Positions 1 through 64,000 of a stretch of DNA of 64,000 bases are shown piece by piece. The notes under the pieces were generated by a model that worked only from the letters and a program-made list of their open reading frames with translations, made no database searches and was not told the origin of the DNA. The stretch is from Escherichia coli. GTDB taxonomy: Bacteria; Pseudomonadota; Gammaproteobacteria; Enterobacterales; Enterobacteriaceae. Positions within the stretch are counted from its first letter, which is position 1. Every line of letters starts with the position of its first letter. The stretch is from the NCBI RefSeq assembly GCF_044324785.1, contig NZ_CP172127.1. The stretch is one strand, 5' to 3'. The position numbers were made by a program, and so were the translations under genes.

Positions 1-403
1 TCGGCCAGCTGAATCAGCACGTATTCAATCGGGCTACGACCCTGGCTTACCCAGCTCATAATCGCCATCACCAGCAGGACCCAGAAAATCAGCAGGCCGA
101 TGGTTTTCAGCAGAATTAATAAACCGGCAATCCAAATGATTGGCAGGAAGGTCACCACTTTAAACAGCACGATGGCTTTAATGAAACTGAGAATATAGGC
201 AACCAGCAGCGAGGCGCTATCAATGGGTCCCATTGCCGGAATAACGCGGCGCAGTGGCCCGATAATCGGCTGCGTTACCTTCACTACAAACTGTGAGAAG
301 GGGTTGTAAAAATCACAATGAGCCCACTGCATCCAGATGCGTAATAACAGCACCATGGTATACAGCTCAATGACCGTTGAAAGCAGGAAAGTCAACGTAT
401 TCA
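1..403 (-). CDS. yggT: YggT family inner-membrane protein, 5' part only (runs off window start)
   Basis: Reverse-strand ORF starting at ATG 401-403; translation MNTLTFLLSTVIELYTMVLLLRIWMQW... is hydrophobic and lies in the expected position after yggS. Confidence 0.8.
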
Positions 404-421
404 TGGCGTTCCTTTAATTCC

Positions 422-1126
422 TTATTTTTTAGAGTAATCACGCGCACCAAAAATTGCAGTGCCGATACGAACCATCGTGCTACCTGCCGCAATGGCGGCT
501 TCCATATCGTCCGACATTCCCAGAGAGAGCGTGTCGATATGCGGGTAGCGCGTTTTCAGTCCGGCAAATGCTACAGCCATTTGGCGTGCAACTTCAAACT
601 GCCTTACATATTCTGACTCAGGCGCAGGGATTGCCATCAGCCCGCGCAGACGTAAACGCGGTAGTTCAGCGACCGCAGCTGCCAGCTCGTCCAGTTCAGC
701 CAGTTGAATCCCGGACTTACTGTTTTCATCACTAATATTAATTTGAATCAGTACGTTAAGAGGGGGAAGTTCTGCCGGGCGCTGGTCGTTCAGACGGGTA
801 GCGATGCGCAAACGGTCGATGGTATGACACCAGTCGAAATGCTCTGCCACCAGGCGGCTTTTATTAGACTGCAACGGGCCAATAAAATGCCATTCTAATC
901 CTGTTACGCCCAGTTCCTGAAAGTGGCGAATTTTATCTACCCCTTCCTGAACGTAGTTTTCACCAAATTGACGCTGCCCGGCATCAATGGCTTCTGCGAT
1001 GGCGCTCGCAGGTTTTGTTTTACTGACTGCAAGCAGCGTAATTTCTTCTGGAGAACGGCCGCAACGCGTTGCAGCCGCTGAGATTTTGTCCCGGACCTGT
1101 GCCAGGTTATGCGCAATATCGTTCAT
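422..1126 (-). CDS. yggS: PLP-homeostasis protein YggS
   Basis: 234-aa ORF MNDIAHNLAQVRDKI...; length and sequence as recalled for K-12 YggS. Confidence 0.93.
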   Translation of the reverse strand: MNDIAHNLAQVRDKISAAATRCGRSPEEITLLAVSKTKPASAIAEAIDAGQRQFGENYVQEGVDKIRHFQELGVTGLEWHFIGPLQSNKSRLVAEHFDWCHTIDRLRIATRLNDQRPAELPPLNVLIQINISDENSKSGIQLAELDELAAAVAELPRLRLRGLMAIPAPESEYVRQFEVARQMAVAFAGLKTRYPHIDTLSLGMSDDMEAAIAAGSTMVRIGTAIFGARDYSKK

Positions 1127-1143
1127 TTTCCGAGGATCTTAGT

Positions 1144-2124
1144 ATGAATATGGAAGAAATTGTGGCCCTTAGTGTAAAGCATAACGTCTCGGATCTACAC
1201 CTGTGCAGCGCCTGGCCCGCACGATGGCGTATTCGCGGGAGAATGGAAGCTGCGCCGTTTGACGCGCCGGACGTCGAAGAGCTACTGCGGGAGTGGCTGG
1301 ATGACGATCAGCGGGCAATATTGCTGGAGAATGGTCAGCTGGATTTTGCTGTGTCGCTGGCGGAAAACCAGCGATTGCGCGGCAGTGCGTTCGCACAACG
1401 GCAAGGTATTTCTCTGGCGTTACGGCTGTTACCTTCGCACTGCCCGCAGCTCGAACAGCTTGGCGCACCACCGGTATTGCCGGAATTACTCAAGAGCGAG
1501 AATGGCCTGATTCTGGTGACGGGGGCGACGGGGAGCGGCAAATCTACCACGCTGGCGGCGATGGTTGGCTATCTCAATCAACATGCCGATGCGCATATTC
1601 TGACGCTGGAAGATCCTGTGGAATATCTCTATACCAGTCAGCGATGTTTGATTCAGCAGCGGGAGATTGGTTTGCACTGTATGACTTTCGCATCGGGATT
1701 GCGGGCTGCATTGCGGGAAGATCCTGATGTGATTTTGCTCGGAGAGCTGCGTGATAGCGAGACAATCCGTCTGGCGCTGACGGCGGCAGAAACCGGGCAT
1801 CTGGTGCTGGCGACATTACACACGCGCGGCGCAGCGCAGGCAGTTGAGCGACTGGTGGATTCATTTCCTGCGCAGGAAAAAGATCCCGTGCGTAATCAAC
1901 TGGCAGGTAGTTTACGGGCAGTGTTGTCACAAAAACTGGAAGTGGATAAACAGGAAGGACGCGTGGCGCTGTTTGAATTACTGATTAACACACCCGCGGT
2001 GGGGAATTTGATTCGTGAAGGGAAAACCCACCAGTTACCGCATGTTATTCAAACCGGGCAGCAGGTGGGGATGATAACGTTTCAGCAGAGTTATCAGCAG
2101 CGGGTGAAAGAAGGGCGCTTGTGA
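1144..2124 (+). CDS. yggR: PilT-like ATPase YggR
   Basis: Start taken at MNMEEIVALSV (326 aa); Walker A GATGSGKST present; divergent from yggS. Confidence 0.9.
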   Translation: MNMEEIVALSVKHNVSDLHLCSAWPARWRIRGRMEAAPFDAPDVEELLREWLDDDQRAILLENGQLDFAVSLAENQRLRGSAFAQRQGISLALRLLPSHCPQLEQLGAPPVLPELLKSENGLILVTGATGSGKSTTLAAMVGYLNQHADAHILTLEDPVEYLYTSQRCLIQQREIGLHCMTFASGLRAALREDPDVILLGELRDSETIRLALTAAETGHLVLATLHTRGAAQAVERLVDSFPAQEKDPVRNQLAGSLRAVLSQKLEVDKQEGRVALFELLINTPAVGNLIREGKTHQLPHVIQTGQQVGMITFQQSYQQRVKEGRL

Positions 2125-2151
2125 CGTTGCTGTGTCTGATACGAATTGTAA

Positions 2152-2252
2152 ATATGCCCGATGCGCAAGCTTATCGGGCCTACAAGGGAAGCGTAACTTT
2201 GAATTCGCACTCACTGTAGGTTGGATAAGGCGTTTACGCCGCATCCAACATG
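2152..2252. repeat. REP/BIME element, two inverted REP copies
   Basis: gcccgatgcgcaagcttatcgggcctac and gtaggttggataaggcgtttacgccgcatccaac both resemble the REP consensus, in the convergent yggR/yqgF gap. Confidence 0.7.
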
Positions 2253-2297
2253 AAACAATGAGCACATTGTCAGAAATCTGTGCGCTAGTAAATCGCC

Positions 2298-2714
2298 TTA
2301 ATATCCCTGCTCGAAATAGCTTTCGAGAATAATAACCGCAGAGGCAGAGTCGACTTTGCCTTTGTTGAGCGCCCGATAGCCGCCCTGTTCAAACAGACCG
2401 GAACGTGCCTCCACGGTGCTAAGTCGCTCGTCATGGAGCTTTACTTCAACACCGAAACGACCATGAATACGGTTGGCAAATTTACGCGCTCTGGCGGTTA
2501 ACGGCTGTTCGGTGCCGTCCATATTCAGCGGCAAACCGACGATGATTTCGTCCGGCTGCCACTCTTTCAGTAAACGCTCGATAATGTTCCAGTCCGGCGT
2601 ACCGTCCTGCGCTTTAATTGCAGGCAAAGGGCGAGCGGTGCCGGTAATGCGTTGGCCGACCGCTACGCCAATGCTTTTGGTGCCGAAGTCGAAGGCGAGT
2701 AAGGTTCCACTCAT
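2298..2714 (-). CDS. ruvX: Holliday-junction resolvase-like protein RuvX (YqgF)
   Basis: Start at [20 protein letters not shown] (138 aa); overlaps yqgE stop. Confidence 0.92.
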
Positions 2715-3277
2715 CAGGCGTGTCCTGCCACACCAGGCATGGTGAGAATATCCACACCAATCAGTTTTGCCGCCTCGCGCCAGCGGTCGGCAATCGGCGT
2801 TTTGAACAGAATATTCAGATCTGCCGGGGCCGTTAGCCACGCGTTATCGAGAATTTCTTGTTCCAGTTGACCTTTCTCCCAGGAGGCATAACCCAGAGCC
2901 ACCAATACGTCAGACGGTTGTTTATCGGTGCCGAGCGTTTCCAGCACATCGCGGGAAGTGGTCATCACTGTGTTGTCTGAAATGCGAATGCTGGAAGCAA
3001 AATTGGAGGGCGGAGTATGCAAAATAAACCCGCGATCTTCAGCCAGCGGACCGCCGAGCATAACCGGTTTATCCAGACGGATTGATTCATCACGCGGCTC
3101 CGGCGTGATCTTCAGCTTTTCCAGAATCCCTTCAATTTTGAGATTTTCCAGCGGCTTGTTGACGATGATCCCCATTGCACCATTGGTATTATGTTCGCAA
3201 ATGTAGACCACGGAACGACGGAAAATCGGATCCTGGAGAGCAGGCATGGCAATAAGAAAGTGATGCTGTAAATTCAT
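2714..3277 (-). CDS. yqgE: YqgE/AlgH family protein
   Basis: Start at [12 protein letters not shown] (187 aa). Confidence 0.9.
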
Positions 3278-3385
3278 TGTCAGAGGTTCTGTTTCCTGGT
3301 TCAAAAAAGCAACAGCGCCCAGTATGCGTGGAAAGAAGGGCGCTGTCACTCAGAGTCTCAACGAGATCCTTCTCGCTAAGGTGGG

Positions 3386-4336
3386 TTACTGCTGCTGTAA
3401 ACGTGCTTCGATGGCATCCATTAACATTCCGGTGATCGACACCGGAAACTCTGCTTCAATCTCACGAATACAGGTTGGGCTGGTGACGTTAATTTCAGTC
3501 AGACGGTCGCCGATGATATCCAGACCAACAAAAATCAGCCCTTTTTCTTTCAGCGTCGGCCCAATCTGACGGGCGATTTTCCAGTCACTTTCCGTCAGCG
3601 GACGAGGTTCACCGCGACCACCGGCAGCCAGATTGCCACGGGTTTCGCCCCCCTGCGGAATACGCGCCAGGCAATACGGCACCGGCTCGCCATCCACTAC
3701 CAGCACGCGTTTGTCGCCATCTTTAATGGCTGGCAGGTAATTTTGCGCCATGCAGTAGCGAGTGCCATGCTCAGTCAGGGTTTCGGCAATCACGCCGAGG
3801 TTTGGATCACCTTCTTTCACGCGGAAAATCGACGCGCCGCCCATACCGTCCAGCGGCTTAAGAATGATGTCGCTGTGTTTTTCCCAGAAAGCTTTTAGCT
3901 GCGCTTTATTGCGTGTGACCAGCGTTTCTGGTGTTAAGTCAGAGAACCAGGCAGTGAACAGTTTTTCGTTACAATCGCGCAGGCTCTGCGGCTTGTTAAC
4001 GATCAGCGTCCCTTTATCTTCGGCACGTTCCAGAATATAGGTCGCGTAGATAAACTCGGTATCAAACGGCGGGTCTTTACGCATCAGGATCACATCGAGA
4101 TCGGCCAGCGGCAGATCCTGCTCACCCGTGAACTCGTACCATTTATCGTAGTTCTGTTCGACGCTCAAAGTACGGGTACGAGCGCGAGCCTCACCATTGA
4201 TCAAATAGAGATCGGCCATCTCCATATAGTGAAGTTCGTAACCACGACGCTGTGCTTCCAGCAACATAGCGAAACTGGAATCTTTCTTGATGTTGATGTT
4301 TGCGATGGGGTCCATCACGATGCCGAGCTTGATCAT
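3386..4336 (-). CDS. gshB: glutathione synthetase
   Basis: 316-aa ORF MIKLGIVMDPIANINIKKDSSFAMLLEAQRRGYELHY... Confidence 0.95.
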   Translation of the reverse strand: MIKLGIVMDPIANINIKKDSSFAMLLEAQRRGYELHYMEMADLYLINGEARARTRTLSVEQNYDKWYEFTGEQDLPLADLDVILMRKDPPFDTEFIYATYILERAEDKGTLIVNKPQSLRDCNEKLFTAWFSDLTPETLVTRNKAQLKAFWEKHSDIILKPLDGMGGASIFRVKEGDPNLGVIAETLTEHGTRYCMAQNYLPAIKDGDKRVLVVDGEPVPYCLARIPQGGETRGNLAAGGRGEPRPLTESDWKIARQIGPTLKEKGLIFVGLDIIGDRLTEINVTSPTCIREIEAEFPVSITGMLMDAIEARLQQQ

Positions 4337-4348
4337 TATTCTTCTCCG

Positions 4349-5080
4349 TTAGCCCAAATCGCCAAAACGCACTTGTAGCGCGGTAATGGCGGTGAGCGCA
4401 GTTGTCTCAGTACGCAAAACGCGAGGTCCCAACAGGATATCAGTAAATTGATAGCGGGCAGTCATGGCAATTTCATCTGCCGATAAACCGCCTTCCGGGC
4501 CAATCAGCAGGCGGACGCGTTCGACCGGTAACGGCAACGTATTGATGCTGTTGCTGGCGCGCGGGTGAAGATTCAGTTTCAGTCCTTCATCCTGCTCTGC
4601 ACACCAGGCTTCCAGATCCATCGCTGGACGGATTTCCGGCACCCGGTTACGGCCACACTGCTCACAGGCAGCAATTGCAATCTTCTGCCACTGCTGGAGC
4701 TTCTTGTTCAGACGTTCACTATCCAGTTTAACGCCGCAGCGCTCAGAAAAAAGTGGCGTAATGAGGCTTACACCGAGTTCGATCGATTTCTGGATAGTAA
4801 ATTCCATTTTTTCACCACGCGACATCACCTGACCGAGGTGAATATGCAGCGGAGATTCGCGATCGTCGATCTGGCCTTCCAGCACCTTCACTTCCACGCT
4901 TTTTTTGCTGGCGCTGGTAATTTCGGCGTCAAAGACCTGGTTGCTGCCGTCAAACAATTGCAGCGCCTGTCCCGGCCCCATACGCAGTACGCGCCCGATA
5001 TGGTTGGCGGCATCTTCGCAAAGCGCGATGTGAGAATGGCTGGTCAGTGGTTCAGGATGATAAATGCGGGGGATACGCAT
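4349..5080 (-). CDS. rsmE: 16S rRNA m3U1498 methyltransferase
   Basis: Start at [10 protein letters not shown] (243 aa). Confidence 0.9.
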
Positions 5081-5159
5081 AGTTAAAAATCCGCGTCGTC
5101 TCCCCACGCGGTTGTACGCGTGGGGTAGGGGTTAACAAAAAGAATCCCGCTAGTGTAGG

Positions 5160-5867
5160 TTAGCTCTTTCGCGCCTGGCAAGCGCGTTGCACATACGGGT
5201 TATGATTGCCCTGCACCTTCGCGATGCGTTCATCACGCTCGCACTCCCAGTCGGTAACTGGATACATCTTGTCCCATGCGTTGAACAGCTGCGTTTGCTG
5301 ACGAGAGAGTGTCAGGTTGTATTGGTCACGCATATAGAAGTAGGTGCGCGCAATGGCACCGCGTGCACGCGCTGGTGGCTCGGCAACTTTTTCTTTGAAA
5401 TCGACCTTCATGGCGCATTGACCGTACTGGCCTTCACCGCCATTCCACTGGCTGTACATAAAGTTGCCGCGATCGCCATTCACCTCACCGACTGACGGCT
5501 GCAGGTTATGCATATCGCTTTCCATCTTGCGATAGACCGGATCTTTGGCGCAATTTTTACGTCCACCGTCCTGCCAGCACTGGCGCTGGTGACCGAATTG
5601 CCAGGCAGGAACGACGTGTTCCCACTCTACGCGGCTGGCACGGTTTTCATTTTTTCGCACCTGATAGCCGCACGATTGCAGATCAACAACGCCTTTTTTG
5701 CCCTGCCAGTTAATTTTACATCCGCAATAAAACGTACCGGGCGCGTCAGCGTGGACTTTTACCGCCGCGGCTTTCGCTTGAGAAAAACTATTGATACCTT
5801 CGGCCAATGCCGGGCCGGAAAATGCTGCGCTCAGTACCACCGCAGCAATAGACAAATAACGGTACAT
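5160..5867 (-). CDS. endA: periplasmic endonuclease I
   Basis: Start at [22 protein letters not shown], signal peptide; 235 aa. Confidence 0.93.
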
Positions 5868-5961
5868 CACTTACTCCGTGTTAAAACGAGCCAGCAACGT
5901 AGCGAAAGTTGTTTTGGTATGCAATCAGCCAGATCAGGAAAGTTCCTGATAGTTCAGGTGG

Positions 5962-6459
5962 TTATTTCGCAACCAGCTGTTCGCCGCAGTGAACACAGCG
6001 ATAGACGGCTTCGCCACGAACTACGCGATTATGACGGCGTACGGTAAGCTGATGCTCCTGGCACTTGCAGCGGTAGGGGAAGGTGTTGCGGCGCACGGAT
6101 TGCAGTTCGAACTGATGCGTACGGCGGGCGGGAACGCCCAGCACGCTTTCCATCATCCACTTCCACTCTTTGCCATGTGGCGCTACGCGGCCGAAATGTT
6201 TCCATACCAGCAAATGTGCCAGTTCGTGCGGCACCACTTCTTCAATAAAGGCTTCACTGTTTTCCAACAGCAAAACGGGATTGAGACGAATTTCATAGCT
6301 TTCCAGCCAGGCTGTTCCGGCAGAGGTTCCGCGCTGGGTGTAAGAGAGTTTTGGCTCCGGGTAGTTACGCCCTAGCTTCAGGTTGGCCTGGGCGAGTTTT
6401 TCCCGCAGGCGACGCATAACGGCCTGTTGGATGGCGATAGGGAGACGGGATGTTTTCAT
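5962..6459 (-). CDS. sprT: SprT family zinc-metallopeptidase-like protein
   Basis: Start at [12 protein letters not shown] (165 aa); HELAH motif present. Confidence 0.88.
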
Positions 6460-6535
6460 AGCGGCAGAGGATAGAGCGAAGAAAAGATGACTGCAAGAGG
6501 TGGCTTCCTCCATGATGGGAGGAAGCCTGAGGAGA

Positions 6536-7930
6536 TTAATCGTGAGCGCCGATTTCGCGCAGTTTACGACCTTTCATCAGATTACGTTCAATATGTTCCA
6601 GCGAAACGTGTTTGGTTTCCGGTACCAGCCACAATGTCAGCAGGATAAACAGTACGTTCAGAGCAGCATACACCCAGAAGGTGTTGGCGTTACCCAGCGT
6701 GTTGAGCATGGTCAGGAACGTTGCGCCAACGATCATGTTGGCAATCCAGTTGGTGGCAGTGGAGCAGGTGATGCCAAAATCGCGGCCTTTCAGCGGCTGA
6801 ATTTCGGAGCACAGTACCCAAATCAGCGGACCGGCACTCATGGCAAAACCGACAATAAACATCAGCAGCATGGCGATGGCGAAATACTGCGCCGACGGAG
6901 AGTGGATACCGATATGCATCATTGTACCGAGTACGCCCATACCAGCAGCCATCACCAGGAAGCCCAGCGTTAGCGTTGGTTTACGTCCCCAGCGGTCAAC
7001 AAGGCCGATTGCGATAAAGGTGGCAAGTACGTTGGTCAGGCCGACAATCACTGTCCCCCACATTTGCTCGGTGGTGTTGGTATAACCCGCCAGTTCGAAG
7101 ATTTTCGGCGCGTAATACATGATGACGTTCATCCCGGTGAATTGCTGCATTACCTGCAATAGTACGCCAAGGAACACCGCGCGGCGGAAGTTGCTATTCT
7201 CTTTAAACAGCGCCCAGCCACTCTGTTTAACCTGCAAACTTTCACGGATTTCATCCAGTTCGCGTTTCGCTTCCGCGCTGGTGTCACGCAGGCGTAGCAG
7301 CACGCGTTCGGCATCAACAAAACGGCGTTTGGCGGCAAACCAACGTGGGCTGTCTGGCAGGAAGAAGACACCAATCAGCAGCAAAATTGCCGGGATGATA
7401 ATCACACCCAGCATCCAGCGCCATGCACCGGTGTAGCTGAAGGCGGTATCAGAAAGATAAGCGCCGAGGATCCCGATAGTGATCATCAACTGATACATCG
7501 AGATCATACTGCCGCGAATTTTTTCCGGCGCAATTTCAGAGAGGTACAGCGGTGCGGTATAAGAGGCCACACCCACTGCCAGCCCCAGCAAAACGCGGGA
7601 AAGAATCAGTACTTCAACGTTTGGCGCAGCAGCAGAGAACAGTGAACCGGCAACAAACAAGATTGCGCCGATCATCAGGCTCTTTTTGCGCCCGAGTTTA
7701 AAGGAGAGCCAGCCGCTGCCCACCGCACCGACTGCCGCACCGAACATCATGGAGCTTACGACCCATTCTTGCGTGTGCGAAGTAATCTGGAATTCATCTG
7801 CAATAAACGGCAGTGCGCCAGCAATTACACCGATATCCAGGCCAAAGAGTAATCCCGCCAGAGCGGCAAGGAAGCAGACGAAAAACGTCATTGCCTTGTT
7901 TGACCGCCCCTGTTTTTTAGCGTCAGGCAT
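6536..7930 (-). CDS. galP: galactose:H+ symporter (MFS)
   Basis: Start at [32 protein letters not shown] (464 aa). Confidence 0.95.
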
Positions 7931-8274
7931 GATGCCCTCCAATATGGTTATTTTTTATTGTGAATTAAGATAGGTGAGTACGACGTAAAAAGATGTGAAG
8001 CAAATCACATCAGTGTAATCGCTTACACTAACATTTATCTTAGTTATGATTTAAGTGCATGAAAATAATTGAGTTATATCATCATAGATTAAACGCTGTT
8101 ATCTGCAATTAAGACTTTACTGAAAAGAAATGTAACAACTGTGAAAACCGAATAATAATATGAAAATATTACAAATCTTTGTCTGGTGTGGTTGGTGTAA
8201 TCGGTTTCAGTAGCGATGATAATTTGCGGTAAAACGTGTTCAGGAAGAATGATGTTATTGTGCGGGCAGCTTTT

Positions 8275-8305
8275 TGCCGGATGCCGCGTGAACGCCTATC
8301 CACCG
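8275..8305. repeat. partial REP-like element
   Basis: gccggatgccgcgtgaacgcctatcc resembles the REP consensus, in the metK-galP gap. Confidence 0.45.
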
Positions 8306-8310
8306 CGGTG

Positions 8311-8343
8311 AGGTAAAAGAAAAAGGCCAGCGCGAGGCTGGCC
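8311..8343 (-). terminator. metK intrinsic terminator
   Basis: Palindrome ggccagc-gcgag-gctggcc; on the reverse strand it is followed by a T-run, about 20 nt past the metK stop. Confidence 0.75.
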
Positions 8344-8365
8344 TTTGAAAGCAGGTGAAGAAAGA

Positions 8366-9520
8366 TTACTTCAGACCGGCAGCATCGCGCAGCAGCTGCG
8401 CTTTGTCGGTTTTTTCCCACGGGAAATGTTCGCGACCAAAGTGACCGTATGCTGCGGTTTCTTTGTAGATCGGGTGCAGCAGATCCAGCATCTGAATCAG
8501 ACCGTATGGACGCAGGTCAAAGAACTCACGTACCAGCAGAGTCAGTTGTTCAGAAGGCACTTTCTCGGTACCGAAAGTTTCCACCATGATAGAGGTCGGT
8601 TCAGCCACGCCGATTGCGTAGGAAACCTGAATTTCACAACGATCGGCCAGGCCAGCAGCAACGATGTTTTTCGCGACATAACGTGCTGCGTACGCTGCGG
8701 AACGGTCCACTTTTGATGGATCTTTACCAGAGAATGCACCACCACCGTGACGTGCCATGCCGCCGTAGGTATCAACGATAATTTTACGACCAGTCAGACC
8801 GCAGTCACCCATCGGGCCACCGATAACAAAACGACCGGTCGGGTTGATGAAGAATTTGGTGGCAGAAGTCAGCCATTCAGCCGGCAGAATCGGCTTGATG
8901 ATCTCTTCCATTACCGCTTCTTGCAGCGATTTCTGGTCGATTTCTTCAGAGTGCTGAGTGGAAAGCACGACAGCATCGATACCAACGATTTTGCCGTCGT
9001 CATACTGGAAAGTCACCTGGCTTTTCGCGTCCGGGCGCAGCCACGGCAGAGTGCCGTTTTTACGCACTTCAGCCTGACGCTGTACCAGACGGTGTGCATA
9101 GGTGATAGGCGCTGGCATCAGCACGTCGGTTTCATTGGTTGCGTAGCCAAACATCAGACCCTGGTCACCCGCGCCCTGTTCCAGCGGATCGGCACGGTCA
9201 ACGCCCTGGTTGATGTCAGGAGACTGTTTGCCGATAGCGCTCAGAACCGCACAGGAGTTAGCGTCAAAGCCCATGTCGGAATGTACATAGCCAATTTCGC
9301 GAACGGTGTTACGGGTGATCTCTTCGATGTCTACCCAGGCGCTGGTGGTGATTTCGCCGCCAACTAAAACCATGCCGGTTTTTACGTAGGTTTCGCAAGC
9401 AACGCGTGCTTTCGGATCCTGTTCGAGGATCGCGTCTAAAACGGCATCAGAGATTTGGTCAGCAATTTTGTCAGGATGCCCTTCAGAGACGGACTCGGAC
9501 GTAAAAAGGTGTTTTGCCAT
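8366..9520 (-). CDS. metK: S-adenosylmethionine synthetase
   Basis: Start at [25 protein letters not shown] (384 aa). Confidence 0.97.
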
Positions 9521-9575
9521 ATTTAATATCACCTAAAGAGAATTTGGTTAGCTCAAACTGTTGTGTGGATTTTCT

Positions 9576-9827
9576 GTGGTAGCGGATCCTACCACGACTC
9601 TGCAGGTTAAAAACACTGGCAGTCTGAGTGTTAATCGGTATGGATGGATTAACATCTGGATGGCTATTTTAGGTCAGTTCTTCACCCAATTTCCACTTTT
9701 TTTTGAATCGTGTCTCATTCTGTTAAAAACGTGGCTGGAAATTTTTCCTGACAATGCTGGCATTCTGCGTATTTATCTTTTGCAATTTTCTGCCATTGTG
9801 GGGTATAAAACGCGGCGCGCGGCTTAA
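9576..9827 (+). CDS. small hypothetical ORF (83 aa from GTG) in the metK-speA divergent region; possibly the K-12 yqgD annotation
   Basis: Open frame only; K-12 annotates an 83-aa y-gene near here; no conservation evidence available. Confidence 0.2.
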
Positions 9828-10039
9828 ATAAAAAGCACACGACGTTTCTTTCGTGTTGCCACTTCCAGCCGGGTTGAAATCAGAGTTTTGGCTTGTGGGT
9901 TCGTCTTAACAGGCGGCCGTGGAGGTGATACGAAATAATGAACCGTTGTCTGCTGCTTAACCTGTCTCACCGTTCTGGTGAAGATTCGTTCCCCGCACTC
10001 TGCATCTCTGCTTTGCATACCTGCCGATGTTATACCCAT
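9824..10039 (-). CDS. yqgC: small hypothetical protein YqgC
   Basis: 71-aa ORF; length and position match the K-12 yqgC annotation between metK and speA. Confidence 0.4.
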
Positions 10040-10096
10040 CTCGGCGCTTCTCAGGATTCAAGAGCTGGTTACAGTTACTGAGGACTGAACAAGGGC

Positions 10097-10120
10097 GCTC
10101 TTGTAAAAACAAGAGTTTTC
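10097..10120 (+). terminator. terminator-like hairpin upstream of yqgB/speA
   Basis: ctcttg-taaaaa-caagag followed by ttttctcgtggtttc. Confidence 0.4.
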
Positions 10121-10174
10121 TCGTGGTTTCGCCGAACTGTCACACTTACGTTCGGTTATGTGCTTAATAATGTT

Positions 10175-10306
10175 ATGAAAAAGAAACCGGTTGCGCAGTT
10201 GGAGCGTCAGCATTCACTGCTGGAAAATCCATGTGCTTATGGGTTGTTATCGCAGTTCCAGGCTGCGATAGTCGTTAACTGTTTTACACTTAATAAAATA
10301 ATTTGA
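10175..10306 (+). CDS. yqgB: small protein YqgB (43 aa) immediately upstream of speA
   Basis: ATG 10175; translation [43 protein letters not shown]; stop 8 nt before the speA ATG. Confidence 0.65.
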
Positions 10307-10314
10307 GGTTCGCT

Positions 10315-12291
10315 ATGTCTGACGACATGTCTATGGGTTTGCCTTCGTCAGCGGGCGAACACGGTGTACTACGCTCCATGCAGGAGGTTGCAATGAGCTC
10401 CCAGGAAGCCAGCAAGATGCTGCGTACTTACAATATTGCCTGGTGGGGCAATAACTACTATGACGTTAACGAGCTGGGCCACATTAGCGTGTGCCCGGAC
10501 CCGGACGTCCCGGAAGCTCGCGTCGATCTCGCGCAGTTAGTGAAAACTCGTGAAGCACAGGGCCAGCGTCTGCCTGCACTGTTCTGTTTCCCACAGATCC
10601 TGCAGCACCGTTTGCGTTCCATTAACGCCGCGTTCAAACGAGCGCGGGAATCCTACGGCTATAACGGCGATTACTTCCTCGTTTATCCGATCAAAGTTAA
10701 CCAGCACCGCCGCGTGATTGAGTCCCTGATTCATTCGGGCGAACCGCTGGGCCTGGAGGCCGGTTCCAAAGCGGAGTTGATGGCGGTGCTGGCACATGCT
10801 GGCATGACCCGTAGCGTCATCGTCTGCAACGGTTATAAGGACCGCGAATATATCCGCCTGGCATTAATTGGCGAGAAGATGGGCCACAAGGTCTATCTGG
10901 TCATTGAGAAGATGTCAGAAATTGCCATTGTGCTGGATGAAGCAGAACGTCTGAATGTCGTTCCTCGTCTGGGCGTGCGTGCACGTCTGGCTTCGCAGGG
11001 CTCGGGTAAATGGCAGTCCTCTGGCGGGGAAAAATCGAAGTTCGGCCTGGCGGCGACTCAGGTACTGCAACTGGTTGAAACGCTGCGTGAAGCCGGGCGT
11101 CTCGACAGCCTGCAACTGCTGCACTTCCACCTCGGTTCGCAGATGGCGAATATTCGCGATATCGCGACAGGCGTTCGTGAATCCGCGCGTTTCTATGTTG
11201 AGCTGCACAAGCTGGGCGTCAATATTCAGTGCTTCGACGTCGGCGGCGGTCTGGGCGTGGACTATGAAGGCACCCGTTCGCAGTCCGACTGTTCGGTGAA
11301 CTACGGCCTCAATGAATACGCCAACAACATCATCTGGGCGATTGGTGATGCGTGTGAAGAAAATGGTCTGCCGCATCCGACGGTAATCACCGAATCGGGT
11401 CGTGCGGTGACTGCGCATCACACCGTGCTGGTGTCGAATATCATCGGCGTGGAACGTAACGAATACACGGTGCCGACCGCGCCTGCAGAAGACGCACCGC
11501 GCGCCCTGCAAAGCATGTGGGAAACCTGGCAGGAGATGCACGAACCGGGAACTCGCCGTTCTCTGCGTGAATGGTTACACGACAGCCAGATGGATCTGCA
11601 CGATATTCATATCGGCTACTCTTCCGGCACCTTTAGCCTGCAAGAACGCGCATGGGCTGAGCAGCTTTATTTGAGCATGTGCCATGAAGTGCAAAAGCAG
11701 CTGGATCCGCAAAACCGTGCTCATCGTCCGATTATCGACGAGCTGCAGGAACGTATGGCGGACAAAATGTACGTCAACTTCTCGCTGTTCCAGTCGATGC
11801 CGGATGCGTGGGGGATCGACCAGTTGTTCCCGGTTCTGCCGCTGGAAGGGCTGGATCAAGTGCCGGAACGCCGCGCTGTGCTGCTGGATATTACCTGTGA
11901 CTCTGACGGTGCTATTGATCACTATATTGATGGTGATGGTATTGCCACGACAATGCCAATGCCGGAGTACGATCCAGAGAATCCGCCGATGCTCGGTTTC
12001 TTCATGGTCGGCGCATATCAGGAGATCCTCGGCAACATGCACAACCTGTTCGGTGATACCGAAGCGGTTGACGTGTTCGTCTTCCCTGACGGCAGCGTAG
12101 AAGTAGAACTGTCTGACGAAGGCGATACCGTGGCGGATATGCTGCAATATGTACAGCTCGATCCGAAAACGTTGTTAACCCAGTTCCGTGATCAAGTGAA
12201 GAAAACCGATCTTGATGCTGAACTGCAACAACAGTTCCTTGAAGAGTTCGAGGCAGGTTTGTACGGTTATACCTATCTTGAAGATGAATAA
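10315..12291 (+). CDS. speA: biosynthetic arginine decarboxylase
   Basis: Start at [49 protein letters not shown] (658 aa). Confidence 0.96.
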
Positions 12292-12308
12292 TTAAGATTA
12301 TTCCGCTG

Positions 12309-12349
12309 GCGGGTCGATTTATTTACGTAAATCGGCCCGCTTTCTTTTT
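12309..12349 (+). terminator. speA intrinsic terminator
   Basis: 13-bp stem gcgggtcgattta / taaatcggcccgc followed by tttcttttt. Confidence 0.8.
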
Positions 12350-12436
12350 ATATATTCTTAAAAATAATTTAGCTGCTTTTCTTATTAAATAATCCCCCTA
12401 CAATCGCTGCATTAATTAAATACAGAGGGAACGGTT

Positions 12437-13168
12437 ATGAAAAAATGGAAAGTACGTAGCGCGTTGATAGCATTAGTCGTGCTGCTGACCGGTTGTTCCA
12501 GTAATGCGCAGTATAATAGCAGTACATCGGGCAATGTCGGCACCGCCTGGGGTGGGGATGTGCACTCATCGGTTCAGGGCGTATCTGCTGAGCGAGCCTG
12601 GCGCGATCCGGCAGAGATGATCGTTATTAGTTATTCGACTACTGTTCCTTCGGGCTACGACCGCGTTTATAGCATTCGTATTAACGAACTGGAATATGCT
12701 ATTCGCGATGGTAATTTTAATTCTCTACCTATTACGCGGGTTTATGATTCATCCAATAATGAACCACGCTATATTGTCCATGCCAGAATCGGAATGAATT
12801 ATCAATTATATATCCGTAATTACAGTCGTAACACCAACTACGAGATCGTTGCTACGGTTGATGGCCTGGATGTGCTGAACGGCAAGCAAGGTTCGCTGAA
12901 TAACAATGGCTATATTGTGAATGCCGGAGATTCGTTAGCGATTAAAGGATTCCGCAAAGATAAACATACCGAAGCGGCTTTTCAGTTCGCCAACGTTGCT
13001 GATTCCTACGCAGCCAATTCGGCGCAAGGCGATGTGCGTAATACCGGGGTAATCGGCTTTGCCGCCTTTGAATTACAAGGCCCGGCGCAAAACGCGATGC
13101 CACCGTGCTCTGGACAAGCCTTTCCGGCAGATAACAATGGCTATGCACCGCCACCGTGCCGGAAATAG
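12437..13168 (+). CDS. predicted lipoprotein of unknown function (243 aa); not recalled at this locus in K-12
   Basis: ORF with SD gagggaa; N-terminus MKKWKVRSALIALVVLLTGCSSN has a signal peptide and lipobox LTG-C; AT-rich upstream region; own terminator downstream. Confidence 0.7.
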   Translation: MKKWKVRSALIALVVLLTGCSSNAQYNSSTSGNVGTAWGGDVHSSVQGVSAERAWRDPAEMIVISYSTTVPSGYDRVYSIRINELEYAIRDGNFNSLPITRVYDSSNNEPRYIVHARIGMNYQLYIRNYSRNTNYEIVATVDGLDVLNGKQGSLNNNGYIVNAGDSLAIKGFRKDKHTEAAFQFANVADSYAANSAQGDVRNTGVIGFAAFELQGPAQNAMPPCSGQAFPADNNGYAPPPCRK

Positions 13169-13235
13169 CAACCTCGCTTGATGCCTCGTCCATTTAAGGC
13201 GATAATTAGCGCAAACTTGTGTTTCGCAAATCCAA

Positions 13236-13275
13236 CCCTTCCTCGTCGGGCCTAACGACGCGGAAGGGTTTTTTT
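13236..13275 (+). terminator. intrinsic terminator after the lipoprotein gene
   Basis: cccttcctcgtcg ... cgacgcggaaggg hairpin followed by ttttttt, just upstream of the speB RBS. Confidence 0.8.
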
Positions 13276-13303
13276 ATATCGACTTTGTAATAGGAGTCCA
13301 TCC

Positions 13304-14224
13304 ATGAGCACCTTAGGTCATCAATACGATAACTCACTGGTTTCCAACGCCTTTGGTTTTTTACGCCTGCCGATGAACTTCCAGCCATATGACAGCGATG
13401 CTGACTGGGTGATTACTGGCGTGCCGTTCGATATGGCCACTTCTGGTCGTGCGGGGGGACGCCACGGTCCGGCAGCGATCCGTCAGGTTTCGACGAATCT
13501 GGCCTGGGAACACAATCGCTTCCCGTGGAATTTCGACATGCGTGAGCGCCTGAATGTCGTGGACTGCGGCGATCTGGTATATGCCTTCGGCGATGCCCGT
13601 GAGATGAGCGAGAAGCTGCAGGCGCACGCCGAGAAGCTGCTGGCTGCTGGTAAGCGTATGCTCTCCTTCGGTGGTGACCACTTTGTTACGCTGCCGCTGC
13701 TGCGTGCTCATGCGAAGCATTTCGGCAAAATGGCGCTGGTACACTTTGACGCCCACACCGACACCTATGCGAACGGTTGTGAATTTGACCACGGGACCAT
13801 GTTCTATACCGCGCCGAAAGAAGGTCTGATCGACCCGAATCATTCCGTGCAGATTGGTATTCGTACTGAGTTCGATAAAGACAACGGCTTTACCGTGCTG
13901 GACGCCTGCCAGGTGAACGATCGCAGCGTGGATGACGTTATCGCTCAGGTGAAACAGATTGTAGGTGATATGCCGGTTTACCTGACTTTTGATATCGACT
14001 GTCTGGATCCTGCTTTCGCGCCGGGAACTGGTACGCCGGTGATTGGCGGCCTGACCTCTGATCGCGCCATTAAACTGGTACGCGGCCTGAAAGATCTCAA
14101 CATTGTTGGGATGGACGTAGTGGAAGTGGCTCCGGCATACGATCAGTCGGAAATCACCGCTCTGGCTGCGGCGACGCTGGCGCTGGAGATGCTGTATATT
14201 CAGGCAGCGAAAAAGGGCGAGTAA
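13304..14224 (+). CDS. speB: agmatinase
   Basis: 306-aa [38 protein letters not shown]... Confidence 0.96.
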
Positions 14225-14271
14225 GCGCCGGATAAGATGCGTTATGCGTCAAATCCGGCGTAATAAAATGC

Positions 14272-15030
14272 TTACTTAACTCCATCCGCGCTCATACGAT
14301 CGCGAATATGCTGGGCGCGTTCGGCGGATGCTGGATGGTCGTCAAACATTGAGCTTTGACGGCCTTCTTCCAGCTTCGCCAGTTTTTCAAAGCTGGTGGC
14401 AAGACCTGCCGGGCTGATGCCGCGTTGGCGCAGAAGATCGTAAGAATAATCATCGGCTTCTGCTTCCTGGCGCTGGGAGAATTGCGAATTGACTAATTTC
14501 TCGCCCAGATCACCGAGTTGTGATTGCGATAAACTGCCGACAATCCCGCCCGCAGAGGCCGCAGCTACTCGTACGGCATTTGTACCAAGTGCCACCTGCA
14601 TCCCTTTCTTCACATGGCCTAACGCTACGTGCCCCATCTCGTGACCGATCACCGCTTCGACTTCGTTATCTGTCATCATATCCATCAGCCCGCTATAGAC
14701 GCGGATACAGCCGTTAGCCATTGCAAAGGCGTTCACATCCTTCGCCATATACACTTTGTAATTCACCGGCTGACCGTTGATATTGTTGCCTAGCGCATTG
14801 GCAATAGTTGTCAGACGTTTAGCGTATTCGCTATTGGCTGGCGCAATCGTCGCCTTGCTGTCCATCTCCTGACATGCCTGATCGCTCAGGGTTTTCACCT
14901 GCGCATCACTCAAACTGTAAGCCTGAAAAGCTTCCGCTCCTGATGAGAGCAGTCCGTTGGAGTCCATATTCTGGCAACCGGTCAGTACCGTTGCCACGCT
15001 CATTGCTACCAATAAGGCGCGAATTTTCAT
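14272..15030 (-). CDS. loiP: outer-membrane metalloprotease LoiP (YggG), lipoprotein
   Basis: Start at MKIRALLVAMSVATVLTGC (252 aa); HEMGH zinc motif. Confidence 0.92.
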   Translation of the reverse strand: MKIRALLVAMSVATVLTGCQNMDSNGLLSSGAEAFQAYSLSDAQVKTLSDQACQEMDSKATIAPANSEYAKRLTTIANALGNNINGQPVNYKVYMAKDVNAFAMANGCIRVYSGLMDMMTDNEVEAVIGHEMGHVALGHVKKGMQVALGTNAVRVAAASAGGIVGSLSQSQLGDLGEKLVNSQFSQRQEAEADDYSYDLLRQRGISPAGLATSFEKLAKLEEGRQSSMFDDHPASAERAQHIRDRMSADGVK

Positions 15031-15307
15031 GTTTTCTCTTCCGCACAAGGTCAGGATTATTCTAAAAATGCGCCGTTTGCAGGTGAATCGACGCTTAGTC
15101 TCAGTATAAGGAAAAGCGCAGCGGACGGGCGAGTAGATTGCGCAACATGCGAGCATGATCCAGAGATTTCTGAAGCAGCAAAAGGATGTTCCATGTACAT
15201 GACGCGCGGCTTGCGGTAAATTGTTGGCAAATTTTCCGGCGTAGCCCAAAACGCGCTGTCGTCAAGTCGTTAAGGGCGTGCCCTTCATCATCCGATCTGG
15301 AGTCAAA

Positions 15308-17299
15308 ATGTCCTCACGTAAAGAGCTTGCCAATGCTATTCGTGCGCTGAGCATGGACGCAGTACAGAAAGCCAAATCCGGTCACCCGGGTGCCCCTATG
15401 GGTATGGCTGACATTGCCGAAGTCCTGTGGCGTGATTTCCTGAAACACAACCCGCAGAATCCGTCCTGGGCTGACCGTGACCGCTTCGTGCTGTCCAACG
15501 GCCACGGCTCCATGCTGATCTACAGCCTGCTGCACCTCACCGGTTACGATCTGCCGATGGAAGAACTGAAAAACTTCCGTCAGCTGCACTCTAAAACTCC
15601 GGGTCACCCGGAAGTGGGTTACACCGCTGGTGTGGAAACCACTACTGGTCCGCTGGGTCAGGGTATTGCCAACGCAGTCGGTATGGCGATTGCAGAAAAA
15701 ACGCTGGCGGCGCAGTTTAACCGTCCGGGCCACGACATTGTCGACCACTACACCTACGCCTTCATGGGCGACGGCTGCATGATGGAAGGCATCTCCCACG
15801 AGGTTTGCTCTCTGGCGGGTACGCTGAAGCTGGGTAAACTGATTGCGTTCTACGATGACAACGGTATCTCTATCGATGGTCACGTTGAAGGCTGGTTTAC
15901 TGACGACACCGCAATGCGTTTCGAAGCTTACGGCTGGCACGTTATTCGCGGCATCGACGGTCATGACGCGGCATCCATCAAACGCGCAGTAGAAGAAGCG
16001 CGCGCAGTGACTGACAAACCGTCCCTGCTGATGTGCAAAACCATCATCGGTTTCGGTTCACCGAACAAAGCCGGTACGCACGACTCCCACGGTGCGCCGC
16101 TGGGCGACGCTGAAATCGCCCTGACCCGCGAACAGCTGGGCTGGAAATATGCACCGTTCGAAATCCCGTCTGAAATCTATGCTCAGTGGGATGCGAAAGA
16201 AGCAGGCCAGGCGAAAGAATCCGCATGGAACGAGAAATTCGCAGCTTACGCGAAAGCTTATCCGCAGGAAGCCGCTGAATTTACCCGCCGTATGAAAGGC
16301 GAAATGCCGTCTGACTTCGACGCTAAAGCGAAAGAGTTCATCGCTAAACTGCAGGCTAACCCGGCGAAAATCGCCAGCCGTAAAGCGTCTCAGAATGCGA
16401 TTGAAGCGTTCGGTCCGCTGTTGCCGGAATTCCTCGGCGGCTCTGCTGACCTGGCACCGTCTAACCTGACCCTGTGGTCTGGTTCTAAAGCAATCAACGA
16501 AGATGCTGCGGGTAACTACATCCACTACGGTGTTCGCGAGTTCGGTATGACCGCGATTGCTAACGGTATCTCCCTGCACGGTGGCTTCCTGCCGTACACC
16601 TCCACCTTCCTGATGTTCGTGGAATACGCACGTAACGCCGTACGTATGGCTGCGCTGATGAAACAGCGTCAGGTGATGGTTTACACCCACGACTCCATCG
16701 GTCTGGGCGAAGATGGCCCGACTCACCAGCCGGTAGAGCAGGTTGCTTCTCTGCGCGTGACCCCGAACATGTCTACATGGCGTCCATGTGACCAGGTTGA
16801 ATCTGCAGTGGCATGGAAATACGGTGTTGAGCGTCAGGACGGCCCGACTGCGCTTATCCTCTCCCGTCAGAACCTGGCGCAGCAGGAGCGTACTGAAGAG
16901 CAGCTGGCAAACATCGCGCGCGGTGGTTATGTGCTGAAAGACTGTGCCGGTCAGCCGGAACTGATCTTCATCGCGACCGGTTCGGAAGTTGAACTGGCGG
17001 TTGCCGCCTACGAAAAACTGACTGCCGAAGGCGTGAAGGCGCGCGTGGTTTCCATGCCGTCTACCGACGCATTCGACAAGCAGGATGCGGCTTACCGTGA
17101 ATCCGTACTGCCGAAAGCGGTTACTGCACGCGTTGCGGTGGAAGCTGGCATTGCTGACTACTGGTACAAGTATGTTGGCCTGAACGGTGCTATCGTCGGC
17201 ATGACCACCTTCGGTGAGTCTGCCCCGGCAGAACTGCTGTTTGAAGAGTTCGGCTTCACCGTTGACAACGTTGTTGCGAAAGCAAAAGAACTGCTGTAA
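15308..17299 (+). CDS. tktA: transketolase 1
   Basis: Start at [35 protein letters not shown] (663 aa). Confidence 0.97.
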
Positions 17300-17321
17300 T
17301 CGGTAAGATGCTTTGTGAGAA

Positions 17322-17346
17322 GGGCCGCGAAAGCGGCCCTTTTTTT
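17322..17346 (+). terminator. tktA intrinsic terminator
   Basis: gggccgcgaaagcggccc followed by ttttttt; overlaps the stop codon of the convergent SPFH gene. Confidence 0.85.
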
Positions 17347-18253
17347 ACTTAGTAGAGATAAACGGAACTGTACTGCCGGGGATCATGGTATCGGGTAGCT
17401 TACCGTCCCAACGCTCAGCAGTGGTGAGGGCAACAAGTCCGGGATTATCCCGCAGAGCTTCACCGCGCAGGCGGATCGCTTCTGCTTCAGCCGCACTTTT
17501 TAAACGAATAGTTTCAGCCTCTGCCGCGCCTCTTACGCGAATAGTCTCAGCTTCTGCTTTGGCTGCCGCCAGTTTACTGTCTGCTTCTGCCTGGGCCTGA
17601 GTTACCGCTATTTGCGCCTGGATTTTCTCTGTTTCCAGATTTTGCTTACGCGTGGCAATGGCGACTTCTGCTTTCATTCGGTCTTCAATCGACTTTTCAT
17701 AAGCGTCAGAAAAATCAATATTTTCAATCTGGACCCCGTCAATTACCACTGGCCCAACAACGGCTTTGCGCATGGCATTTTGCAGATCCTGAACCAGTTT
17801 TGTACGATCCTGTACCGCGCTGATGGCGGTATATTGGCCGAAAACGTTCTCCAGTTGAGTTGGCAACTGACGGACAATCAGACGATCTTTTAATGCTTCA
17901 ATGGTGTTGTAGGTGGTATAAACCGCGCCTGCTTCTGAAGGTTTAATGTGGAAGCTGACTGATACTGTCATTTGTGCCGGTTGCTGGTCGCGGCTGTAGG
18001 CCTGTAATCCCTGATAGACCACAGCCTGATTACGCGTGGAAATTTTCTCCACGCTTTCCATAAACGGGATCTTAAAACCCAGACCCGGCTCGGCAACTTT
18101 TACGATTTTTCCGTAGCGCAGCAAAATGCCGCGTTCACCTTCATTAACGGTGTAATACGAGAGAAATGGCAGCACAACCACGGCAAGCACGCCAATGGCG
18201 ATAGCAAGAGATTTTTGTGGGCGAAATGAGGTTAATGAAACAGGTGCTTTCAT
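17345..18253 (-). CDS. SPFH/band-7 (prohibitin/HflC-like) membrane protein, 302 aa; not recalled at this locus in K-12
   Basis: Start taken at MKAPVSLTSFRPQKSLAIAIGVLAVVVLPFL, preceded by aaggaag; N-terminal TM helix, SPFH-like core, Ala/Glu-rich C-terminal repeats. Confidence 0.75.
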   Translation of the reverse strand: MKAPVSLTSFRPQKSLAIAIGVLAVVVLPFLSYYTVNEGERGILLRYGKIVKVAEPGLGFKIPFMESVEKISTRNQAVVYQGLQAYSRDQQPAQMTVSVSFHIKPSEAGAVYTTYNTIEALKDRLIVRQLPTQLENVFGQYTAISAVQDRTKLVQDLQNAMRKAVVGPVVIDGVQIENIDFSDAYEKSIEDRMKAEVAIATRKQNLETEKIQAQIAVTQAQAEADSKLAAAKAEAETIRVRGAAEAETIRLKSAAEAEAIRLRGEALRDNPGLVALTTAERWDGKLPDTMIPGSTVPFISTK

Positions 18254-18629
18254 ATGAATCTTCCTTGAGTAAAGTGGGGAATATGTCACATGAGGTAAGG
18301 AGAAAATAGCCGACAGGTGAGAATTCAGAATCTATAAAGGGGTATAGCGAAAAAACGTTGCATTAAAAAAGTATGTTTTCGGATATTCAATAAATAAATG
18401 GCGATATGCATCACAAATACAATAACTAACAAAATGTTGATTTTGTGATAAACATAACAAATACAAAGTTGACTTTAAAAATATCAATTTCATATTGTTG
18501 TTATTTAAGGTTTTATTATTTTGGTTTATGGGGTTTTTCTTCTCGCGTACCCAATTGCTTTCATTAAACCGCACGAGTATTTTATTTTTACCGCCGGACG
18601 GTACCCTAAAAATAAAATAAGGATAATTT

Positions 18630-19073
18630 ATGCGGCTTAGTGATTATTTTCCAGAATCATCAATCTCAGTTATACATTCAGCAAAAGATTGGCAGGAAGC
18701 TATCGATTTCTCGATGGCATCATTGCTGGATAAAAACTATATCAGCGAGAATTACATTCAGGCAATTAAAGATTCCACCATTAACAATGGCCCTTATTAT
18801 ATTCTCGCGCCAGGTGTGGCAATGCCTCATGCGCGACCGGAATGTGGGGCGCTTAAAACCGGGATGTCTTTGACGTTACTTAAACAAGGCGTTTATTTTC
18901 CGGGGAATGACGAACCGATTAAATTACTCATCGGGCTTTCTGCTGCCGATGCCGATTCGCACATTGGCGCTATTCAGGCGTTAAGTGAATTACTGTGCGA
19001 AGAAGAAATACTCGAACAACTCTTAACAGCATCATCAGAAAAACAATTAGCGGACATTATCAGCTGCGGATAA
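18630..19073 (+). CDS. cmtB: cryptic mannitol-type PTS enzyme IIA
   Basis: 147-aa ORF MRLSDYFPESSISVIHSAKDWQEAIDF... Confidence 0.9.
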   Translation: MRLSDYFPESSISVIHSAKDWQEAIDFSMASLLDKNYISENYIQAIKDSTINNGPYYILAPGVAMPHARPECGALKTGMSLTLLKQGVYFPGNDEPIKLLIGLSAADADSHIGAIQALSELLCEEEILEQLLTASSEKQLADIISCG

Positions 19074-19100
19074 TGACTCTCTCCTCTACAGGATAATATT

Positions 19101-20489
19101 ATGGAAAACAAGTCTGCTCGTGCAAAGGTCCAGGCTTTTGGGGGCTTTTTGACGGCAATGGTCATCCCCAATATCGGTGCTTTTATTGCCTGGGGTTTTA
19201 TTACTGCATTATTTATTCCTACTGGTTGGCTGCCGAATGAACATTTCGCCAAAATTGTCGGCCCGATGATTACCTATTTATTGCCCGTGATGATTGGTTC
19301 TACCGGTGGTCATCTGGTCGGCGGTAAACGCGGCGCGGTCATGGGCGGAATTGGTACGATTGGTGTGATCGTCGGCGCAGAGATCCCGATGTTCCTTGGC
19401 TCAATGATTATGGGGCCGCTCGGTGGGCTGGTCATAAAATATGTCGATAAGGCACTGGAAAAACGCATACCTGCTGGTTTTGAGATGGTTATCAATAACT
19501 TCTCATTAGGTATCGCGGGGATGCTCCTTTGTCTGCTGGGTTTTGAAGTGATCGGCCCGGCGGTGTTAATTGCCAATACTTTCGTCAAAGAGTGTATTGA
19601 GGCGCTGGTACATGCGGGTTATCTGCCTCTGCTGTCAGTCATCAATGAACCGGCGAAAGTGCTTTTCCTTAATAATGCGATCGATCAGGGCGTCTATTAT
19701 CCGCTGGGAATGCAACAGGCTTCGGTTAACGGTAAATCCATCTTCTTTATGGTGGCCTCTAACCCAGGTCCGGGCCTGGGGCTGCTGCTGGCGTTTACCT
19801 TGTTTGGTAAAGGGATGAGTAAACGTTCTGCGCCCGGGGCGATGATTATTCACTTCCTCGGTGGGATCCACGAACTGTATTTCCCATATGTGCTGATGAA
19901 GCCGCTGACTATTATTGCCATGATTGCGGGCGGTATGTCTGGCACCTGGATGTTTAACTTACTGGACGGTGGTCTGGTGGCTGGCCCAAGTCCGGGGTCT
20001 ATCTTTGCTTACCTGGCGCTGACGCCGAAAGGTTCGTTCCTGGCGACAATTGCCGGTGTTACGGTAGGTACCCTGGTGTCCTTTGCTATCACTTCGCTGA
20101 TACTGAAGATGGAAAAAACGGTGGAAACGGAGAGCGAAGATGAGTTTGCTCAGTCAGCCAATGCGGTTAAGGCGATGAAACAAGAGGGTGCATTCTCGTT
20201 AAGCCGGGTTAAGCGTATCGCCTTTGTTTGCGATGCGGGGATGGGCTCCAGCGCGATGGGCGCAACCACCTTCCGTAAACGTCTGGAAAAAGCGGGGCTG
20301 GCAATTGAAGTAAAACATTACGCGATAGAAAACGTGCCTGCGGATGCGGATATCGTTGTTACTCATGCCAGTCTGGAAGGGCGCGTGAAACGTGTGACGG
20401 ATAAACCGCTGATACTGATTAATAACTATATTGGCGATCCAAAACTCGACACTTTATTTAATCAATTAACCGCCGAACATAAAAACTGA
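19101..20489 (+). CDS. cmtA: cryptic mannitol-type PTS enzyme IICB
   Basis: 462-aa polytopic membrane ORF following cmtB. Confidence 0.9.
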   Translation: MENKSARAKVQAFGGFLTAMVIPNIGAFIAWGFITALFIPTGWLPNEHFAKIVGPMITYLLPVMIGSTGGHLVGGKRGAVMGGIGTIGVIVGAEIPMFLGSMIMGPLGGLVIKYVDKALEKRIPAGFEMVINNFSLGIAGMLLCLLGFEVIGPAVLIANTFVKECIEALVHAGYLPLLSVINEPAKVLFLNNAIDQGVYYPLGMQQASVNGKSIFFMVASNPGPGLGLLLAFTLFGKGMSKRSAPGAMIIHFLGGIHELYFPYVLMKPLTIIAMIAGGMSGTWMFNLLDGGLVAGPSPGSIFAYLALTPKGSFLATIAGVTVGTLVSFAITSLILKMEKTVETESEDEFAQSANAVKAMKQEGAFSLSRVKRIAFVCDAGMGSSAMGATTFRKRLEKAGLAIEVKHYAIENVPADADIVVTHASLEGRVKRVTDKPLILINNYIGDPKLDTLFNQLTAEHKN

Positions 20490-20503
20490 TTGCCGAGGTA
20501 AAA

Positions 20504-21781
20504 ATGAAAACCAAAGTTGCTGCTATTTATGGCAAGCGGGATGTCCGTCTGCGCGAATTTGAACTGCCAGAAATTACCGATAATGAACTGTTAGTGAGTG
20601 TGATTTCTGACAGCGTCTGTTTATCGACCTGGAAAGCGGCGTTACTCGGTAGTGAACATAAACGCGTACCCGACGATTTAGAAAATCATCCGGTCATTAC
20701 CGGGCATGAATGTGCCGGGGTTATTGTTGAAGTGGGTAAAAATCTCGCTGGCAAATATAAAAAAGGCCAGCGTTTTGTATTGCAACCGGCGATGGGGTTA
20801 CCAAGCGGATATTCAGCGGGCTACAGCTACGAATATTTTGGCGGTAACGCCACCTATATGATTATTCCCGAAATCGCCATTAATTTGGGCTGCGTATTAC
20901 CGTATCACGGCTCTTATTTTGCTGCGGCGTCGCTGGCAGAGCCTATGTGCTGCATTATTGGCGCTTATCATGCCAATTATCACACCACGCAATATGTTTA
21001 TGAGCATCGCATGGGCGTTAAACCTGGCGGCAATATTGCGCTGCTGGCATGTGCTGGTCCGATGGGCATTGGCGCTATCGATTACGCCATTAACGGCGGC
21101 ATACAACCGTCGCGAGTGGTGGTGGTCGATATCGACGACAAACGCCTGGCGCAGGTAGAGAAGCTGCTGCCGGTGGAACTGGCGGCCAGTAAAGGCATTG
21201 AGCTGGTGTATGTGAATACCAAAGGGATGAGCGATCCGGTCCAGACGCTGCGGGCGCTGACGGATGATGCCGGATTTGATGACGTATTTGTCTATGCAGC
21301 GGTGCCTTCAGTCGTCGAGATGGCTGATGAATTACTGGCGGAAGATGGCTGCCTGAACTTCTTTGCCGGGCCGACGGATAAAAACTTCAAAGTGCCGTTT
21401 AATTTCTACAACGTCCATTACAACAGCACGCATGTCGTCGGTACGTCCGGCGGTTCAACGGACGACATGAAAGAGGCGATTGCGCTTAGCGCCACAGGGC
21501 AGTTGCAGCCGTCGTTTATGGTGACCCATATCGGTGGGCTGGATGCGGTGCCTGATACCGTGCTCAATCTGCCGGATATCCCCGGCGGTAAAAAACTCAT
21601 TTATAACGGCGTCACCATGCCGCTCACTGCCATTGCCGATTTTGCCGAAAAAGGCAAAACCGATCCGCTGTTTAAAGAGCTGGCGCGGCTGGTTGAGGAA
21701 ACGCACGGCATCTGGAATGAGCAGGCCGAGAAATATCTGCTGGCGCAATTTGGCGTTGATATCGGGGAGGCCGCACAATGA
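20504..21781 (+). CDS. yggP: zinc-type alcohol/polyol dehydrogenase family protein YggP
   Basis: 425-aa ORF MKTKVAAIYGKRDVRLREFELPEI... Confidence 0.88.
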   Translation: MKTKVAAIYGKRDVRLREFELPEITDNELLVSVISDSVCLSTWKAALLGSEHKRVPDDLENHPVITGHECAGVIVEVGKNLAGKYKKGQRFVLQPAMGLPSGYSAGYSYEYFGGNATYMIIPEIAINLGCVLPYHGSYFAAASLAEPMCCIIGAYHANYHTTQYVYEHRMGVKPGGNIALLACAGPMGIGAIDYAINGGIQPSRVVVVDIDDKRLAQVEKLLPVELAASKGIELVYVNTKGMSDPVQTLRALTDDAGFDDVFVYAAVPSVVEMADELLAEDGCLNFFAGPTDKNFKVPFNFYNVHYNSTHVVGTSGGSTDDMKEAIALSATGQLQPSFMVTHIGGLDAVPDTVLNLPDIPGGKKLIYNGVTMPLTAIADFAEKGKTDPLFKELARLVEETHGIWNEQAEKYLLAQFGVDIGEAAQ

Positions 21782-22743
21782 TGTCCCTGGCGTGGCCATT
21801 ATTTCGCGTTACGGAACAGGCAGCGTTGGCTGCCTGGCCGCAAACCGGATGTGGCGACAAAAATAAAATTGATGGCCTGGCGGTCACCGCGATGCGCCAG
21901 GCATTAAACGACGTCGCTTTTCGTGGGCGAGTGGTTATCGGCGAGGGAGAGATTGACCATGCGCCGATGCTGTGGATTGGCGAAGAGGTGGGCAAAGGCG
22001 ATGGGCCAGAAGTCGATATCGCGGTTGACCCGATTGAAGGTACGCGGATGGTGGCGATGGGGCAGAGCAATGCGCTGGCGGTCATGGCTTTCGCCCCTCG
22101 AGATAGCCTGTTACACGCGCCCGATATGTATATGAAAAAACTGGTTGTTAATCGGCTGGCGGCGGGCGCGATTGATCTGTCCATGCCTCTGGCGGACAAC
22201 TTGCGCAACGTGGCGAAAGCGTTAGGCAAACCGCTGGACAAGCTGCGTATGGTTACGCTGGATAAACCGCGCCTGAGTGCCGCAATTGAGGAAGCAACAC
22301 AGCTGGGCGTGAAGGTTTTTGCCCTGCCGGATGGCGATGTCGCCGCCAGCGTGCTGACCTGCTGGCAGGATAATCCTTACGATGTGATGTACACCATCGG
22401 CGGTGCGCCAGAAGGCGTGATTTCTGCCTGTGCCGTTAAAGCATTAGGCGGGGATATGCAGGCCGAGCTGATTGACTTTTGTCAGGCTAAAGGGGATTAC
22501 ACGGAAAATCGGCAGATTGCAGAGCAGGAGCGCAAGCGTTGCAAGGAAATGGGCGTTGACGTTAACCGTGTGTACTCGCTCGATGAACTGGTGAGGGGGA
22601 ACGATATCCTCTTTAGCGCTACGGGCGTGACGGGCGGCGAGCTAGTGAACGGTATCCAACAGACGGCGAATGGGGTGCGGACGCAGACATTACTGATCGG
22701 CGGCGCGGACCAAACGTGTAATATAATAGACTCCCTGCATTGA
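21778..22743 (+). CDS. yggF: class II fructose-1,6-bisphosphatase (GlpX family)
   Basis: 321-aa ORF MMSLAWPLFRVTEQAALAAWPQTGCGDKNKIDGLAVTAM...; ATGA overlap with yggP stop. Confidence 0.92.
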   Translation: MMSLAWPLFRVTEQAALAAWPQTGCGDKNKIDGLAVTAMRQALNDVAFRGRVVIGEGEIDHAPMLWIGEEVGKGDGPEVDIAVDPIEGTRMVAMGQSNALAVMAFAPRDSLLHAPDMYMKKLVVNRLAAGAIDLSMPLADNLRNVAKALGKPLDKLRMVTLDKPRLSAAIEEATQLGVKVFALPDGDVAASVLTCWQDNPYDVMYTIGGAPEGVISACAVKALGGDMQAELIDFCQAKGDYTENRQIAEQERKRCKEMGVDVNRVYSLDELVRGNDILFSATGVTGGELVNGIQQTANGVRTQTLLIGGADQTCNIIDSLH

Positions 22744-22764
22744 TGGTGATCTATCGGAAGACCA

Positions 22765-23274
22765 ATGGCGACGCTGACAGAAGATGATGTGCTTGAGCAA
22801 CTGGATGCACAGGACAATTTATTTTCATTTATGAAAACTGCGCATTCTATTTTGCTCCAGGGGATACGCCAGTTTCTGCCGTCGCTGTTTGTCGATAATG
22901 ATGAAGAGATCGTCGAATATGCAGTGAAGCCGTTACTCGCCCAAAGCGGCCCGCTTGACGATATTGATGTTGCACTGCGTTTGATTTACGCGCTGGGGAA
23001 AATGGATAAATGGTTGTACGCCGATATCACGCATTTTTCCCAGTTTTGGCATTACCTGAACGAACAGGATGAAACGCCCGGATTTGCCGATGATATAACC
23101 TGGGATTTTATCAGCAACGTCAATAGCATAATCCGCAATGCGAGTCTCTATGACGCGTTGAAAGCGATGAAATTCGCCGATTTCGCCGTCTGGTCAGAGG
23201 CGCGTTTTAGCGGGATGGTCAAAACGGCGCTGACGCTGGCAGTAACGACCACCTTAAAGGAATTAACGCCGTGA
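22765..23274 (+). CDS. yggD: MtlR-like protein YggD (also named FumE)
   Basis: 169-aa ORF MATLTEDDVLEQLDAQDNLFSFMKTAHSILLQ... Confidence 0.88.
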   Translation: MATLTEDDVLEQLDAQDNLFSFMKTAHSILLQGIRQFLPSLFVDNDEEIVEYAVKPLLAQSGPLDDIDVALRLIYALGKMDKWLYADITHFSQFWHYLNEQDETPGFADDITWDFISNVNSIIRNASLYDALKAMKFADFAVWSEARFSGMVKTALTLAVTTTLKELTP

Positions 23275-23984
23275 AAATCGAACTGACGGTGAATGGACTA
23301 AAGGTACAGGCGCAGTACTCTGATGATGAAATTGAAAATGTACATAAACCGCTACTGCGTATGCTGGCGGCCTTACAGACGGTAAATCCGCAGCGGCGTA
23401 CGGTGGTTTTTCTTTGCGCTCCGCCGGGGACGGGTAAATCTACCCTAACCACCTTCTGGGAATATCTCGCGCAACAAGACCCGGAACTACCCGCTATTCA
23501 GACACTCCCGATGGATGGTTTTCACCATTACAATAGCTGGCTGGATGCGCATCAATTGCGCCCCTTCAAAGGCGCACCAGAGACATTTGACGTTGCGAAA
23601 CTGGCGGAAAATCTGCGCCAGGTCGTGGAAGGGGATTGTACGTGGCCGCAGTACGATCGACAAAAGCATGATCCTGTTGAAGATGCGTTGCACGTTACCG
23701 CACCACTCGTCATCGTCGAAGGAAACTGGCTATTACTGGATGATGAAAAGTGGCAGGAGTTGGCATCTTTCTGCGATTTTTCTATTTTTATTCATGCACC
23801 TGCTCAAATTCTGCGGGAGCGCTTGATTAGTCGTAAAATTGCGGGAGGATTATCGCGGCAAGAAGCCGAAGCTTTTTATGCCCGAACCGATGGTCCCAAT
23901 GTCGAGCGTGTGCTGGTGAATAGTCGTCAGGCCAATCTGATATTAGAGATGACCGAAGAAGGCAGATATCACTTCAAAAGCTGA
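23271..23984 (+). CDS. yggC: P-loop kinase-like protein YggC
   Basis: 237-aa ORF with Walker A PPGTGKST; overlaps yggD stop. Confidence 0.88.
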   Translation: MKIELTVNGLKVQAQYSDDEIENVHKPLLRMLAALQTVNPQRRTVVFLCAPPGTGKSTLTTFWEYLAQQDPELPAIQTLPMDGFHHYNSWLDAHQLRPFKGAPETFDVAKLAENLRQVVEGDCTWPQYDRQKHDPVEDALHVTAPLVIVEGNWLLLDDEKWQELASFCDFSIFIHAPAQILRERLISRKIAGGLSRQEAEAFYARTDGPNVERVLVNSRQANLILEMTEEGRYHFKS

Positions 23985-24131
23985 CAATTTATTCCAGTTA
24001 TTGCAGGGGTATTATCACGCCAGCCTGGAATAAAGCCCCCTACAAAAGGGGATAAAAGTGTGACGTAAGTCAGATAAATGTCTTCTTCGGCTGGACAATC
24101 ATTCCTTTTATTCCACGTTTCGCTTATCCTA

Positions 24132-24148
24132 GCTGAAGCGTTTCAGTC
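24132..24148. promoter_or_regulatory. candidate Cra (FruR) operator upstream of epd
   Basis: gctgaagcgtttcagtc is a near-palindrome resembling the Cra half-sites GCTGAA / TTCAGC, about 120 nt upstream of epd. Confidence 0.5.
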
Positions 24149-24268
24149 GATTAAATGTTCGACAATTAACCAATCAGTCGCAGTTTGCGACAGGTAAGGT
24201 TTCCCCGGACGATTTGCTGGATTACTCTGTCTGGCAAATTTGCTCAGGGAAAACCTTGCAGGAGATCT

Positions 24269-25288
24269 ATGACCGTACGCGTAGCGATAAATGGCTTCGG
24301 TCGCATCGGGCGTAATGTGGTTCGTGCTTTGTATGAATCCGGACGCCGGGCGGAAATTACCGTGGTGGCAATCAACGAACTGGCGGATGCTGCGGGCATG
24401 GCGCATTTGTTGAAATATGACACCAGCCATGGCCGTTTTGCATGGGAAGTACGACAGGAACGCGATCAACTTTTTGTTGGTGATGACGCCATCCGCGTAT
24501 TGCATGAACGTTCACTGCAATCGCTCCCCTGGCGTGAACTTGGCGTTGATGTAGTCCTCGACTGCACCGGCGTATATGGCTCCCGCGAGCATGGCGAAGC
24601 GCATATTGCCGCCGGGGCTAAAAAAGTGCTCTTTTCACATCCTGGCAGTAACGATCTCGACGCGACCGTTGTTTATGGCGTCAATCAGGATCAACTTCGT
24701 GCGGAACACCGCATCGTTTCTAACGCTTCCTGTACCACGAATTGCATAATTCCCGTCATCAAATTGTTAGATGATGCGTACGGTATTGAGTCTGGCACTG
24801 TGACCACAATTCACTCCGCCATGCATGATCAACAGGTTATTGATGCATACCATCCTGACCTGCGTCGCACTCGGGCAGCCAGTCAGTCGATCATTCCGGT
24901 CGATACTAAACTGGCCGCCGGTATCACACGATTTTTTCCGCAATTTAACGATCGCTTTGAAGCGATTGCGGTACGTGTGCCAACCATAAATGTGACGGCA
25001 ATCGATTTAAGCGTGACGGTGAAGAAACCTGTAAAAGCCAATGAAGTCAACCTGTTGCTGCAAAAAGCAGCACAAGGTGCATTTCATGGTATAGTTGACT
25101 ATACGGAATTGCCGTTGGTCTCTGTAGATTTTAACCACGATCCGCACAGTGCCATTGTCGATGGCACCCAAACCCGGGTCAGTGGCGCACACCTGATCAA
25201 AACGTTGGTCTGGTGCGATAACGAATGGGGCTTTGCTAACCGAATGCTCGACACGACGTTAGCTATGGCTACTGTTGCTTTCAGGTAA
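24269..25288 (+). CDS. epd: erythrose-4-phosphate dehydrogenase
   Basis: Start at [21 protein letters not shown] (339 aa). Confidence 0.95.
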
Positions 25289-25337
25289 GACGCAAGCAGC
25301 GTCTGCAAAACTTTTAGAATCAACGAGAGGATTCACC

Positions 25338-26501
25338 ATGTCTGTAATTAAGATGACCGATCTGGATCTTGCTGGGAAACGTGTATTTATCCGTGCGGAT
25401 CTGAACGTACCAGTAAAAGACGGGAAAGTAACCAGCGACGCGCGTATCCGTGCTTCTCTGCCGACCATCGAACTGGCCCTGAAACAAGGCGCAAAAGTGA
25501 TGGTAACTTCCCACCTGGGTCGTCCTACCGAAGGCGAGTACAACGAAGAATTCTCTCTGCTGCCGGTTGTTAACTACCTGAAAGACAAACTGTCTAACCC
25601 GGTTCGTTTGGTTAAAGATTACCTCGACGGCGTTGACGTTGCTGAAGGTGAACTGGTTGTTCTGGAAAACGTTCGCTTCAACAAAGGCGAGAAGAAAGAC
25701 GACGAAACTCTGTCCAAAAAATACGCTGCACTGTGTGACGTGTTCGTAATGGACGCATTCGGTACTGCTCACCGCGCGCAGGCTTCTACTCACGGTATCG
25801 GTAAATTTGCTGATGTTGCGTGCGCAGGCCCGCTGCTGGCAGCTGAACTGGACGCGCTGGGTAAAGCACTGAAAGAACCTGCTCGCCCGATGGTGGCTAT
25901 CGTTGGTGGTTCTAAAGTATCTACCAAACTGACCGTTCTGGACTCCCTGTCTAAAATCGCTGACCAGCTGATTGTTGGTGGTGGTATTGCTAACACCTTT
26001 ATCGCGGCACAAGGCCACGATGTGGGTAAATCCCTGTACGAAGCTGATCTGGTTGACGAAGCAAAACGTCTGCTGACCACCTGCAACATCCCGGTTCCGT
26101 CTGATGTTCGTGTAGCAACTGAGTTCTCTGAAACTGCACCGGCTACCCTGAAATCTGTTAACGATGTGAAAGCTGACGAGCAGATCCTGGATATCGGTGA
26201 TGCTTCCGCTCAGGAACTGGCTGAAATCCTGAAGAATGCGAAAACCATTCTGTGGAACGGTCCGGTTGGCGTGTTCGAATTCCCGAACTTCCGCAAAGGT
26301 ACTGAAATCGTGGCTAACGCTATCGCAGACAGCGAAGCGTTCTCCATCGCTGGCGGCGGCGACACTCTGGCAGCAATCGACCTGTTCGGCATTGCTGACA
26401 AAATCTCCTACATCTCCACTGGCGGCGGCGCATTCCTCGAATTCGTGGAAGGTAAAGTACTGCCTGCAGTAGCGATGCTCGAAGAGCGCGCTAAGAAGTA
26501 A
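25338..26501 (+). CDS. pgk: phosphoglycerate kinase
   Basis: Start at [26 protein letters not shown] (387 aa). Confidence 0.97.
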
Positions 26502-26511
26502 AAAATCACAG

Positions 26512-26545
26512 GGCAGGGAAACCTGCCCTTGTTTCAGCGCGCTTT
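26512..26545 (+). terminator. hairpin between pgk and fbaA (partial terminator/attenuator)
   Basis: agggcagg-gaaa-cctgccct followed by tgtttc. Confidence 0.5.
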
Positions 26546-26715
26546 TAGAGCACGCAATTTTTCATACTCTAAATAATTCGAGTTGCAGGAAGGCGACAAG
26601 AGAGTGAATCCCCAGGAGCTTACATAAGTAAGTGACTGGGGTGAGCGAACGCAGACGCAGCACATGCAACTTGAAGTATGACGAGTATAAGGCCCGACGA
26701 TACAGGACAAGAGAC

Positions 26716-27795
26716 ATGTCTAAGATTTTTGATTTCGTAAAACCTGGCGTAATCACTGGTGATGACGTACAGAAAGTTTTCCAGGTAGCAAAAGAAAACA
26801 ACTTCGCACTGCCAGCAGTAAACTGCGTCGGTACTGACTCCATCAACGCCGTGCTGGAAACCGCTGCTAAAGTTAAAGCGCCGGTTATCGTTCAGTTCTC
26901 CAACGGTGGTGCTTCCTTTATCGCTGGTAAAGGCGTGAAATCTGACGTTCCGCAGGGTGCTGCTATCCTGGGCGCGATCTCTGGTGCGCATCACGTTCAC
27001 CAGATGGCTGAACATTATGGTGTTCCGGTTATCCTGCACACCGACCACTGCGCGAAGAAACTGCTGCCGTGGATCGACGGTCTGCTGGACGCGGGTGAAA
27101 AACACTTCGCAGCTACCGGCAAGCCGCTGTTCTCTTCTCACATGATCGACCTGTCAGAAGAATCTCTGCAAGAGAACATCGAAATCTGCTCTAAATACCT
27201 GGAGCGCATGTCCAAAATCGGCATGACTCTGGAAATCGAACTGGGTTGCACCGGTGGTGAAGAAGACGGCGTAGACAACAGCCACATGGACGCTTCTGCA
27301 CTGTACACCCAGCCGGAAGACGTTGATTACGCATACACCGAGCTGAGCAAAATCAGCCCGCGTTTCACCATCGCTGCGTCCTTCGGTAACGTACACGGTG
27401 TTTACAAGCCGGGTAACGTGGTTCTGACTCCGACCATCCTGCGTGATTCTCAGGAATATGTTTCTAAGAAACACAACCTGCCGCACAACAGCCTGAACTT
27501 CGTATTCCACGGTGGTTCCGGTTCTACTGCTCAGGAAATCAAAGACTCCGTAAGCTACGGCGTAGTGAAAATGAACATCGATACCGATACCCAATGGGCA
27601 ACCTGGGAAGGCGTTCTGAACTACTACAAAGAAAACGAAGCTTACTTGCAAGGCCAGCTGGGCAACCCGAAAGGCGAAGATCAGCCGAACAAGAAATACT
27701 ACGATCCGCGCGTATGGCTGCGTGCCGGTCAGACTTCGATGATCGCTCGTCTGGAAAAAGCATTCCAGGAACTGAACGCGATCGACGTTCTGTAA
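26716..27795 (+). CDS. fbaA: class II fructose-bisphosphate aldolase
   Basis: Start at MSKIFDFVKPGVITGDDVQKVFQVAKENNFALPAVN (359 aa). Confidence 0.97.
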   Translation: MSKIFDFVKPGVITGDDVQKVFQVAKENNFALPAVNCVGTDSINAVLETAAKVKAPVIVQFSNGGASFIAGKGVKSDVPQGAAILGAISGAHHVHQMAEHYGVPVILHTDHCAKKLLPWIDGLLDAGEKHFAATGKPLFSSHMIDLSEESLQENIEICSKYLERMSKIGMTLEIELGCTGGEEDGVDNSHMDASALYTQPEDVDYAYTELSKISPRFTIAASFGNVHGVYKPGNVVLTPTILRDSQEYVSKKHNLPHNSLNFVFHGGSGSTAQEIKDSVSYGVVKMNIDTDTQWATWEGVLNYYKENEAYLQGQLGNPKGEDQPNKKYYDPRVWLRAGQTSMIARLEKAFQELNAIDVL

Positions 27796-27820
27796 GTCAT
27801 TCCTTTCTGCTTATCTCAAG

Positions 27821-27843
27821 GCCCGCTCTGCGGGTCTTTTTTT
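27821..27843 (+). terminator. fbaA intrinsic terminator
   Basis: cccgc-tct-gcggg followed by tcttttttt. Confidence 0.8.
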
Positions 27844-27985
27844 CGCCAAAAGCAAGGTGATACAGATGAGAAATCTGTGATCTATTTGGCAAAATTATGC
27901 TTTATTGTTTACCCTTGTCAGACTGCCCGTCATAAGGCGGCGGAGTGTATTTCTCCATTTTGAGTCAGTTGAAAAGGAATATTGA

Positions 27986-28846
<861 letters not shown>

Positions 28847-28854
28847 TCAACGCT

Positions 28855-28889
28855 GAGGCCAGATAATACTCTCTGGCCTCTCTCTTATT
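28855..28889 (+). terminator. mscS intrinsic terminator
   Basis: gaggccaga-taatactc-tctggcctc followed by tctcttatt. Confidence 0.7.
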
Positions 28890-28984
28890 AGTTATTCTGA
28901 TTGCCAATTAATATTATCAATTTCCGCTAATAACAATCCCGCGATATAGTCTCTGCATCAGATACTTAATTCGGAATATCCAAC

Positions 28985-29620
28985 GTGTTTTCTTATTACT
29001 TTCAAGGTCTTGCTCTTGGCGCAGCTATGATCCTACCGCTCGGTCCACAAAATGCTTTTGTGATGAATCAGGGCATTCGTCGTCAGTACCACATTATGAT
29101 TGCCTTACTTTGCGCTATCAGCGATTTGGTCCTGATTTGCGCCGGGATTTTTGGTGGCAGCGCGTTATTGATGCAGTCGCCGTGGTTGCTGGCGCTGGTC
29201 ACCTGGGGCGGCGTAACCTTCTTGCTGTGGTATGGTTTTGGCGCTTTTAAAACAGCGATGAGCAGTAATATTGAGTTAGCCAGTGCCGAAGTCATGAAGC
29301 AAGGCAGATGGAAAATTATCGCCACCATGTTGGCAGTGACCTGGCTGAATCCGCATGTTTACCTGGATACTTTTGTTGTACTGGGCAGCCTTGGCGGGCA
29401 ACTTGATGTGGAACCAAAACGTTGGTTTGCACTCGGGACAATTAGCGCCTCTTTCCTGTGGTTCTTTGGTCTGGCTCTTCTCGCAGCCTGGCTGGCACCG
29501 CGTCTGCGCACGGCAAAAGCACAGCGCATTATCAATCTGGTTGTGGGATGTGTTATGTGGTTTATTGCCTTGCAGCTGGCGAGAGACGGTATTGCTCATG
29601 CACAGGCCTTGTTCAGTTAG
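28985..29620 (+). CDS. argO: arginine exporter (LysE family)
   Basis: 211-aa ORF from GTG: [30 protein letters not shown]... Confidence 0.92.
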
Positions 29621-29712
29621 GCGCTATCTGATGGAAAAATAAAACAGAGGCGCTAAGCTTGCCTCCAGAGGTCCTGAATTTTAGGCAAGTCAATTAACAC
29701 GGAGAGACTAAC

Positions 29713-30453
29713 GTGAAGTTCAAAGTTATCGCCCTGGCGGCATTAATGGGTATTAGCGGGATGGCAGCGCAGGCTAACGAATTGCCGGATGGACCGCATA
29801 TTGTCACCTCCGGTACGGCAAGCGTGGATGCGGTGCCAGACATTGCCACTCTTGCGATTGAAGTCAACGTGGCCGCGAAGGATGCCGCTACTGCTAAGAA
29901 ACAGGCTGATGAGCGCGTCGCACAATACATTTCCTTCCTTGAACTCAATCAGATCGCGAAAAAAGATATCAGCTCAGCGAACTTACGCACCCAGCCAGAT
30001 TATGATTATCAGGATGGTAAAAGTATCCTGAAAGGCTACCGCGCTGTGAGAACGGTGGAAGTCACGCTCCGTCAGTTAGACAAACTGAATTCCTTGCTGG
30101 ATGGCGCGCTGAAGGCGGGTCTTAACGAAATTCGTTCTGTGTCGCTGGGCGTGGCGCAGCCGGATGCCTATAAAGACAAAGCGCGTAAGGCTGCGATTGA
30201 TAACGCGATTCATCAGGCGCAGGAACTGGCGAACGGCTTTCATCGTAAACTGGGGCCGGTATATAGCGTGCGCTACCATGTTTCCAACTATCAGCCCAGC
30301 CCAATGGTGCGGATGATGAAAGCCGATGCCGCGCCGGTGTCCGCCCAGGAAACTTACGAGCAGGCCGCTATTCAGTTTGATGATCAGGTCGATGTGGTCT
30401 TCCAGTTAGAACCTGTGGATCAACAACCCGCTAAAACACCTGCAGCACAATAA
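29713..30453 (+). CDS. yggE: periplasmic oxidative-stress defence protein YggE
   Basis: 246-aa ORF from GTG: MKFKVIALAALMGISGMAAQA with signal peptide. Confidence 0.9.
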   Translation: MKFKVIALAALMGISGMAAQANELPDGPHIVTSGTASVDAVPDIATLAIEVNVAAKDAATAKKQADERVAQYISFLELNQIAKKDISSANLRTQPDYDYQDGKSILKGYRAVRTVEVTLRQLDKLNSLLDGALKAGLNEIRSVSLGVAQPDAYKDKARKAAIDNAIHQAQELANGFHRKLGPVYSVRYHVSNYQPSPMVRMMKADAAPVSAQETYEQAAIQFDDQVDVVFQLEPVDQQPAKTPAAQ

Positions 30454-30460
30454 TACTTGT

Positions 30461-30482
30461 AGCCCGACGTATTCGTCGGGCT
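30461..30482 (+). terminator. hairpin after yggE
   Basis: agcccgacg-tatt-cgtcgggct 9-bp stem; weak U-tract. Confidence 0.45.
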
Positions 30483-30620
30483 AATGCCTTTACCCGATAT
30501 TGCCTCCTTTTTCTGTAATTTTCTGTAAAACCATGACGTAATCACCTATCTTTGCTCGCGGTTTCATCAAGGATAGGCTGACTGAAACGGTTAAGCGGAC
30601 AAGGATGCGGGGGAGGGGGG

Positions 30621-31517
30621 ATGGACATTTTTATTTCGAAAAAGATGCGCAATTTCATTTTATTAGCGCAAACCAATAATATTGCCCGGGCGGCAGAAAA
30701 AATCCATATGACGGCTTCGCCATTTGGTAAAAGCATTGCCGCGCTGGAAGAACAAATTGGCTATACGCTATTTACCCGCAAAGATAATAATATCAGCCTC
30801 AATAAAGCCGGACAGGAACTGTATCAAAAACTGTTCCCGGTTTATCAACGACTTTCTGCGATTGATAATGAAATCCATAACTCAGGGCGTCGTTCACGAG
30901 AAATTGTGATTGGCATAGATAATACTTATCCGACCATTATTTTTGATCAGTTGATTAGTCTCGGAGATAAGTATGAAGGCGTGACCGCCCAGCCAGTTGA
31001 GTTCAGCGAAAACGGCGTTATCGATAATCTTTTTGACCGCCAGTTAGATTTTATTATCTCCCCACAGCATGTATCTGCACGAGTTCAGGAACTGGAAAAC
31101 CTGACTATCAGTGAACTACCGCCGCTGCGATTGGGCTTTCTCGTTTCTCGCCGTTATGAAGAGCGACAAGAGCAAGAGCTGCTTCAGGAGCTGCCCTGGC
31201 TACAAATGCGCTTTCAGAACCGGGCCAACTTCGAAGCAATGATTGATGCGAATATGCGACCTTGTGGGATCAATCCAACCATTATTTATCGTCCCTACAG
31301 TTTTATGGCCAAAATAAGCGCCGTGGAGCGCGGACATTTTCTGACGGTGATCCCGCATTTTGCCTGGCGACTGGTGAATCCGGCAACGCTGAAATATTTT
31401 GATGCACCGCACAGGCCGATGTATATGCAGGAATATCTTTATTCAATCAGAAATCATCGTTATACCGCCACGATGCTTCAGCATATTGCTGAAGATCGTG
31501 ACGGGACGAGTCATTAA
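30621..31517 (+). CDS. ygfI: LysR-family transcriptional regulator YgfI
   Basis: 298-aa ORF with N-terminal HTH (NNIARAAEKIHMTASPFGKSIAALE). Confidence 0.88.
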   Translation: MDIFISKKMRNFILLAQTNNIARAAEKIHMTASPFGKSIAALEEQIGYTLFTRKDNNISLNKAGQELYQKLFPVYQRLSAIDNEIHNSGRRSREIVIGIDNTYPTIIFDQLISLGDKYEGVTAQPVEFSENGVIDNLFDRQLDFIISPQHVSARVQELENLTISELPPLRLGFLVSRRYEERQEQELLQELPWLQMRFQNRANFEAMIDANMRPCGINPTIIYRPYSFMAKISAVERGHFLTVIPHFAWRLVNPATLKYFDAPHRPMYMQEYLYSIRNHRYTATMLQHIAEDRDGTSH

Positions 31518-32992
31518 CCCAGCATCGAGCCGGTTGCAATTAAATTACGGTGTAAGTCGAAGACGTGGCTAAGATCGTGGTGAATATGTCCGCCGGGCGC
31601 ATTTTCCAGATAGCGATGCAGATAATCCCGATACATAGGATGTGCACAATTATCAATGATAGTGCGGGCGCGTTGAAGCGGGGAAAGACCACGCAGATCG
31701 GCAATGCCTTGTTCGGTGATGATCACTTTGACGCTGTGTTCGCTGTGATCAACATGGCTGCACATTGGCACGACGGTTGAGATCTTGCCTTCTTTAGCAA
31801 TCGACGGGGCCATAAAGATCGACAGATACGCGTTGCGTTCAAAATCACCGCTGCCACCGATGCCGTTCATCAGATCGACCCCGGCTACGTGCGTTGAGTT
31901 GGCATGCCCGTAAATATCAAACTCCAGGCCGACGTTCAGAGCGATGACGCCCAGACGACGGATGATTTCCGGGTTATTGGAAATCTCCTGCGGACGCAAC
32001 ACAATGCGGCTGGCAAAGTAATCCATATTGTCGTAAATCTTGCGCAGGGAATCGGCCGAGATTGTCAGGCTGGAGGCGCTGGCCCCGCTGATTTTGCCGG
32101 TTTCCAGTAAATGCACCACCGATTCCTGTAGCACTTCCGAATACATCATAAACGGAGGAATTTCCGGGTTTTCCCCCAGACGCGCCATTACCGCATTATT
32201 GATATTGCCCACGCCACTTTGCAGCGGCAGAAATTCCGGCGGAATACGCCCATGCGCCATTTCCTGCAACAAGAACGTGACCACGTTATCGGCAATCTGC
32301 TGGCACATGGGATTTTGCTTATCCAGCATATTACCGGCGTCGGGCAAGTTGGTTTCCACGACGGCGACAATCTTTTTCGGATCGATTTGCACATAGCGGG
32401 TACCGACGCGATCCATTGCATGGAAGATCGACACGCTATTGCGCCGCGGTGGCGCGCCAGGAATCACAATATCTGCCAGTTCTGCAACGCGCGGATCGTG
32501 ATAGTGATTGAGTTCAATGATCACTTTCTTCGCCCGCAGCAGCCAGGTCGGCGCATTACCGATCCCGCTGGTTAACCAGACTCGACCATCCGGTGCCAGT
32601 GCCGATGCTTCAATGACGGCAACATCAATGTCGCCGAAGAAACCGTAATTGACCATTTGCGCCACTTCGCTCAAATGCAGGTCAACGAAACTCACCGCGC
32701 CCTGATTGATCTTTTTACGTAAACCGGACGATGTTTGATATGGCGCACGCCAGGAAACAGCATCGGCGTCAGAAAGTACATCGTCAGCGGCGGCGCTGAT
32801 TGACGCACCCGTCAGCAGGCGAATTTGATACGGCTTTTTGGCCTCATGCTGTTCGTTAGCTCTGCGGGCAATCGCGGTGGGTAAGGCTTTCGGCGAACCC
32901 GCTGGGGTAAAGCCGCTAAATGCCACCATGTCGTTATGCTGGATAATTTCTGCCGCTTCATCGGCGGTCATCCTTGTCCACTGAGTTTCCAT
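31514..32992 (-). CDS. scpC: propionyl-CoA:succinate CoA-transferase
   Basis: 492-aa ORF METQWTRMTADEAAEIIQHNDMVAFSGF... Confidence 0.93.
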   Translation of the reverse strand: METQWTRMTADEAAEIIQHNDMVAFSGFTPAGSPKALPTAIARRANEQHEAKKPYQIRLLTGASISAAADDVLSDADAVSWRAPYQTSSGLRKKINQGAVSFVDLHLSEVAQMVNYGFFGDIDVAVIEASALAPDGRVWLTSGIGNAPTWLLRAKKVIIELNHYHDPRVAELADIVIPGAPPRRNSVSIFHAMDRVGTRYVQIDPKKIVAVVETNLPDAGNMLDKQNPMCQQIADNVVTFLLQEMAHGRIPPEFLPLQSGVGNINNAVMARLGENPEIPPFMMYSEVLQESVVHLLETGKISGASASSLTISADSLRKIYDNMDYFASRIVLRPQEISNNPEIIRRLGVIALNVGLEFDIYGHANSTHVAGVDLMNGIGGSGDFERNAYLSIFMAPSIAKEGKISTVVPMCSHVDHSEHSVKVIITEQGIADLRGLSPLQRARTIIDNCAHPMYRDYLHRYLENAPGGHIHHDLSHVFDLHRNLIATGSMLG

Positions 32993-33015
32993 TTTTACTC
33001 CTTCGTTCGCAGGGA

Positions 33016-33801
33016 TTAATGACCAACGAAATTAGGTTTACGTTTTTCGAGGAAAGCGTTCATCCCTTCCTGGTAATCTTCGCTGTCATAAACGGCGCGG
33101 CGCATCCCCTGAATACGTTCAAATTCATCGGAGTTCATGGTGTGCGCTTCGCCCAGTACACGCAGCTCTTCTTTGATAACGGCAATGGCTAACGGCGCTT
33201 TCTCAGAGATGTGGTGCGCCATTTGTAAGGTGAAATCTTCCAGTTCTTCCACTTCCACAACATGGTTGAGAATGCCGACAGCCAGCGCGCGCTGGGCTGT
33301 GATTGGCGAAGCGGTAAAAATCAGCTCTTTGACAATGTGGAAGCCCGCGTCGCGGGTCAGGTTGTGAATGCCGACCAGGTTATACGGGACGCCGAGGTTT
33401 ACAGGTGTCATTGAGAAGGTTGAGGTACTGGCGGCGATGATCAGATCGGAACTCATGATCATTTCAAATGCGCCACCCCAGACACTACCTTCCACCATCG
33501 AAATGATCGGTTTCGGGAATTTTTGGATCATGCGGGTGATTTGACGCAACGGATCATCATAGGAGAGCGGATCGCGACCGCCAGACGGTAGTTCGTGAAT
33601 ATCGTGACCTGCGGAGAAGACTTTGGATCCACTCGGCGCGCGCAAAATGATACAGCGAATTTCCGGCCGGTTGAGATCGCTTAACGCCTGCATAAGATCA
33701 TCAATAAAGACTTTACTTAAGGCATTAAGTTTTCGGCCATAGTTAAACTCAATGACCGCCACTTTGTTGATAGTGGCAACGTTCACATACTGATAAGACA
33801 T
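33016..33801 (-). CDS. scpB: methylmalonyl-CoA decarboxylase (crotonase fold)
   Basis: Start at MSYQYVNVATINKVAVIEFNYGRKLNAL (261 aa). Confidence 0.92.
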   Translation of the reverse strand: MSYQYVNVATINKVAVIEFNYGRKLNALSKVFIDDLMQALSDLNRPEIRCIILRAPSGSKVFSAGHDIHELPSGGRDPLSYDDPLRQITRMIQKFPKPIISMVEGSVWGGAFEMIMSSDLIIAASTSTFSMTPVNLGVPYNLVGIHNLTRDAGFHIVKELIFTASPITAQRALAVGILNHVVEVEELEDFTLQMAHHISEKAPLAIAVIKEELRVLGEAHTMNSDEFERIQGMRRAVYDSEDYQEGMNAFLEKRKPNFVGH

Positions 33802-33811
33802 AAAAATTCCT

Positions 33812-34807
33812 TTAATCAAAATATTGCGTCTGGATAAATTCACTGAGCTGTCGCAGGCCGGTGCGCGGTGAGAGCGTATTGTTTTTGACCGCTAAAAGCG
33901 TCTGGCGGTAATAGCGATCGAAATCTTCATTCGCGAACAGGTGATTCAGTACTTCTTCTTCGGTTTGTTTACGCAGCCATTCCACCGATTGTTGTTGCCG
34001 CACTTGTTGTAATCGACCACTGGCAGTTAGCGCGGTTTTGAAGTCGATGATGGCGTGCCAGATCTCATCGATTCCACGTTTTTCCAGTGCGCTACAAGTC
34101 AGAACCCGTGGCTGCCATTCGTCGTATTTACGTCGCAGAATATGCAGGGCACTCTCGTACATATGCCGGGCAATGGCGATATTGGTATGGTTATCGCCAT
34201 CGTCTTTGTTGATAACGATCAGATCTGCCACTTCCATCAGCCCCTTTTTAATGCCCTGCAGATCATCGCCGCCACCGGCAATTTGCAACGAGATAAAACA
34301 GTCCACCATGCGGGCGACTTCCGTTTCTGACTGCCCGACGCCAACCGTTTCGACAATCACTACGTCATAACCCGCCGCTTCGCATAACAGCATTAATTCC
34401 CGCGCTCGCTGACTGGCACCGCCCAGATGGCCGGAGGAGGGTACCGGGCGAATAAACGCCGCCTCGGCACGCGCCAGGTCATTCATGCGGGTTTTATCCC
34501 CGAGGATGCTACCGCCAGTGACCGGGCTGCTAGGATCGACCGCAATAACCGCAACCTTTAGTCCCTCACGAATCAACAACATGCCAAAGGCTTCAAGAAA
34601 GGTACTTTTCCCCGCGCCGGGTGTGCCGGTAACACCCAGTCGCAGGGCGTTACCACAGAACGGCATAATGGCATCAAGCAGCTGCGTACTTAGCGCCTGA
34701 TGACGCGGGTGACGGCTTTCCACCAGCGTCATGGCCTGGGCGAGCGTGGCACGCTCACCCTGACGTAAGCGGCGAATACTTTCTGCCAGCGTGGCTTCAT
34801 TAATCAT
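33812..34807 (-). CDS. argK: MeaB-like G-protein chaperone for methylmalonyl-CoA mutase
   Basis: 331-aa ORF with P-loop [12 protein letters not shown]. Confidence 0.92.
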
Positions 34808-36944
34808 GATGCTGGCTTATTAGATTCAGTACGTCGCGCACGCTGTCGAGCATAGGCGTACCTGGACCATAAATCGCCGCCACGCCGCGCTCTTGCAGGA
34901 AGGCGTAATCCTGCGGCGGAATGACGCCACCGGCGACTACGCAGATATCTTCGCGTCCCCATTTTTTCAGCGCTTCGACCAGTTCCGGGATCAGCGTTTT
35001 ATGGCCGGCAGCCAGTGAGGATGCGCCCACTACGTGAACATCATTTTCTACTGCCAGGCGGGCGATCTCTTCAGGTGTAGAGAACATCGGGCTTAAATCT
35101 ACGTCGAAACCGAGATCGGAATAGGCGCTGGCGATCACTTTCGCGCCGCGATCGTGCCCATCCTGGCCCATTTTGGCGATCAGAATGCGCGGGCGACGAC
35201 CATTGTCGGCAAGGAACTGCTCCGTTTGCGCAACAATGGCATCGAACTCGGTGGCCGATTTCTCAGACTGATGATAGCTTTGCGCAATCACGCCGGTAAC
35301 ACACTGGCTTGGCACCAGATAACGGTCAAATGCCGCTTCCAGCGCATCGGAAATTTCACCAAGCGTTGCGCGAACGCGAGCGGCATTAACAGCGGCAGCC
35401 AGCAGGTTTTCGTTATGCTGTGCGGCGTGAGTCAGGGCGTTCAACGTGGCGGTTACGGCGGCATCATCACGGGTGGCGCGAATGCGTTCCAGTGAAGCAA
35501 TCTGCTCGTTACGCACCATCACGTTGTCGATCTCAAGTACATCGGTTTCGTCTTCGTGATCCAGTTTGTACTTATTGACACCAACGATGACACGCTTGCC
35601 CTGGTCGATCAACGACTGTTCGCGCGCGGAGGCCTCTTCGATCATTCGTTTTGGCAGACCTGCTTCGATCGCTTTCGCCATGCCACCGGCTTCGTCGATC
35701 TGTTGGATAATGGCTCTGGCTTGTTTGACGATTTGATCGGTCAGTGATTCAACGTAATAGGATCCGGCCAGTGGATCGACGGTGCGGCAGAGTTCTGATT
35801 CTTCCTGAATGATGATCTGGGTATTGCGGGCAATGCGTGCTGAGAAATCGGTAGGCAAACCAAGCGCTTCATCAAAGGCGTTGGTATGCAGTGACTGAGT
35901 ACCGCCCAGCGTTGCAGCCAGTGCTTCAATGGTGGTGCGGATAACGTTGTTATACGGATCCTGTTCAGTCAGGCTCCAGCCTGAGGTCTGGCAGTGGGTA
36001 CGCAGCGCCAGTGATTTAGGATCCTGTGCGCCAAATCCACTGACCGCTTCGCTCCATAAAAAACGTGCCGCACGCAACATGGCGACGTTCATAAACAGAT
36101 CCATGCCGATGCCGAAGAAGAACGACAGGCGAGGAGCGAAGTCATCAATTTTCAGCCCAGCGGATATTGCTGCTTTGATGTACTCAATCCCATCGGCGAG
36201 CGTAAATGCTACCTGCTGCACGCAGTTGGCACCCGCTTCACCCATGTGGTAACCGCTGATACTGATGGTATTAAATCGCGGCATGTTGCCGGAACACCAG
36301 GCGATGATGTCGGCGATAATGCGCATTGACGGTTTTGGCGGGTAAATATAGGTGTTGCGGCAGAGGTACTCTTTGAGGATATCGTTTTGAATGGTGCCGG
36401 TCAGTTTATCAGGTGTAACACCTTGCTCTTCCGCGGCGACGATATAAAACGCCAGTACTGGTAGCACTGCGCCATTCATGGTCATCGAAACCGACATTTT
36501 ATCCAGCGGGATCTGGTCGAACAGGACTTTCATATCTTCCACGGTGTCGATAGCGACGCCCGCTTTGCCGACGTCGCCCGCCACGCGTGGGTTATCGGAG
36601 TCGTAGCCTCGGTGGGTGGCAAGGTCAAACGCAACGGAAAGACCTTTTTGCCCGGCGGCCAGGTTACGGCGATAAAAAGCGTTGGACTCTTTTGCTGTTG
36701 AAAAACCAGCATACTGACGGATGGTCCACGGTTGGGCGGTATACATAGTGGCACGCGGGCCACGAACGTAGGGAGGCAAACCAGGAAGGGTACCTGTCAC
36801 CTCCAGATTATCGAGATCGGCTTCGGTATACAGCGGCTTGATGGCGATCCCTTCCGCGGTTTGCTGAACCAGCGAGTCGACAGTTTTCTCCCGACGGCTC
36901 AATTCCTTGTTGGCAAGCTGTTGCCACTCCTGCACGTTAGACAT
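34800..36944 (-). CDS. scpA: B12-dependent methylmalonyl-CoA mutase (Sbm)
   Basis: Start at [25 protein letters not shown] (714 aa). Confidence 0.94.
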
Positions 36945-37147
36945 TATTTGCTCCGTAAAACGCAATCAAAATGAGGGTATTTGCGCCTACGGTGAGCTTT
37001 TTACGTGGGTTTGTCGCCAGCAAAAAAAATGCATTCAGACGTCGTTTTTTGCCGCCTGAGATTTGTCTATTTTGTGATGTGATTCAAGGAATACAAAAAG
37101 AAGTGAGGACAACGCCTGATATGTGCTATCAGGCATTATTTGATGGA

Positions 37148-38041
37148 TTAATCCTGACGAAGGACTTTGTGACCATAATCGAGTAACGCATCAGTGACTT
37201 TACGCATCATGCGGCTTTCAGGAGCAAAGCGGTGCCAGTAGAGCATCCGTCGTTGAAATAGCCCAGGCGTTAAGTCAATCAGTTCACCGCTGGCCAGCTC
37301 TTTCTCGATTTGCAGGTGCGGGATCATACAGCAGGTGGTGCCCTGGCGAGCAAGTTGCACGAACGCTTCTGAAGAATTAACGATATGGCACGGTACGCTG
37401 CCTGGGGGCAGATCGAAGTTTTGCTGCAAAAAGGCCTGGTGCATATCGTCAAGATGGTCAAAGGCGACCACTGGCGCTTTTAGCAGAGCCGAACGCGTTA
37501 CGCCGTTAGGGAAATATTTTTCGGCAAACGGTTTTGAGCTGACGAACAGATAGTCGAGCGCACCGAGCTTATCGACAAGACAACTCGGCAGCGCCTGATG
37601 TTGAATACTCACCGCGCCGACCACTTCGCCGCGGCGCAGACGTTCCTGAGTGCGGGTTTCATCTTCTACCTGCAAGTTGAGGCGGATAGGCGAATCAGCC
37701 AACACAGGAGCCAGCGCCGGAAGCAACCACGTCGCCAGACTGTCGGCGTTGACCGCCAGTGAAAGCAGCAGCGGAGTCGAACCGGTTTGTTCATCGCCCA
37801 GCCACTCTTCTTCCAGCAACTCCACCTGGCGTAGCAGTGCCAGCAGTTTTTGCCCTTGTTCTGTCGGGCGCGGTGGTACGGTACGCACCAACAGCGGCTG
37901 CCCGAACATATTTTCCAGTTGCTTAATGCGCTGTGAGACGGCTGATTGTGTAATGCACAGCTTTTGTGCCGCGCGCTCAAATCCTCGTTCACGTATCACC
38001 GCATCCAGTGCCTGTAATGTTCTGTAGTCCGGGCGTTTCAT
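37148..38041 (-). CDS. argP: LysR-family regulator ArgP (IciA)
   Basis: Start at [43 protein letters not shown] (297 aa). Confidence 0.93.
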
Positions 38042-38423
38042 TGCTGTTGTCTGCTCCTGGTAAATGCTTTTTCCTGCACTATGACACAATTTTGTGTCAG
38101 GTTGCATATACCGAAGCCGTCGGCGGGTAACATTTGTATTCGTGGTTAAACGCGCAGCTTAAAAGATCAGGGATTTGCGCTAATGCATTTCGCTCAGCGA
38201 GTTCGCGCCCTGGTTGTGTTGAATGGCGTGGCGTTATTGCCTCTGTTCGCACCGTGGAGCGGCATACCCAGACCGTTGTATGCTTTATTTGCCGGGCGAA
38301 AGGGGATGCCCGCCATTGCGCGATATTTTATGGATGAGTTAACCATGCGGCTTGCCAACGGGGTCTGAATCGCTTTTTTTGTATATAATGCGTGTGAAAT
38401 TTCATACCACAGGCGAAACGATC

Positions 38424-39083
38424 ATGACGCAGGATGAATTGAAAAAAGCAGTAGGATGGGCGGCACTTCAGTATGTTCAGCCCGGCACCATTGTTGGTGT
38501 AGGTACAGGTTCCACCGCCGCACACTTTATTGACGCGCTCGGTACAATGAAAGGCCAGATTGAAGGGGCCGTTTCCAGTTCAGATGCTTCCACTGAAAAA
38601 CTGAAAAGCCTCGGCATTCACGTTTTTGATCTCAACGAAGTCGACAGCCTTGGCATCTACGTTGATGGCGCAGATGAAATCAACGGCCACATGCAAATGA
38701 TCAAAGGCGGCGGCGCGGCGCTGACCCGTGAAAAAATCATTGCTTCGGTTGCGGAAAAATTTATTTGTATTGCCGACGCCTCCAAGCAGGTTGATATTCT
38801 GGGCAAATTCCCGCTGCCAGTAGAAGTTATCCCGATGGCACGTAGTGCAGTGGCGCGCCAGCTGGTGAAACTGGGCGGTCGTCCGGAATACCGTCAGGGC
38901 GTGGTGACCGATAATGGCAACGTGATCCTCGACGTCCACGGCATGGAAATCCTTGACCCGATAGCGATGGAAAACGCCATAAATGCGATTCCTGGCGTGG
39001 TGACTGTTGGCTTGTTTGCTAACCGTGGCGCGGACGTTGCGCTGATTGGTACACCTGACGGTGTCAAAACCATTGTGAAATGA
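38424..39083 (+). CDS. rpiA: ribose-5-phosphate isomerase A
   Basis: Start at [35 protein letters not shown] (219 aa). Confidence 0.95.
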
Positions 39084-39338
39084 TCTGACGGGGGAACCTC
39101 CCCCGTTAAAAAAATTCTCTTCATTAAATTTGGTGACATGTGTCACGTTTTTACCTGGCTATTGTCGATTGCTCTAAATAAACCCTCTAAACCAGCATAT
39201 TCATCCAAGAAATACCTTTGCGTGATATTTCCTCAACATCGCGACGCAAACGTTCATATTGCCGCAATATTATTTTTTGATATGTTGAAAGGCGGATGCA
39301 AATCCGCACACAACATTTCAAAAGACAGGATTGGGTAA

Positions 39339-40571
39339 ATGGCAAAGGTATCGCTGGAGAAAGACAAGATTAAGTTTCTGCTGGTAGAAGGCGTGCACCA
39401 AAAGGCGCTGGAAAGCCTTCGTGCAGCGGGTTACACCAACATCGAATTTCACAAAGGCGCGCTGGATGATGAACAATTAAAAGAATCCATCCGCGATGCC
39501 CACTTCATCGGCCTGCGATCCCGTACCCATCTGACTGAAGACGTGATCAACGCCGCAGAAAAACTGGTCGCTATTGGCTGTTTCTGTATCGGAACAAACC
39601 AGGTTGATCTGGATGCGGCGGCAAAACGCGGTATCCCGGTATTTAACGCACCGTTCTCAAATACGCGCTCTGTTGCGGAGCTGGTGATTGGCGAACTGCT
39701 GCTGCTATTGCGCGGCGTGCCGGAAGCCAATGCTAAAGCGCACCGTGGCGTGTGGAACAAACTGGCGGCGGGTTCTTTTGAAGCGCGCGGCAAAAAGCTG
39801 GGTATCATCGGCTACGGTCATATTGGTACGCAATTGGGCATTCTGGCTGAATCGCTGGGAATGTATGTTTACTTTTATGATATTGAAAATAAACTGCCGC
39901 TGGGTAACGCCACTCAGGTACAGCATCTTTCTGACCTGCTGAATATGAGCGATGTGGTGAGTCTGCATGTACCAGAGAATCCGTCCACCAAAAATATGAT
40001 GGGCGCGAAAGAAATTTCACTAATGAAGCCCGGCTCGCTGCTGATTAATGCTTCGCGCGGTACTGTGGTGGATATTCCGGCGCTGTGTGACGCGCTGGCG
40101 AGCAAACATCTGGCGGGGGCGGCAATCGACGTATTCCCGACGGAACCGGCGACCAATAGCGATCCATTTACCTCTCCGCTGTGTGAATTCGACAACGTCC
40201 TTCTGACGCCACACATTGGCGGTTCGACTCAGGAAGCGCAGGAGAATATTGGCCTGGAAGTTGCGGGTAAATTGATCAAGTATTCTGACAATGGCTCAAC
40301 GCTCTCTGCGGTGAACTTCCCGGAAGTCTCGCTGCCACTGCACGGTGGGCGTCGTCTGATGCACATCCACGAAAACCGTCCGGGCGTGCTAACTGCGCTG
40401 AACAAAATCTTCGCCGAGCAGGGCGTCAACATCGCCGCGCAATATCTACAAACTTCCGCCCAGATGGGTTATGTGGTTATTGATATTGAAGCCGACGAAG
40501 ACGTTGCCGAAAAAGCTCTGCAGGCAATGAAAGCTATTCCGGGTACCATTCGCGCCCGCCTGCTGTACTAA
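39339..40571 (+). CDS. serA: D-3-phosphoglycerate dehydrogenase
   Basis: 410-aa ORF MAKVSLEKDKIKFLLVEGVHQKALESLRAAGYTNIEFH... Confidence 0.97.
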   Translation: MAKVSLEKDKIKFLLVEGVHQKALESLRAAGYTNIEFHKGALDDEQLKESIRDAHFIGLRSRTHLTEDVINAAEKLVAIGCFCIGTNQVDLDAAAKRGIPVFNAPFSNTRSVAELVIGELLLLLRGVPEANAKAHRGVWNKLAAGSFEARGKKLGIIGYGHIGTQLGILAESLGMYVYFYDIENKLPLGNATQVQHLSDLLNMSDVVSLHVPENPSTKNMMGAKEISLMKPGSLLINASRGTVVDIPALCDALASKHLAGAAIDVFPTEPATNSDPFTSPLCEFDNVLLTPHIGGSTQEAQENIGLEVAGKLIKYSDNGSTLSAVNFPEVSLPLHGGRRLMHIHENRPGVLTALNKIFAEQGVNIAAQYLQTSAQMGYVVIDIEADEDVAEKALQAMKAIPGTIRARLLY

Positions 40572-40592
40572 TTCCCCTTCTCTGAAAATCAA

Positions 40593-40623
40593 CGGGCAGG
40601 TCACTGACTTGCCCGTTTTTTTA
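40593..40623 (+). terminator. serA intrinsic terminator
   Basis: acgggcaggtcactgacttgcccgt followed by tttttta. Confidence 0.85.
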
Positions 40624-40749
40624 TCGCTTCTCCACACCGTTGCCGCGTTGTGCATTCGGCTTTGCGAGTCTGCTCCAGAAAATAAATCAAAGTCAGATCA
40701 ATGCGTTGTGTTTATTTAATGGGGATTTACGATGGCAGGGCAGCATGGG

Positions 40750-40898
40750 GCTGTAACGGTAAAGCCCTCACCGAAGCGAGGGCTTGAAGGAGAAGGGTTA
40801 TGATGCGACTTGTCATCATACTGATTGTACTGTTACTCATAAGTTTCCCAGCTTATTAACAGTCAGTCTCAGGGGAGGAGTCATCCTCCCTTACCCTT
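40750..40898 (-). ncRNA. sibC: antisense antitoxin sRNA SibC (ends approximate)
   Basis: Reverse-strand promoter-like TTGACA (40929-40934), 17-nt spacer, TAATTT (40906-40911), just outside the ibsC stop; Sib RNAs are fully antisense to ibs ORFs; ends inferred. Confidence 0.5.
40800..40859 (+). CDS. ibsC: type I toxin IbsC (19-aa hydrophobic peptide)
   Basis: ATG 40800; translation MMRLVIILIVLLLISFPAY; SD gaaggag upstream; in the serA-ygfA gap where K-12 has sibC/ibsC. Confidence 0.75.
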   Translation: MMRLVIILIVLLLISFPAY

Positions 40899-40959
40899 AC
40901 TCACTAAATTAGGTTAAAGAATCAACGATGTCAATCAGGGCGATGCAGGTGTGTCGCCC

Positions 40960-41508
40960 TTACCACTCCCAGACTTTCGACGGTGTAACCACCGCAGGAA
41001 GTGGGATATCCCACTCTTCAACGGGGAGTTTTTCCACCAACTGACAATCATGCGCATAACCCACCGGTTGCATTTGATAGCGCTGCCAGTTTTGTAAGGT
41101 CCGATCATAAAAACCACCGCCCATTCCCAGGCGCTGACCGTACTCATCAAAGGCGACCAGCGGTGTGATCAACACGTCTAATCGGGAAAGGGGTAGCACG
41201 TCACGCACATCCAGTTTTGGCTCATGGATCTTCAACCTGTTCATCACCAGTTCGCTTTGCGGATGGTAATTCAGGAACAGCAAATTACCGGCACTAAAGG
41301 GATGCAAAACTGGAAGATATACGCGCTTACCGGCGCGCCAGAGTTGTTCTATGAGTGGCTGGGTGTCGAGTTCGCCATCAAAAGAGAGGAATACAGCGAC
41401 CGTATGCGCCATCACCACTGGGGGATACGTCATCATCCGGGTAGCGGCTTGTTGACCCATTTCCTGCTGTTGTTCCGGCGTTAACGCACGACGACGTTGC
41501 CGAATCAT
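40960..41508 (-). CDS. ygfA: 5-formyltetrahydrofolate cyclo-ligase family protein
   Basis: Start at MIRQRRRALTPEQQQEMGQQAATRMM (182 aa); an upstream in-frame ATG at 41562 would give 200 aa. Confidence 0.85.
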   Translation of the reverse strand: MIRQRRRALTPEQQQEMGQQAATRMMTYPPVVMAHTVAVFLSFDGELDTQPLIEQLWRAGKRVYLPVLHPFSAGNLLFLNYHPQSELVMNRLKIHEPKLDVRDVLPLSRLDVLITPLVAFDEYGQRLGMGGGFYDRTLQNWQRYQMQPVGYAHDCQLVEKLPVEEWDIPLPAVVTPSKVWEW

Positions 41509-41580
41509 TTTGCGGATTTCTTGTCGGGATAATGTCAGTGGGAGTTCTGGTAGTTGCGTCATGGCTGGTGCCAGATAAGA

Positions 41581-41765
41581 AGGGAATCTCCGAGATGCCG
41601 CCGCAGGCTGTAACCCTTGAACCCTTGGTTCAAGGTGAATGTGTCGTCGCAGTTTTAAGGCTTCTCGGACGGACCGAGCATGCTCACCAACCGCGGAGCG
41701 CCACATTCTTGTGGTATGAAATATCGGCTCAGGGGACTGGCCCGCTTGCGAACATCTCAGAGAAA
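41581..41765 (-). ncRNA. ssrS: 6S RNA
   Basis: Reverse complement reads ATTTCTCTGAGATGTTCGCAAGCGGGCCAGTCCCCTGAGCCGATATTTCATACCACAAGAATGTGGCGCTCCGCGGTTGGTGAGCATGCTCGG...GGAGATTCCCT, which I recognise as E. coli 6S RNA. Confidence 0.9.
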
Positions 41766-41807
41766 TTTTGTCTTCACGGTTACTCTACCACAGTAAACCG
41801 AAAAGTG

Positions 41808-42203
<396 letters not shown>

Positions 42204-42304
42204 CTATAGCTACCCTGATGAGAAGAGACAAGCCCTTTTCTGGTCCACCAGGGCCCAAAGTGGTAGCATATCATGAATATTCCTCCCTTTGACGACGAAT
42301 GCTT

Positions 42305-42883
42305 ATGTCTATACAGAACGAAATGCCTGGTTACAACGAAATGAACCAGTATCTGAACCAACAAGGGACGGGTCTGACCCCTGCTGAGATGCATGGTTTA
42401 ATCAGCGGGATGATATGTGGCGGTAACGATGACAGCTCATGGCTGCCGCTACTTCACGACCTGACGAACGAAGGCATGGCTTTCGGTCATGAGCTGGCAC
42501 AGGCACTGCGTAAAATGCACTCTGCCACCAGCGATGCCCTGCAGGATGACGGCTTCCTTTTTCAGCTTTATCTGCCTGATGGCGATGATGTCAGCGTTTT
42601 CGATCGGGCTGATGCGCTGGCAGGTTGGGTCAATCACTTCCTGCTTGGTCTTGGCGTTACGCAACCGAAGCTGGACAAAGTGACCGGCGAAACCGGTGAA
42701 GCCATCGACGATCTGCGTAACATCGCGCAGCTGGGCTACGACGAAGACGAAGATCAGGAAGAGCTTGAAATGTCGCTTGAAGAGATCATCGAATACGTTC
42801 GTGTTGCCGCGCTGTTATGCCACGACACCTTTACTCATCCGCAACCGACCGCGCCAGAAGTACAAAAACCGACTCTACACTAA
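42305..42883 (+). CDS. ygfB: UPF0149 family protein YgfB
   Basis: Start at [20 protein letters not shown] (192 aa). Confidence 0.9.
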
Positions 42884-42908
42884 AAACAAAAAACGTAAGG
42901 AGAGTGTT

Positions 42909-44234
42909 ATGAGTGAGATATCCCGGCAAGAGTTTCAGCGTCGCCGTCAGGCCCTGGTGGAGCAAATGCAACCCGGCAGCGCCGCGCTGATTTTTGCAGC
43001 ACCAGAAGTAACACGTAGCGCCGACAGCGAATACCCCTATCGTCAGAACAGTGACTTCTGGTACTTCACAGGCTTTAACGAACCGGAAGCGGTGCTGGTG
43101 CTGATTAAAAGCGACGACACTCATAACCACAGCGTTTTGTTTAACCGCGTTCGCGACCTGACGGCAGAGATCTGGTTTGGTCGTCGCTTAGGCCAGGATG
43201 CCGCGCCAGAGAAACTGGGCGTTGACCGCGCACTGGCATTCAGCGAAATTAATCAGCAACTTTATCAACTGCTTAATGGTCTGGATGTGGTTTACCACGC
43301 CCAGGGCGAATATGCGTATGCTGATGAAATCGTGAACAGTGCGCTGGAAAAACTGCGTAAAGGCTCGCGACAGAATCTCACCGCCCCGGCAACGATGATC
43401 GACTGGCGTCCCATGGTACATGAAATGCGCCTGTACAAATCACCAGAAGAGATTGCCGTACTTCGCCGCGCGGGGGAAATCACCGCCCTGGCGCATACCC
43501 GGGCGATGGAAAAATGCCGTCCGGGAATGTTCGAGTACCACCTGGAAGGCGAAATTCACCACGAATTTAACCGCCACGGCGCGCGCTATCCTTCCTATAA
43601 CACCATTGTCGGCAGCGGTGAAAACGGCTGCATTCTGCACTACACCGAAAACGAGTGTGAACTGCGTGACGGTGACCTGGTGTTGATTGACGCGGGTTGT
43701 GAATACAAAGGTTACGCTGGCGATATTACCCGCACCTTCCCGGTCAACGGCAAATTCACTCAGGCCCAGCGTGAAATCTACGACATTGTGCTGGAGTCTC
43801 TCGAAACCAGCCTGCGCCTGTATCGCCCGGGAACTTCCATTCAGGAAGTCACCGGTGAAGTGGTGCGTATCATGGTTAGCGGCCTGGTAAAACTCGGCAT
43901 CCTGAAAGGTGATGTTGATGAACTGATCGCTCAGAACGCCCATCGTCCTTTCTTTATGCATGGCCTTAGCCACTGGTTAGGACTGGATGTCCATGACGTT
44001 GGCGTTTATGGCCAGGATCGCTCGCGCATTTTGGAACCGGGCATGGTACTGACCGTAGAGCCAGGTCTGTATATCGCGCCGGATGCAGATGTGCCAGAAC
44101 AATATCGCGGTATCGGCATTCGTATTGAAGACGACATTGTGATTACCGAAACCGGCAACGAAAACCTCACCGCTAGCGTGGTGAAAAAGCCGGAAGAAAT
44201 CGAAGCGTTGATGGCAGCTGCGAGAAAGCAATGA
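42909..44234 (+). CDS. pepP: Xaa-Pro aminopeptidase P
   Basis: Start at MSEISRQEFQRRRQALVEQMQPGSAALIFAAPE (441 aa). Confidence 0.95.
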   Translation: MSEISRQEFQRRRQALVEQMQPGSAALIFAAPEVTRSADSEYPYRQNSDFWYFTGFNEPEAVLVLIKSDDTHNHSVLFNRVRDLTAEIWFGRRLGQDAAPEKLGVDRALAFSEINQQLYQLLNGLDVVYHAQGEYAYADEIVNSALEKLRKGSRQNLTAPATMIDWRPMVHEMRLYKSPEEIAVLRRAGEITALAHTRAMEKCRPGMFEYHLEGEIHHEFNRHGARYPSYNTIVGSGENGCILHYTENECELRDGDLVLIDAGCEYKGYAGDITRTFPVNGKFTQAQREIYDIVLESLETSLRLYRPGTSIQEVTGEVVRIMVSGLVKLGILKGDVDELIAQNAHRPFFMHGLSHWLGLDVHDVGVYGQDRSRILEPGMVLTVEPGLYIAPDADVPEQYRGIGIRIEDDIVITETGNENLTASVVKKPEEIEALMAAARKQ

Positions 44235-45409
44235 GCGTAATCATCGTCGGTGGCGGCATGGCGGGCGCGACGCTGGCGCTGGCTATTTCCCGGTTAAGTC
44301 ACGGGGCGCTGCCGGTACATTTGATTGAAGCGACTGCGCCAGAGTCACATGCTCATCCGGGCTTTGATGGACGAGCTATTGCGTTGGCGGCGGGCACTTG
44401 TCAGCAACTGGCGCGCATCGGCGTCTGGCAATCTCTGGCTGATTGCGCAACCGCCATCACTACCGTGCATGTCAGCGATCGTGGTCATGCCGGATTCGTC
44501 ACCCTCGCCGCAGAAGATTACCAACTGGCGGCGCTGGGGCAGGTTGTCGAATTGCACAATGTCGGGCAACGGCTGTTTGCATTGCTGCGCAAAGCACCTG
44601 GCGTAACGCTGCATTGTCCTGATCGCGTGGCTAACGTTGCCCGTACTCAGAGTCACGTTGAAGTGACGCTGGAGAGTGGCGAGACGCTGACGGGCTGCTT
44701 GCTGGTAGCCGCTGATGGCACCCATTCAGCGTTAGCCACTGTGTGCGGCGTTGACTGGCAGCAGGAGCCTTACGAACAACTGGCTGTGATTGCCAACGTT
44801 GCGACTTCCGTTGCGCACGAAGGGCGCGCTTTTGAACGCTTTACGCAACATGGCCCGCTGGCGATGTTGCCGATGTCTGACGGACGCTGTTCGCTGGTCT
44901 GGTGTCATCCACTGGAACGGCGCGAAGAGGTACTGTCTTGGAGCGACGAGAAGTTTTGCCGTGAACTCCAGTCGGCCTTTGGTTGGCGACTTGGGAAAAT
45001 TACCCACGCTGGTAAACGCAGTGCTTATCCGCTGGCGTTAACCCGCGCCGCCAGACCTATTACCCATCGTACCGTGCTGGTGGGCAATGCGGCGCAAACT
45101 CTGCACCCGATTGCCGGGCAAGGGTTCAACCTCGGTATGCGAGATGTCATGAGCCTTGCGGAAACCCTGACTCAGGCGCAGGAGCGCGGAGAAGACATGG
45201 GTGATTACGGCGTATTGTGCCGTTATCAGCAGCGTCGACAGAGCGATCGCGAAGCAACCATCGGTGTCACGGACAACCTTGTACATCTTTTTGCCAACCG
45301 TTGGACGCCGCTGGTTGTCGGGCGCAACATCGGGCTGATGGCAATGGAATTATTTACCCCGGCACGCGATGTGTTGGCGCAGCGCACCCTCGGTTGGGTC
45401 GCGCGTTGA
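44231..45409 (+). CDS. ubiH: 2-octaprenyl-6-methoxyphenol hydroxylase
   Basis: 392-aa flavin monooxygenase ORF MSVIIVGGGMAGATLALAISRLS...; ATGA overlap with pepP. Confidence 0.94.
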   Translation: MSVIIVGGGMAGATLALAISRLSHGALPVHLIEATAPESHAHPGFDGRAIALAAGTCQQLARIGVWQSLADCATAITTVHVSDRGHAGFVTLAAEDYQLAALGQVVELHNVGQRLFALLRKAPGVTLHCPDRVANVARTQSHVEVTLESGETLTGCLLVAADGTHSALATVCGVDWQQEPYEQLAVIANVATSVAHEGRAFERFTQHGPLAMLPMSDGRCSLVWCHPLERREEVLSWSDEKFCRELQSAFGWRLGKITHAGKRSAYPLALTRAARPITHRTVLVGNAAQTLHPIAGQGFNLGMRDVMSLAETLTQAQERGEDMGDYGVLCRYQQRRQSDREATIGVTDNLVHLFANRWTPLVVGRNIGLMAMELFTPARDVLAQRTLGWVAR

Positions 45410-45431
45410 AGGCGGTTTTAAGGAATAAACA

Positions 45432-46634
45432 ATGCAAAGTGTTGATGTAGCCATTGTTGGCGGCGGCATGGTGGGGCTGGCGGTTGCCTGCGGCTTGCAG
45501 GGTAGTGGCTTACGCGTTGCCGTACTGGAGCAGCGCGTACCGGAACCTCTGGCGGCGGATGCACCACCACAACTGCGCGTTTCGGCTATCAATGCCGCCA
45601 GCGAAAAATTACTCACCCGTCTTGGCGTCTGGCAGGACATTCTCTCTCGTAGGGCCAGCTGTTATCACGGTATGGAAGTGTGGGACAAAGACAGCTTTGG
45701 TCACATTTCGTTTGACGATCAAAGCATGGGCTATAGCCATCTTGGGCATATCGTTGAAAATTCAGTGATTCACTACGCGCTGTGGAACAAAGCGCAGCAG
45801 TCGTCAGATATCACTCTGTTAGCCCCCGCAGAATTACAGCAGGTCGCCTGGGGAGAAAATGAAACCTTCCTGACGCTGAAAGATGGCAGCATGTTAACGG
45901 CGCGTCTGGTGATTGGCGCGGACGGCGCTAATTCCTGGTTGCGCAACAAAGCCGATATTCCGCTGACTTTCTGGGATTATCAGCATCACGCGCTGGTAGC
46001 GACCATTCGCACGGAAGAACCGCATGATGCGGTGGCGCGGCAGGTTTTCCATGGCGAAGGCATTCTGGCCTTTTTACCGCTTAGCGATCCGCATCTTTGC
46101 TCGATTGTCTGGTCACTGTCGCCAGAGGAAGCGCAGCGGATGCAGCAGGCAAGTGAAGACGAATTTAATCGCGCGTTAAATATCGCTTTTGATAATCGCC
46201 TGGGCTTATGCAAGGTTGAGAGCGAGCGTCAGGTGTTCCCGCTGACGGGGCGTTATGCCCGCCAGTTTGCCGCACACCGTCTGGCGTTGGTGGGCGACGC
46301 CGCGCATACTATTCACCCGCTCGCGGGGCAGGGCGTTAATCTCGGCTTTATGGATGCCGCAGAGCTGATTGCCGAACTGAAACGGTTGCATCGTCAGGGT
46401 AAAGACATCGGGCAGTACATTTACCTGCGTCGCTATGAGCGTAGCCGTAAGCACAGTGCGGCGCTGATGCTGGCTGGTATGCAGGGATTTCGCGATCTGT
46501 TTTCCGGTACCAATCCGGCGAAAAAACTGCTGCGTGATATTGGTCTGAAACTGGCCGACACGCTTCCTGGCGTTAAACCACAACTTATCCGCCAGGCAAT
46601 GGGATTAAACGATTTGCCTGAATGGCTGCGTTAA
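45432..46634 (+). CDS. ubiI: 2-octaprenylphenol hydroxylase UbiI (VisC)
   Basis: 400-aa flavin monooxygenase ORF MQSVDVAIVGGGMVGLAVACGLQGSGLRVAVLEQ... Confidence 0.93.
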   Translation: MQSVDVAIVGGGMVGLAVACGLQGSGLRVAVLEQRVPEPLAADAPPQLRVSAINAASEKLLTRLGVWQDILSRRASCYHGMEVWDKDSFGHISFDDQSMGYSHLGHIVENSVIHYALWNKAQQSSDITLLAPAELQQVAWGENETFLTLKDGSMLTARLVIGADGANSWLRNKADIPLTFWDYQHHALVATIRTEEPHDAVARQVFHGEGILAFLPLSDPHLCSIVWSLSPEEAQRMQQASEDEFNRALNIAFDNRLGLCKVESERQVFPLTGRYARQFAAHRLALVGDAAHTIHPLAGQGVNLGFMDAAELIAELKRLHRQGKDIGQYIYLRRYERSRKHSAALMLAGMQGFRDLFSGTNPAKKLLRDIGLKLADTLPGVKPQLIRQAMGLNDLPEWLR

Positions 46635-46677
46635 AAATTTCTCCTCTGTTGTTTATTTGATACCCATCACACTTTCA

Positions 46678-46706
46678 TCTCCCGGTTTTTTCGCCGGGAG
46701 ATTTTC
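46678..46706 (+). terminator. ubiI intrinsic terminator
   Basis: atctcccgg-tttttt-cgccgggagat followed by tttcc. Confidence 0.75.
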
Positions 46707-47081
46707 CTCATTTGAAATAAACTAATTTCACCTCCGTTTTCGCATTATATTTTCTAATGTCACGAATTTTTGATTTAGTGTTTTTTGACATTTTTTCAGT
46801 TCTTAATATTGCTTTATTCAAATTAAGTTTCTCATCACATCATCTTTGTATAGAAACTGGAATGTTTTTTGGTTTTTTATTCTGTTGCTATTCTGGCGTT
46901 TTTTAACCATAAGCTAATGTGATGATCAATTTTACCTTATGGTTAACAGTCTGTTTCGGTGGTAAGTTCAGGCAAAAGAGAACGATTGCGTTGGGGACCG
47001 GGAGTGGCTCCGATGCTGGGTTTCGTGGTGATAATTTCGCCATGGAAAAGTTGTCAGCCCCGCTTATTCAATGAGGACAAG

Positions 47082-48176
47082 ATGGCACAACAGACTCCTT
47101 TGTACGAACAACACACGCTTTGCGGCGCTCGCATGGTGGATTTCCACGGCTGGATGATGCCGCTGCATTACGGTTCGCAAATCGACGAACATCATGCGGT
47201 ACGTACCGATGCCGGAATGTTTGATGTGTCACATATGACCATCGTCGATCTTCGCGGCAGCCGCACCCGGGAGTTTTTGCGTTATCTGCTGGCGAACGAT
47301 GTGGCGAAGCTCACCAAAAGCGGCAAAGCCCTTTACTCGGGGATGTTGAATGCCTCTGGCGGTGTGATAGATGATCTCATCGTCTACTATTTTACTGAAG
47401 ATTTCTTCCGCCTCGTTGTTAACTCCGCCACCCGCGAAAAAGACCTCTCCTGGATCACCCAACACGCTGAACCTTTCGGCATCGAAATTACCGTTCGTGA
47501 TGACCTTTCCATGATTGCCGTGCAAGGGCCGAATGCGCAGGCAAAAGCTGCCACACTGTTTAATGACGCTCAGCGTCAGGCGGTGGAAGGGATGAAACCG
47601 TTCTTTGGCGTGCAGGCGGGCGATCTGTTTATTGCCACCACTGGTTATACCGGTGAAGCGGGCTATGAAATTGCGCTGCCCAATGAAAAAGCGGCCGATT
47701 TCTGGCGTGCGCTGGTGGAAGCGGGCGTTAAGCCATGCGGCCTGGGCGCGCGTGACACGCTGCGTCTGGAAGCGGGTATGAATCTTTATGGTCAGGAGAT
47801 GGACGAAACCATCTCTCCGTTAGCCGCCAACATGGGCTGGACTATCGCTTGGGAACCGGCAGATCGTGACTTTATCGGTCGTGAAGCCCTGGAAGTGCAG
47901 CGTGAGCATGGCACAGAAAAACTGGTTGGTCTGGTGATGACCGAAAAAGGCGTGCTGCGTAATGAACTGCCGGTACGCTTTACCGATGCGCAGGGCAACC
48001 AGCATGAAGGCATTATCACCAGCGGTACTTTCTCTCCGACGCTGGGTTACAGCATTGCGCTGGCGCGCGTGCCGGAAGGTATTGGTGAAACAGCGATTGT
48101 GCAAATTCGCAACCGTGAAATGCCGGTTAAAGTGACGAAACCTGTTTTTGTGCGTAACGGTAAAGCCGTCGCGTGA
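47082..48176 (+). CDS. gcvT: glycine cleavage system T protein
   Basis: Start at [33 protein letters not shown] (364 aa). Confidence 0.96.
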
Positions 48177-48199
48177 TTTACTTTTTTGGAGATTGATTG

Positions 48200-48589
48200 A
48201 TGAGCAACGTACCAGCAGAACTGAAATACAGCAAAGAACACGAATGGCTGCGTAAAGAAGCCGACGGCACTTACACCGTTGGTATCACCGAACATGCCCA
48301 GGAGCTGTTAGGCGATATGGTGTTTGTTGACCTGCCGGAAGTGGGCGCAACGGTTAGCGCGGGCGATGACTGCGCGGTTGCCGAATCAGTAAAAGCGGCG
48401 TCAGACATTTATGCGCCAGTAAGCGGTGAAATCGTGGCGGTAAACGACGCACTGAGCGATTCCCCGGAACTGGTGAACAGCGAACCGTATGCAGGCGGCT
48501 GGATCTTTAAAATCAAAGCCAGCGATGAAAGCGAACTGGAATCACTGCTGGATGCGACCGCATACGAAGCATTGTTAGAAGACGAGTAA
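48200..48589 (+). CDS. gcvH: glycine cleavage system H protein
   Basis: Start at [20 protein letters not shown] (129 aa). Confidence 0.96.
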
Positions 48590-48707
48590 CGGCTTTATTC
48601 CTCTTCTGCGGGAGAGGATCAGGGTGAGGAACTTTTACGCCTCACCCTCACTCTCTTCGCAAGGAGAGAGGTTCACAATTCACTGCACGTTTCAGGAACC
48701 ATCGCTC

Positions 48708-51581
48708 ATGACACAGACGTTAAGCCAGCTTGAAAACAGCGGCGCTTTTATTGAACGCCATATCGGACCGGACGCCGCGCAACAGCAAGAAATGCTGAAT
48801 GCCGTTGGCGCACAATCGTTAAACGCGCTGACCGGCCAGATTGTGCCGAAAGATATTCAGCTTGCGACCCCGCCGCAGGTTGGCGCACCGGCGACCGAAT
48901 ACGCCGCGCTGGCGGAACTCAAGGCTATTGCCAGTCGCAATAAACGCTTCACGTCTTACATCGGCATGGGTTACACCGCCGTGCAGCTACCGCCGGTTAT
49001 TCTGCGTAACATGCTGGAAAATCCGGGCTGGTATACCGCGTATACTCCGTATCAACCTGAAGTCTCCCAGGGCCGCCTTGAAGCACTGCTCAACTTCCAG
49101 CAGGTAACGCTGGATTTGACCGGGCTGGATATGGCCTCTGCTTCTCTTCTGGACGAGGCCACTGCTGCCGCCGAAGCAATGGCGATGGCGAAACGCGTCA
49201 GCAAACTGAAAAATGCCAACCGCTTCTTCGTTGCTACTGACGTCCATCCGCAAACGTTGGATGTGGTACGTACTCGTGCCGAAACCTTTGGTTTTGAAGT
49301 GATTGTCGATGACGCGCAAAAAGTGCTCGACCATCAGGACGTCTTCGGCGTGCTGTTACAGCAGGTTGGCACAACCGGTGAAATCCACGACTACACTGCG
49401 CTCATCAGCGAACTGAAATCACGCAAAATTGTGGTCAGTGTCGCCGCCGATATTATGGCGCTGGTGCTGTTAACTGCGCCGGGTAAACAGGGCGCGGATA
49501 TTGTTTTTGGTTCGGCGCAACGCTTTGGCGTACCGATGGGTTACGGTGGCCCACACGCGGCATTCTTTGCGGCGAAAGACGAATACAAACGCTCAATGCC
49601 GGGCCGTATTATCGGTGTATCGAAAGATGCAGCTGGCAACACCGCTCTGCGCATGGCGATGCAGACTCGCGAGCAACATATTCGTCGTGAGAAAGCGAAC
49701 TCCAACATTTGTACTTCCCAGGTGCTGCTGGCAAACATCGCCAGCCTGTATGCCGTTTATCACGGCCCGGTTGGCCTGAAACGTATCGCTAACCGCATTC
49801 ACCGTCTGACCGATATCCTGGCGGCGGGCCTGCAACAAAAAGGTCTGAAACTGCGTCATGCGCACTATTTCGACACCTTGTGTGTGGAAGTGGCCGACAA
49901 AGCGGGCGTACTGACGCGTGCCGAAGCGGCTGAAATCAACCTGCGTAGCGATATCCTGAACGCGGTTGGGATCACCCTTGATGAAACCACCACGCGCGAA
50001 AACGTGATGCAGCTTTTCAGCGTGCTGCTGGGCGATAACCACGGGCTGGAGATCGACACGCTGGACAAAGACGTGGCTCACGACAGCCGCTCTATTCAGC
50101 CTGCGATGCTGCGCGACGACGAAATCCTCACCCATCCGGTGTTTAATCGCTACCACAGCGAAACCGAAATGATGCGCTATATGCACTCGCTGGAGCGTAA
50201 AGATCTGGCGCTGAATCAGGCGATGATCCCGCTGGGTTCCTGCACCATGAAACTGAACGCCGCCGCCGAGATGATCCCAATCACCTGGCCGGAATTTGCC
50301 GAACTGCACCCGTTCTGCCCGCCGGAACAGGCAGAAGGTTATCAGCAGATGATTGCGCAGTTGGCTGACTGGCTGGTGAAACTGACCGGTTACGACGCCG
50401 TTTGTATGCAGCCGAACTCTGGCGCACAGGGCGAATACGCGGGCCTGCTGGCGATTCGTCATTATCATGAAAGCCGCAACGAAGGGCATCGCGATATCTG
50501 CCTGATCCCTGCCTCTGCGCACGGCACTAACCCGGCTTCCGCGCATATGGCAGGCATGCAGGTGGTGGTTGTGGCGTGTGATAAAAACGGCAACATCGAT
50601 CTGACTGATCTGCGCGCGAAAGCAGAACAAGCGGGCGATAACCTCTCCTGTATCATGGTGACCTATCCTTCCACCCACGGCGTGTATGAAGAAACGATCC
50701 GTGAAGTGTGTGAAGTCGTGCATCAGTTCGGCGGTCAGGTTTACCTTGATGGCGCGAACATGAACGCCCAGGTCGGCATCACCTCACCGGGCTTTATTGG
50801 CGCGGACGTCTCGCACCTTAACCTGCATAAAACTTTCTGCATTCCGCACGGTGGCGGCGGCCCTGGTATGGGACCGATCGGCGTGAAAGCGCATCTGGCA
50901 CCGTTTGTGCCAGGTCATAGCGTGGTACAAATTGAAGGCATGTTAACCCGTCAGGGCGCGGTTTCTGCGGCACCGTTCGGTAGCGCCTCTATCCTGCCAA
51001 TCAGCTGGATGTACATCCGCATGATGGGCGCAGAAGGGCTGAAAAAAGCAAGCCAGGTGGCAATTCTTAACGCCAACTATATTGCCAGCCGCCTGCAGGA
51101 TGCCTTCCCGGTGCTGTATACCGGTCGTGACGGTCGCGTGGCGCACGAATGTATTCTCGATATTCGTCCGCTGAAAGAAGAAACCGGCATCAGCGAACTG
51201 GATATTGCCAAGCGTCTGATCGACTACGGTTTCCACGCGCCGACCATGTCATTCCCGGTGGCGGGTACGCTGATGGTTGAACCGACCGAATCCGAAAGCA
51301 AAGTGGAACTGGATCGCTTTATCGACGCGATGCTGGCTATCCGCGCAGAAATTGACCAGGTGAAAGCCGGTGTCTGGCCGCTGGAAGATAACCCGCTGGT
51401 GAACGCGCCGCACATTCAGAGCGAACTGGTCGCCGAGTGGGCGCATCCGTACAGCCGTGAAGTTGCGGTATTCCCGGCAGGCGTGGCAGACAAATACTGG
51501 CCGACAGTGAAACGTCTGGATGATGTTTACGGCGACCGTAACCTGTTCTGCTCCTGCGTACCGATTAGCGAATACCAGTAA
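48708..51581 (+). CDS. gcvP: glycine dehydrogenase (decarboxylating), P protein
   Basis: Start at [33 protein letters not shown] (957 aa). Confidence 0.96.
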
Positions 51582-51603
51582 TTCACTGATTCGACTATTT
51601 TCT

Positions 51604-51627
51604 AAAGGCGCTTCGGCGCCTTTTTAG
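51604..51627 (+). terminator. gcvP intrinsic terminator
   Basis: aaaggcgc-ttcg-gcgccttt followed by tta. Confidence 0.8.
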
Positions 51628-51744
51628 CTTGTTAATAAAGTGCGCTTTGTGTGTCGGATGAAGCGTAAATATAAACTCCTGGAGTTCAATATATGACAGG
51701 AGCGCCAGGCCTGATGAGCGGGGCGCATCAGGCACATCGGGTAA

Positions 51745-53205
<1,461 letters not shown>

Positions 53206-53222
53206 TTACAGGAAATAGTACC

Positions 53223-53534
53223 ATGCAGCCAAACGACATCACTTTTTTTCAACGTTTCCAGGATGACATTCTGGCTGGGCGTAAAACCATCACCATCCGC
53301 GACGAGTCTGAATCGCACTTCAAAACGGGTGATGTGCTTCGTGTCGGACGTTTTGAAGATGACGGTTATTTTTGCACGATTGAAGTCACCGCAACCTCAA
53401 CCGTAACGCTGGATACGCTGACGGAAAAACATGCAGAGCAGGAGAATATGACCCTGCCTGAACTGAAAAAGGTTATTGCTGACATCTATCCCGGCCAGAC
53501 ACAGTTTTATGTGATTGAATTTAAATGCCTTTAA
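53223..53534 (+). CDS. yqfB: ASCH-domain protein YqfB
   Basis: 103-aa [33 protein letters not shown]... Confidence 0.9.
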
Positions 53535-53694
53535 ATTGAACTCACGCCTGTTAGTTGAAATTTCGCATTTAATTTCATGATTTTTCGGAGATTAGTCTCA
53601 AATCAGAATTTATTTTAGCTAACAGGTGTTCACTGGAACTATTCTCAGTTACGCTGGAGAGGTATACATGTGCGTGTACGTTTCTCCGGAGTAA

Positions 53695-54357
<663 letters not shown>

Positions 54358-54392
54358 TGGGGGTACCTTTGTAGGCCTGAAAAGACACACCC

Positions 54393-54427
54393 GTGTCGCA
54401 TCAGGCGATAAATGCCTGATGCGACAC
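54393..54427. terminator. bidirectional hairpin (REP-like palindrome) between convergent yqfA and ygfZ
   Basis: gtgtcgcatcaggc-gataaat-gcctgatgcgacac, 14-bp stem. Confidence 0.6.
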
Positions 54428-54433
54428 AGAGAT

Positions 54434-55414
54434 TTACTCTTCGAGCGAATACGGCAGCGGCTCGATATGCAATGTATTCGCATCGTCACGCACGCGGAAG
54501 ATGCTGTCCGGTTCCATATCGTTATTCATGACGACCTGTACCACGACCTGACCATCTTCCAGTTTTACCGCAGCCAGCACGGTTCCGGTACGACGCCAGT
54601 TCTCGCCCATTTTCAGCTCTAAATCTTCACCAGCTTCCGGCAGTCGGCTGGCACTACCTGTCAGCAACCAGAGCGCGCGTTTGTTGGCACCACGGAATTT
54701 TGCTCGCGCCACCATCTCTTGTCCGGTATAGCAGCCTTTTTTAAAGCTGATGCCGCCCAGCGCCTGGAGGTTGGTCGCCTGTGGGATAAACTGCCCGCTG
54801 TTGGCGGCATCAATCACCGGGAAACCCGCTTCAATGTTTAATGCCAGCCACTGTTGGCTATTGTTCAGTTCCGCTTCACCGCGCAGTTTATCGGTCAGCA
54901 TATTGGCAGTAGCTTCATCGGTTACGATCAGGAAACGTTCTGCCGGGTGTTCGAACCATAGCAAAGTGGTCGCGCCTTCTTTAACTACCTGTTTTTCTTT
55001 CGAAGGCAGTTCACTAAAGATATTTGCCAGCGCGGCGCGCGCCTGAAAACCGGCAACACCAAGCAGCACACGCTCGTCGTCTGGCGCGATTGTCACTTTA
55101 GAGAACACCGCATATTTTTTCAGTTCAGTCAGCTGCGGTTCACGCACGCTGCGCCGTTCAATCCATGCAAAGCCATCGCCGTCGCGGAACAGACGTAAGT
55201 TGCTCCACATTTTGCCTTTGGCGTCGCAATGGGCGGCGAGCAGGTGCTGATCTTCTGTCATCTGGCTGACATCTGCTGTCACTTGACCCTGCATATATTT
55301 TTCGCTGTCCGCGCCAGTAATGTTGGCAAGCGCCCAGTCATCAAGCGTCATCAGCGTCAGTGGCAAACGGGCAGAAGCCGTAGGCTGACGGGGAGGAAAA
55401 GGTGTAAAAGCCAT
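54434..55414 (-). CDS. ygfZ: folate-binding Fe-S cluster repair protein YgfZ
   Basis: 326-aa [47 protein letters not shown]... Confidence 0.93.
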
Positions 55415-55644
55415 AATAGAGTCCTGAGTTGCTTAACGGCGTATTAATGACTAATGGTAAAAGAGCTATGAGGCAATGCAAGTGCTTTCACTACGCGATC
55501 TGTGCCTTCTGCGAGGCGACTTCCAAAAAAATGAAGCCCTTGAATTGTTGTGAATTAATTTCGCGATCGCGATTGTGTTTACTGATATTCCCGCAAAAGA
55601 AGTCGAAAAACACGTTACAATAGCGGGGTACTGGATTTTCGTGA

Positions 55645-56311
<667 letters not shown>

Positions 56312-56350
56312 AGATGACGGCAAAGCATATGCGCTAAGCCGTCAGTGACA

Positions 56351-56872
56351 TCAGGCGTAATGCTCTGCCATTTCGTTGAGGATTTGCTCGCACCAGTTCT
56401 GAATACGCTCGTCGCTAAGGTCATACTGATTGGTTTCGTCCAGCGCCAGGCCCACGAACAGTTGCCCGTCAGCTATCACCGGTTTCGGGCTGGTAAACTC
56501 ATATCCTTCCGTTGGCCAGTAGCCGACGAACTTCACGCCTTTGGTCGAGAGCTTTTCATGCAGCATACCGAGCGCATCGAGGAACCACTCGCCGTATCCC
56601 AGTTGATCGCCAAGCCCATACAGCGCAACAATTTTACCTTCAAGGTTCAGGTCGTCGAGCTGATCCCAGACGGCTTCCCAGTCTTCCTGGATTTCACCAA
56701 AATCCCAGGTCGGGATACCCAGAATGAGCACATCGTACTGCTCCATTAATTTCGGGGAGTCGTCCTTGAGGTTATGTAAGGTCACCAGTTCTGGGCCGAT
56801 AATATCGCGGATTTTTTCTGCCGCCATTTCGGTGTAACAGGTGCTGGAACCGTAAAAAAGACCCATATTCAT
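56351..56872 (-). CDS. fldB: flavodoxin 2
   Basis: 173-aa [29 protein letters not shown]... Confidence 0.95.
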
Positions 56873-56983
56873 AACGTAAGCTTCTCGATTCTGCTGTGGC
56901 TTTTGTGGCTAGTGTATCAGAATCGCTTTAGTCACGGCACAATAAGGCATAATGGATCAAATGAGTGACCATAAGGGGCGCAA

Positions 56984-57880
56984 GTGAAACAGGATCTGGC
57001 ACGCATCGAGCAGTTTCTTGATGCTCTGTGGCTGGAAAAAAATCTGGCTGAAAATACGTTGAACGCTTACCGTCGCGATCTGTCAATGATGGTGGAGTGG
57101 TTGCATCACCGCGGGTTGACGCTGGCGACGGTGCAAAGTGACGATTTGCAGGCATTACTGGCAGAAAGGCTGGAGGGCGGGTATAAAGCCACCAGCTCAG
57201 CGCGTTTGCTGAGTGCAGTGCGTCGATTGTTCCAGTATCTTTATCGCGAAAAGTTTCGTGAAGACGATCCCAGTGCGCATCTCGCTTCACCGAAATTGCC
57301 ACAGCGTTTGCCAAAAGATTTAAGCGAAGCGCAGGTCGAACGTTTATTACAGGCACCATTAATTGATCAGCCACTGGAGCTACGCGATAAAGCCATGCTT
57401 GAAGTGTTGTATGCTACAGGGCTGCGTGTCTCTGAACTGGTCGGGCTGACAATGAGTGATATCAGCCTGCGTCAGGGCGTAGTGCGGGTCATTGGTAAAG
57501 GCAACAAAGAGCGCCTGGTACCGTTAGGTGAAGAGGCGGTTTACTGGCTGGAAACGTATCTCGAGCATGGGCGACCGTGGTTGTTGAACGGTGTCTCTAT
57601 TGATGTGTTGTTCCCCAGCCAGCGTGCGCAGCAGATGACGCGACAGACCTTCTGGCACCGCATTAAACATTATGCCGTGCTGGCGGGTATCGACAGCGAA
57701 AAGCTGTCACCGCATGTGTTGCGTCACGCTTTTGCCACTCACTTATTAAATCATGGTGCGGATTTACGCGTGGTGCAGATGCTACTGGGCCACAGCGATC
57801 TCTCCACCACGCAAATTTATACGCATGTCGCTACCGAGCGTCTGCGGCAACTTCATCAACAGCATCACCCGCGGGCGTGA
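56984..57880 (+). CDS. xerD: site-specific tyrosine recombinase XerD
   Basis: 298-aa ORF from GTG: MKQDLARIEQFLDALWLEKNLAENTLNAYRRDL...; RHAFATHLL / HSDLSTTQIYTHV catalytic motifs. Confidence 0.96.
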   Translation: MKQDLARIEQFLDALWLEKNLAENTLNAYRRDLSMMVEWLHHRGLTLATVQSDDLQALLAERLEGGYKATSSARLLSAVRRLFQYLYREKFREDDPSAHLASPKLPQRLPKDLSEAQVERLLQAPLIDQPLELRDKAMLEVLYATGLRVSELVGLTMSDISLRQGVVRVIGKGNKERLVPLGEEAVYWLETYLEHGRPWLLNGVSIDVLFPSQRAQQMTRQTFWHRIKHYAVLAGIDSEKLSPHVLRHAFATHLLNHGADLRVVQMLLGHSDLSTTQIYTHVATERLRQLHQQHHPRA

Positions 57881-57904
57881 TGTCTGAAAAGAACGGGAAG
57901 ATTT

Positions 57905-58615
57905 ATGAAGAAAGGTTTTATGTTGTTTACTTTGTTGGCGGCGTTTTCAGGCTTTGCTCAGGCTGATGACGCGGCAATTCAACAAACGTTAGCCAAAATG
58001 GGCATCAAAAGCAGCGATATTCAGCCTGCGCCCGTAGCGGGCATGAAGACAGTTCTGACTAACAGCGGTGTGTTGTACATCACCGATGATGGTAAACATA
58101 TCATTCAGGGGCCAATGTATGACGTTAGCGGCACGGCTCCGGTCAATGTCACCAATAAGATGCTGTTAAAGCAGTTGAATGCGCTTGAAAAAGAGATGAT
58201 CGTTTATAAAGCGCCTCAGGAAAAACACGTCATCACCGTGTTTACTGATATTACCTGTGGTTACTGCCACAAACTGCATGAGCAAATGGCAGACTACAAC
58301 GCGCTGGGGATCACCGTGCGTTATCTTGCTTTCCCGCGCCAGGGGCTGGACAGCGATGCAGAGAAAGAAATGAAAGCTATCTGGTGTGCGAAAGATAAAA
58401 ACAAAGCGTTTGATGATGTGATGGCCGGTAAAAGCGTCGCACCAGCCAGTTGCGACGTGGATATTGCCGACCATTACGCACTTGGCGTCCAGCTTGGCGT
58501 TAGCGGTACTCCGGCAGTTGTGCTGAGCAATGGCACACTTGTTCCGGGTTACCAGCCGCCGAAAGACATGAAGGAATTCCTCGACGAACACCAAAAAATG
58601 ACCAGCGGTAAATAA
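57905..58615 (+). CDS. dsbC: periplasmic disulfide isomerase DsbC
   Basis: 236-aa ORF with signal peptide and CGYC active site. Confidence 0.96.
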   Translation: MKKGFMLFTLLAAFSGFAQADDAAIQQTLAKMGIKSSDIQPAPVAGMKTVLTNSGVLYITDDGKHIIQGPMYDVSGTAPVNVTNKMLLKQLNALEKEMIVYKAPQEKHVITVFTDITCGYCHKLHEQMADYNALGITVRYLAFPRQGLDSDAEKEMKAIWCAKDKNKAFDDVMAGKSVAPASCDVDIADHYALGVQLGVSGTPAVVLSNGTLVPGYQPPKDMKEFLDEHQKMTSGK

Positions 58616-58620
58616 TTCGC

Positions 58621-60354
58621 GTGAAACAACAGATACAACTTCGTCGCCGTGAAGTCGATGAAACGGCAGACTTGCCCGCGGAATTGCCTCCCTTGCTGCG
58701 CCGTTTATACGCCAGCCGGGGAGTACGCAGTGCGCAGGAACTGGAACGCAGTGTTAAAGGGATGCTGCCCTGGCAGCAACTGAGCGGCGTCGAAAAGGCC
58801 GTTGAGATCCTTTACAACGCCTTTCGCGAAGGAACGCGGATTATTGTGGTCGGTGATTTCGACGCCGACGGTGCCACCAGCACGGCTCTAAGCGTGCTGG
58901 CGATGCGCTCGCTTGGTTGCAGCAATATCGACTACCTGGTTCCAAACCGTTTCGAAGACGGTTACGGCTTAAGCCCGGAAGTGGTCGATCAGGCCCATGC
59001 CCGTGGCGCGCAGTTAATTGTCACGGTGGATAACGGTATTTCCTCCCATGCGGGGGTTGAACACGCTCGCTCGTTGGGCATCCCGGTTATTGTTACCGAT
59101 CACCATTTGCCGGGCGACACATTACCCGCAGCGGAAGCGATCATTAACCCTAACTTGCGCGACTGTAATTTCCCGTCGAAATCACTGGCAGGCGTGGGTG
59201 TGGCGTTTTATCTGATGCTGGCGCTGCGCACCTTTTTGCGCGATCAGGGCTGGTTTGATGAGCGCGGCATCGCAATTCCTAACCTGGCAGAACTGCTGGA
59301 TCTGGTCGCGCTGGGGACAGTGGCGGACGTCGTGCCGCTGGACGCCAATAACCGCATCCTCACCTGGCAGGGGATGAGTCGCATCCGTGCCGGTAAGTGC
59401 CGTCCGGGGATTAAAGCGCTGCTGGAAGTGGCAAATCGCGATGCGCAAAAACTCGCCGCCAGCGATTTAGGTTTTGCGCTGGGGCCACGTCTTAATGCCG
59501 CCGGACGACTGGATGATATGTCCGTTGGTGTGGCGCTGTTGCTGTGCGACAACATCGGCGAAGCGCGCGTGCTGGCAAATGAACTCGATGCGCTAAACCA
59601 GACGCGAAAAGAGATCGAACAAGGAATGCAGGTTGAAGCCCTGACCCTGTGCGAGAAACTGGAGCGCAGCCGTGACACGCTACCCGGTGGGCTGGCAATG
59701 TATCACCCCGAATGGCATCAGGGCGTGGTCGGCATTCTGGCTTCGCGCATTAAAGAGCGTTTTCACCGCCCGGTTATCGCTTTTGCGCCAGCGGGCGACG
59801 GTACGTTAAAAGGTTCTGGTCGCTCGATTCAGGGGCTACACATGCGCGATGCGCTGGAGCGGTTAGACACGCTCTACCCTGGCATGATGCTCAAGTTTGG
59901 CGGTCATGCGATGGCGGCTGGTTTGTCGCTGGAAGAGGATAAATTCGAACTCTTTCAACAACGGTTTGGCGAACTGGTTACTGAGTGGCTGGACCCTTCG
60001 CTATTGCAAGGCGAAGTGGTGTCAGACGGCCCGTTAAGCCCGGCCGAAATGACCATGGAAGTGGCGCAGCTGCTGCGCGATGCTGGCCCGTGGGGGCAGA
60101 TGTTCCCGGAGCCGCTGTTTGACGGTCATTTCCGTCTGCTGCAACAGCGGCTGGTGGGCGAGCGTCATTTGAAGGTGATGGTCGAACCGGTCGGCGGCGG
60201 TCCACTGCTGGATGGTATTGCTTTTAATGTCGATACCGCCCTCTGGCCGGATAACGGCGTGCGCGAAGTGCAACTGGCTTACAAGCTCGATATCAACGAG
60301 TTTCGCGGCAACCGCAGCCTGCAAATTATCATCGACAATATCTGGCCAATTTAG
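58621..60354 (+). CDS. recJ: ssDNA 5'-3' exonuclease RecJ
   Basis: 577-aa ORF from GTG: MKQQIQLRRREVDETADLPAELPPLLRRLYASRGV...; DHH motif. Confidence 0.96.
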   Translation: MKQQIQLRRREVDETADLPAELPPLLRRLYASRGVRSAQELERSVKGMLPWQQLSGVEKAVEILYNAFREGTRIIVVGDFDADGATSTALSVLAMRSLGCSNIDYLVPNRFEDGYGLSPEVVDQAHARGAQLIVTVDNGISSHAGVEHARSLGIPVIVTDHHLPGDTLPAAEAIINPNLRDCNFPSKSLAGVGVAFYLMLALRTFLRDQGWFDERGIAIPNLAELLDLVALGTVADVVPLDANNRILTWQGMSRIRAGKCRPGIKALLEVANRDAQKLAASDLGFALGPRLNAAGRLDDMSVGVALLLCDNIGEARVLANELDALNQTRKEIEQGMQVEALTLCEKLERSRDTLPGGLAMYHPEWHQGVVGILASRIKERFHRPVIAFAPAGDGTLKGSGRSIQGLHMRDALERLDTLYPGMMLKFGGHAMAAGLSLEEDKFELFQQRFGELVTEWLDPSLLQGEVVSDGPLSPAEMTMEVAQLLRDAGPWGQMFPEPLFDGHFRLLQQRLVGERHLKVMVEPVGGGPLLDGIAFNVDTALWPDNGVREVQLAYKLDINEFRGNRSLQIIIDNIWPI

Positions 60355-60444
60355 CGTCATCTTCTCTATAAAAAAGAGCGTGGATTGGGTACAATCCCGC
60401 TCTTATCACCGCATTTTGACTAGCTCAATAAAAGAAATCAGACC

Positions 60445-61543
60445 ATGTTTGAAATTAATCCGGTAAATAATCGCATTCAGGACCTCACGGAACGCTCCGA
60501 CGTTCTTAGGGGGTATCTTTGACTATGACGCCAAGAAAGAGCGTCTGGAAGAAGTAAACGCCGAGCTGGAACAGCCGGATGTCTGGAACGAACCCGAACG
60601 CGCACAGGCGCTGGGTAAAGAGCGTTCCTCCCTCGAAGCCGTTGTCGATACCCTCGACCAAATGAAACAGGGGCTGGAAGATGTTTCTGGTCTGCTGGAA
60701 CTGGCTGTAGAAGCTGACGACGAAGAAACCTTTAACGAAGCCGTTGCTGAACTCGACGCTCTGGAAGAAAAACTGGCGCAGCTTGAGTTCCGCCGTATGT
60801 TCTCTGGCGAATATGACAGCGCCGACTGCTACCTCGATATTCAGGCAGGCTCTGGCGGTACGGAAGCACAGGACTGGGCGAGCATGCTTGAGCGTATGTA
60901 TCTGCGCTGGGCAGAATCGCGTGGTTTCAAAACTGAAATCATCGAAGAGTCGGAAGGTGAAGTGGCGGGTATTAAATCCGTGACGATCAAAATCTCCGGC
61001 GATTACGCTTACGGCTGGCTGCGTACAGAAACTGGCGTTCACCGCCTGGTGCGTAAGAGCCCGTTTGACTCCGGCGGTCGTCGCCACACGTCGTTCAGCT
61101 CTGCGTTTGTTTACCCGGAAGTTGATGATGATATTGATATCGAAATCAACCCGGCGGATCTGCGCATTGACGTTTATCGCGCGTCCGGCGCGGGCGGTCA
61201 GCACGTTAACCGTACCGAATCTGCGGTGCGTATTACTCACATCCCAACTGGGATCGTGACCCAGTGCCAGAACGACCGTTCCCAGCACAAGAACAAAGAC
61301 CAGGCCATGAAGCAGATGAAAGCGAAGCTTTATGAACTGGAGATGCAGAAGAAAAATGCCGAGAAGCAGGCGATGGAAGATAACAAATCCGACATCGGCT
61401 GGGGCAGCCAGATTCGTTCTTATGTCCTTGATGACTCCCGCATTAAAGATCTGCGCACCGGGGTAGAAACCCGCAACACGCAGGCCGTGCTGGACGGCAG
61501 CCTGGATCAATTTATCGAAGCAAGTTTGAAAGCAGGGTTATGA
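60445..61543 (+). CDS. prfB: peptide chain release factor 2, made by programmed +1 frameshift (60445..60519 joined to 60521..61543)
   Basis: Frame 0 [25 protein letters not shown] stops at CTT TGA (60517-60522); the +1 frame continues [12 protein letters not shown]... to 61543 (365 aa); SD-like AGGGGG precedes the shift site. Confidence 0.95.
60507..60523 (+). promoter_or_regulatory. prfB +1 frameshift site
   Basis: cttagggggtatctttgac: internal SD-like element plus slippery CUU UGA C. Confidence 0.9.
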
Positions 61544-61552
61544 GGAACCAAC

Positions 61553-63070
61553 ATGTCTGAACAACACGCACAGGGCGCTGACGCGGTAGTCGATCTTAAC
61601 AATGAACTGAAAACGCGTCGTGAGAAGCTGGCGAACCTGCGCGAGCAGGGGATTGCCTTCCCGAACGATTTCCGTCGCGATCATACCTCTGACCAATTGC
61701 ACGCAGAATTCGACGGTAAAGAGAACGAAGAACTGGAAGCGCTGAACATCGAAGTTGCCGTTGCTGGCCGCATGATGACCCGTCGTATTATGGGTAAAGC
61801 GTCTTTCGTTACCCTGCAGGATGTGGGTGGCCGCATTCAGCTGTACGTTGCCCGTGACGATCTGCCGGAAGGCGTTTACAACGAGCAGTTCAAAAAATGG
61901 GACCTCGGCGATATCCTCGGCGCGAAAGGTAAACTGTTCAAAACCAAAACTGGCGAACTGTCTATCCACTGCACCGAGCTGCGTCTGCTGACCAAAGCAC
62001 TGCGTCCGCTGCCGGATAAATTCCACGGCTTGCAGGATCAGGAAGCGCGCTATCGTCAGCGTTATCTGGATCTCATCTCTAACGATGAATCCCGCAACAC
62101 CTTTAAAGTGCGCTCGCAGATCCTCTCTGGTATTCGCCAGTTCATGGTGAACCGCGGCTTTATGGAAGTTGAAACGCCGATGATGCAGGTGATCCCTGGC
62201 GGTGCCGCTGCGCGTCCGTTCATCACCCACCATAATGCGCTGGATCTCGACATGTACCTGCGTATCGCGCCGGAACTGTACCTCAAGCGTCTGGTGGTCG
62301 GTGGCTTCGAGCGTGTATTCGAAATCAACCGTAACTTCCGTAACGAAGGTATTTCCGTACGTCATAACCCAGAGTTCACCATGATGGAACTCTATATGGC
62401 TTACGCAGATTACAAAGATCTGATCGAGCTGACCGAATCGCTGTTCCGTACTCTGGCACAGGATATTCTCGGTAAGACGGAAGTGACCTACGGCGACGTA
62501 ACGCTGGACTTCGGTAAGCCGTTCGAAAAACTGACCATGCGTGAAGCGATCAAGAAATATCGCCCGGAAACCGACATGGCGGATCTGGACAACTTCGACT
62601 CTGCGAAAGCGATTGCTGAATCTATCGGTATCCACGTTGAGAAGAGCTGGGGTCTGGGCCGTATCGTTACCGAGATCTTCGAAGAAGTGGCAGAAGCACA
62701 TCTGATTCAGCCGACCTTCATTACTGAATATCCGGCAGAAGTTTCTCCGCTGGCGCGTCGTAACGACGTTAACCCGGAAATCACTGACCGCTTTGAGTTC
62801 TTTATCGGTGGTCGTGAAATCGGTAACGGCTTTAGCGAGCTGAATGACGCGGAAGATCAGGCGCAGCGCTTCCTGGATCAGGTTGCCGCGAAAGACGCAG
62901 GTGACGACGAAGCGATGTTCTACGATGAAGATTATGTCACCGCACTGGAACACGGCTTACCGCCGACAGCAGGTCTGGGAATTGGTATCGACCGTATGGT
63001 AATGCTGTTCACCAACAGCCATACCATCCGCGACGTTATTCTGTTCCCGGCGATGCGTCCGGTGAAATAA
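61553..63070 (+). CDS. lysS: lysyl-tRNA synthetase (constitutive)
   Basis: 505-aa [47 protein letters not shown]... Confidence 0.96.
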
Positions 63071-63089
63071 GCATTACGTTATGCTCACA

Positions 63090-63116
63090 ACCCCGGCAAA
63101 TGTCGGGGTTTTTTAT
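63090..63116. terminator. lysS terminator, probably shared with convergent idi
   Basis: ccccggca-aat-gtcgggg followed by ttttttattt. Confidence 0.75.
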
Positions 63117-63661
63117 TTAAGCTGGGCAAATGCAGATAATCGTTTTCTGGCTTCGCGATTTGTCGCCTGCATCACCATCCACGGACTGAACGCCCACGGT
63201 GTGGCATCAATACCGTGTAATACATCTGCTAAATCACACCATTGATAATCCATCACTTCATCATCGTTGATCTGTAACGCACTGGTCGTGCGTGCGGCAA
63301 ATACCGGACACACTTCATTTTCCACAATGCCATTCGGATCGGTGGCGCGGTAGCGAAAGTCAGGATAGACCAGTTCTGGTGCTGTTATTTCCACACCAAG
63401 CTCATAACGGCAACGGCGGATCACCGCGTCTTTGTTGCTTTCTCCCAGTTGTGGGTGCCCACAAACCGAGTTAGTCCACACGCCCGGCCACGCTTTTTTG
63501 CTAAGGGCGCGGCGGGTAACTAATAATTGCCCTTTGGCATTAAACAGCCAACTGGAGAACGCGAGATGTAAGAGAGTGTCTGCCGTGTGTGCGGCATACT
63601 TTTCCAACGTACCCGTGGGAACTCCCTGTGCATTCAATAAAATGACGTGTTCCGTTTGCAT
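63113..63661 (-). CDS. idi: isopentenyl-diphosphate delta-isomerase
   Basis: 182-aa [44 protein letters not shown]...; Nudix-type fold. Confidence 0.95.
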
Positions 63662-63783
63662 AATTTCTCACATGTAATTCTAATCACTCATCATTATAGA
63701 TAATTGAAGAGTGAAATGATTAACCAAGTGAGCGTTTATCGACAACCGCCCGTTTTGAGCGGATGTCGACAGGTAAAAACCAT

Positions 63784-63909
63784 TTAAAAAAGCAGCATCA
63801 TATATTTGAAGCGACTTTCAATGGCCATTGCAACACAGTCAGAAATGACAGGAATAGAGAGAGTAAAAAGCAACAACAGACTGAATATAGCGCGCATTAA
63901 AAGATTCAT
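63784..63909 (-). CDS. yqfG: small hydrophobic protein (41 aa), probably the K-12 small protein YqfG
   Basis: Reverse-strand ATG at 63907-63909 preceded by ggag; translation MNLLMRAIFSLLLLFTLSIPVISDCVAMAIESRFKYMMLLF; below the 60-aa cutoff of the ORF track. Confidence 0.45.
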   Translation of the reverse strand: MNLLMRAIFSLLLLFTLSIPVISDCVAMAIESRFKYMMLLF

Positions 63910-64000
63910 ATTATTCTCCATGCTCATTTTTCTTCAGCTTGCGCATCAGAAGCCACATACGTACTGTCCTGACTTTTAAATCTTTATCAGAGACGGATTC

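Follow-up and report, generated by a model that had tools for sequence, protein, structure and literature searches.

Polyamine genes can be preceded by leaders that carry upstream ORFs (uORFs), and speFL-speF is one such system. The leader of speA resembles those of mdtU-mdtJI and speFL-speF: it is long, precedes a polyamine-synthesis gene, carries translated uORFs and undergoes Rho-dependent premature termination. Two further elements proposed below for the speA leader, a helix sequestering a Shine-Dalgarno sequence and a terminator-like hairpin, are comparative predictions. The yqgB-speA arrangement has been listed among candidate uORF regulators (Adams 2021). Antisense pairs in which a new translated small ORF lies opposite an older annotated gene are a second kind of relevant locus, and yqgC-yqgG is one of four such pairs, with nrdB-yoaM, yghE-yqhJ and waaL-yibX (Weaver et al. 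2019). The older genes yghE and waaL are also translated, whereas yqgC is not, so that the older yqgC annotation appears to be an artefact.

A third comparison is offered by yceQ and rne, in which a small y-gene ORF, upstream of an essential gene and divergent from it, contains the promoter of that gene. Deletion of yceQ scores as lethal in the Keio collection because the rne promoter lies within yceQ (Goodall et al. 2018). The yqgD frame resembles yceQ in containing the transcription start sites (TSSs) and core promoter of metK and in being essential in the Keio collection only, as one of 25 genes of that kind (Goodall et al. 2018). It differs from yceQ in spanning a second promoter, that of speA, and in having been filed under "transposon-free region" in the TraDIS analysis, not under "polar insertions" (Goodall et al. 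2018).

We analyzed these frames in a 64,000-nt stretch of an Escherichia coli genome (contig NZ_CP172127.1), referred to here as the window, in which metK (8366..9520, minus strand) and speA (from 10315, plus strand) are divergent with 794 nt between them. RefSeq annotates four small genes in this interval, yqgD, yqgC (in K-12 only), yqgG and yqgB. The original prediction, which did not notice yqgG, had described a 71-aa reverse-strand ORF and an 83-aa forward-strand ORF of unremarkable composition that overlap at their 3' ends inside a region that must also hold the metK promoter. All of this stood: the ORFs are yqgC and yqgD, sharing 4 nt; published maps place the metK TSSs inside the region; and the GC content is 44% for the intergenic region, 43% for yqgD and 49% for yqgC. 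The coordinates and strand of yqgD are exactly as annotated by RefSeq in an identical genome and in K-12, and the K-12 pair is the same locus, with the same position, strand and 4-nt overlap and no difference. The finding is an ordinary one, a rediscovery of two legacy annotations that is largely already explained. YqgC and YqgD of the window are 100% and 98.8% identical to the K-12 proteins, and identity over positions 9400-10400 is 100% with strain AR_0013 and 99% or higher with 5,422 of the 5,425 genomes that match there. Position 9521, where the described region begins, is the base immediately before the metK start codon and no ORF boundary, and the ORF list also gives the yqgD frame from a TTG (9561..9827, plus strand, 88 aa). 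Published K-12 positions were converted as K-12 = 3096226 - window, a relation verified on the metK and speA start codons.

Our reading is that 9521-10039 is very probably a control region shared by metK and speA, without two protein genes. From left to right it would consist of a structured metK 5'UTR, the metK core promoter, a spacer, the speA promoter and the first 223 nt of the speA leader, the last of these comprising a 5' hairpin, a helix that would sequester the yqgG Shine-Dalgarno sequence and then the translated uORF yqgG. On this account yqgD would be a chance open frame running through the metK leader, the two promoters and the spacer between them, and yqgC an antisense shadow of the speA leader and yqgG, and the apparent conservation of both would be conservation of promoters and leaders read in an irrelevant frame. 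Features are collected in Table 1.

Table 1. Features of the metK-speA interval, in window coordinates
Feature	Position	Strand	Description	Basis
yqgD (b2941)	9576..9827	+	83 codons, GTG start	RefSeq annotation
yqgC (b2940)	9824..10039	-	71 codons, ATG start	Annotated in K-12 record only
yqgG	9938..10081	+	47 aa	RefSeq annotation
yqgB	10175..10306	+	43 aa	RefSeq annotation
yqgD/yqgC overlap	9824..9827	both	4 nt, TTAA, forming the TAA stop of each frame	Read from sequence
metK 5'UTR	9521..9658	-	138 nt from major TSS	SMRT-Cappable-seq mapping
Inverted repeat	9630..9653	-	GTTAATC-N10-GATTAAC, +6..+29 of metK mRNA	Alignment
metK core promoter	9666..9695	-	-35 TGGAAA (9695..9690), 18-nt spacer, -10 TAAAAT (9671..9666)	Promoter scan
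Spacer between divergent promoters	9696..9779	.	~85 nt; sequence varies, length conserved	
speA/yqgG promoter	9780..9816	+	-35 TTGCAA (9780-9785), 18-nt spacer, -10 TATAAA (9804-9809), GC-rich discriminator	By eye
speA 5'UTR	9817..10314	+	498 nt; first 223 nt (9817..10039) opposite yqgC	
5'-proximal speA leader hairpin	9835..9859	+	Two pairs with compensatory AU/GC changes	RNAalifold
Leader helix	9860..9927	+	CACUUCCA (9860-9867) paired with UGGAGGUG (9920-9927, yqgG Shine-Dalgarno); two inner helices enclosed	
Terminator-like hairpin and U-run	10097-10116	+	Between yqgG and yqgB	Terminator scan, covariation

Open frames of these lengths are expected in a region of this size. In 5000 dinucleotide-preserving shuffles of the 794-nt metK-speA intergenic region, the longest ORF had a mean of 82 aa and reached at least 83 aa in 42%, and a pair of at least 83 aa and at least 71 aa arose in 21%. 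The lengths of yqgD and yqgC are those expected by chance in 794 nt with this base composition (P about 0.2-0.4). For comparison with other genomes, we assembled orthologous metK-speA spacers from the window and 14 other Enterobacteriaceae loci, namely four Escherichia (two with identical spacers), Salmonella, Citrobacter, two Klebsiella, Raoultella, four Enterobacter and Mangrovibacter, and brought in more distant Enterobacterales for some checks. The loci were gathered by a MetK scan of a genome collection together with exact-protein look-ups of SpeA, YqgD-like and YqgG variants; homologue searches with the 83-aa YqgD and the 43-aa YqgB reached mostly Escherichia. All 15 loci keep the divergent metK/speA order, with spacers of 789-916 nt, and of the near-invariant blocks found across the alignment, none keeps to the boundaries of yqgC or yqgD.

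On the metK side, SMRT-Cappable-seq places the metK TSSs at K-12 3086568 (major) and 3086648 (minor), which map to window positions 9658 and 9578 on the minus strand, both within yqgD. The -10 element ends 7 nt upstream of the TSS at 9658, and the core promoter is conserved across genera. The metK 5'UTR folds better than its shuffles (z = -2.56), and both arms of the inverted repeat near its start are identical in all 15 aligned Enterobacteriaceae. At least the GATTAAC arm recurs in more distant Enterobacterales, and a 20-nt insertion in the loop is tolerated in Enterobacter sp. Bisph1. This repeat encodes the "conserved" SVN..WIN stretch of YqgD. As the helices of the metK 5'UTR are invariant, without covariation, constraint on the RNA and constraint on the DNA are not separable here. 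A MetJ operator near the metK TSS was considered and rejected, the whole window containing no array of three tandem boxes with at least 15/24 matches to AGACGTCT, and from its sequence the block at 9630-9653 is better described as an invariant inverted repeat than as a met-box array.

Between the two promoters, it is length that appears to be maintained. The stretch orthologous to 9702-9827, which includes most of the spacer, measures 123-126 nt in 15 genomes with its sequence diverging freely, and in E. coli 159 nt separate the metK TSS from that of speA. This pattern suggests a spacing constraint between the metK and speA promoters.

On the speA side, the promoter block GGTATAAAACG is near-invariant in 14 genomes, with the TSS immediately downstream at 9817. 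This is where SMRT-Cappable-seq starts both the yqgB and the yqgB-speA-speB units (K-12 3086409), and the same base opens the speA 5'UTR construct of Adams et al. (2021) (primer GCGCGGCTTAAAT..., sequence GCGCGGCTTAAATAAAAAGC). The yqgD stop codon lies 8-10 nt past this TSS, and the TSS map thus has yqgD spanning the metK 5'UTR, the metK core promoter, the spacer and the speA promoter in order. By the same map, with speA starting at 9817, yqgC is wholly antisense to the speA leader. SMRT-Cappable-seq favors long transcripts, and a short yqgD or yqgC RNA could be missed by it; its supplements list no transcription unit that includes b2940 or b2941 and no sense TSS for yqgD. The Cappable-seq, ROSE and INRI-seq supplements give no entries for yqgC or yqgD. 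Further speA-speB units start at window positions 10280, 10281 and 10298 (SMRT-Cappable-seq). These secondary TSSs lie inside the 3' end of yqgB, beside a promoter-like TTAACT-16-AATAAT (10275-10302), so that speA can be transcribed with or without its long leader.

Rho-dependent premature termination has been shown in the speA leader, and a Term-seq 3' end was mapped at K-12 3086295, window 9931, and labelled "antisense yqgC" (Adams et al. 2021). That end falls within the structured start of the leader, 9817-9940. In the RNAalifold analysis of 12 sequences, the inner hairpin at 9898-9918 covaries, and the helix that pairs 9860-9867 with 9920-9927 has 8/8 pairs identical, its arms lying in near-invariant blocks. 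Farther downstream, 13 sequences share the hairpin at 10097-10116, with compensatory changes in its stem. The blocks flanking the hairpin at 10097-10130, ACTGAACAAGGGC and GTTTTCTCGTGGTTTC, are near-invariant. An Rfam scan of 9300-10500 returned nothing at E <= 1. The leader at 9817-9940 may be an uncharacterized translational or Rho-dependent attenuator of polyamine synthesis.

The validated 47-aa uORF of speA, yqgG, is the genuine gene opposite the 5' half of yqgC. Its ATG and strong Shine-Dalgarno sequence GGAGGTGAT are kept in 15/15 genomes, and an in-frame stop before its normal end occurs in 0/15. It matches Pfam PF23505, its pN/pS is 0.13-0.40, and diversity is ordered position 3 > position 1 > position 2 in both the Escherichia and the six-genome sets. 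For codons 28-44 the values by position are 0.100/0.028/0.174, indicating strong purifying selection. In these comparative tests yqgB behaves like yqgG within Escherichia. A more specific and rather doubtful proposal is that the yqgC DNA is the front half of a speA-leader attenuator, predicted to work by a helix that hides the Shine-Dalgarno sequence and by translation of yqgG, whose C-terminal peptide is strongly conserved and which would decide if transcription ends early. If true, an early end would come by Rho or at 10097-10116, ahead of yqgB-speA-speB, and the arrangement would place the operon under polyamine or arginine feedback.

Turning to yqgC itself, ribosome density on the frame is absent with or without initiation inhibitors, and SPA-tagged YqgC was not observed, whereas the antisense YqgG was detected (Weaver et al. 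2019). Among 30 PGAP genomes sampled across the match ranking, none carries a yqgC annotation. In eight genomes (Klebsiella, Raoultella, Enterobacter and Mangrovibacter) the frame is interrupted by an in-frame stop at codons 3-29, and in Salmonella and Citrobacter it is shifted, with a stop at codon 55-56; no intact yqgC frame was found outside Escherichia among the genera examined. Within Escherichia, E. fergusonii has a premature stop at codon 64. The part of yqgC outside the yqgG overlap has a pN/pS of 0.19-0.49 within Escherichia, on very few changes, and the overall value against Salmonella is 1.06. Variable columns fall 4/5/9 by codon position, which is not significant, and the same DNA is constrained as speA leader RNA.

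The conserved part of yqgC can be traced to the other strand. The first 34 codons of yqgC are overlapped by yqgG on the opposite strand, and, judged from the alignment, the conserved N-terminus of yqgC is the complement of the conserved part of yqgG. The Pfam family PF17430 (YqgC-like) matches strongly (E = 2e-39, 133.9 bits against a cut-off of 25), and over residues 1-51 only. As this is the part antisense to yqgG and its Shine-Dalgarno sequence, the family probably models a shadow reading frame. We hold with high confidence that yqgC is no more than a shadow cast by the speA leader and yqgG, a view that is already partly published. Some lists place yqgC among genes with a potential SOS box. 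LexA regulon membership was rejected, the best matches to the CTGT-N8-ACAG core carrying 2 mismatches, and so was SOS induction, log2 changes ranging from -0.37 to 0.34 over a published DNA-damage time course. A terminator scan finds a terminator-like hairpin and T-run on the minus strand at 9856..9837, in the 3' end of yqgC. The site is the speA 5' hairpin followed by GCTTTTTATTT, within the last ~11 codons of yqgC, and a minus-strand RNA ending there would be without the yqgC stop codon.

For yqgD the evidence is comparative and indirect, and it favors, as the most likely reading, a frame open by chance across the metK leader and two promoters. When the frame is located in other genomes by anchoring on the conserved metK promoter/leader block, it runs through in 3/10 non-Escherichia genomes: Salmonella (99 codons), K. 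michiganensis (81 codons) and K. pneumoniae. That of K. pneumoniae is without a usable upstream start codon, which leaves 2/10 with a usable start; the Salmonella and K. michiganensis frames start at about the same place as in E. coli. In the other seven (Citrobacter, Raoultella, four Enterobacter and Mangrovibacter) it stops early, just past the conserved block. Disruptions are also seen within Escherichia, with a W53* nonsense change in one locus (L090), a C-terminal frameshift in E. fergusonii and further frameshifted or truncated YqgD alleles in public protein sets. E. coli and E. albertii keep the frame intact, and Escherichia sp. E4742 has a full-length protein.

What similarity YqgD has outside Escherichia coincides with regulatory DNA. 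Matches by tblastn lie mostly in residues ~8-56, which correspond to the metK promoter/leader block, and the part shared across genera (...SLSVNQYGWINIWxAILG...FPxFF) is the translated metK TSS region, -10 and -35. A YqgD-like block is also present in Pectobacterium, Brenneria, Yersinia and Acerihabitans, the first three of which keep no such ORF. YqgD has no match at E <= 1 in current Pfam-A and NCBIfam; DUF2684, the domain in its K-12 product name, survives only in annotations and has no current Pfam match.

Substitutions in yqgD follow no coding pattern. Diversity at codon positions 1, 2 and 3 is 0.134/0.122/0.114 within Escherichia and 0.233/0.229/0.176 when Salmonella and Citrobacter are included, position 3 being the least variable. 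The pN/pS is 1.06 against E. fergusonii and 1.35 against Salmonella, rising to 3.05 for the N-terminal half in the latter comparison. The one sign of constraint comes from E. albertii, against which it is 0.38 overall (5 synonymous and 6 non-synonymous changes) and, for the C-terminal half, 0.17 (4 synonymous and 2 non-synonymous changes); with 11 substitutions the overall value is not significant (P ~0.1 under neutrality, by hand calculation). In the stretch orthologous to 9702-9827, stops average 1.14 per genome in the yqgD frame versus 0.5 in one antisense frame. Codon usage was rejected as coding evidence: at 0.19 bits/codon yqgD ranks among the highest 4% of shadow ORFs and the lowest 7% of real-gene segments, and the validated yqgG and yqgB score below it, so that the score does not discriminate real genes from shadow ORFs.

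The original prediction had suspected annotation artefacts and had proposed ribosome profiling and conservation and codon-substitution analysis as checks. That suspicion is well supported for yqgC, which is untranslated in the published profiling and broken in every non-Escherichia genome examined. For yqgD it is supported by the comparative evidence, in which the conservation and codon-substitution analyses came out negative, with no periodicity and a pN/pS of about 1 or higher against E. fergusonii and Salmonella. A search of the literature and supplements found no published ribosome-profiling, tagging or mass-spectrometry results on YqgD, and from the pattern of substitutions and broken alleles we infer that the frame is not translated.

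The essentiality of yqgD in the Keio collection can be set beside that of yceQ. The metK TSS and core promoter lie within yqgD, and metK is in the essential-gene table of Goodall et al. (2018; Table S2), so that an explanation of the yceQ/rne type would fit: the "essentiality" of yqgD would be an effect of the essential metK promoter inside the frame. This explanation comes from our analysis and is not stated by Goodall et al.

Several other readings of the locus deserve consideration. It could be argued that yqgD is a young gene restricted to Escherichia, encoding a small hydrophobic protein, possibly of the membrane, with an origin de novo in T-rich promoter DNA and with transcription driven by a weak plus-strand promoter close to where metK starts. 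The intact frames of E. coli and E. albertii, the full-length protein of Escherichia sp. E4742, the low pN/pS against E. albertii and a codon score that is high for a shadow ORF would all accord with such a gene, as would the name, since PGAP still calls the product "protein YqgD". In BW25113 (CP009273.1) the frame carries no annotation. We nevertheless consider a young gene improbable. Codon periodicity is absent, with position 3 the least variable, nonsense and frameshift alleles occur inside Escherichia itself, pN/pS is about 1 against E. fergusonii, and the low E. albertii value comes from the few substitutions noted above. Nor does expression speak for it, as no sense TSS is recorded and no clear Shine-Dalgarno sequence was found upstream of the GTG at 9576, and the weak plus-strand promoter-like match that could drive it (9514-9543) coincides with the metK ribosome-binding site. 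Its RNA shows one isolated elevated time point in the DNA-damage course. It is more improbable still, to the point of being nearly dismissed, that yqgC and yqgD are both translated as a true convergent overlapping gene pair. Both are annotated in K-12, YqgC has a Pfam family and yqgC is listed with a potential SOS box, but YqgC is untranslated and undetected (Weaver et al. 2019), RNA of neither frame shows sustained induction by DNA damage, no good LexA core is present, neither frame is conserved and ORFs of such lengths are expected by chance. For yqgC, this two-gene reading has largely been refuted already.

A different possibility concerns the yqgC strand as RNA, with the frame incidental: a non-coding cis-antisense RNA, or "excludon," could pair with the speA leader and yqgG and so modulate speA. 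The pair yqgG-yqgC is among the divergent excludons of ExcludonFinder, in at least 50% of 58 MG1655 RNA-seq samples, and some RNA from the yqgC strand may exist on the strength of that listing. As the yqgG and yqgC annotations overlap, low coverage of the two strands may suffice for an excludon score. The terminator-like hairpin and T-run at 9856..9837 on the minus strand could end such an RNA, but it is equally explained as the covarying 5' stem-loop of the speA mRNA, the promoter scan gave no minus-strand match upstream of 10039, and SMRT-Cappable-seq lists no such unit. A regulatory antisense RNA seems to us about as unlikely as a young yqgD, and a shared metK/speA control region remains our preferred account.

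These results bear on how the two names are used. We suggest that yqgC (b2940) be treated as a non-gene, that yqgD (b2941) be flagged as doubtful and that its "essential" label in the Keio collection be taken to reflect the metK promoter. Knock-outs, CRISPRi guides and expression calls directed at "yqgC" or "yqgD" report on the control regions of metK and speA. The main biological interest of the locus lies in the conserved, structured speA leader with its yqgG and yqgB uORFs.

Some further variation was seen around this leader and beyond speA. Repeat-like insertions of ~50-125 nt are present in three loci. In Citrobacter sp. FP75 (L004) the insertion lies directly downstream of the speA TSS, aligned to window ~9829, and in two Enterobacter spp. 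(L005 and L072) the insertions lie between yqgB and the speA start, aligned to ~10297, where they lengthen the yqgB frame to at least 60 codons. Between speA and speB, the window has a 243-aa lipoprotein-like ORF (12437-13168, plus strand), annotated as a hypothetical protein. This ORF is also present in two other Escherichia loci (L089 and L090) and absent from those of Salmonella, Klebsiella, Raoultella and Enterobacter, in which speB directly follows speA.

Follow-up and report, generated by a model that had tools for sequence, protein, structure and literature searches.

Translationally coupled uORFs are represented by uof-fur and rseD-rpoE. Both pairs are included as leader peptides in a list in the literature. 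Another type of control is found in speFL-speF-potE (orf34 in Salmonella), in which an ornithine-sensing arrest peptide controls Rho-dependent attenuation. In the case of mdtU-mdtJI, a 3′ end lies downstream of a validated uORF and read-through at this site is Rho-dependent (Adams et al. 2021). Furthermore, in the mdtU system, dependence on translation of the uORF and on spermidine, which relieves the Rho termination, has been shown. The classic leader-peptide attenuators trpL, pheL and pyrL have a small leader ORF and a close hairpin with a U-rich tail.

We analyzed the region upstream of speA, the entry to the arginine route to putrescine, in a 64,000 nt stretch of Escherichia coli DNA. This whole stretch is called the window, and all positions are given in its coordinates unless otherwise stated. 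The segment from 9817 to 10314 is a conserved speAB mRNA leader of approximately 498 nt. Like the leader of speFL-speF-potE, it is the long enterobacterial leader of an operon for a polyamine-pathway decarboxylase, contains a translated uORF and is subject to Rho-dependent premature termination; its first uORF (yqgG), like speFL, is conserved mainly in the C-terminal part. In contrast to speFL-speF-potE, speA is preceded by two successive uORFs, of which the second (yqgB) abuts the main gene. To our knowledge, neither YqgG nor YqgB shows likeness to the sequence of SpeFL. The speA leader shares with mdtU-mdtJI the 3′ end downstream of a validated uORF and the Rho-dependent read-through; for speA, however, it is the Rho dependence alone that has been shown. 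As in uof-fur and rseD-rpoE, the stop codon of yqgB lies beside or over the start of the main gene, and it is the position of the uORF that is conserved, whereas the sequence of its peptide matters little. The difference is that the yqgB region also holds highly conserved RNA helices. Finally, yqgG and the close hairpin with a U-rich tail recall trpL, pheL and pyrL, but in the speA leader 3′ ends are absent from the tail, the one obvious anti-terminator pairing does not covary, a run of regulatory codons is lacking, and termination is Rho-dependent. Thus, the speA leader misses three of the four defining features of intrinsic leader-peptide attenuators; for the fourth, a stable stem-loop with a U tract, it passes a simple scan but is weak. 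It has three features of a uORF-gated Rho attenuator, namely a translated uORF, Rho-dependent termination downstream and a tract within the uORF that is rut-like in composition, and the conserved DSRAG end of YqgG may be an indirect hint of ligand-dependent stalling. It also has the positional feature of a coupled uORF, a stop codon at or over the speA start, in all 60 Enterobacteriaceae loci and in 18 of the 19 remaining loci. By analogy, the speA leader may work like a combination of these two types.

Because the elements are annotated and Rho-dependent attenuation has been published, the speA leader itself is no discovery. Rho-dependent termination in this leader was already known, and yqgB had been flagged as a candidate uORF. 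What is new is the covariation of the hairpins, the view that YqgB is probably a coupling uORF and not a protein under constraint, and the proposal of yqgG as the likely sensor. Hairpin 1 and the yqgB frame are genuine conserved parts of a partly described speA regulatory leader. The order of the elements is a structured 5′ domain, yqgG (uORF1), hairpin 1, hairpin 2, yqgB (uORF2, with hairpin 3 inside) and speA. The features are as follows.

Up to 9520, minus strand: end of metK (RefSeq annotation, transferred).
9576-9827: yqgD (RefSeq annotation, transferred).
9780-9785 (TTGCAA) and 9804-9809 (TATAAA), plus strand: putative speA leader promoter, presumed hexamers with an 18-nt spacer.
9824-10039, antisense: yqgC (RefSeq annotation, transferred).
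9859-9925, plus strand: conserved 5′ domain, in which CCACUUCC (9859-9866) is nearly invariant.
9931: further Term-seq 3′ end (Adams et al. 2021).
9938-10081, plus strand: yqgG (uORF1, b4784), 47 codons (RefSeq annotation; match to Pfam PF23505).
9950-10054, plus strand: C-rich, G-poor tract inside yqgG, a candidate rut site by composition.
10092-10123, plus strand: hairpin 1, with core stem 10097-10104/10109-10116 and U tract 10116-10119 (fold and covariation).
10125-10130 and 10183-10188, plus strand: possible long-range helix GGUUUC:GAAACC, predicted, the second strand in yqgB codons 3-5.
10132-10155, plus strand: hairpin 2 (CCGAAC/GUUCGG; covariation).
10171, plus strand (MG1655 3086055, minus strand): peak of bicyclomycin (Rho) read-through, Rho score 3.69, p = 8.7e-20 (Adams et al. 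2021).
10175-10306, plus strand: yqgB (uORF2), 43 codons and TGA (RefSeq annotation).
10242-10280, plus strand: hairpin 3 (GGUUGUUAUCGCAG ... CUGCGAUAG ... AACU), inside yqgB, with more than 99% of cells paired.
10305-10308, plus strand: Shine-Dalgarno sequence GAGG of speA; TTGAGGTTCGC(T)ATG is invariant in 31 genera.
From 10315, plus strand: speA, ATG at 10315-10317 (RefSeq annotation, transferred).
10372, plus strand (MG1655 3085854): dominant Term-seq 3′ end, located 57 nt inside the speA gene, with the flag "uORF" and a Rho score of 3.09 (Adams et al. 2021).

MG1655 coordinates were converted as window position = 10315 + (3085911 - coordinate), in which the speA start, 3085911, corresponds to 10315. 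For comparison, 80 loci from Enterobacteriaceae and Erwiniaceae were collected by scanning with residues 1-250 of SpeA. The length of the metK-speA spacer is constant (approximately 790 nt), and its blocks can be recognized across Enterobacteriaceae. Positions -400 to +3 relative to speA were aligned for 31 Enterobacteriaceae genera (alignment A1). No Rfam family was found between 9300 and 10600 in a scan at E <= 1.

The start of the speA 5′ UTR is known from a speA-lacZ fusion described as carrying the "entire 5′ UTR": its forward primer starts at 9817 and the insert ends immediately before the ATG (Adams et al. 2021, eLife). A yqgG-yqgB-speAB transcript is mentioned in the preprint of the same work. 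This experimental 5′ UTR starts approximately 280 nt upstream of hairpin 1; an earlier reading of the window, made from the sequence alone, had named a transcription start downstream of the hairpin, with no read-through transcripts, as the result that would count against its proposal, and the published 5′ UTR does not give this result. The block of the putative promoter is conserved in a further alignment (A3), and a promoter scan found no promoter between hairpin 1 and yqgB. The only promoter-like site within 10040-10314 was at 10275-10302, and we rejected it because the resulting mRNA would be devoid of the speA Shine-Dalgarno sequence. The sequence-only reading did not include yqgG, the uORF directly adjoining hairpin 1, or the far-upstream start of the leader.

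Termination in this leader has been measured. A transcriptional lacZ fusion of 9817-10314 and the northern signals respond to the rhoR66S mutation, from which Adams et al. (2021) concluded that Rho terminates speA transcription prematurely. The peak of read-through at 10171 is an approximate position because it was computed from 800-nt windows. In the same study, yqgB-speA is listed among the uncharacterised candidate regulatory uORFs.

The C-rich tract in yqgG is located 60-120 nt 5′ of this read-through peak. In 60-nt windows across 9950-10054, the C content is 33-35% and the G content is 17-18%, with a C/G ratio of 1.9-2.0. This is the sole stretch of the leader in which C exceeds G. The yqgG gene itself is present in 64 of 79 loci. 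It is translated: YqgG-SPA was detected and initiation peaks were observed, and the antisense YqgC was undetected (Weaver et al. 2019). The gene has a constant core of 44 codons ending in SQDSRAG, and in species other than E. coli the stop codon follows 0-6 codons after Ala-Gly. The YqgG alignment (A2) has two invariant residues, M1 and D40, and four that hardly vary, N2, R30, A43 and G44. The dN/dS value of the C-terminal 17 codons is 0.32, whereas those of the two off-frames are 0.75 and 1.28. Moreover, in A1 the conserved Arg is encoded by AGA, AGG, CGG and CGA, and the Ala by all four GCN codons. The C-terminal DSRAG is thus conserved as a protein sequence. In contrast to this C-terminal part, the N-terminal half of yqgG gave no signal of protein-level constraint in the codon-position analysis. 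Alignment A2 contains no conserved run of regulatory or tandem codons.

The conserved 5′ domain faces the yqgG start. Its nearly invariant block, CCACUUCC (9859-9866), is complementary to GGAGGUG (9921-9927), the Shine-Dalgarno region of yqgG, and the two are paired in the minimum-free-energy fold of the full E. coli leader (z = -2.67). Both blocks are invariant or nearly so in A3. Because neither strand varies, this helix shows no covariation, and RNAalifold did not recover it on A3, in which the alignment of the 5′ domain is gappy. Because yqgG has a constrained C-terminus, a constant core, a C-rich tract and the complementary CCACUUCC upstream, we regard it as the better candidate for the sensing uORF and as the likely sensor.

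We compared a structure of seven helices in A1 with controls in which the 3′ partners were slid by 1-3 columns and with 500 shuffles. In the seven-helix structure, 95.7% of cells are paired, as compared with 38-53% in the slid controls, and 16 pairs are changed on both sides, as compared with 5-9. The covariation score is 0.172 against approximately 0.05 in the slid controls, and none of the 500 shuffles reached this value. Changes on both sides were seen in all four pairs of a small hairpin within yqgG (9968-9980) and in four of the six pairs of hairpin 2, for example CUGAAC/GUUCAG and CCGGAC/GUCCGG. The possible helix GGUUUC:GAAACC, predicted both by RNAalifold and by the fold of the full leader, would enclose hairpin 2 and the AUG of yqgB, and 99.5% of its cells are paired. 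Hairpin 3 is nearly invariant at all three codon positions of yqgB, and its sole variation is C-G to U-G or G-C to G-U. Because their strands are invariant, GGUUUC:GAAACC and hairpin 3 offer no test by covariation.

Hairpin 1 is composed of GCUCUUGU (10097-10104), an AAAA loop and ACAAGAGU (10109-10116), followed by UUUUCUCGUGG; in the lower stem AGGG pairs with UUCU. Thus, the stem at 10097-10116, which a terminator consensus scan also reports, and the U tract at 10116-10119 lie where the sequence-only reading had placed its hairpin with a U tract (10097-10120). Because yqgG ends 16 nt before it, hairpin 1 stands between two small ORFs. RNAalifold recovered hairpin 1 on A1. Across the 31 genera, both partners have changed without loss of pairing in 8 of the 12 pairs that make up the extended stem, and 93.5% of cells are paired. 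For example, CUCUUG/CAAGAG is replaced by CUCCUG/CAGGAG, CUCUUAU/AUAAGAG or CUUCUGA/UCGGAAG. In a per-genome search, hairpin 1 was found at a constant distance from speA across Enterobacteriaceae. Erwinia, Pantoea and Mixta have a hairpin at the equivalent place with other stems (CUCUCAG/CUGAGAG and GACCUUC/GAAGGUU), without the U tract. Hairpin 1 is a genuine covarying RNA helix just after yqgG. A role of hairpin 1 on the minus strand was considered and rejected: no T tract follows the hairpin on that strand, and yqgC starts downstream of the hairpin.

The 43 codons of yqgB end 8 nt before the speA ATG, in agreement with the sequence-only reading, and its TGA (10304-10306) overlaps the speA Shine-Dalgarno sequence GAGG. 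In all 60 Enterobacteriaceae loci in which the anchor was found, no stop codon interrupts the yqgB frame between an invariant AUG and the start region of speA. The sequence AAGAAACC just after this AUG is also invariant. The off-frames over the same span carry 2-6 stop codons. The yqgB stop lies inside the speA Shine-Dalgarno sequence in 35 loci and, after 1-nt indels, over speA codons 2-3 in 25 loci. The choice between these two stops follows in part from the conservation of two TGA triplets; what counts as evidence is that the frame does not close earlier. The frame also runs on through three different insertions (20, 51 and approximately 128 nt), which carry stop codons in the other frames and lengthen yqgB to 55-91 codons. 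In 18 of the 19 remaining loci, which are mostly from Erwiniaceae, a uORF of 28-50 codons ends at a TGA over speA codons 2-3. This uORF has another sequence and another start, in most cases a GUG or UUG codon at -145 with GGAG before it. It should be mentioned that calculating a probability of openness from column frequencies (for yqgB, 0.78 per sequence) involves circular reasoning and gives weak support. Therefore, the argument from the open frame rests on the insertions and on the Erwiniaceae counterparts.

The YqgB peptide is not under purifying selection. The median dN/dS of yqgB is 0.78; the off-frames have values of 0.95 and 0.64, and the adjacent speA has 0.03. Codon periodicity is absent (entropies of 0.64, 0.72 and 0.63 bits at the three codon positions). 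The median dS is 0.32 in yqgB and 0.73 in speA; this low dS shows that the constraint is at the nucleotide level. The conserved blocks coincide with hairpin 3 and with GAAACC (10183-10188). We also considered that yqgB might act by masking the speA Shine-Dalgarno sequence. This predicted masking looked convincing in E. coli but is not conserved: the mean unpaired probability of the Shine-Dalgarno sequence is 0.28, versus 0.27 with shuffled upstream sequence, and is lower in 28 of 60 loci. Because the masking is no stronger than in shuffles, coupling would need reinitiation. An open frame with an unconstrained peptide suggests that translation of yqgB up to the speA start matters, as in translational coupling. 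Thus, yqgB looks, from its pattern of conservation, like a cis-acting uORF coupled to speA and not like a protein with its own function, and termination-reinitiation is the likelier form of the coupling.

How the hairpin and the small ORFs act can be explained in several ways. That hairpin 1 is a chance inverted repeat without function is hardly credible. The terminator consensus alone was no better than chance, with two sites in 1.1 kb and 1.3 expected in shuffles, and this would fit such a repeat; however, the 36-nt fold has an energy of -11.6 kcal/mol against -4.3 +/- 1.9 kcal/mol in shuffles (z = -3.93; none of 200 shuffles was as good), the position is fixed across genera, and the number of pairs changed on both sides, far above that in the slid controls, already refutes it. 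A more serious explanation is intrinsic attenuation of the trpL, pheL or pyrL type, in which hairpin 1 and its U tract would form a Rho-independent terminator governed by translation of yqgG; a terminator hairpin acting as an attenuator was also implied by the sequence-only reading. In shape the hairpin resembles a terminator: the core has eight pairs, a 4-nt loop and a UUUUCUC tail, it begins 16 nt after the yqgG stop (only approximately 9 nt in many other species), the stem covaries, and the tail UUUUCUCGUGGUUUC is almost invariant in Enterobacteriaceae. Moreover, a computational study in 2009 predicted a terminator in the speA 5′ UTR of Shewanella. We nevertheless consider this explanation rather improbable. 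The curated Term-seq tables (Adams et al. 2021) contain no 3′ end at the U tract in the three conditions LB OD 0.4, LB OD 2.0 and M63, for which we checked the MG1655 region 30860xx-30861xx, and the termination measured in the leader is Rho-dependent. The AU-rich core, followed by the tail UUUUCUCG, has only three G-C pairs and an energy of -8.7 kcal/mol, and the Erwiniaceae homologues keep the hairpin but not the U tract. The one obvious candidate anti-terminator, in which the yqgG sequence CAAGAGC (10059-10065; Ser-Arg-Ala codons) would pair with the 5′ arm of hairpin 1 (10097-10103), was rejected: 80% of its cells are paired, one pair is broken in 23 of 31 genera, and its covariation equals that of the shuffled and slid controls. 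YqgG also has no conserved run of regulatory codons, as described above. Because of the AU-rich stem, the Term-seq result at the U tract, the Rho-dependent termination, the dispensable U tract in Erwiniaceae and the candidate anti-terminator that does not covary, we see hairpin 1 most likely as a structural or pause element of a Rho-dependent attenuator. Thus, of the earlier proposal that the leader couples speA expression to termination or translation, the general idea holds up with the published Rho data and the open yqgB frame, but the hairpin as an intrinsic attenuator is not supported.

The other serious explanation concerns yqgB. YqgB may be a small protein acting in trans, in which case its adjacency to speA would reflect operon organisation and the hairpin would be an mRNA-stabilising or intercistronic element. 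The product matches the curated families PF11036 (113.3 bits; cut-off 24) and NF033844 (90.1 bits; cut-off 35), and is annotated as "acid stress response protein" and "virulence promoting factor". According to papers that cite Hobbs 2010, its synthesis was validated and the deletion is acid-sensitive, and it was treated as a drug target in a 2026 study. Synthesis is also indicated by other reports: yqgB is counted among the experimentally validated small ORFs (Adams et al. 2021), and INRI-seq picked up its start codon in vitro, although retapamulin profiling in vivo did not show it. This view is nevertheless unlikely in our opinion. YqgB passes the family cut-offs, but purifying selection on the peptide is not found: the dN/dS does not stand out from those of the off-frames, the synonymous divergence is less than half of that in speA, and in the conserved blocks, which map to RNA helices, none of the three codon positions varies. 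Through the insertions, the length of the product ranges from 43 to 91 residues, and the Erwiniaceae counterparts have the position in common but not the sequence. Furthermore, deletion of yqgB in Salmonella lowers the speA and speB mRNAs and arginine decarboxylase (2026 study), as expected of an effect in cis, although this effect could also be a polar artefact. In an arrest-peptide screen, overexpression of YqgB gave a heat-shock and aggregation signature, not an arrest signature.

From these considerations, we propose the following mechanism, to which, taken as a whole, we give slightly better than even credence. Ribosome occupancy of yqgG would decide whether Rho loads on the C-rich tract. 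When loaded, Rho would release the polymerase in the region of hairpin 1, hairpin 2 and the yqgB start; the hairpins and the U-rich tail would most likely serve there as pause or structural elements and not as an autonomous terminator. Transcripts that escape would be translated at yqgB, which would shield the distal leader from Rho, and yqgB would then hand ribosomes to the speA start by termination-reinitiation. As the signal, polyamines, arginine or agmatine can be guessed. The Rho dependence of the leader and the translation of both uORFs are taken from the literature; our analysis shows that the hairpins are real, that the yqgB frame is preserved without constraint on its peptide, that a C-rich tract is present and that the C-terminus of YqgG is constrained. 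How these parts are linked, what hairpin 1 does and which signal is sensed are inferred.

A more specific version of this mechanism is a relay of the two uORFs. In this relay, YqgG would be a metabolite-responsive arrest peptide that gates the loading of Rho, and YqgB would be a coupling uORF without any protein effector. YqgG, with its conserved 44 codons ending in D-S-R-A-G, could respond to a polyamine, to agmatine or to arginine, and it might act together with the conserved 5′ domain, which in the predicted fold would occlude the yqgG Shine-Dalgarno sequence. We advance the relay tentatively and rate its probability as low. If it is true, lost SpeA expression would account for the phenotypes of yqgB deletions and for the proposal of YqgB as a drug target.

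Caution is advisable with the annotation of YqgB as an acid-stress protein and with its recent pursuit as a target for colistin adjuvants, since it may be a cis-acting uORF. If YqgB is a uORF, the deletion phenotypes would stem from reduced arginine decarboxylase and not from the absence of a small protein. Many E. coli chromosomes match the 1.2 kb around the hairpin and yqgB at 100% identity, and a search with this 1.2 kb showed that the locus is kept in 5,425 of 5,426 complete genomes.

The initial ~120 nt of the speA leader (window 9817-9937) is conserved across genera. Three blocks within it, CCACTTCCAGCCGGG, GCTTTGGCTT and GTGGAGGTGATAC, were invariant in the cross-genus comparison, and a scan of 9300-10600 against Rfam gave no match for this 5′ domain. 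Because CCACUUCC (9859-9866) is complementary to the Shine-Dalgarno sequence of yqgG, the sequence suggests that the 5′ domain may be a structured, sensor-like element which gates initiation at yqgG. A Term-seq 3′ end has been mapped at window 9931, corresponding to MG1655 3086295 (Adams et al. 2021). This position is within the ribosome-binding region of yqgG, 7 nt 5′ of its AUG. The 3′ end at 9931 implies that the first ~115 nt of the leader persist as a stable fragment, produced by either processing or termination.

Features in the 5′ part of the leader
9837-9856, inverted repeat ACACGAAAGAAACGTCGTGT, scored as a minus-strand terminator, at the 3′ end of yqgC
9824-10039, minus strand, annotated gene yqgC, which overlaps the speA leader and yqgG in antisense orientation
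9968-9980, small hairpin CACC-GUUCU-GGUG inside yqgG (codons 11-15)

On the plus strand, ACACGAAAGAAACGTCGTGT is a stem-loop located ~20 nt into the speA mRNA. The variation of its stem in the cross-species alignment of this domain (A3) appears to be compensatory. The tblastn conservation of yqgC is simply that of the conserved leader read as its reverse complement, and Weaver et al. saw neither ribosome density nor tagged protein for yqgC (Weaver 2019). This annotated frame is apparently untranslated and is probably not a gene. In the hairpin at 9968-9980, all four base pairs (4/4) show changes on both sides among the 31 genera, and the amino acids which it encodes are not conserved.

No recognisable Shine-Dalgarno sequence precedes yqgB. 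The motif UGUUUUACA is present twice in the genus consensus, in the regions 10160-10177 and 10280-10289: the first copy is immediately 5′ of the yqgB AUG, and the second is directly 3′ of hairpin 3 and 5′ of the speA Shine-Dalgarno sequence. An in-frame GUG at 10160, five codons 5′ of the yqgB AUG, is aligned with the GUG/UUG start that Erwinia uses.

In some Enterobacter and Citrobacter-like genomes, insertions of ~20, 51 or 128 nt were found in the following homologous speA loci.

L027 (about 2350-2480), L039, L022, L038 and L040, interval from hairpin 3 to the speA Shine-Dalgarno sequence

All of them share the site TTTTA/CAC, and their ends are inverted (TATACCC...GGGTATA). The insertions resemble a small palindromic mobile element, and yqgB keeps an open frame across every one of them.

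Within speA, a possible 7-bp hairpin (GUUUGCC...GGCGAAC) is located at 10336-10358. Because the Term-seq 3′ end at 10372 is 14 nt 3′ of this hairpin, it fits a Rho-terminated transcript trimmed exonucleolytically back to a protective stem.

Follow-up and report, generated by a model that had tools for sequence, protein, structure and literature searches.

Among described proteins, the closest in architecture to the one considered here are LpoA and LpoB, lipoproteins that are sorted by the Lol pathway, are made of a disordered tether of variable length and one small globular domain, and are encoded by solitary genes. The lipoprotein encoded between speA and speB in the Escherichia coli DNA studied here has the same traits, Lol sorting being in its case a prediction. 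The likeness is an analogy of architecture: no similarity of sequence or fold to LpoA or LpoB was found and, unlike them, the gene is dispensable in one-third of E. coli genomes. The lysozyme inhibitors MliC/PliC, PliG, PliI and Ivy can also be compared, as they are small, solitary, periplasmic or anchored to the outer membrane, mostly beta in structure and patchy in distribution; like them, the lipoprotein could be regulated by envelope stress, which is a lead only. Concerning the fold, the likeness found was generic, to MATH/TRAF-like domains and to the fungal DUF7918. Those are eukaryotic intracellular domains, to which the lipoprotein family has no sequence similarity (0 of 133 members with a Pfam match), and only the lipoprotein family has two additional strands at the N-terminus and a conserved tail at the C-terminus.

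The nearest records of all are those of the same gene in other genomes: WP_000758914.1, the orthologue of O157:H7 strain SS52, which has the RefSeq name 'lipoprotein', and the orthologue of Salmonella (75% protein identity, same locus), which we take to be STM3085, named 'putative outer membrane lipoprotein'. Both records carry automatic names only. In the literature, no functional study of the lipoprotein or its orthologues was found, and STM3085 appeared only within a table of PNA off-target sites.

The speA-speB locus and its lipoprotein gene

The window, i.e. the whole stretch of E. coli DNA that was analyzed (64,000 nucleotides of contig NZ_CP172127.1), contains metK (minus strand), yqgD/yqgB, speA, an ORF of 243 amino acids (plus strand), speB, loiP (minus strand) and tktA. 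According to the window sequence and the ORF list, the last base of speA is 12291 and the first of speB 13304, which leaves 1012 bp between them, as already stated, together with the limits of the ORF, in a preliminary description of the same DNA. The coding features relevant here are:

12437 to 13168, + strand: lipoprotein ORF, 243 amino acids plus stop (ORF list)
12437 to 12496, + strand: signal peptide with lipobox L-T-G-C, the codon of Cys20 being 12494-12496 (PS51257-type pattern)
12497 to 12532, + strand: flexible tether, residues 21-32 (pLDDT <50 at residues 21-30)
12533 to 13078, + strand: all-beta sandwich domain, residues 33-214, 13 strands (AlphaFold2)
13079 to 13165, + strand: Pro-rich C-terminal tail with a conserved FPxD..GYAPPP motif
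13106 to 13108 and 13157 to 13159, + strand: codons of Cys224 and Cys241 (PPC...PPPC), in the C-terminal tail
13304 to 14224: speB

Across the 1012-bp gap, the DNA of O157 and that of the window are 97% identical. The ORF is more AT-rich than its neighbours, as had been suspected: its GC content is 48.4% (47% at third codon positions, GC3), versus 54.8% in speA and 55.3% in speB (GC3 of 62–63%). Comparison of the gene with its orthologues of E. whittamii, Salmonella, Citrobacter and K. aerogenes gave Ka/Ks ratios of 0.05–0.11, and the sequence data indicate that it is a genuine, conserved gene on which purifying selection acts.

The protein begins with MKKWKVRSALIALVVLLTG, followed by Cys20-Ser-Ser. 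This includes an n-region (MKKWKVR), an h-region (SALIALVVLL) and the LTG-C20 lipobox, which matched the PROSITE PS51257-type pattern in a regular-expression search. Cys20 was invariant in 39 homologues, and the lipobox was found in 109 of 113 close homologues and in 115 of 142 distant representatives. Cleavage of the signal peptide at Cys20 and lipidation of this residue are thus predicted, in line with the lipoprotein signal proposed in the preliminary description. Residues +2 and +3 are both Ser and there is no Lol-avoidance signal; moreover, Asp was found at +2 in none of the 224 lipobox-bearing members of the family. As the E. coli sorting rule depends on this position, an outer-membrane location reached by the Lol pathway is predicted. 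The extracytoplasmic location is supported by the family-wide occurrence of the lipobox, by the lack of Asp at +2 and by the pairing of cysteines: the number of cysteines other than that of the lipobox was zero in 135 family proteins, two in 110 and one in 15. Such pairing fits disulfides formed in an oxidising compartment, and in the E. coli protein a Cys224-Cys241 disulfide probably pins the C-terminal tail.

The structure prediction that had been recommended yielded a confident all-beta sandwich. The AlphaFold2 model, run with a 39-sequence alignment, had a mean pLDDT of 84.5 and a pTM of 0.74, with residues 21-30 disordered, the 13 beta strands within residues 33-213, and a less confident C-terminal tail. 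Conserved motifs of the sandwich domain are GTxWG, YEIVATVDGLDV, GFRK and AAFxF. The tether varies in length across the family, the shortest having about 12 residues and the longest over 130. The mature protein contains 10.8% Ala, 10.3% Asn, 9.4% Ser and 6.3% Tyr, and this, with the two cysteines of the tail, bears out the Asn/Ser/Tyr-rich character and the PPC...PPPC pair read earlier by eye. In an alignment of 133 sequences the residues R53, Y122, G143, G171, R173, F182 and G204 were invariant, and T36, G39, S44, P58, Y66, N128, E136, D142, D145, Y159, Y191 and the FP...YAPPP tail were nearly so. No His, Cys or Ser that could act as an invariant nucleophile was found in this alignment. Between E. 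coli and Betaproteobacteria, 34 positions were invariant.

Distribution of the gene and the K-12-type allele

In Salmonella the orthologue lies immediately 3′ of speA and is followed by a GntR/mannitol-dehydrogenase island, and in K. aerogenes it lies between speA and speB. Outside these two, the synteny scan took one genome per species, and speA and speB flanked the gene in E. whittamii, two Escherichia spp., Citrobacter, Kluyvera, K. spallanzanii, Phytobacter, Kosakonia and an Enterobacter sp. Two extra ORFs stand between speA and the lipoprotein gene in Entomohabitans, and in E. albertii the contig starts inside the gene, which is directly 5′ of speB. The same position was observed in about 18 genomes of Enterobacteriaceae or Escherichia species.

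The junction was surveyed for presence and absence, as the preliminary description had proposed, in 5426 complete E. coli genomes. The gene was carried by 3550 of them (carriers being those with ≥80% of the region present), while 1867 had the K-12-type junction; the polymorphism is close to a clean biallelic one. The K-12 derivative J53 has a speA-speB gap of 137 bp with no annotated gene inside, so that the figure of roughly 140 bp, given earlier for K-12, was accurate.

The polarity of the polymorphism was derived from an alignment of 12 sequences. The 60 nt that are specific of the K-12-type allele, although about 40% diverged, align to the stretch directly past the lipoprotein stop codon, a homology that is clear only in this alignment, as the pairwise comparison of the K-12 60-nt spacer with the window was not significant. 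In the same alignment, the K-12 speA stop codon occupies the position of the lipoprotein stop codon of the carriers. Because the orthologues are syntenic across Enterobacteriaceae and the 60-nt spacer is homologous to the region past the stop codon, we conclude that the K-12-type strains lost the gene. The comparison indicates that the K-12-type allele is a clean deletion of about 875 bp, which took away the speA terminator together with the promoter and the ORF, and that the gene is ancestral at speA-speB in Enterobacteriaceae, about one-third of E. coli genomes, including K-12 and BL21-type strains, having deleted it. The gene had been taken as inserted between speA and speB; the synteny across Enterobacteriaceae reverses this. 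Taken together, the statements made here on the identity and the evolution of the gene are considered very likely to be correct.

The low GC3 was compared in two other genera: it was 0.49 in the gene versus 0.65 in speA in Salmonella, and 0.51 versus 0.74 in K. aerogenes. Since it is common to the Salmonella and Klebsiella orthologues, it can be considered a long-standing property of the gene and not a sign of recent import. No repeats flanking the gene appeared in a repeat search, and there were no integrase or transposase genes among the ORFs and annotated genes around it. A search for mobilisable plasmid copies found none, the matches in plasmid collections being mislabelled pieces of chromosome or non-mobilisable Burkholderia megareplicons. 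An origin from a mobile element or a genomic island was rejected on the absence of flanking repeats, of mobility genes among the surrounding ORFs and annotated genes, and of mobilisable copies, and on the synteny conserved across genera.

Decay of the gene was also observed. In strain GN25 it is interrupted by an IS1 insertion, one further strain has a truncated copy, and Shigella dysenteriae contains fragments. The gene is non-essential, because about one-third of E. coli genomes lack it and disrupted or truncated copies exist. The laboratory strains (K-12 and BL21-type) represent a derived state of the textbook speA-speB locus, and about two-thirds of complete E. coli genomes, as well as Salmonella, Klebsiella and Citrobacter, have there an extra predicted envelope protein.

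Transcription signals around the gene

The features of the two spacers are:

12308 to 12351, + strand: speA intrinsic terminator, with a 15-bp stem and a 4-nt loop, then TTTCTTTTTAT (terminator scan)
12350 to 12395: AT-rich tract 5′ of the TACAAT box
12399 to 12404, + strand: putative -10 box TACAAT of the lipoprotein gene (conservation in spacer alignment)
12424 to 12430, + strand: Shine-Dalgarno sequence AGAGGGA, 6–7 nt 5′ of the ATG (direct sequence reading)
13177 to 13206, + strand: promoter-like box TTGATG-N17-GATAAT (promoter scan)
13234 to 13277, + strand: terminator-like hairpin and T-run, 27 nt 5′ of the speB ATG (inverted repeat)

The lipoprotein gene comes directly after the terminator of speA, in agreement with the preliminary description. 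In RNA folding, the hairpin 12308-12341 with its T-run had an energy of -23.4 kcal/mol and a z-score of -4.5; in the spacer alignment it was kept in 10 genera, with compensatory changes present, and it is deleted in K-12-type genomes. Termination is predicted near 12345. The spacer 5′ of the ORF has a GC content of 33.8%, and the TA...T positions of the TACAAT box are invariant across 10 genera. A scan of 12342-12436 for the sigma-70 consensus called no promoter, and there is no strong -35 box. So, of the promoter-like region claimed before, the AT-rich composition and a conserved -10 box are there, and a consensus sigma-70 promoter is not. From the conservation of the box, although the scan called nothing, we infer that the lipoprotein gene has an independent promoter, with the start of transcription placed near 12411. 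The Shine-Dalgarno sequence is present as described earlier, and the GGGA/AGG core of the ribosome-binding site is conserved in the alignment of 10 genera.

Another element of the spacer alignment is a conserved RcsAB-box-like sequence upstream of the lipoprotein gene, which is a weak lead: seven RcsAB-box-like sites occur in the window against 3.15 expected, a number not significant alone. The Rfam covariance models had no match at E≤1 in the segment 9500-15500, which includes both hairpins and the spacers.

Regarding the 3′ side of the gene, the CTTG and GATAAT of the 13177-13206 box were invariant in all 12 aligned sequences, the K-12-type allele included. The box is probably the proximal promoter of speB and not a promoter of the lipoprotein gene. 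According to what is reported of the work of Szumanski and Boyle (1990), speB owns a promoter besides the read-through from speA. The 13177-13206 box, from which transcription would start near 13213, may well be this promoter.

The downstream hairpin (13234-13270) with its T-run is also strong (-24.4 kcal/mol, z = -5.0) and is kept by 10 of 12 genera. Immediately before speB, the 77 nt from 13227 to 13303 matched 5425 of the 5426 E. coli genomes, with 98.7–100% identity among the matches listed and a sequence identical to that of the K-12-type strain J53. The hairpin is thus not private to the lipoprotein gene, because K-12-type genomes without the gene carry it identically. This qualifies the terminator that had been assigned to the gene as its own: its strength is confirmed, while its ownership is common with K-12-type genomes, where it is part of the speB leader. 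In carriers it is likewise a part of that leader and, at the same time, the probable end of the lipoprotein transcript, near 13277.

In carrier strains, then, any read-through from speA into speB would have to cross two strong hairpins. About two-thirds of complete E. coli genomes, and Salmonella, Klebsiella and Citrobacter, have the strong terminator after speA. As the K-12-type allele is the derived one and the carriers keep this terminator, the picture of speA-speB co-transcription obtained in K-12 may not fit most strains.

The family and possible roles of the protein

The 276 close homologues bear only the names hypothetical, lipoprotein or membrane protein and have no Pfam domain. Among 1.84 billion cluster representatives, a profile search returned 4177 clusters at E≤1e-3, of which 3236 reached E≤1e-10, i.e. 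a family of about 4200 clusters, counted at 50% identity. Its members are from Enterobacterales, Pseudomonas, Acinetobacter, Moraxella, Neisseria, Kingella, Burkholderia and Ralstonia, and further ones from Comamonadaceae, Paracoccus, Inquilinus and Chondromyces, so that the family spans Alpha-, Beta- and Gammaproteobacteria and Myxococcota. With Pfam, the query had no match even at E≤10, and neither had, at E≤0.001, 39 and later 133 family members. The matches with NCBIfam were at the level of the signal peptide (E≥0.012) and far under the cut-offs. No PADLOC family of anti-phage defence was matched, and nothing was significant with PHROGs (best E of 0.007, on residues 10-96, signal peptide included). 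Sequence and profile searches of the PDB, including the solved lysozyme inhibitors and T6SS immunity proteins, found no match, no likeness of fold to these inhibitors and immunity proteins was seen either, and Foldseek against AFDB50 returned only the own family. No domain fusions occur across the family, only low-complexity tethers of variable length, and in a few circularly permuted members the N-terminal GTxWGE hairpin is placed after the core domain.

The family is unannotated and unnamed, and the gene is known in databases solely as a hypothetical lipoprotein, a result that extends to these collections the earlier failure to place it by eye. K-12 has no copy, no characterised family was matched and the lipoprotein signal is present, all three as anticipated by the preliminary description, which had also taken the gene as a single one and not a system. 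In agreement, there is no multi-gene system or unusual mechanism in evidence: the gene is that of an uncharacterised solitary lipoprotein, by prediction of the outer membrane, of a familiar kind and not a new system. For this reason its practical importance is modest. The useful outcomes are the corrected polarity, the recognition of a large, dark family (about 4200 clusters, with no profile, structure or published function), and the consequences for speA-speB transcription. The confident fold prediction and the natural null alleles make it a tractable candidate.

Concerning the neighbours, a survey of 80 genomes and of distant members found no partner gene common across taxa, and the gene was solitary in every context surveyed, distant metagenomic members included. 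In Providencia it is between metJ and a gene for an OmpX/Ail/Adr-like barrel; in Gilliamella, between thrS and recO; in Neisseria, between the gene of a small lipoprotein and mltG, the latter on the opposite strand; and in P. aeruginosa PA7 it is flanked by a phosphonate ABC transporter and a gene for phospholipase C. In three other genera, Variovorax, Acidovorax and Xenophilus, it is part of the his operon, with hisD on one side and hisC on the other. In 25 loci of these three genera, all of one lineage, a small ORF starts 5–12 bp after the homologue, and that of Variovorax matches the Pfam family Rap1a of T6SS amidase immunity proteins (i-E of 7e-6).

The explanation favoured overall, to which a probability of about 0.5 is given, is that of an ancestral, independently transcribed gene for an outer-membrane lipoprotein with a binding role. 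The mechanism considered alone, i.e. a non-catalytic periplasmic binding module tethered to the outer membrane, is held more tentatively, somewhat below an even chance. The signal peptide would be cut at Cys20 and the cysteine lipidated, and the Ser at +2 would let the Lol pathway deliver the protein to the outer membrane. Once processed, the protein would consist of a short flexible tether, a compact beta sandwich of about 180 residues and a Pro-rich tail with a probable disulfide, and would act as a binding module anchored on the inner face of the outer membrane. The ligand could be a conserved target of the periplasm or the envelope, either a segment of peptide or protein or a component of the cell wall, and the candidate binding surface would be formed by R53, R173, Y122, E136, D142, D145 and N128 together with conserved aromatics. 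Binding is preferred to catalysis because of the confident beta-sandwich model, the lack of an invariant nucleophile and the lack of fused domains. The conserved Asp, Glu and Tyr could equally make a catalytic or sugar-binding site.

A bolder proposal, for which the odds are rather low, is that the family represents a new class of outer-membrane-tethered periplasmic factor, for instance a shield versus peptidoglycan hydrolases or an envelope regulator reaching out on its tether, which would have been missed since laboratory strains deleted the gene, and whose loss would have rewired speA-speB transcription in K-12.

The main rival of the binding-module explanation is a protective inhibitor, similar to immunity proteins, in which the tethered sandwich would block an incoming T6SS amidase or a lysozyme-type hydrolase (compare MliC, PliG, Ivy and Tai). 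The solitary gene, its patchy distribution and presence/absence polymorphism in E. coli and the predicted periplasmic lipoprotein nature would suit such a role, as would the Rap1a-like small ORF found 5–12 bp after the Variovorax homologue; the support from this neighbour and from the patchy, solitary distribution is weak, and the conserved RcsAB-box-like element is a weak lead as well. However, the protein matches in sequence none of the solved inhibitor or immunity proteins, its 34 invariant positions and Ka/Ks of about 0.1 show a conservation that would be unusually high in an immunity protein, the Rap1a pairing belongs to one lineage and so counts as a single evolutionary event, and there is no effector gene nearby in E. 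coli. On balance, a role as inhibitor is judged unlikely.

An enzyme or lectin, with E136, D142, D145, Y122 and R173 forming a hydrolytic or glycan-binding site acting on peptidoglycan or a polysaccharide, is very improbable. The pattern of conserved acidic, aromatic and Arg residues is compatible with it, but no enzyme family or fold was matched. One AFDB member of the family (rank 47) is named N-acetylmuramoyl-L-alanine amidase, but this is a lone automatic label among hundreds of 'lipoprotein' and 'uncharacterized'; and the adjoining mltG of Neisseria, another point in favour, is on the opposite strand.

The position of the gene could also suggest a link with polyamines, by periplasmic binding or sensing of agmatine, putrescine or arginine. 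The gene order from speA to speB is held across Enterobacteriaceae, and the polyamine-binding sites of PotD and PotF are made up of residues similar to the acidic and aromatic ones that are invariant here. Yet the strong conserved terminator insulates the gene from speA, the contexts outside Enterobacteriaceae (metJ, thrS/recO, mltG, plc and his operon) are unrelated, and about one-third of E. coli genomes are without the gene, so that this link is given very little credit. Finally, the landing of a low-GC cassette between speA and speB in the lineage of this strain, which the GC3 of 47% against 62–63% and the absence of the gene from K-12 might suggest, can practically be dismissed, as Salmonella, Klebsiella, Citrobacter, Kluyvera, Phytobacter, Kosakonia, E. 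albertii and E. whittamii have an orthologue at the same site, the low GC3 is common to the orthologues of Salmonella and Klebsiella, flanking repeats are absent, as are mobility genes among the surrounding ORFs and annotated genes, and the K-12 spacer is homologous to the region past the gene.

Apart from the copies at the speA-speB site, Citrobacter sp. 18056 has a copy at a second site, whose surroundings were uninformative: it is located amid genes resembling those of lipid enzymes and other genes, and adjoining a transposase-like ORF.

Divergence of the speA-speB alleles

Across its 60-nt spacer (L002, 2941–3000), the K-12-type allele, with a 137-bp speA-speB gap and no lipoprotein gene, differed by about 40% from the equivalent stretch of the carrier allele (window 13169–13226). 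In that stretch, E. whittamii and E. albertii were only a few bases off the window, and the flanks were 95–100% identical. These comparisons give the K-12-type allele the look of an old or imported sequence, not of one that arose lately by deletion from the local carrier allele.

The window allele of the lipoprotein gene (12437–13168) reached at most 98.8% identity to any of 3556 matching complete E. coli genomes, the closest of which included IAI39, CE10 and O6:H16 ETEC strains, and the Ks of speA versus O157 was 0.10. Judged by these two values, the haplotype of the source strain at speA and the lipoprotein gene is fairly divergent.

Natural disruptions of the gene were also found: an IS1 insertion in strain GN25 (genome H1, NZ_CP139196.1), a copy spanning just 56% of the region in genome H20 (NZ_AP045810.1), and fragmentary products among the Shigella dysenteriae entries of the AlphaFold database.

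Sequence elements flanking the lipoprotein gene

Two features were located in the gap:
12293–12306, TAAGATTATTCCGC, RcsAB-box-like site immediately 3′ of the speA stop codon
13177–13277, promoter-like box TTGATG-N17-GATAAT followed by a strong terminator-like hairpin with a T-run

Concerning the speB leader, the spacing from box to hairpin is about 27 nt, and the hairpin with its T-run ends 27 nt upstream of the speB ATG. The box was invariant in 12 of 12 Enterobacteriaceae sequences, K-12 included. No Rfam match was obtained for this region in a scan of window 9500–15500. This layout would fit attenuation in the speB leader or, alternatively, a transcript of about 65 nt.

The site after speA agrees at 11 of 14 positions with the RcsAB box consensus, and the block around it is conserved across Escherichia, Salmonella, Citrobacter and Klebsiella. 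Seven such sites were observed in the window versus 3.15 expected; taken alone, this candidate site is statistically weak.

Homologues with other architectures and neighbours

Three family members (P0287, P0289 and P0295, from loci L091–L093) were circularly permuted: a low-complexity linker connects the core sandwich, which comes first, to the GTxYGE...Y hairpin and YAPPP tail behind it.

At 25 Comamonadaceae loci (including L008, 6001–7205, and L010, 6001–7233), the homologue lies inside the histidine operon, between hisD and hisC, and is directly followed by a small ORF. The Variovorax copy of this ORF (L008), the sole one scanned, matched Pfam Rap1a (i-E 7e-6), a T6SS immunity family; the Acidovorax copy (L010) has no Pfam hit on record. 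In Providencia (L027, 6859–7596, and other loci), the gene after the homologue, in the same orientation, encodes an OmpX/Ail/Adr-like small outer-membrane barrel, which matched the NCBIfam adhesin Adr subfamily with an E of 4e-26 but scored under the curated cut-off.

A second-site copy (63% identity) occurs in a different context at L020 and L021 (5971–6732), with lipid-enzyme-like and unknown genes as neighbours and, some 3 kb downstream, a transposase-like ORF. The locus labelled Chryseobacterium sp. 18061 (L020) coincided with L021, from Citrobacter sp. 18056, in match statistics, ORF clusters and ORF lengths, which points to a mislabelled or contaminated assembly.

Follow-up and report, generated by a model that had tools for sequence, protein, structure and literature searches.

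The AT-rich region upstream of cmtB in Escherichia coli carries a conserved pair of CRP-like sites 44 bp apart and may serve as an MtlR-type control region

Anti-activation of CRP-dependent transcription is known from the deoP2 promoter, where two CRP dimers on the DNA hold the repressor CytR between them and CytR prevents activation by CRP, an arrangement similar to the one we propose below for the cmt operon of E. coli. CytR binds DNA itself and works with CRP sites ∼52–53 bp apart, whereas MtlR-family proteins have no DNA-binding domain. A cryptic PTS operon of another kind is bgl, which is silenced by H-NS; both its activation and IS insertions in its neighborhood are known. The closest described system is the mtlADR operon. 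Lee et al. (NAR July 2026, PMC13421365) reported that MtlR lacks a DNA-binding domain and that its dimer docks on two CRP dimers and represses mtlADR. The CRP spacing for docking is 43–46 bp with an optimum at 44–45 bp, the sequence of the spacer is irrelevant to MtlR, and a malK operator widened to 44 bp suffices (PMC13421365). MtlR contacts CRP through R167 and L178 and is released through the dephosphorylated IIB loop of MtlA, residues 383–393 (PMC13421365); the dimer helix angle of the MtlR-family protein has also been described as mattering. The same study states that mtl is the only E. coli operator with a CRP spacing of 43–46 bp, and it mentions neither cmt nor YggD (PMC13421365).

We analyzed a 64,000-nucleotide stretch of E. 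coli DNA, referred to as the window, in which the local gene order is tktA (plus strand, ending at 17299), a gene of the SPFH/prohibitin family (minus strand), an AT-rich tract, cmtB and cmtA (both on the plus strand), and yggP. The gene cmtB (18630–19073; Pfam PTS_EIIA_2) encodes an EIIA protein and cmtA (19101–20489) an EIICB protein. Further downstream, yggD (22765–23274, plus strand) encodes a member of the MtlR family that matches Pfam MtlR (PF05068, 4.6e-52) over its full length and is represented by PDB entry 3c8g. The operon order cmtB-cmtA-yggP-yggF-yggD-yggC is kept in Salmonella and Kluyvera. Some sources name YggD "fumarase E".

The mtlADR operon resembles cmt in several respects. 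In both cases, adjacent CRP sites lie exactly 44 bp apart from center to center, with a fixed spacer length and unrelated spacer sequences, and an MtlR-family gene is located within the regulated operon. Both operons encode an EIICB of the mannitol family, and the IIB loop of CmtA (VCDAGMGSSAM) agrees in sequence with residues 383–393 of MtlA (ACDAGMGSSAM) at 10 of 11 positions. The YggD equivalents of the CRP-contacting residues R167 and L178 are found among the 25 columns that are invariant in an alignment of MtlR with 16 YggD orthologues. The parts of the MtlR circuit that can be recognized at sequence level (CRP pair, MtlR-family gene, contact residues, and IIB loop) are all matched in the cmt operon, and the mtlADR region shares a very strong CRP ChIP signal with the cmt region of K-12 and enterotoxigenic E. 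coli (ETEC). The two systems also differ: mtl has five CRP sites and cmt one pair, the G+C content of the control region is 0.425 for mtl and 0.31 for cmt, and EIIA is a separate protein (CmtB) in the cmt operon, unlike in mtl. YggD is 32% identical to MtlR and has no N-terminal extension, and its role in cmt is a predicted one. Our CRP scan of the mtl region of MG1655 returned spacings of 43, 44, 73, and 44 bp, as in Lee et al.

A preliminary description of this DNA had singled out a strongly AT-rich tract of 340 bp (18290–18629) separating the SPFH gene from cmtB, with a G+C content put at around 30% by eye and far below that of the neighboring genes. A sliding-window calculation bears out both statements: the tract has a G+C content of 0.300, compared with 0.494 for the SPFH gene and 0.428 for cmtB (cmtA, 0.500; tktA, 0.563). 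The window as a whole averages 0.518 with a standard deviation of 0.046 among 340-bp segments, 0.11% of which are as AT-rich as the tract, and the segment with the lowest value (0.285, starting at 18350) falls within it. AT-rich spacers of this kind are uncommon in the 64 kb but not unique, since two further spots come close with minima of 0.32 and 0.31. The left edge of the tract, however, had been set by a GTG start codon of the SPFH gene at 18289 and had to be corrected. The gene more probably starts with the ATG at 18253, which is preceded at 6 nt by a Shine-Dalgarno sequence (AAGGAAG); PGAP annotates the same coordinates and 302 amino acids in strain ECCWS199 (99.4% identity), and SPFH homologues are 288–302 amino acids long. 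The intergenic region therefore extends from 18254 to 18629 (376 bp, G+C content 0.309).

Three segments can be distinguished within this region. The SPFH-proximal segment (18254–18340, G+C content 0.39) presumably holds the 5′ untranslated region and promoter of the SPFH gene on the minus strand and is 89–100% identical among E. coli alleles. It is followed by a hypervariable AT-rich core (18341–18551, G+C content 0.265), of which the length but not the sequence is kept, and which appears as a trough of identity in all comparisons. The cmtB-proximal segment (18552–18629, G+C content 0.33) is conserved and would represent a leader and/or core promoter on the plus strand. The tract contains 14 runs of at least four A or four T, where 6.9 are expected from its composition (P = 0.005). 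AA/TT dinucleotides show no excess of power at a period of 10–11 bp, so that a check for curvature gave no sign of phased A-tracts.

The composition had been taken as a mark of horizontal acquisition. This interpretation did not survive comparison with other genomes, as an equally AT-rich spacer is present in E. coli strains lacking the SPFH gene and in other genera. In SPFH-less E. coli, including MG1655 (spacer at 3,079,331–3,079,643), tkt and cmtB are separated by 313 bp with a G+C content of 0.32. A scan for CmtB with one genome per species returned 33 loci, and outside Escherichia each locus that reached upstream showed tkt, a spacer of 300–345 bp, and cmtB, without an SPFH gene. In Citrobacter, Salmonella, Kluyvera, Raoultella, Silvania, Lelliottia, Enterobacter, Huaxiibacter, and Superficieibacter, the G+C content of the spacer is 0.29–0.39 versus 0.46–0.51 for the flanks. 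A homologous AT-rich spacer was found in all 11 examined genera that have cmtB, and its distribution is thus not patchy. Aligned without gaps and anchored on the cmtB ATG, the cores of these genera and of both E. coli forms are 43–54% identical; wrong registers of the same ungapped comparison give 31.8 ± 3.3%, with a maximum of 38.8%. Because the ungapped identity exceeds that of wrong registers, we regard the spacers as homologous and their length as kept. Judged by these alignments, AT-richness is an old, vertically inherited trait of the region upstream of cmtB in the Enterobacteriaceae and is independent of SPFH. Such a low G+C content would have a sufficient non-adaptive explanation in AT-biased mutation of a spacer that evolves neutrally, or it may reflect a need for DNA that bends easily between two CRP dimers.

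For the prediction of CRP sites, we derived a position weight matrix from the ChIP-seq data of Haycocks et al. (2015), with 105 of their sites as input and the cmtB site excluded (training median, 13.0 bits). Two CRP-like sites were identified in the core: site 1 (GGCGATATGCATCACA, 18400–18415, 13.0 bits) and site 2 (TGTGATAAACATAACA, 18444–18459, 15.1 bits). Relative to the cmtB ATG, they start at –230 and –186, and their centers (18407.5 and 18451.5) lie at –222.5 and –178.5; the 28-bp spacer between them (18416–18443) sets the center-to-center distance of 44 bp. Scores of at least 12 bits occur at four positions in the 64 kb, two of them in the tract. Among 5000 shuffles of the tract, the best CRP score was reached by two and the second-best by none. 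Sites 1 and 2 also form the sole pair in the 64 kb with both members at 8 bits or more and a spacing of 43–46 bp.

This geometry is widespread. Among 23 spacers, representing at least nine genera, 18 have exactly 44 bp between their two best CRP-like sites, although the spacer sequence varies freely; in the control, 2.8% of shuffles fall within 43–46 bp. The same 44-bp pair is present in MG1655 and in two further genomes, S. enterica and one Kluyvera. Across genera, the pair keeps a constant distance from the cmtB ATG if small indels are allowed for. Site 2 is weak in the B2-type allele of EcN (3.8 bits), where we consider it lost, and also in Huaxiibacter, Superficieibacter, and an Enterobacter MAG. 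These last three and Lelliottia carry an additional CRP-like site 42 bp upstream of site 1.

Direct evidence for CRP comes from the K-12-type allele, which has CGTGTTGTAGATCACA at the position of site 1 and TGTAATATGCATCACG, a predicted site, at that of site 2. The cmtB site CGTGTTGTAGATCACA was recovered from K-12 by genomic SELEX, and a reporter fused to the whole K-12 spacer showed reduced activity when crp was mutated (Shimada 2011, PMC3105977). In ETEC H10407, ChIP-seq located CRP at the same site with a fold-above-threshold value of 16, the fifth peak behind yibI, mtlA, ppiA/tsgA, and fdoG (Haycocks 2015, PMC4287617). A score of 16 is compatible with two CRP dimers on the K-12/ETEC allele, without proving that both sites are occupied. 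The K-12/ETEC promoter is the same locus as ours, with site 1 at an equal position and the last 78 bp identical to the window allele, but its core is ∼48% identical to the window core, and the SPFH gene lies upstream in the window allele only. Both papers (PMC3105977, PMC4287617) list one CRP site; the second site and the 44-bp spacing are absent from them.

Core divergence from three other SPFH-carrying alleles is close to the synonymous divergence of the flanking genes: K versus dS is 0.09 versus 0.10–0.13 for Dog168, 0.21 versus 0.21–0.36 for E. whittamii, and 0.44 versus 0.27–0.42 for E. coli SCPM. The core outside the sites therefore evolves roughly neutrally but free of indels. Two other alleles are discordant. 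The core of EcN (phylogroup B2) differs from that of the window at 30% of positions without any indel, with a K of 0.39 at a flank dS of 0.03–0.12. For the K-12-type allele, the core K is 0.97 at a flank dS of 0.08–0.09 and identity rises abruptly at 18552, from 48% to 100%, in a comparison with the SPFH-type allele that also includes the presence or absence of a gene. By this measure, the EcN and K-12-type cores are deep alleles exchanged by recombination. We had also considered the megablast breakpoint at 18552 as the edge of an indel, an idea that was dropped because homology runs on to about –265; position 18552 is a recombination junction. The 68-bp segment with the CRP pair was found in 3581 copies of the K-12 type, 468 of the window type, and 468 of the EcN type.

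Strongly diverged alleles enclosed by a constant set of conserved genes, and more divergent than these flanks, are the pattern described for switched intergenic regions and horizontal regulatory transfer (Thorpe 2018, PMC5890482). Unlike plain switched regions (PMC5890482), the cmt alleles are positionally homologous and share the same site architecture, with the B2 type, which lost site 2, as the exception. Apart from this type, the allele "switch" therefore preserves the regulatory logic.

Depending on which of three candidate promoters on the plus strand is used, site 2 would lie near –52, –60, or –138. The first is based on a –35-like hexamer, TTGACT (18469–18474), kept as TTGAC or TTGCT across genera; its –10 partner is uncertain and could be CATATT (18491–18496) or TATTGT (18493–18498). 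The second is a candidate extended –10 element, TGtTATTTA (18499–18507), inside a conserved block (TGTT.T..A). If this element is used, transcription would start near 18511–18514, with the CRP pair near –60 and –104, resembling CRP5 and CRP4 of mtl at –58.5 and –102.5 (PMC13421365). The third is an alternative core promoter (18555–18583) with TTGCTT (18555–18560) and TATTTT (18578–18583) separated by 17 nt; its hexamers are nearly invariant across genera, and with 7 of 12 matches it falls under the threshold of our promoter scan. That scan returned two overlapping plus-strand matches in the tract, not above shuffle level, and no promoter-like match on the minus strand.

The last of these promoters lies in the cmtB-proximal segment, which is 100% identical to the K-12-like allele (strain 503440) and contains blocks conserved across genera. 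Here, a perfect 13-bp inverted repeat (18578–18619; TATTTTATTTTTA at 18578–18590 and TAAAAATAAAATA at 18607–18619) ends at the Shine-Dalgarno sequence AGGA (18620–18623). The region 18550–18650 folds with –23.3 kcal/mol (z = –2.95), and the hairpin is kept in most of 25 taxa; in E. albertii, a deletion in one arm is accompanied by changes in the other arm that restore pairing. In an ungapped alignment, 84% of the cells are paired where slid controls reach 38–50%, although the covariation is weak (0.140 versus 0.119 ± 0.007), and RNAalifold predicted no structure from a gapped alignment of the 25 leader sequences. With pairing high but covariation weak, the leader hairpin is kept as a hypothesis, and the conserved 78 bp beside cmtB can be read as a leader hairpin or as a core promoter.

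Based on these observations, we propose that the tract controls the cmtBA-yggPFDC operon and that an MtlR-family protein docks on its 44-bp CRP pair and blocks activation, and we assign this reading a probability of roughly 60%. In the haplotype of the window, the tract would be common to the cmt operon and the divergent SPFH gene. Without glucose, cAMP-CRP binds the tract and activates transcription towards cmtB, as demonstrated for the K-12 allele and predicted for the present one. With 44 bp between the two CRP dimers, an MtlR-family protein could dock on them as a dimer and block activation; YggD, MtlR, or both are candidates. The block would end when the dephosphorylated IIB domain of the transporter draws the MtlR-family protein to the membrane. 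A docked MtlR-family protein would explain why the cmt operon appears "cryptic". On this reading, constraint is limited to the CRP sites and their spacing; the DNA around and between the sites changes about neutrally, without indels, and remains AT-rich. The low G+C content is explained indirectly at most, because MtlR-type logic does not need it (the mtl control region has 42.5%). More tentatively, and at somewhat less than even odds, cmt, which its conserved 44-bp pair makes a strong candidate, would be a second natural MtlR-type operator with YggD as its cognate anti-activator, which would dock on CRP and be set free by the dephosphorylated CmtA IIB domain.

The alternative that fares best retains tandem CRP activation and dispenses with docking. 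Accordingly, the operon would be quiet merely because its inducer is missing or its core promoter is weak, and everything else in the tract would be spacer that drifted AT-rich by AT-biased mutation. This account is economical: CRP binding and CRP dependence, both for the K-12 allele, are the sole experimentally shown facts, the rate of core evolution is close to the synonymous one, and Lee et al. found no second MtlR target and never mentioned cmt (PMC13421365). It has difficulties with the geometry, since helical phasing would allow other spacings and yet 18 of the 23 spacers have exactly 44 bp. Moreover, the paralogous mtl operon docks MtlR at this very distance, any 44-bp CRP pair suffices in vitro, and among the products of the cmt operon is an MtlR paralogue with the CRP-contact residues intact. 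We therefore consider activation without docking unlikely.

A second alternative, put forward in the preliminary description, holds that the tract is horizontally acquired, H-NS-silenced DNA brought in with the SPFH gene, and that silencing makes cmtBA cryptic. Its argument for an accessory origin of the SPFH gene (17345–18253, minus strand, 302 amino acids, Pfam Band_7 with 5.6e-32, read away from the tract) stands insofar as this gene is variably present: it occurs together with such a spacer in 1817 of 5426 complete E. coli genomes (∼33%), and in the remaining genomes, including K-12, the megablast match begins only at 18552. It falls short in that AT-richness is independent of the gene, which itself has an ordinary G+C content of 0.494. 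SPFH homologues with 80–88% identity are found in Kluyvera, Klebsiella spallanzanii, and Phytobacter. In Kluyvera and K. spallanzanii, the gene is arranged tail-to-tail with tkt, with which it has a common terminator, followed by epd-pgk-fbaA and without a cmt cluster; its upstream spacer there is not AT-rich (G+C content 0.42–0.46). The position beside tkt is therefore an old arrangement that was variably lost, and by this comparison the SPFH gene is no foreign island. An insertion of SPFH within Escherichia, which we had also considered, was dropped, since the gene is also paired with tkt, and with this terminator, in Kluyvera and Klebsiella. The tkt terminator of the K-12 type (GGTCGC-TTCG-GCGACC) is that of Salmonella and Citrobacter; the SPFH-type terminator (GGGCCGC-GAAA-GCGGCCC) is the one common to tkt and SPFH in Kluyvera. 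The SPFH-proximal segment contains a palindrome, GAATTCAGAATC (18324–18335), whose core ATTCTGAAT is found again upstream of the Kluyvera gene, with a related ATTCCGAAT in K. spallanzanii.

H-NS binding to the tract is plausible from composition alone, given a G+C content of 0.265–0.31 across more than 200 bp and A/T runs at twice the expected number. The deeply divergent alleles show that the tract has been replaced by recombination, and an IS1 lies in the tract of one strain, reminiscent of how H-NS-silenced bgl is activated. Like cmt, bgl is a "cryptic" PTS operon with a CRP site and AT-rich DNA upstream, and both have IS insertions close by; unlike in bgl, the cmt architecture is conserved across genera, a BglG-type antiterminator gene is absent from the operon, and the leader has no Rfam match. 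Other observations speak against such silencing. The same AT-rich architecture occurs in SPFH-less E. coli and other enterobacterial genera, and A-tracts are not helically phased. The tract contains a single 2-mismatch match to the H-NS motif, versus 71 in the window; this match is weak and uninformative. The behavior of other alleles speaks indirectly against full silencing: that of K-12 is strongly bound by CRP in vivo, while H-NS occluded CRP elsewhere (PMC4287617), the K-12 promoter fusion is CRP-dependent (PMC3105977), and cmtB is 4–8 fold higher in EHEC grown in bovine gut contents. A text search of the literature returned no report of H-NS binding to cmtB or cmtA. In the Myers 2013 supplements, cmtBA appears solely as weakly FNR-dependent, and a pangenome eQTL preprint makes no mention of cmtB. 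H-NS may bind the tract even if the CRP pair works as we propose, but horizontally acquired, silenced DNA is an improbable explanation, and we infer that the "cryptic" state of cmtBA is better accounted for by anti-activation on the CRP pair than by H-NS silencing.

A small protein or small RNA encoded in the tract is very improbable. In its favor, an 80-amino-acid open reading frame is present (18332–18574, minus strand), and a locus tag missing from the numbering between SPFH and cmtB in older PGAP annotations shows that a feature was once called there. Against it, six of the nine alleles from Escherichia (EcN, Trh52, E. coli SCPM, E. whittamii, MOD1-EC7003, and E. albertii) have in-frame stops in this frame or have lost its start, in line with its earlier description as probably not real. 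The frame has no Pfam match and no codon periodicity among allele differences (25/26/21), an Rfam scan of 17200–18800 at E ≤ 1 returned nothing in the tract and a sub-threshold match at the tkt terminator alone, no listed genome has an annotated feature in the tract, and the core changes at a neutral rate.

An AT-rich spacer as such is ordinary; its content in this case is less so. The pair of CRP-like sites upstream of cmtB is a conserved, base-pair-exact second instance of a geometry that Lee et al. (2026) held to be restricted to mtl. This raises questions about the role of YggD, the silence of the cmt operon in the laboratory, and cross-regulation by MtlR. If cmt is indeed a second MtlR-type operator read by YggD, this protein would gain a function, cryptic cmtBA would be explained, and the claim that a 43–46 bp CRP pair is unique to mtl would be overturned. 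In that case, E. coli lineages would also differ in this circuit by allele replacement, with the K-12-type and window alleles keeping both sites and the B2 type having lost site 2. The architecture of this control region outlasts its sequence: positions and spacing are kept, although the sequence changes at a neutral rate and lineages exchange entire alleles.

The junction between the tkt terminator and the stop codon of the SPFH (prohibitin-family) gene varies in many strains that carry this gene: they contain an additional insert of about 175 bp with similarity to REP/BIME elements (…GCCGGATGCGGCGTGAACGCCTTATCCG…), lying for instance within 1501-1719 of comparison locus L003 and within 373-590 of L004, the locus of the phylogroup B2 strain EcN. 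At the corresponding position, 17300-17344, the window lacks this insert. At 17284-17351, over the bidirectional tkt/SPFH terminator, Rfam gives a weak hit to AaHKsRNA20 (30.5 bits vs a gathering score of 43) that probably reflects no more than a terminator hairpin.

Upstream of the SPFH gene lies the palindrome GAATTCAGAATC (18324-18335), whose core ATTCTGAAT is also found in Kluyvera and is related to ATTCCGAAT in Klebsiella spallanzanii (comparison loci L044, ~3920-3935, and L047). Ahead of the SPFH gene, both Kluyvera and K. spallanzanii additionally carry TCTGACTTGCGTCACA, which resembles a CRP site (10 bits). Older PGAP annotations omit one locus tag between the prohibitin gene and cmtB (D3W53_RS04210 and EW037_RS04555; loci L001 and L003), indicating that a feature in the AT-rich tract was formerly called and then withdrawn; in newer annotations the tags are consecutive.

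Within the cmt operon, constraint on cmtB (18630-19073) is much weaker than on cmtA (19101-20489), with dN/dS values of 0.12-0.77 vs 0.02-0.03 for the same strain pairs. According to Table S8 of Myers 2013, one of three data sets shows reduced levels of the MG1655 cmtBA-yggPFDC operon when fnr is mutated. Since some sources call the MtlR-family product of yggD (22765-23274) “fumarase E”, two incompatible descriptions of its function exist.

Besides the tract, the window's two AT-richest spots each contain one of its top-scoring CRP-like sites: TGTGAAGCAAATCACA at 7994 (spot 7814-8368), which is the published galP site, and TTTGATACCCATCACA at 46656 (15.4 bits; spot 46495-47113). In the spacers of Lelliottia, Huaxiibacter, an Enterobacter MAG and Superficieibacter (L029, L036, L028 and L030), an additional CRP-like site is present 42 bp upstream of predicted site 1 and site 2 is weaker, giving a CRP-like triplet that resembles CRP1-3 of the mtlADR operator. 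Strain GIMC1409 carries an IS1 element (L007, 3356-4053) where the hypervariable core meets the conserved leader segment, equivalent to window position ~18553/18554, which parts the pair of predicted CRP sites (18400-18415 and 18444-18459) from cmtB. In the B2-type allele of the tract, found in EcN (L004, 1642-1709) and 468 other genomes, predicted site 2 is degraded to TGTAGTTTACTTAACA (3.8 bits), and cmt regulation is therefore predicted to differ in B2 strains.

Follow-up and report, generated by a model that had tools for sequence, protein, structure and literature searches.

Organisation and conservation of the cmtB-yggC block

Within the window analysed here, a stretch of 64,000 nucleotides from the Escherichia coli contig NZ_CP172127.1, six plus-strand genes follow one another from position 18630 to 23984. 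According to the list of open reading frames, cmtB (18630-19073) encodes a PTS enzyme IIA of the mannitol/fructose class, cmtA (19101-20489) a mannitol-family PTS enzyme IICB, yggP (20504-21781) a zinc-dependent medium-chain dehydrogenase of a SorE-like subfamily, yggF (21778-22743) a paralogue of class II (GlpX-type) fructose-1,6-bisphosphatase (FBPase), yggD or fumE (22765-23274) an MtlR-fold protein, and yggC (23271-23984, with a GTG start) a P-loop small-molecule kinase of the FrcK/PanK/uridine-kinase fold. The co-directional arrangement and the span given in the original prediction agree exactly with this list, NCBIfam and Pfam models bear out the families proposed for all six products, and RefSeq annotates the same six genes in the nearest genome, with identical boundaries. 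The sequence has gaps of 27 nt between cmtB and cmtA, 14 nt between cmtA and yggP, and 21 nt between yggF and yggD, and the two remaining junctions are 4-nt overlaps. Both overlaps had been read as a shared ATGA, which is correct for yggP/yggF; yggD and yggC share GTGA because yggC starts with GTG, a start codon shared by all copies examined in Escherichia, Citrobacter, Salmonella and Klebsiella. A consensus scan found promoter-like and terminator-like sites inside the block at chance level.

These six genes make up the annotated cmtB-cmtA-yggP-yggF(glpX-like)-yggD(fumE)-yggC locus in intact form, and as such the block is already known. It corresponds to b2934-b2928 of E. coli K-12, with matching order, gene lengths and flanking genes (tktA on one side and epd-pgk-fbaA on the other). 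An additional SPFH/prohibitin gene, missing in K-12/B-type strains, lies between tktA and cmtB in the window. Compared with complete E. coli genomes, the locus shows 95-99% identity (98.8% to the best match), and the lineage of the window is somewhat divergent because most copies are only 95-97% identical.

Among 5426 complete E. coli genomes, we found the block in 5388, and dN/dS ratios of 0.01-0.19 across all six genes indicate purifying selection. The identical order recurs in 46 enterobacterial species, and recurrence in dozens of species makes a chance arrangement implausible. We extended the comparison to about 80 species and 80 loci, 78 of which could be evaluated for co-occurrence of a core; IIA, IICB, YggP and YggC were found together in 77 of these 78, spread over Enterobacterales, Vibrionaceae and Clostridia. 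In Hafnia, the same six genes sit among menaquinone (men) biosynthesis genes rather than between tktA and epd. In Clostridia, the entire cluster consists of IIA, IICB, YggP, YggC and a regulator, with yggC located between the IIA and IICB genes and with flanks that are unrelated between loci. The six intact genes thus lie close together, experience purifying selection and are passed on as one block. The operon-like layout proposed originally is correct. Independent transcription with unrelated functions would have refuted it, and the movement of the block as a unit across genomic contexts and phyla speaks against that.

This distribution bears on the reading that the genes are unrelated, independently transcribed neighbours, in which YggD would be a minor fumarase, YggF would serve as a general FBPase and cmtAB would be a duplicate of mtlA in decay. 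Several observations could be cited for it. RefSeq names YggD fumarase E, and the literature, which reports fumarase activity for YggD, treats FumE as a minor fumarase (PMC8464067 among others). A sigma-54-type site, CTGGCGGCAATATTGCG, lies within yggP (21024-21040, plus strand), with one mismatch to the intragenic site mapped in K-12 by ChIP-seq (PMC4591121), and yggF was a separate target in the CRP SELEX study (PMC3105977). However, the gene order persists in three bacterial lineages, relocation has involved the whole cluster, all six genes are under purifying selection, the junctions overlap, and no fumarase domain was detected in YggD with the NCBIfam and Pfam models. We consider independent neighbours, already disfavoured by these data, very improbable.

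Sequence elements flanking the block

A pattern search upstream of cmtB revealed two CRP-like sites (no strand assigned). The first, GGCGATATGCATCACA (18400-18415), has two mismatches to TGTGAN6TCACA and, in an alignment of 18 species, coincides with full-consensus CRP sites of Limnobaculum, Lelliottia and Serratia. The second, TGTGATAAACATAACA (18444-18459), has one mismatch, and its centre lies 44 bp downstream of that of the first. The whole window contains 32 CRP-like matches against 26.6 expected, which is not above chance, so the support for the two upstream sites comes from cross-species conservation and from published data. Indeed, CRP bound at cmtB in genomic SELEX, and the cmtB promoter was weaker in a crp mutant (Shimada 2011; PMC3105977).

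Downstream of these sites, the consensus scan yielded a candidate promoter, defined by consensus match, with -35 TTGACT and -10 CATATT/TATTGT (18469-18498, plus strand); its -35 block (ATTGAC / ATTGC) is kept across species in the 18-species alignment. The cmtB leader contains a perfect 13-nt inverted repeat, TATTTTATTTTTA / TAAAAATAAAATA (18578-18619, plus strand), which ends just 5' of the Shine-Dalgarno sequence AAGGA and is kept in Escherichia, Citrobacter, Salmonella and Klebsiella. The RNA fold of the repeat was no better than that of shuffled sequence (z -1.27). An operator and a leader hairpin are both candidate roles for it.

Behind yggC, a G+C hairpin (24036-24052, no strand assigned) is accompanied by a T-run on the minus strand. 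Some other E. coli strains carry a minus-strand ECF-transporter island between yggC and epd, which is absent from the window.

Gene products and the proposed route

CmtB matches the IIA model NF007358 with 323 bits (cut-off 192), and its phosphorylation-site motif VAMPHA aligns with IAVPHG of the MtlA IIA domain. CmtA scores 480 against a cut-off of 468 for the mannitol-family IIC model TIGR00851; a IIB domain is also present, with its cysteine motif CDAGMGSSAMGA conserved. Over the IIC-IIB part, CmtA and Rahnella MtlA share 52% identity (E 7e-156).

YggP has ADH_N/ADH_zinc_N domains (NCBIfam, Pfam) and shares 46% identity along its entire length with SorE, the L-sorbose-1-phosphate reductase of a genuine Klebsiella sor operon (E 6e-131), and 42% with the enzyme of a Lactiplantibacillus sor operon. 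The next medium-chain dehydrogenases reach at most 29% identity, with GatD-type enzymes at about 25%. C39, H68, E69, E146 and G185-x-x-G188-x-G190 are invariant in 12 sequences from three lineages, and we take these residues to be zinc ligands and part of the NAD fold, as is general for the MDR family. The quality of the structure model of YggP was insufficient for inspection of the active site.

The likeness to SorE would also fit the reverse direction, in which CmtAB import a ketose with phosphorylation at C1, YggP, like SorE, turns the ketose 1-phosphate into a hexitol phosphate by reduction, and MtlD or SrlD of the host complete the conversion. The enzymes II of the mannitol and fructose families are related, and fructose-family members phosphorylate C1, which is compatible with such a route. 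However, CmtA exceeds the cut-off for mannitol-family IIC, a SorD-type second dehydrogenase is absent from all 80 loci while being present in both genuine sor operons, and the invariant kinase YggC would be left without a role. We therefore regard a sorbose-like direction as improbable.

YggC scores 507 with the P-loop kinase model NF006742 (cut-off 402), and 23 sequences show no variation in the Walker A motif APPGxGKS/T, in DGFH, in EGNW or in RLxxRK. [quoted passage not shown] In metagenomic proteins, YggC occurs fused with PfkB sugar kinases and with a Cof-type sugar phosphatase. The FrcK/PanK-like family was still without a known substrate in 2023, and FrcK of Sinorhizobium, the one relative of YggC that has been studied, is no fructokinase (PMC10433430). 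In that study, frcK mutants took up about 50% less fructose and mannitol transport was de-repressed, and the authors suggested that the target of FrcK may be the transporter and not a metabolite (PMC10433430). By analogy, YggC might phosphorylate or modulate the transporter or a regulator, so that the cluster would mainly signal the presence of a polyol. The yggD/yggC overlap in Escherichia and several other Enterobacterales, implying translational coupling, would suit such a module. On the other hand, the fold and invariant residues of YggC are those of a small-molecule kinase, YggC is kept without YggD in Clostridia, and a dehydrogenase and a phosphatase within the block argue for metabolic flux. 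We assign this sensory reading a low probability.

YggF matches the GlpX model TIGR00330 (585 against a cut-off of 259), aligns over its full length with the E. coli GlpX structure 1ni9 and retains the acidic motifs GEGEID, DPIEGT, PDGDV and GGAPEG. For YggF, a published study reports FBPase activity (Brown 2009, cited in PMC8719807 and PMC10733421). yggF is missing from the cluster in Rahnella and Budvicia, a YcdX-like PHP phosphatase occupies its slot in 18 Vibrionaceae loci, and a reversible PPi-phosphofructokinase adjoins three of the Clostridia loci, which belong to two organisms. YggF is thus dispensable in part of the range of the cluster, and it is perhaps accessory only, because Rahnella, Budvicia and Clostridia have no dedicated phosphatase.

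These features raise the question of a mannitol-operon look-alike, in which YggP would oxidise the far end as MtlD or GatD do, a ketose 6-phosphate would enter glycolysis, and YggC (as a nucleoside-type kinase) and YggF (as a spare gluconeogenic FBPase) would be housekeeping passengers. The closeness of CmtA to MtlA and the MtlR fold of YggD make the layout resemble mtlA-mtlD-mtlR, NCBIfam labels YggC only as "nucleoside/nucleotide kinase family protein", and the published phenotype of YggF loss on glycerol is mild. Against this, the near-universal presence of YggC among the evaluable loci and its position in Clostridia are unlike those of a passenger gene, and YggP is much nearer to SorE, which acts beside the phosphate, than to GatD-type enzymes. 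We find the look-alike rather unlikely.

YggD contains an MtlR domain (PF05068, E 4.6e-52), matches PDB entry 3c8g, deposited as "Putative transcriptional regulator" (E 7e-109), and is 30% identical to Rahnella MtlR. DNA binding by YggD was not seen in ChIP-exo (PMC8464067). The Clostridia clusters have an HTH-Mga-PRD-PRD-EIIA2 regulator in place of YggD. The same swap distinguishes proteobacterial from Gram-positive mannitol operons. Because a PRD-type regulator replaces YggD in Clostridia, we favour a regulatory role over the name fumarase E. The designation MtlR-like regulator thus gains from the comparative data, while the RefSeq name and the ChIP-exo result speak against it.

We propose with moderate confidence that the six genes act together, under CRP activation, as a single unit for the catabolism of a mannitol-like polyol, operating through a bisphosphate. 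CmtB (IIA) and CmtA (IICB) would import the polyol and phosphorylate a terminal hydroxyl, and YggP, as a sister of SorE, would oxidise the carbon adjoining the phosphate to a ketose 1-phosphate; in the simplest case, mannitol 1-phosphate would become fructose 1-phosphate. YggC would phosphorylate the opposite end, giving a ketose 1,6-bisphosphate (or 1,7-bisphosphate), most simply fructose 1,6-bisphosphate. The bisphosphate could be cut by a housekeeping aldolase, or YggF could remove the 1-phosphate and thereby provide hexose 6-phosphate, the part played by GlpX in the glycerol regulon. YggD, devoid of a DNA-binding domain of its own, would be the pathway-specific negative regulator, probably acting like MtlR via CRP and PTS partners.

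A bisphosphate is indicated because one phosphate would come from the PTS and one from the kinase, and the product of the PTS, YggP and YggC must be a common metabolite, since in Clostridia these genes and a regulator make up the cluster amid unrelated flanks. Which polyol is used, and whether YggP acts before YggC, are guesses. E. coli already has a direct conversion of mannitol 1-phosphate to fructose 6-phosphate, and FruK for fructose 1-phosphate, which makes a detour of mannitol via fructose 1-phosphate look redundant. We also counted against the pathway the negative ChIP-exo result and the fumarase report for YggD, the finding that FrcK is not a fructokinase, and the loss of YggF in some lineages. 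The original statement that the substrate is not firmly established agrees with the literature searched, in which no assignment was found for cmtA, cmtB, yggP, yggF, yggC or yggD. The comparison over about 80 species shows the block to be one functional unit and yields a testable guess at its chemistry.

Comparison with known systems

The mtlA-mtlD-mtlR operons of Gammaproteobacteria share with the cmt block a mannitol-family PTS permease, an MtlR-fold protein and CRP dependence. The cmt block differs in having a separate IIA, a SorE-like zinc medium-chain enzyme instead of MtlD, and an added kinase and bisphosphatase. The sor operon encodes the closest relative of YggP, the C-terminal extension included. 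Unlike the cmt block, it relies on a mannose-family PTS, includes a SorC regulator and a further dehydrogenase of the SDR type, and lacks both a kinase and a phosphatase; moreover, SorE and YggP likely work in opposite directions.

With fruBKA, the block would share the logic of converting a PTS-derived ketose 1-phosphate to a 1,6-bisphosphate, a parallel that we draw from the well-established catabolism of fructose. FruK belongs to the PfkB family of kinases, whereas YggC has the PanK/uridine-kinase-type P-loop fold, and fructose 1-phosphate would arise by oxidation in the proposed cmt pathway but arises directly from transport in fruBKA. The glpFKX operon likewise places a class II FBPase inside a catabolic operon, and both are CRP targets; YggF is nevertheless a separate paralogue, and its efficiency is reported to be below that of Fbp. 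Finally, the FrcK-like 3c8u is the nearest solved relative of YggC (31% identity, TM 0.76-0.87). FrcK, from Sinorhizobium frcBCAK, and YggC are each encoded beside a fructose or polyol transporter, which is an ABC transporter for FrcK and a PTS for YggC.

The gene block in Escherichia coli

The boundaries in the ORF list for 16000-27000 coincide exactly with the predicted span of six co-directional genes at 18630-23984 on the plus strand: cmtB (18630-19073), cmtA (19101-20489), yggP (20504-21781), yggF (21778-22743), yggD (22765-23274), and yggC (23271-23984). Read off the sequence, the junctions leave 27 nt between cmtB and cmtA, 14 nt between cmtA and yggP, and 21 nt between yggF and yggD, and the remaining two overlap. 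The original prediction placed an ATGA at both overlaps. This holds for yggP/yggF but not for yggD/yggC, where the shared bases are GTGA because yggC starts with GTG. This start codon was found in every Escherichia, Citrobacter, Salmonella, and Klebsiella copy checked; in Yersinia and Rahnella it is ATG. Inside the block, 12 promoter-like matches were counted against 10.3 in shuffled sequence, and 8 terminator-like matches against 8.9. The common direction, the short or overlapping junctions, and a gene order kept across distant taxa argue for an operon-like block predicted to act as a single functional unit. A sigma-54 binding site has been reported inside yggP (PMC4591121), and the window keeps it at 21024-21040 with one mismatch, making an internal transcription start within yggP possible.

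RefSeq lists the identical six genes and boundaries under the names cmtB, cmtA, yggP, glpX, fumE, and yggC, flanked by tktA upstream and epd-pgk-fbaA downstream. Since genes, boundaries, and flanks agree, the block is a known E. coli locus, on which the window itself contributes nothing new. Megablast against complete E. coli genomes found the region in 5425 of 5426, with the six-gene block covered to at least 80% in 5388 of them at an identity of 95-99%. Two E. coli matches to the block are located on plasmids, and yggP together with the glpX-like gene occurs at 98% identity on NZ_CP137739.1, a 187-kb E. coli record typed as a plasmid (H23). These copies may stem from chromosomal DNA that was mobilised, or else from a faulty assembly.

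The cmt system is called cryptic in the literature. Pairwise dN/dS values against E. coli B, E. albertii, Citrobacter, and Salmonella were 0.01-0.19 for all six genes, similar to those of tktA and epd, and thus "cryptic" does not mean decaying. The G+C content increases from 0.33-0.41 in the promoter and cmtB (18250-19000) to 0.55-0.58 in yggF (21500-22750). Regions as A+T-rich as this 5' end are typical targets of silencing by nucleoid proteins, and such silencing might add to the cryptic behaviour. As had been anticipated, the literature searched assigns no substrate to the cluster. The cmt-ygg block is one of the few sugar-type PTS of E. coli K-12 without a substrate; it is near-universal in the species and under selection.

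A mobile four-gene core

We scanned one genome per species with a YggP alignment, which returned 80 loci, and mapped the proteins of the window onto them; 78 loci were evaluable, the two others being cut by contig ends. The order cmtB-cmtA-yggP-yggF-yggD-yggC is present in 46 enterobacterial species, and the same order without yggF in five Rahnella species and Budvicia. In 18 Vibrionaceae, cmtB-cmtA-yggP-yggD-yggC is followed by a gene for a PHP-domain phosphatase of the YcdX type (NF006702). A fourth layout, IIA-yggC-IICB-yggP, was found in eight Clostridia/Lachnospiraceae; it contains neither yggD nor a phosphatase gene and carries a regulator of about 680 aa (HTH-Mga-PRD-PRD-EIIA2) before or after the four genes. 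Of the 78 evaluable loci, 77 encode the full set of IIA, IICB, YggP, and YggC. In the remaining one, from Vibrio maritimus (L079), cmtA was undetected at half length and yggC is in two pieces, and this copy of the cluster looks degraded.

In Hafnia, the six genes are located between men genes instead of between tktA and epd, and the Clostridia clusters each sit among different, unrelated genes. This relocation and these unrelated flanks indicate that the block moves as a functional unit and has a core of four genes. The six genes might instead be unrelated neighbours that happen to adjoin each other, but their conservation as a block argues against this explanation. A GntR/UTRA regulator upstream of Vibrio harveyi-clade clusters was rejected as a general regulator, as it occurs in 3 loci only. 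In five Rahnella species (L052-L056), the five-gene cluster without yggF is followed, 1.4-3.4 kb downstream and in the same orientation, by a classical mtlA-mtlD-mtlR operon; the ORF between the two, scanned in L053, is there a DsbA/ScsC-like thioredoxin gene.

Transketolase genes recur beside the cluster. In Enterobacteriaceae, one lies upstream, and adjacent tkt was also observed in Vibrionaceae and Rahnella laticis (loci L061, L075, L078, L082, L077, L086, and L049). Vibrio hepatarius, Photobacterium sanctipauli, and a Vibrionaceae MAG have tal-tkt upstream of the cluster, tkt begins 16 nt past the PHP gene in V. mediterranei, a class II aldolase gene and tkt come after yggC in R. laticis, and two Vibrionaceae loci bear tkt fragments 3' of the PHP gene. 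The product of the cluster could be a transketolase-related sugar phosphate, such as sedoheptulose 1,7-bisphosphate from a heptitol. Equally, the adjacency could be what transfer and recombination-driven integration at tkt left behind. We rejected it as a proof of function because the tkt relics flanking Vibrio clusters fit such recombination equally well.

Enzymes of the cluster and a candidate route

Profile matches in NCBIfam and Pfam bore out the predicted family of each of the six genes. CmtB is a PTS IIA protein of the mannitol/fructose class (NF007358, 323 bits against a cut-off of 192; PF00359, E 4.7e-30), and the histidine of its VAMPHA motif, the phosphorylation site, aligns with the IAVPHG histidine in the IIA domain of MtlA. 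CmtA is a mannitol-family IICB (TIGR00851, 480 against a cut-off of 468.4; matches to PF02378 and PF02302) with a conserved IIB active-site cysteine motif, CDAGMGSSAMGA. CmtA is 52% identical to MtlA, and YggD 30% identical to MtlR. From the identity of CmtA to MtlA, the compound imported by CmtA and CmtB is probably a mannitol-like polyol.

YggP is a zinc-dependent medium-chain dehydrogenase, with PF08240 (ADH_N) and PF00107 (ADH_zinc_N) above their cut-offs. C39, H68, E69, E146, and G185/G188/G190, the presumed zinc ligands and nucleotide-fold motif (Rossmann GxGxxG) of the MDR family, are invariant in the alignment, and the identity among E. coli, Vibrio, and Clostridia is 64-68%. An AF2 model of YggP based on a 12-sequence alignment reached a pLDDT of only 57.6 and was left out of the fold search and the active-site reading. 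When plasmid records were searched with YggP by tblastn, two annotated genes for SorE, the L-sorbose-1-phosphate reductase, and Lactiplantibacillus homologues were retrieved at 42-45% identity, whereas the remaining medium-chain dehydrogenases were at most 29% identical. The Klebsiella SorE match is part of a complete sor operon (sorC-sorD-PTS(man)-sorE), and the Lactiplantibacillus match likewise lies in a sor operon. BLASTP of YggP against the Klebsiella SorE gave a close full-length similarity (46% identity, E 6e-131, 417 aligned columns), including the C-terminal extension. However, neither a mannose-family sorbose PTS nor an SDR dehydrogenase (SorD) was found beside YggP in any of the 80 loci, which have a mannitol-family PTS instead. 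Lacking the sor context, YggP belongs to a sister subfamily of SorE and is not SorE itself. SorE is established to interconvert ketose 1-phosphate and hexitol 6-phosphate, acting at the carbon beside the phosphate (PMC12817954). A sorbose-like reductive route for a ketose was considered for the cluster as well, and the absence of a second dehydrogenase argues against it.

YggC scores 507 with NF006742 (cut-off 402), and its APPGxGKS/T (Walker A), DGFH, and RLxxRK (lid) motifs are invariant, which identifies it as a P-loop kinase of the pantothenate kinase (PanK), uridine kinase, and phosphoribulokinase type. PF00485 was not significant for E. coli YggC in the Pfam scan; it is on record for the Aliivibrio orthologue. 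Foldseek retrieved 3c8u, PanK, and UCK2 at E 3e-18 to 1e-10. [quoted passage not shown] YggC has been predicted to be a sugar/polyol kinase, with an experimental test given as in progress (PMC3223725). A role in transport control, as suggested for FrcK (PMC10433430), was also weighed for YggC; its fold and invariant residues, which are those of small-molecule kinases, argue against it. Another reading is an MtlD-like route in which YggC and YggF would be passenger genes; the invariant presence of YggC and the relationship of YggP to SorE argue against that one.

In a profile search with YggC, the matches at E 1e-30 or better comprised about 410 cluster representatives, among them two fusions to PfkB sugar kinases and one to a Cof-type HAD sugar phosphatase, all metagenomic (P0212, P0219, and P0166). 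These fusions would fit a role in sugar-phosphate metabolism beside a second kinase or phosphatase. The PfkB domains matched no specific sugar-kinase model, and the contigs carrying the PfkB and HAD fusions were too short or uninformative for genomic context. Further apparent fusions, to methyltransferase, GNAT, alpha/beta-hydrolase, and 5-formyltetrahydrofolate cyclo-ligase domains, are heterogeneous and may be gene-calling artefacts.

YggF is a class II fructose-1,6-bisphosphatase of the GlpX type (TIGR00330, 585 against a cut-off of 259), and in the alignment to 1ni9 the GEGEID, DPIEGT, PDGDV, and GGAPEG motifs are all retained. Where Brown 2009 is cited in PMC8719807 and PMC10733421, YggF is described as having fructose-1,6-bisphosphatase activity, albeit less efficient than Fbp. 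A reversible PPi-phosphofructokinase adjoins three of the Clostridia clusters.

Because the Clostridia cluster consists of the core genes and a regulator alone, the joint product of the PTS, YggP, and YggC should be a common metabolite, and one phosphate from the PTS plus one from the kinase would make it a bisphosphate. Judged from gene content and homology, the most economical scheme would start with a mannitol-like polyol that enters through the PTS as polyol 1-phosphate and is converted to a ketose 1-phosphate, from which a ketose 1,6-bisphosphate would be formed, in the simplest case fructose 1,6-bisphosphate. YggF, the PHP enzyme of Vibrio, or the reversible PPi-phosphofructokinase would then yield the 6-phosphate, either as a true step of the pathway or to supply hexose phosphate, as GlpX does in the glycerol regulon. 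It is possible, but in our estimate unlikely, that the cluster encodes an undescribed PTS route in which the polyol phosphate would be oxidised beside its phosphate, the ketose 1-phosphate phosphorylated by the FrcK/YggC kinase, and the first phosphate taken off by the phosphatase. If true, the net effect of such a route would be to shift the phosphate to the opposite end of the sugar. Its natural substrate could be a sugar alcohol outside the standard test panels, a candidate being a heptitol such as volemitol, which would lead to sedoheptulose 1,7-bisphosphate. A heptitol would explain the transketolase, transaldolase, class II aldolase, erythrose-4-phosphate dehydrogenase, or PPi-phosphofructokinase neighbours across lineages.

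The observation underlying the original prediction is real and its interpretation in essence correct, and the comparative argument narrows the chemistry from a vague "putative pathway" to a specific model open to enzyme assays. The identity of the substrate would close a gap in the most thoroughly studied metabolic map of any bacterium and give the widespread FrcK/YggC kinase family its first function.

Flanking regions, CRP-like sites, and a proposed role of YggD

When the sequences upstream of cmtB from 18 species were aligned, a pair of CRP-type sites and a -35 block proved to be conserved. In the window, these are a weak CRP-like site at 18400-18415, a second one 44 bp from it at 18444-18459, and a -35 sequence, TTGACT, at 18469. 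As the count of CRP-like sites in the window is not above chance, we relied on conservation and published data instead. CRP binds at cmtB, the activity of the cmtB promoter is lower in a crp mutant, and yggF is a CRP target as well (PMC3105977); the conserved predicted sites agree with this CRP dependence. Another CRP-like site, TGTGACGTAAGTCAGA, lies with one mismatch at 24059-24074 upstream of epd, in agreement with the known control of fbaA and pgk by CRP (PMC3105977).

Directly 5' of the cmtB ribosome-binding site, a perfect 13-nt inverted repeat of A and T only, TATTTTATTTTTA / TAAAAATAAAATA, with extra ACC/GGT pairs, spans 18578-18619. Its RNA fold was not better than that of shuffled sequence (z -1.27), and the cross-species alignment contained no compensatory changes in it; the repeat could serve as an operator or form a leader hairpin. 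An Rfam scan of 17000-25000 found no riboswitch or known leader RNA, its single match being a sub-threshold, chance-level one near the tktA terminator. Identity with a B-type E. coli strain is complete over the 80 nt before the cmtB start codon but gives way to strongly different sequence beyond them. Between tktA and cmtB lies an SPFH/Band 7 "prohibitin family" gene (17345-18253, minus strand), which stands in for the sequence found 3' of the tktA terminator in K-12-type strains and turns the upstream region of cmtB into a divergent intergenic region. The gene is absent from K-12/B-type E. coli and present in E. coli strain G5, E. albertii, E. whittamii, and Escherichia sp. MOD1-EC7003. On the other side of the block, yggC and epd are separated in many E. 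coli strains by an island of five minus-strand genes (7905-10981 in the survey locus L002), comprising ECF transporter S and T components, two ATPases, and a PPC-domain protein. At 23985-24268, the window is without this island but keeps a hairpin at 24036-24052, with a T-run on the minus strand.

YggD belongs to the MtlR family (PF05068, E 4.6e-52), and among solved structures it matched 3c8g (E 7e-109), 6kcr (E 3e-12), which is an entry for an MtlR-HPr complex, and 3brj (E 2e-8). MtlR models alone matched in Pfam and NCBIfam, and no membership in the class I or class II fumarase families was found. The name fumarase E reportedly rests on an activity screen that Sevin published in 2017. MtlR, according to the title of a 2026 paper (PMC13421365), is said to work through CRP-dependent DNA anchoring and membrane sequestration. 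If YggD acted like MtlR, this would account for the tandem CRP sites and also for a missing ChIP signal in the non-induced state. YggD has been described as giving no ChIP-exo signal or DNA binding and as "verified as fumarase E" (PMC8464067), and FumE is treated as a minor fumarase elsewhere (PMC8801760). The likeness to MtlR, the position of yggD directly 5' of yggC in all proteobacterial clusters, with overlapping genes in the Escherichia group, the analogy to the mode of action of MtlR, and the replacement of YggD in Clostridia lead us to favour a role as regulator of the adjacent PTS operon; the fumarase activity reported for YggD is possibly a secondary one. Knowing the substrate might also decide between the regulator and fumarase readings of YggD. 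In the Clostridia clusters, a PRD regulator takes the place of YggD, and this is the same swap that separates the proteobacterial mannitol operons from those of Gram-positive bacteria.

Follow-up and report, generated by a model that had tools for sequence, protein, structure and literature searches.

Positions 24132-24147 of the DNA analysed here constitute, with a probability that we put at about 0.97, the Cra (FruR) operator of the epd promoter. The window, that is, the whole stretch of 64,000 nucleotides under analysis, is a segment of the Escherichia coli chromosome collinear with K-12 over yggC-epd-pgk-fbaA, and the element itself is already known: it is the K-12 epd Cra operator in another E. 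coli strain, not a relative of it. The initial annotation had pointed to a near-palindrome at 24132-24148 resembling the Cra/FruR consensus, and the 17-mer gctgaagcgtttcagtc is found on the + strand at exactly those positions. The 18-mer given in the literature extends over 24131-24148, one nucleotide more than the 17-mer. When the 16-mer at 24132-24147 is compared with its own reverse complement, 12 of 16 positions agree (CTGAA.CG.TTCAG). The features that matter for this reading are as follows.

24059-24074, no strand assigned: CRP box TGTGAcgtaagTCAGA, 9 of 10 consensus positions, centre at -70.5 (class I activator position)
24102-24107, + strand: weak -35 hexamer TTCCTT (-35 to -30), within the conserved block cATTCCTTTTATTCC, inferred from the spacing to the -10
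24125-24130, + strand: -10 hexamer TATCCT (-12 to -7), directly adjoining the Cra box, placed by its offset from the published start
24132-24147, no strand assigned: Cra (FruR) operator GCTGAAGCGTTTCAGT, 16-bp imperfect palindrome, centre at +3.5 from the epd start
24137, + strand: epd transcription start, the A of GCTGAA, transferred from K-12 (identical stretch)
24137-24268, + strand: epd 5' untranslated leader, 132 nt
24260-24264, + strand: Shine-Dalgarno sequence AGGAG
24269-25288, + strand: epd, erythrose-4-phosphate dehydrogenase (339 aa), first gene of the operon
25338-26501, + strand: pgk, phosphoglycerate kinase (387 aa)
26716-27795, + strand: fbaA, class II fructose-bisphosphate aldolase (359 aa)

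The genes of the region, cmtBA-yggP-yggF-fumE-yggC-epd-pgk-fbaA-mscS-argO-yggE-srsR, follow the K-12 order in reversed orientation. The 17-mer lies in the 284-bp spacer between the yggC stop codon (23984) and the epd ATG (24269), and ends 121 nt and begins 137 nt before that ATG. From 24101 through the epd ATG the DNA is identical, base for base, to that of K-12 MG1655, where the counterpart of the site is found at NC_000913.3 3,073,813-3,073,828 (complement). The K-12 MG1655 epd promoter (epd P0 / epdP1) therefore has the same operator sequence, the same context from -36 through the ATG, the same start and -10, and the same CRP box. The two spacers differ only further upstream, at 10 positions that all fall within 23985-24100 and touch no recognised element. 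Among complete E. coli genomes, 5425 of 5426 contain one match each to a 501-bp query around the site, with yggC and epd annotated, and the 91-bp stretch comprising promoter and operator is present as a single copy in the same proportion (5425/5426, at least 95% identity).

The upstream part of the yggC-epd spacer is less uniform. In about 61% of the complete E. coli genomes (3331/5425) homology to the window breaks off at 24048-24060. This indel boundary is immediately 5' of the epd CRP box and stops just before the CRP-promoter-Cra module. In the two such genomes that were inspected (L094, 1773-4850; L095, 1762-4838) a divergently transcribed cluster of about 3 kb is placed between yggC and epd, encoding a DNA-binding protein with a PPC domain as well as an ECF transporter whose four genes specify the S and T components and two ATPases. 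This cluster is absent from the window and from K-12. Near the junction, at 24036-24052, the minus strand of the spacer contains a hairpin resembling a terminator, TCCCCTTTTGTAGGGGG, with a T-rich tail after it; read on the + strand, this stem stands 3' of the yggC stop codon and has no T-run.

Further information about the site was obtained with a Cra matrix derived de novo, by palindrome-constrained expectation maximisation (EM), from the regions upstream of 13 established K-12 Cra targets (fruB, pykF, ppsA, pckA, aceB, icd, pfkA, tpiA, fbp, gapA, edd, mtlA and ptsH). The epd gene was deliberately excluded from this set. All the best seeds shown converged to GCTGAATCGATTCAGC, which is the Cra motif published from ChIP-exo and RegPrecise, gcTGAAtCGaTTCAgc, and the sites recovered include CCTGAATCAATTCAGC (pfkA) and GCTGAATCGTTTCAAT (fruB). 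Against this matrix the epd site scores 19.82 of a possible 24.4 bits. It is the best match in the window and outscores 12 of the 13 training sites, even though these shaped the matrix; the low score that would have spoken against the initial annotation was not obtained. The exact per-position probability of such a score is 6.5e-8, which corresponds to 0.004 chance matches per 64-kb window, 2e-5 per 284-bp spacer and 0.3 per 4.6-Mb genome, and 0.33% of the windows simulated with a first-order Markov model attained it. The site also matches exactly, on the minus strand, the classical asymmetric consensus of Ramseier, RSTGAAWCSNTHHW. Thus, it has the form described for Cra operators, an imperfect palindrome of 14-16 bp with a central CG that conforms to gcTGAAtCGaTTCAgc and RSTGAAWCSNTHHW.

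The simpler counts carry less weight. The window has one copy of the 12-nt core TGAANCGNTTCA, where shuffles would lead one to expect 0.17; taken by itself the core is only suggestive, as a chance copy appears in 17% of shuffled windows, and the case is consequently built on the score of the full matrix together with position and conservation. The complete 17-mer has no further match in the window at up to one mismatch, and three matches against 0.20 expected when up to three mismatches are allowed. Two other matrix matches, at 63710 (13.9 bits) and 20456 (13.2 bits), were dropped, since random windows reach the same level with their best match (mean 14.0, sd 1.9).

The second-best matrix match in the window is ACTGAAACGGTTAAGC, at 30581-30596 in the yggE-srsR spacer, with 17.5 bits. 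It scores above 8 of the 13 training sites and is a perfect match to the Ramseier consensus; 0.035 matches of this score are expected by chance per 64-kb window and about 2.5 per genome. It is placed 25 nt before the ATG (30621) of srsR (ygfI), which encodes a LysR-type regulator of stationary-phase stress. Within E. coli the 121 bp around the box hardly vary, and E. albertii has the box too. It was not found upstream of the Citrobacter orthologues, and conservation gives it no support beyond Escherichia. Neither the main text of Kim 2018 (PMC5888115) nor the SrsR paper mentions this box. Judging from its sequence, it is a candidate operator, and srsR is possibly an unreported or little-noticed Cra target.

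Direct observations on the DNA studied here are the sequence of the epd site, the score that the matrix gives it, where it lies with respect to the transferred start, its identity with K-12 and its conservation. Cra occupancy, Cra-dependent repression and the start itself come from K-12 papers on the identical sequence and should apply to this strain. In K-12, a Cra ChIP-exo footprint covers the epd -10 box and the transcription start, and RNA-seq together with RpoB occupancy in cra and crp mutants indicated that Cra represses the promoter and CRP activates it; on acetate, Cra was dominant over CRP at the epd operon (Kim 2018, PMC5888115). The Cra site described as coming 'from epd gene' by Wang 2021 (PMC8363753) is AGCTGAAGCGTTTCAGTC, which we located at window positions 24131-24148. 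When it was inserted between pBAD and the ribosome-binding site, activity was 3.7-fold lower; the repression was gone in a cra deletion strain and none was seen with the site outside the promoter (PMC8363753). The box by itself thus suffices to bring a foreign promoter under repression by Cra. By contrast, Olvera 2009 (PMC2759082) ascribed only a minor role to Cra at the epd operon under their glucose conditions. The operon is accordingly the known Cra target that the initial annotation had taken it for, and its documented Cra site is the one marked there and does not lie elsewhere, as far as the secondary statements on the 18-mer and on the footprint allow it to be placed.

The box has much in common with the operators of the LacI/GalR family at large (lacO, PurR box, GalR box): a dimer bound to an imperfect palindrome of 16 bp with a CG step at its centre, which a small sugar-phosphate effector releases allosterically. 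The PurR consensus ACGCAAACGTTTGCGT, for instance, agrees with the epd box at 10 of 16 positions. The palindrome could on these grounds be attributed to another repressor of the family, such as PurR, GalR/GalS, CytR or ScrR, or to a different factor such as FlhDC, for which genomic SELEX gave a strong peak in the yggC/epd spacer. We regard this as very unlikely. The positions that determine specificity are TGAA and TTCA, those of Cra, whereas PurR would have GCAA and TTGC; a matrix trained solely on Cra targets ranks the epd site first; and both the published occupancy (PMC5888115) and the repression conferred by the transplanted 18-mer (PMC8363753) concern Cra. FlhDC, in turn, activates transcription, and the resolution of its SELEX peak does not reach down to the box. 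Cra also differs from the other members compared in being a global rather than a pathway-specific regulator.

The position of the box within the promoter agrees with its assignment to Cra. Olvera 2009 (PMC2759082) gave FruR and Crp as the factors acting on the epd promoter, reported a promoter sequence ending in ...CGCTTATCCTAGCTGAA, and placed the start at -132 from the ATG, a position borne out by 5'RACE of their own and by pyrosequencing. Numbered from 24137 (+1), the box runs from -5 to +11 and the start falls inside its left arm. The initial annotation was therefore right to place the box upstream of the operon with respect to the coding sequence, and the gene order that it gave is correct; with respect to the promoter the description does not hold, as the box overlaps the start point, and this overlap marks it as a repressing site. 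At repressed glycolytic promoters Cra binds over or downstream of the promoter (PMC5888115, PMC10760178), as is the case here.

The rest of the promoter has the architecture of class I CRP activation, which has been reported for epd (PMC5888115). CRP boxes of this class precede a weak -35 and have their centre near -61.5, -71.5, -82.5 or -92.5, and that of epd, with its centre at -70.5, likewise precedes a weak -35 hexamer; epd is also a CRP SELEX target. The -10 is kept across epd loci as TAttCT at the same offset, a -35 region block, TTCCTTTT, is kept as well, and columns -30 to -23 of the box-anchored alignment hold 0.6-1.6 bits. A consensus sigma-70 scan of 23900-24350 returned no promoter. 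We do not count this against the promoter, because the published one is weak and CRP-dependent.

Being an inverted repeat at the 5' end of a transcript, the box might also be read as an RNA-level element, either a hairpin of the epd mRNA or a terminator-like stem, the more so as the whole epd leader (24137-24268) is predicted to be unusually stable (-50.4 kcal/mol, z = -3.87 against shuffles). Nevertheless, transcription starts inside the left arm and the transcript lacks GCTGA, so that the hairpin of the box cannot form. In the predicted leader fold, none of the bases +1 to +9 pairs with the right arm. There is no T-run 3' of the stem and no terminator was called there. The leader matches no Rfam family and shows no compensatory base changes among 21 Enterobacteriaceae, while variation within the box is limited to one column without any compensatory pattern. 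With the start inside the left arm, no Rfam match and no covariation, we rejected this reading, whose likelihood is negligible.

Just 3' of the Cra box, a 30-nt block at 24148-24177 (CGATTAAATGTTCGACAATTAAyCAATCAG) is conserved in sequence within the Enterobacteriaceae only and holds the inverted repeat GTCGA-N8-TCGAC. It may be bound by another protein or act as a feature of the RNA.

Conservation of the Cra box was studied by an Epd protein scan with one genome per species, which gave 80 loci from Escherichia to Vibrio, 79 of them with enough upstream DNA. Taking the box as present when the best Cra-matrix match within 400 bp of epd reached at least 15 bits, we found it in 72 of the 79 loci, including those from Escherichia to Proteus, Photorhabdus and Arsenophonus, and nearly always as the same word: GCTGAAGCGTTTCAGT in 43 loci, GCTGAACCGTTTCAGT in 18, GCTGAATCGTTTCATT in 6 and four rarer variants in the other 5. 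The 16 columns of the box average 1.84 bits in the box-anchored alignment, against 0.18 bits for columns -100 to -41 and 0.26 bits for the 60 columns 3' of the box. Position 7 is the only column that varies freely (G43/C19/T7/A3); it carries the least information of all matrix columns and corresponds to the N of the Ramseier consensus. Position 10, which mirrors it in the palindrome, is fixed, as expected from the W of the asymmetric consensus.

Within this set of 79 loci, the box was not found in Vibrionaceae, Tolumonas, Plesiomonas, Budvicia and one Rosenbergiella. According to Ravcheev 2014 (PMC4052901), FruR is a local regulator of fructose metabolism in Vibrionales and turned into a global glycolytic regulator in Enterobacterales, the only group where its role is global. 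The distribution of the box, as judged from sequence matches, appears to agree with that reconstruction of the FruR regulon: at the level of lineages, the box is kept where Cra is global and absent where it is local.

These data also bear on whether the site could be a chance near-palindrome without function. The expectation for the 12-nt core alone would leave some room for it, whereas the full-matrix expectations for the window and for the spacer leave hardly any, and Cra occupancy and function at epd have been published (PMC5888115, PMC8363753). Near-invariance of the box over some 70 genomes, between flanks that have drifted to about 0.2 bits per column, is a phylogenetic footprint, and because of it we exclude chance, an explanation with next to no probability left.

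A CRP box with at least 8 of 10 matches lies 72-75 bp upstream of the start of the Cra box in 43 of 70 loci. The arrangement in which a CRP box, a weak promoter and a Cra box follow one another, as predicted from these alignments, is conserved over much of the order, especially in Enterobacteriaceae, Erwiniaceae and Pectobacteriaceae. In Serratia (L058, L061, L062, L084), Hafnia (L089) and Edwardsiella (L072, L077) the best CRP-like box is found 94-95 bp upstream of the Cra box start, about 21 bp (two helical turns) further up, as if it had moved from about -70.5 to about -91.5 with the Cra box unmoved. The shifted box matches at 8-9 of 10 positions in Hafnia and Edwardsiella only, and at 7 of 10 in Serratia.

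The invariance of the Cra operator is stricter than the matrix itself. Over more than 25 genera, 15 of its 16 positions are essentially fixed; among them are positions 1-2 and 15-16, which the Cra matrix specifies weakly, and position 16 is a conserved non-consensus T. Moreover, the epd mRNA begins with the +1 to +11 part of the box, which makes up its 5'-terminal 11 nt. Part of the invariance could thus be due to the initial transcribed sequence and its role in promoter escape, in the choice of the start site or in 5'-end-dependent decay of the epd segment, which is notorious for its low yield. A second constraint of this kind, overlapping with Cra binding, seems to us improbable, though less so than the alternatives weighed above, and the evidence does not require it: the classical Cra consensus is itself asymmetric, and the asymmetry that is conserved already agrees with it.

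The Cra operators of pfkA, pykF, fruB (O1/O2) and gapA present the same 16-bp motif as the epd box. Compared with the other glycolytic operators, that of epd has a G at the weak position 7 and a T at position 16, and only fruB outscores it; epd has a single Cra site, whereas fruB has a pair.

Nothing in the data speaks against the Cra operator, and it is tempting to propose how it would work. A Cra dimer on GCTGAAGCGTTTCAGT would cover -5 to +11 and adjoin the -10 hexamer, thereby blocking RNA polymerase binding or open-complex formation, presumably by steric hindrance, and overriding activation by cAMP-CRP from -70.5. At high glycolytic flux, fructose-1-phosphate would lower the affinity of Cra for DNA and the operon would be transcribed, if the effector acts at the epd promoter as expected. 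Fructose-1,6-bisphosphate has also been reported as a Cra effector, which is disputed (PMC10760178).

In summary, the operator itself brings no new biology. It is a positive control: the initial annotation, made from the bare sequence, had placed this real and curated operator to the base, and the combination of matrix and footprint recovered it quantitatively. Metabolic engineering has already put the same site to use as a transferable part that responds to Cra (PMC8363753). For the bacterium, the epd operator would couple the levels of Epd, Pgk and FbaA to glycolytic flux, with Cra overriding cAMP-CRP on poor carbon sources.
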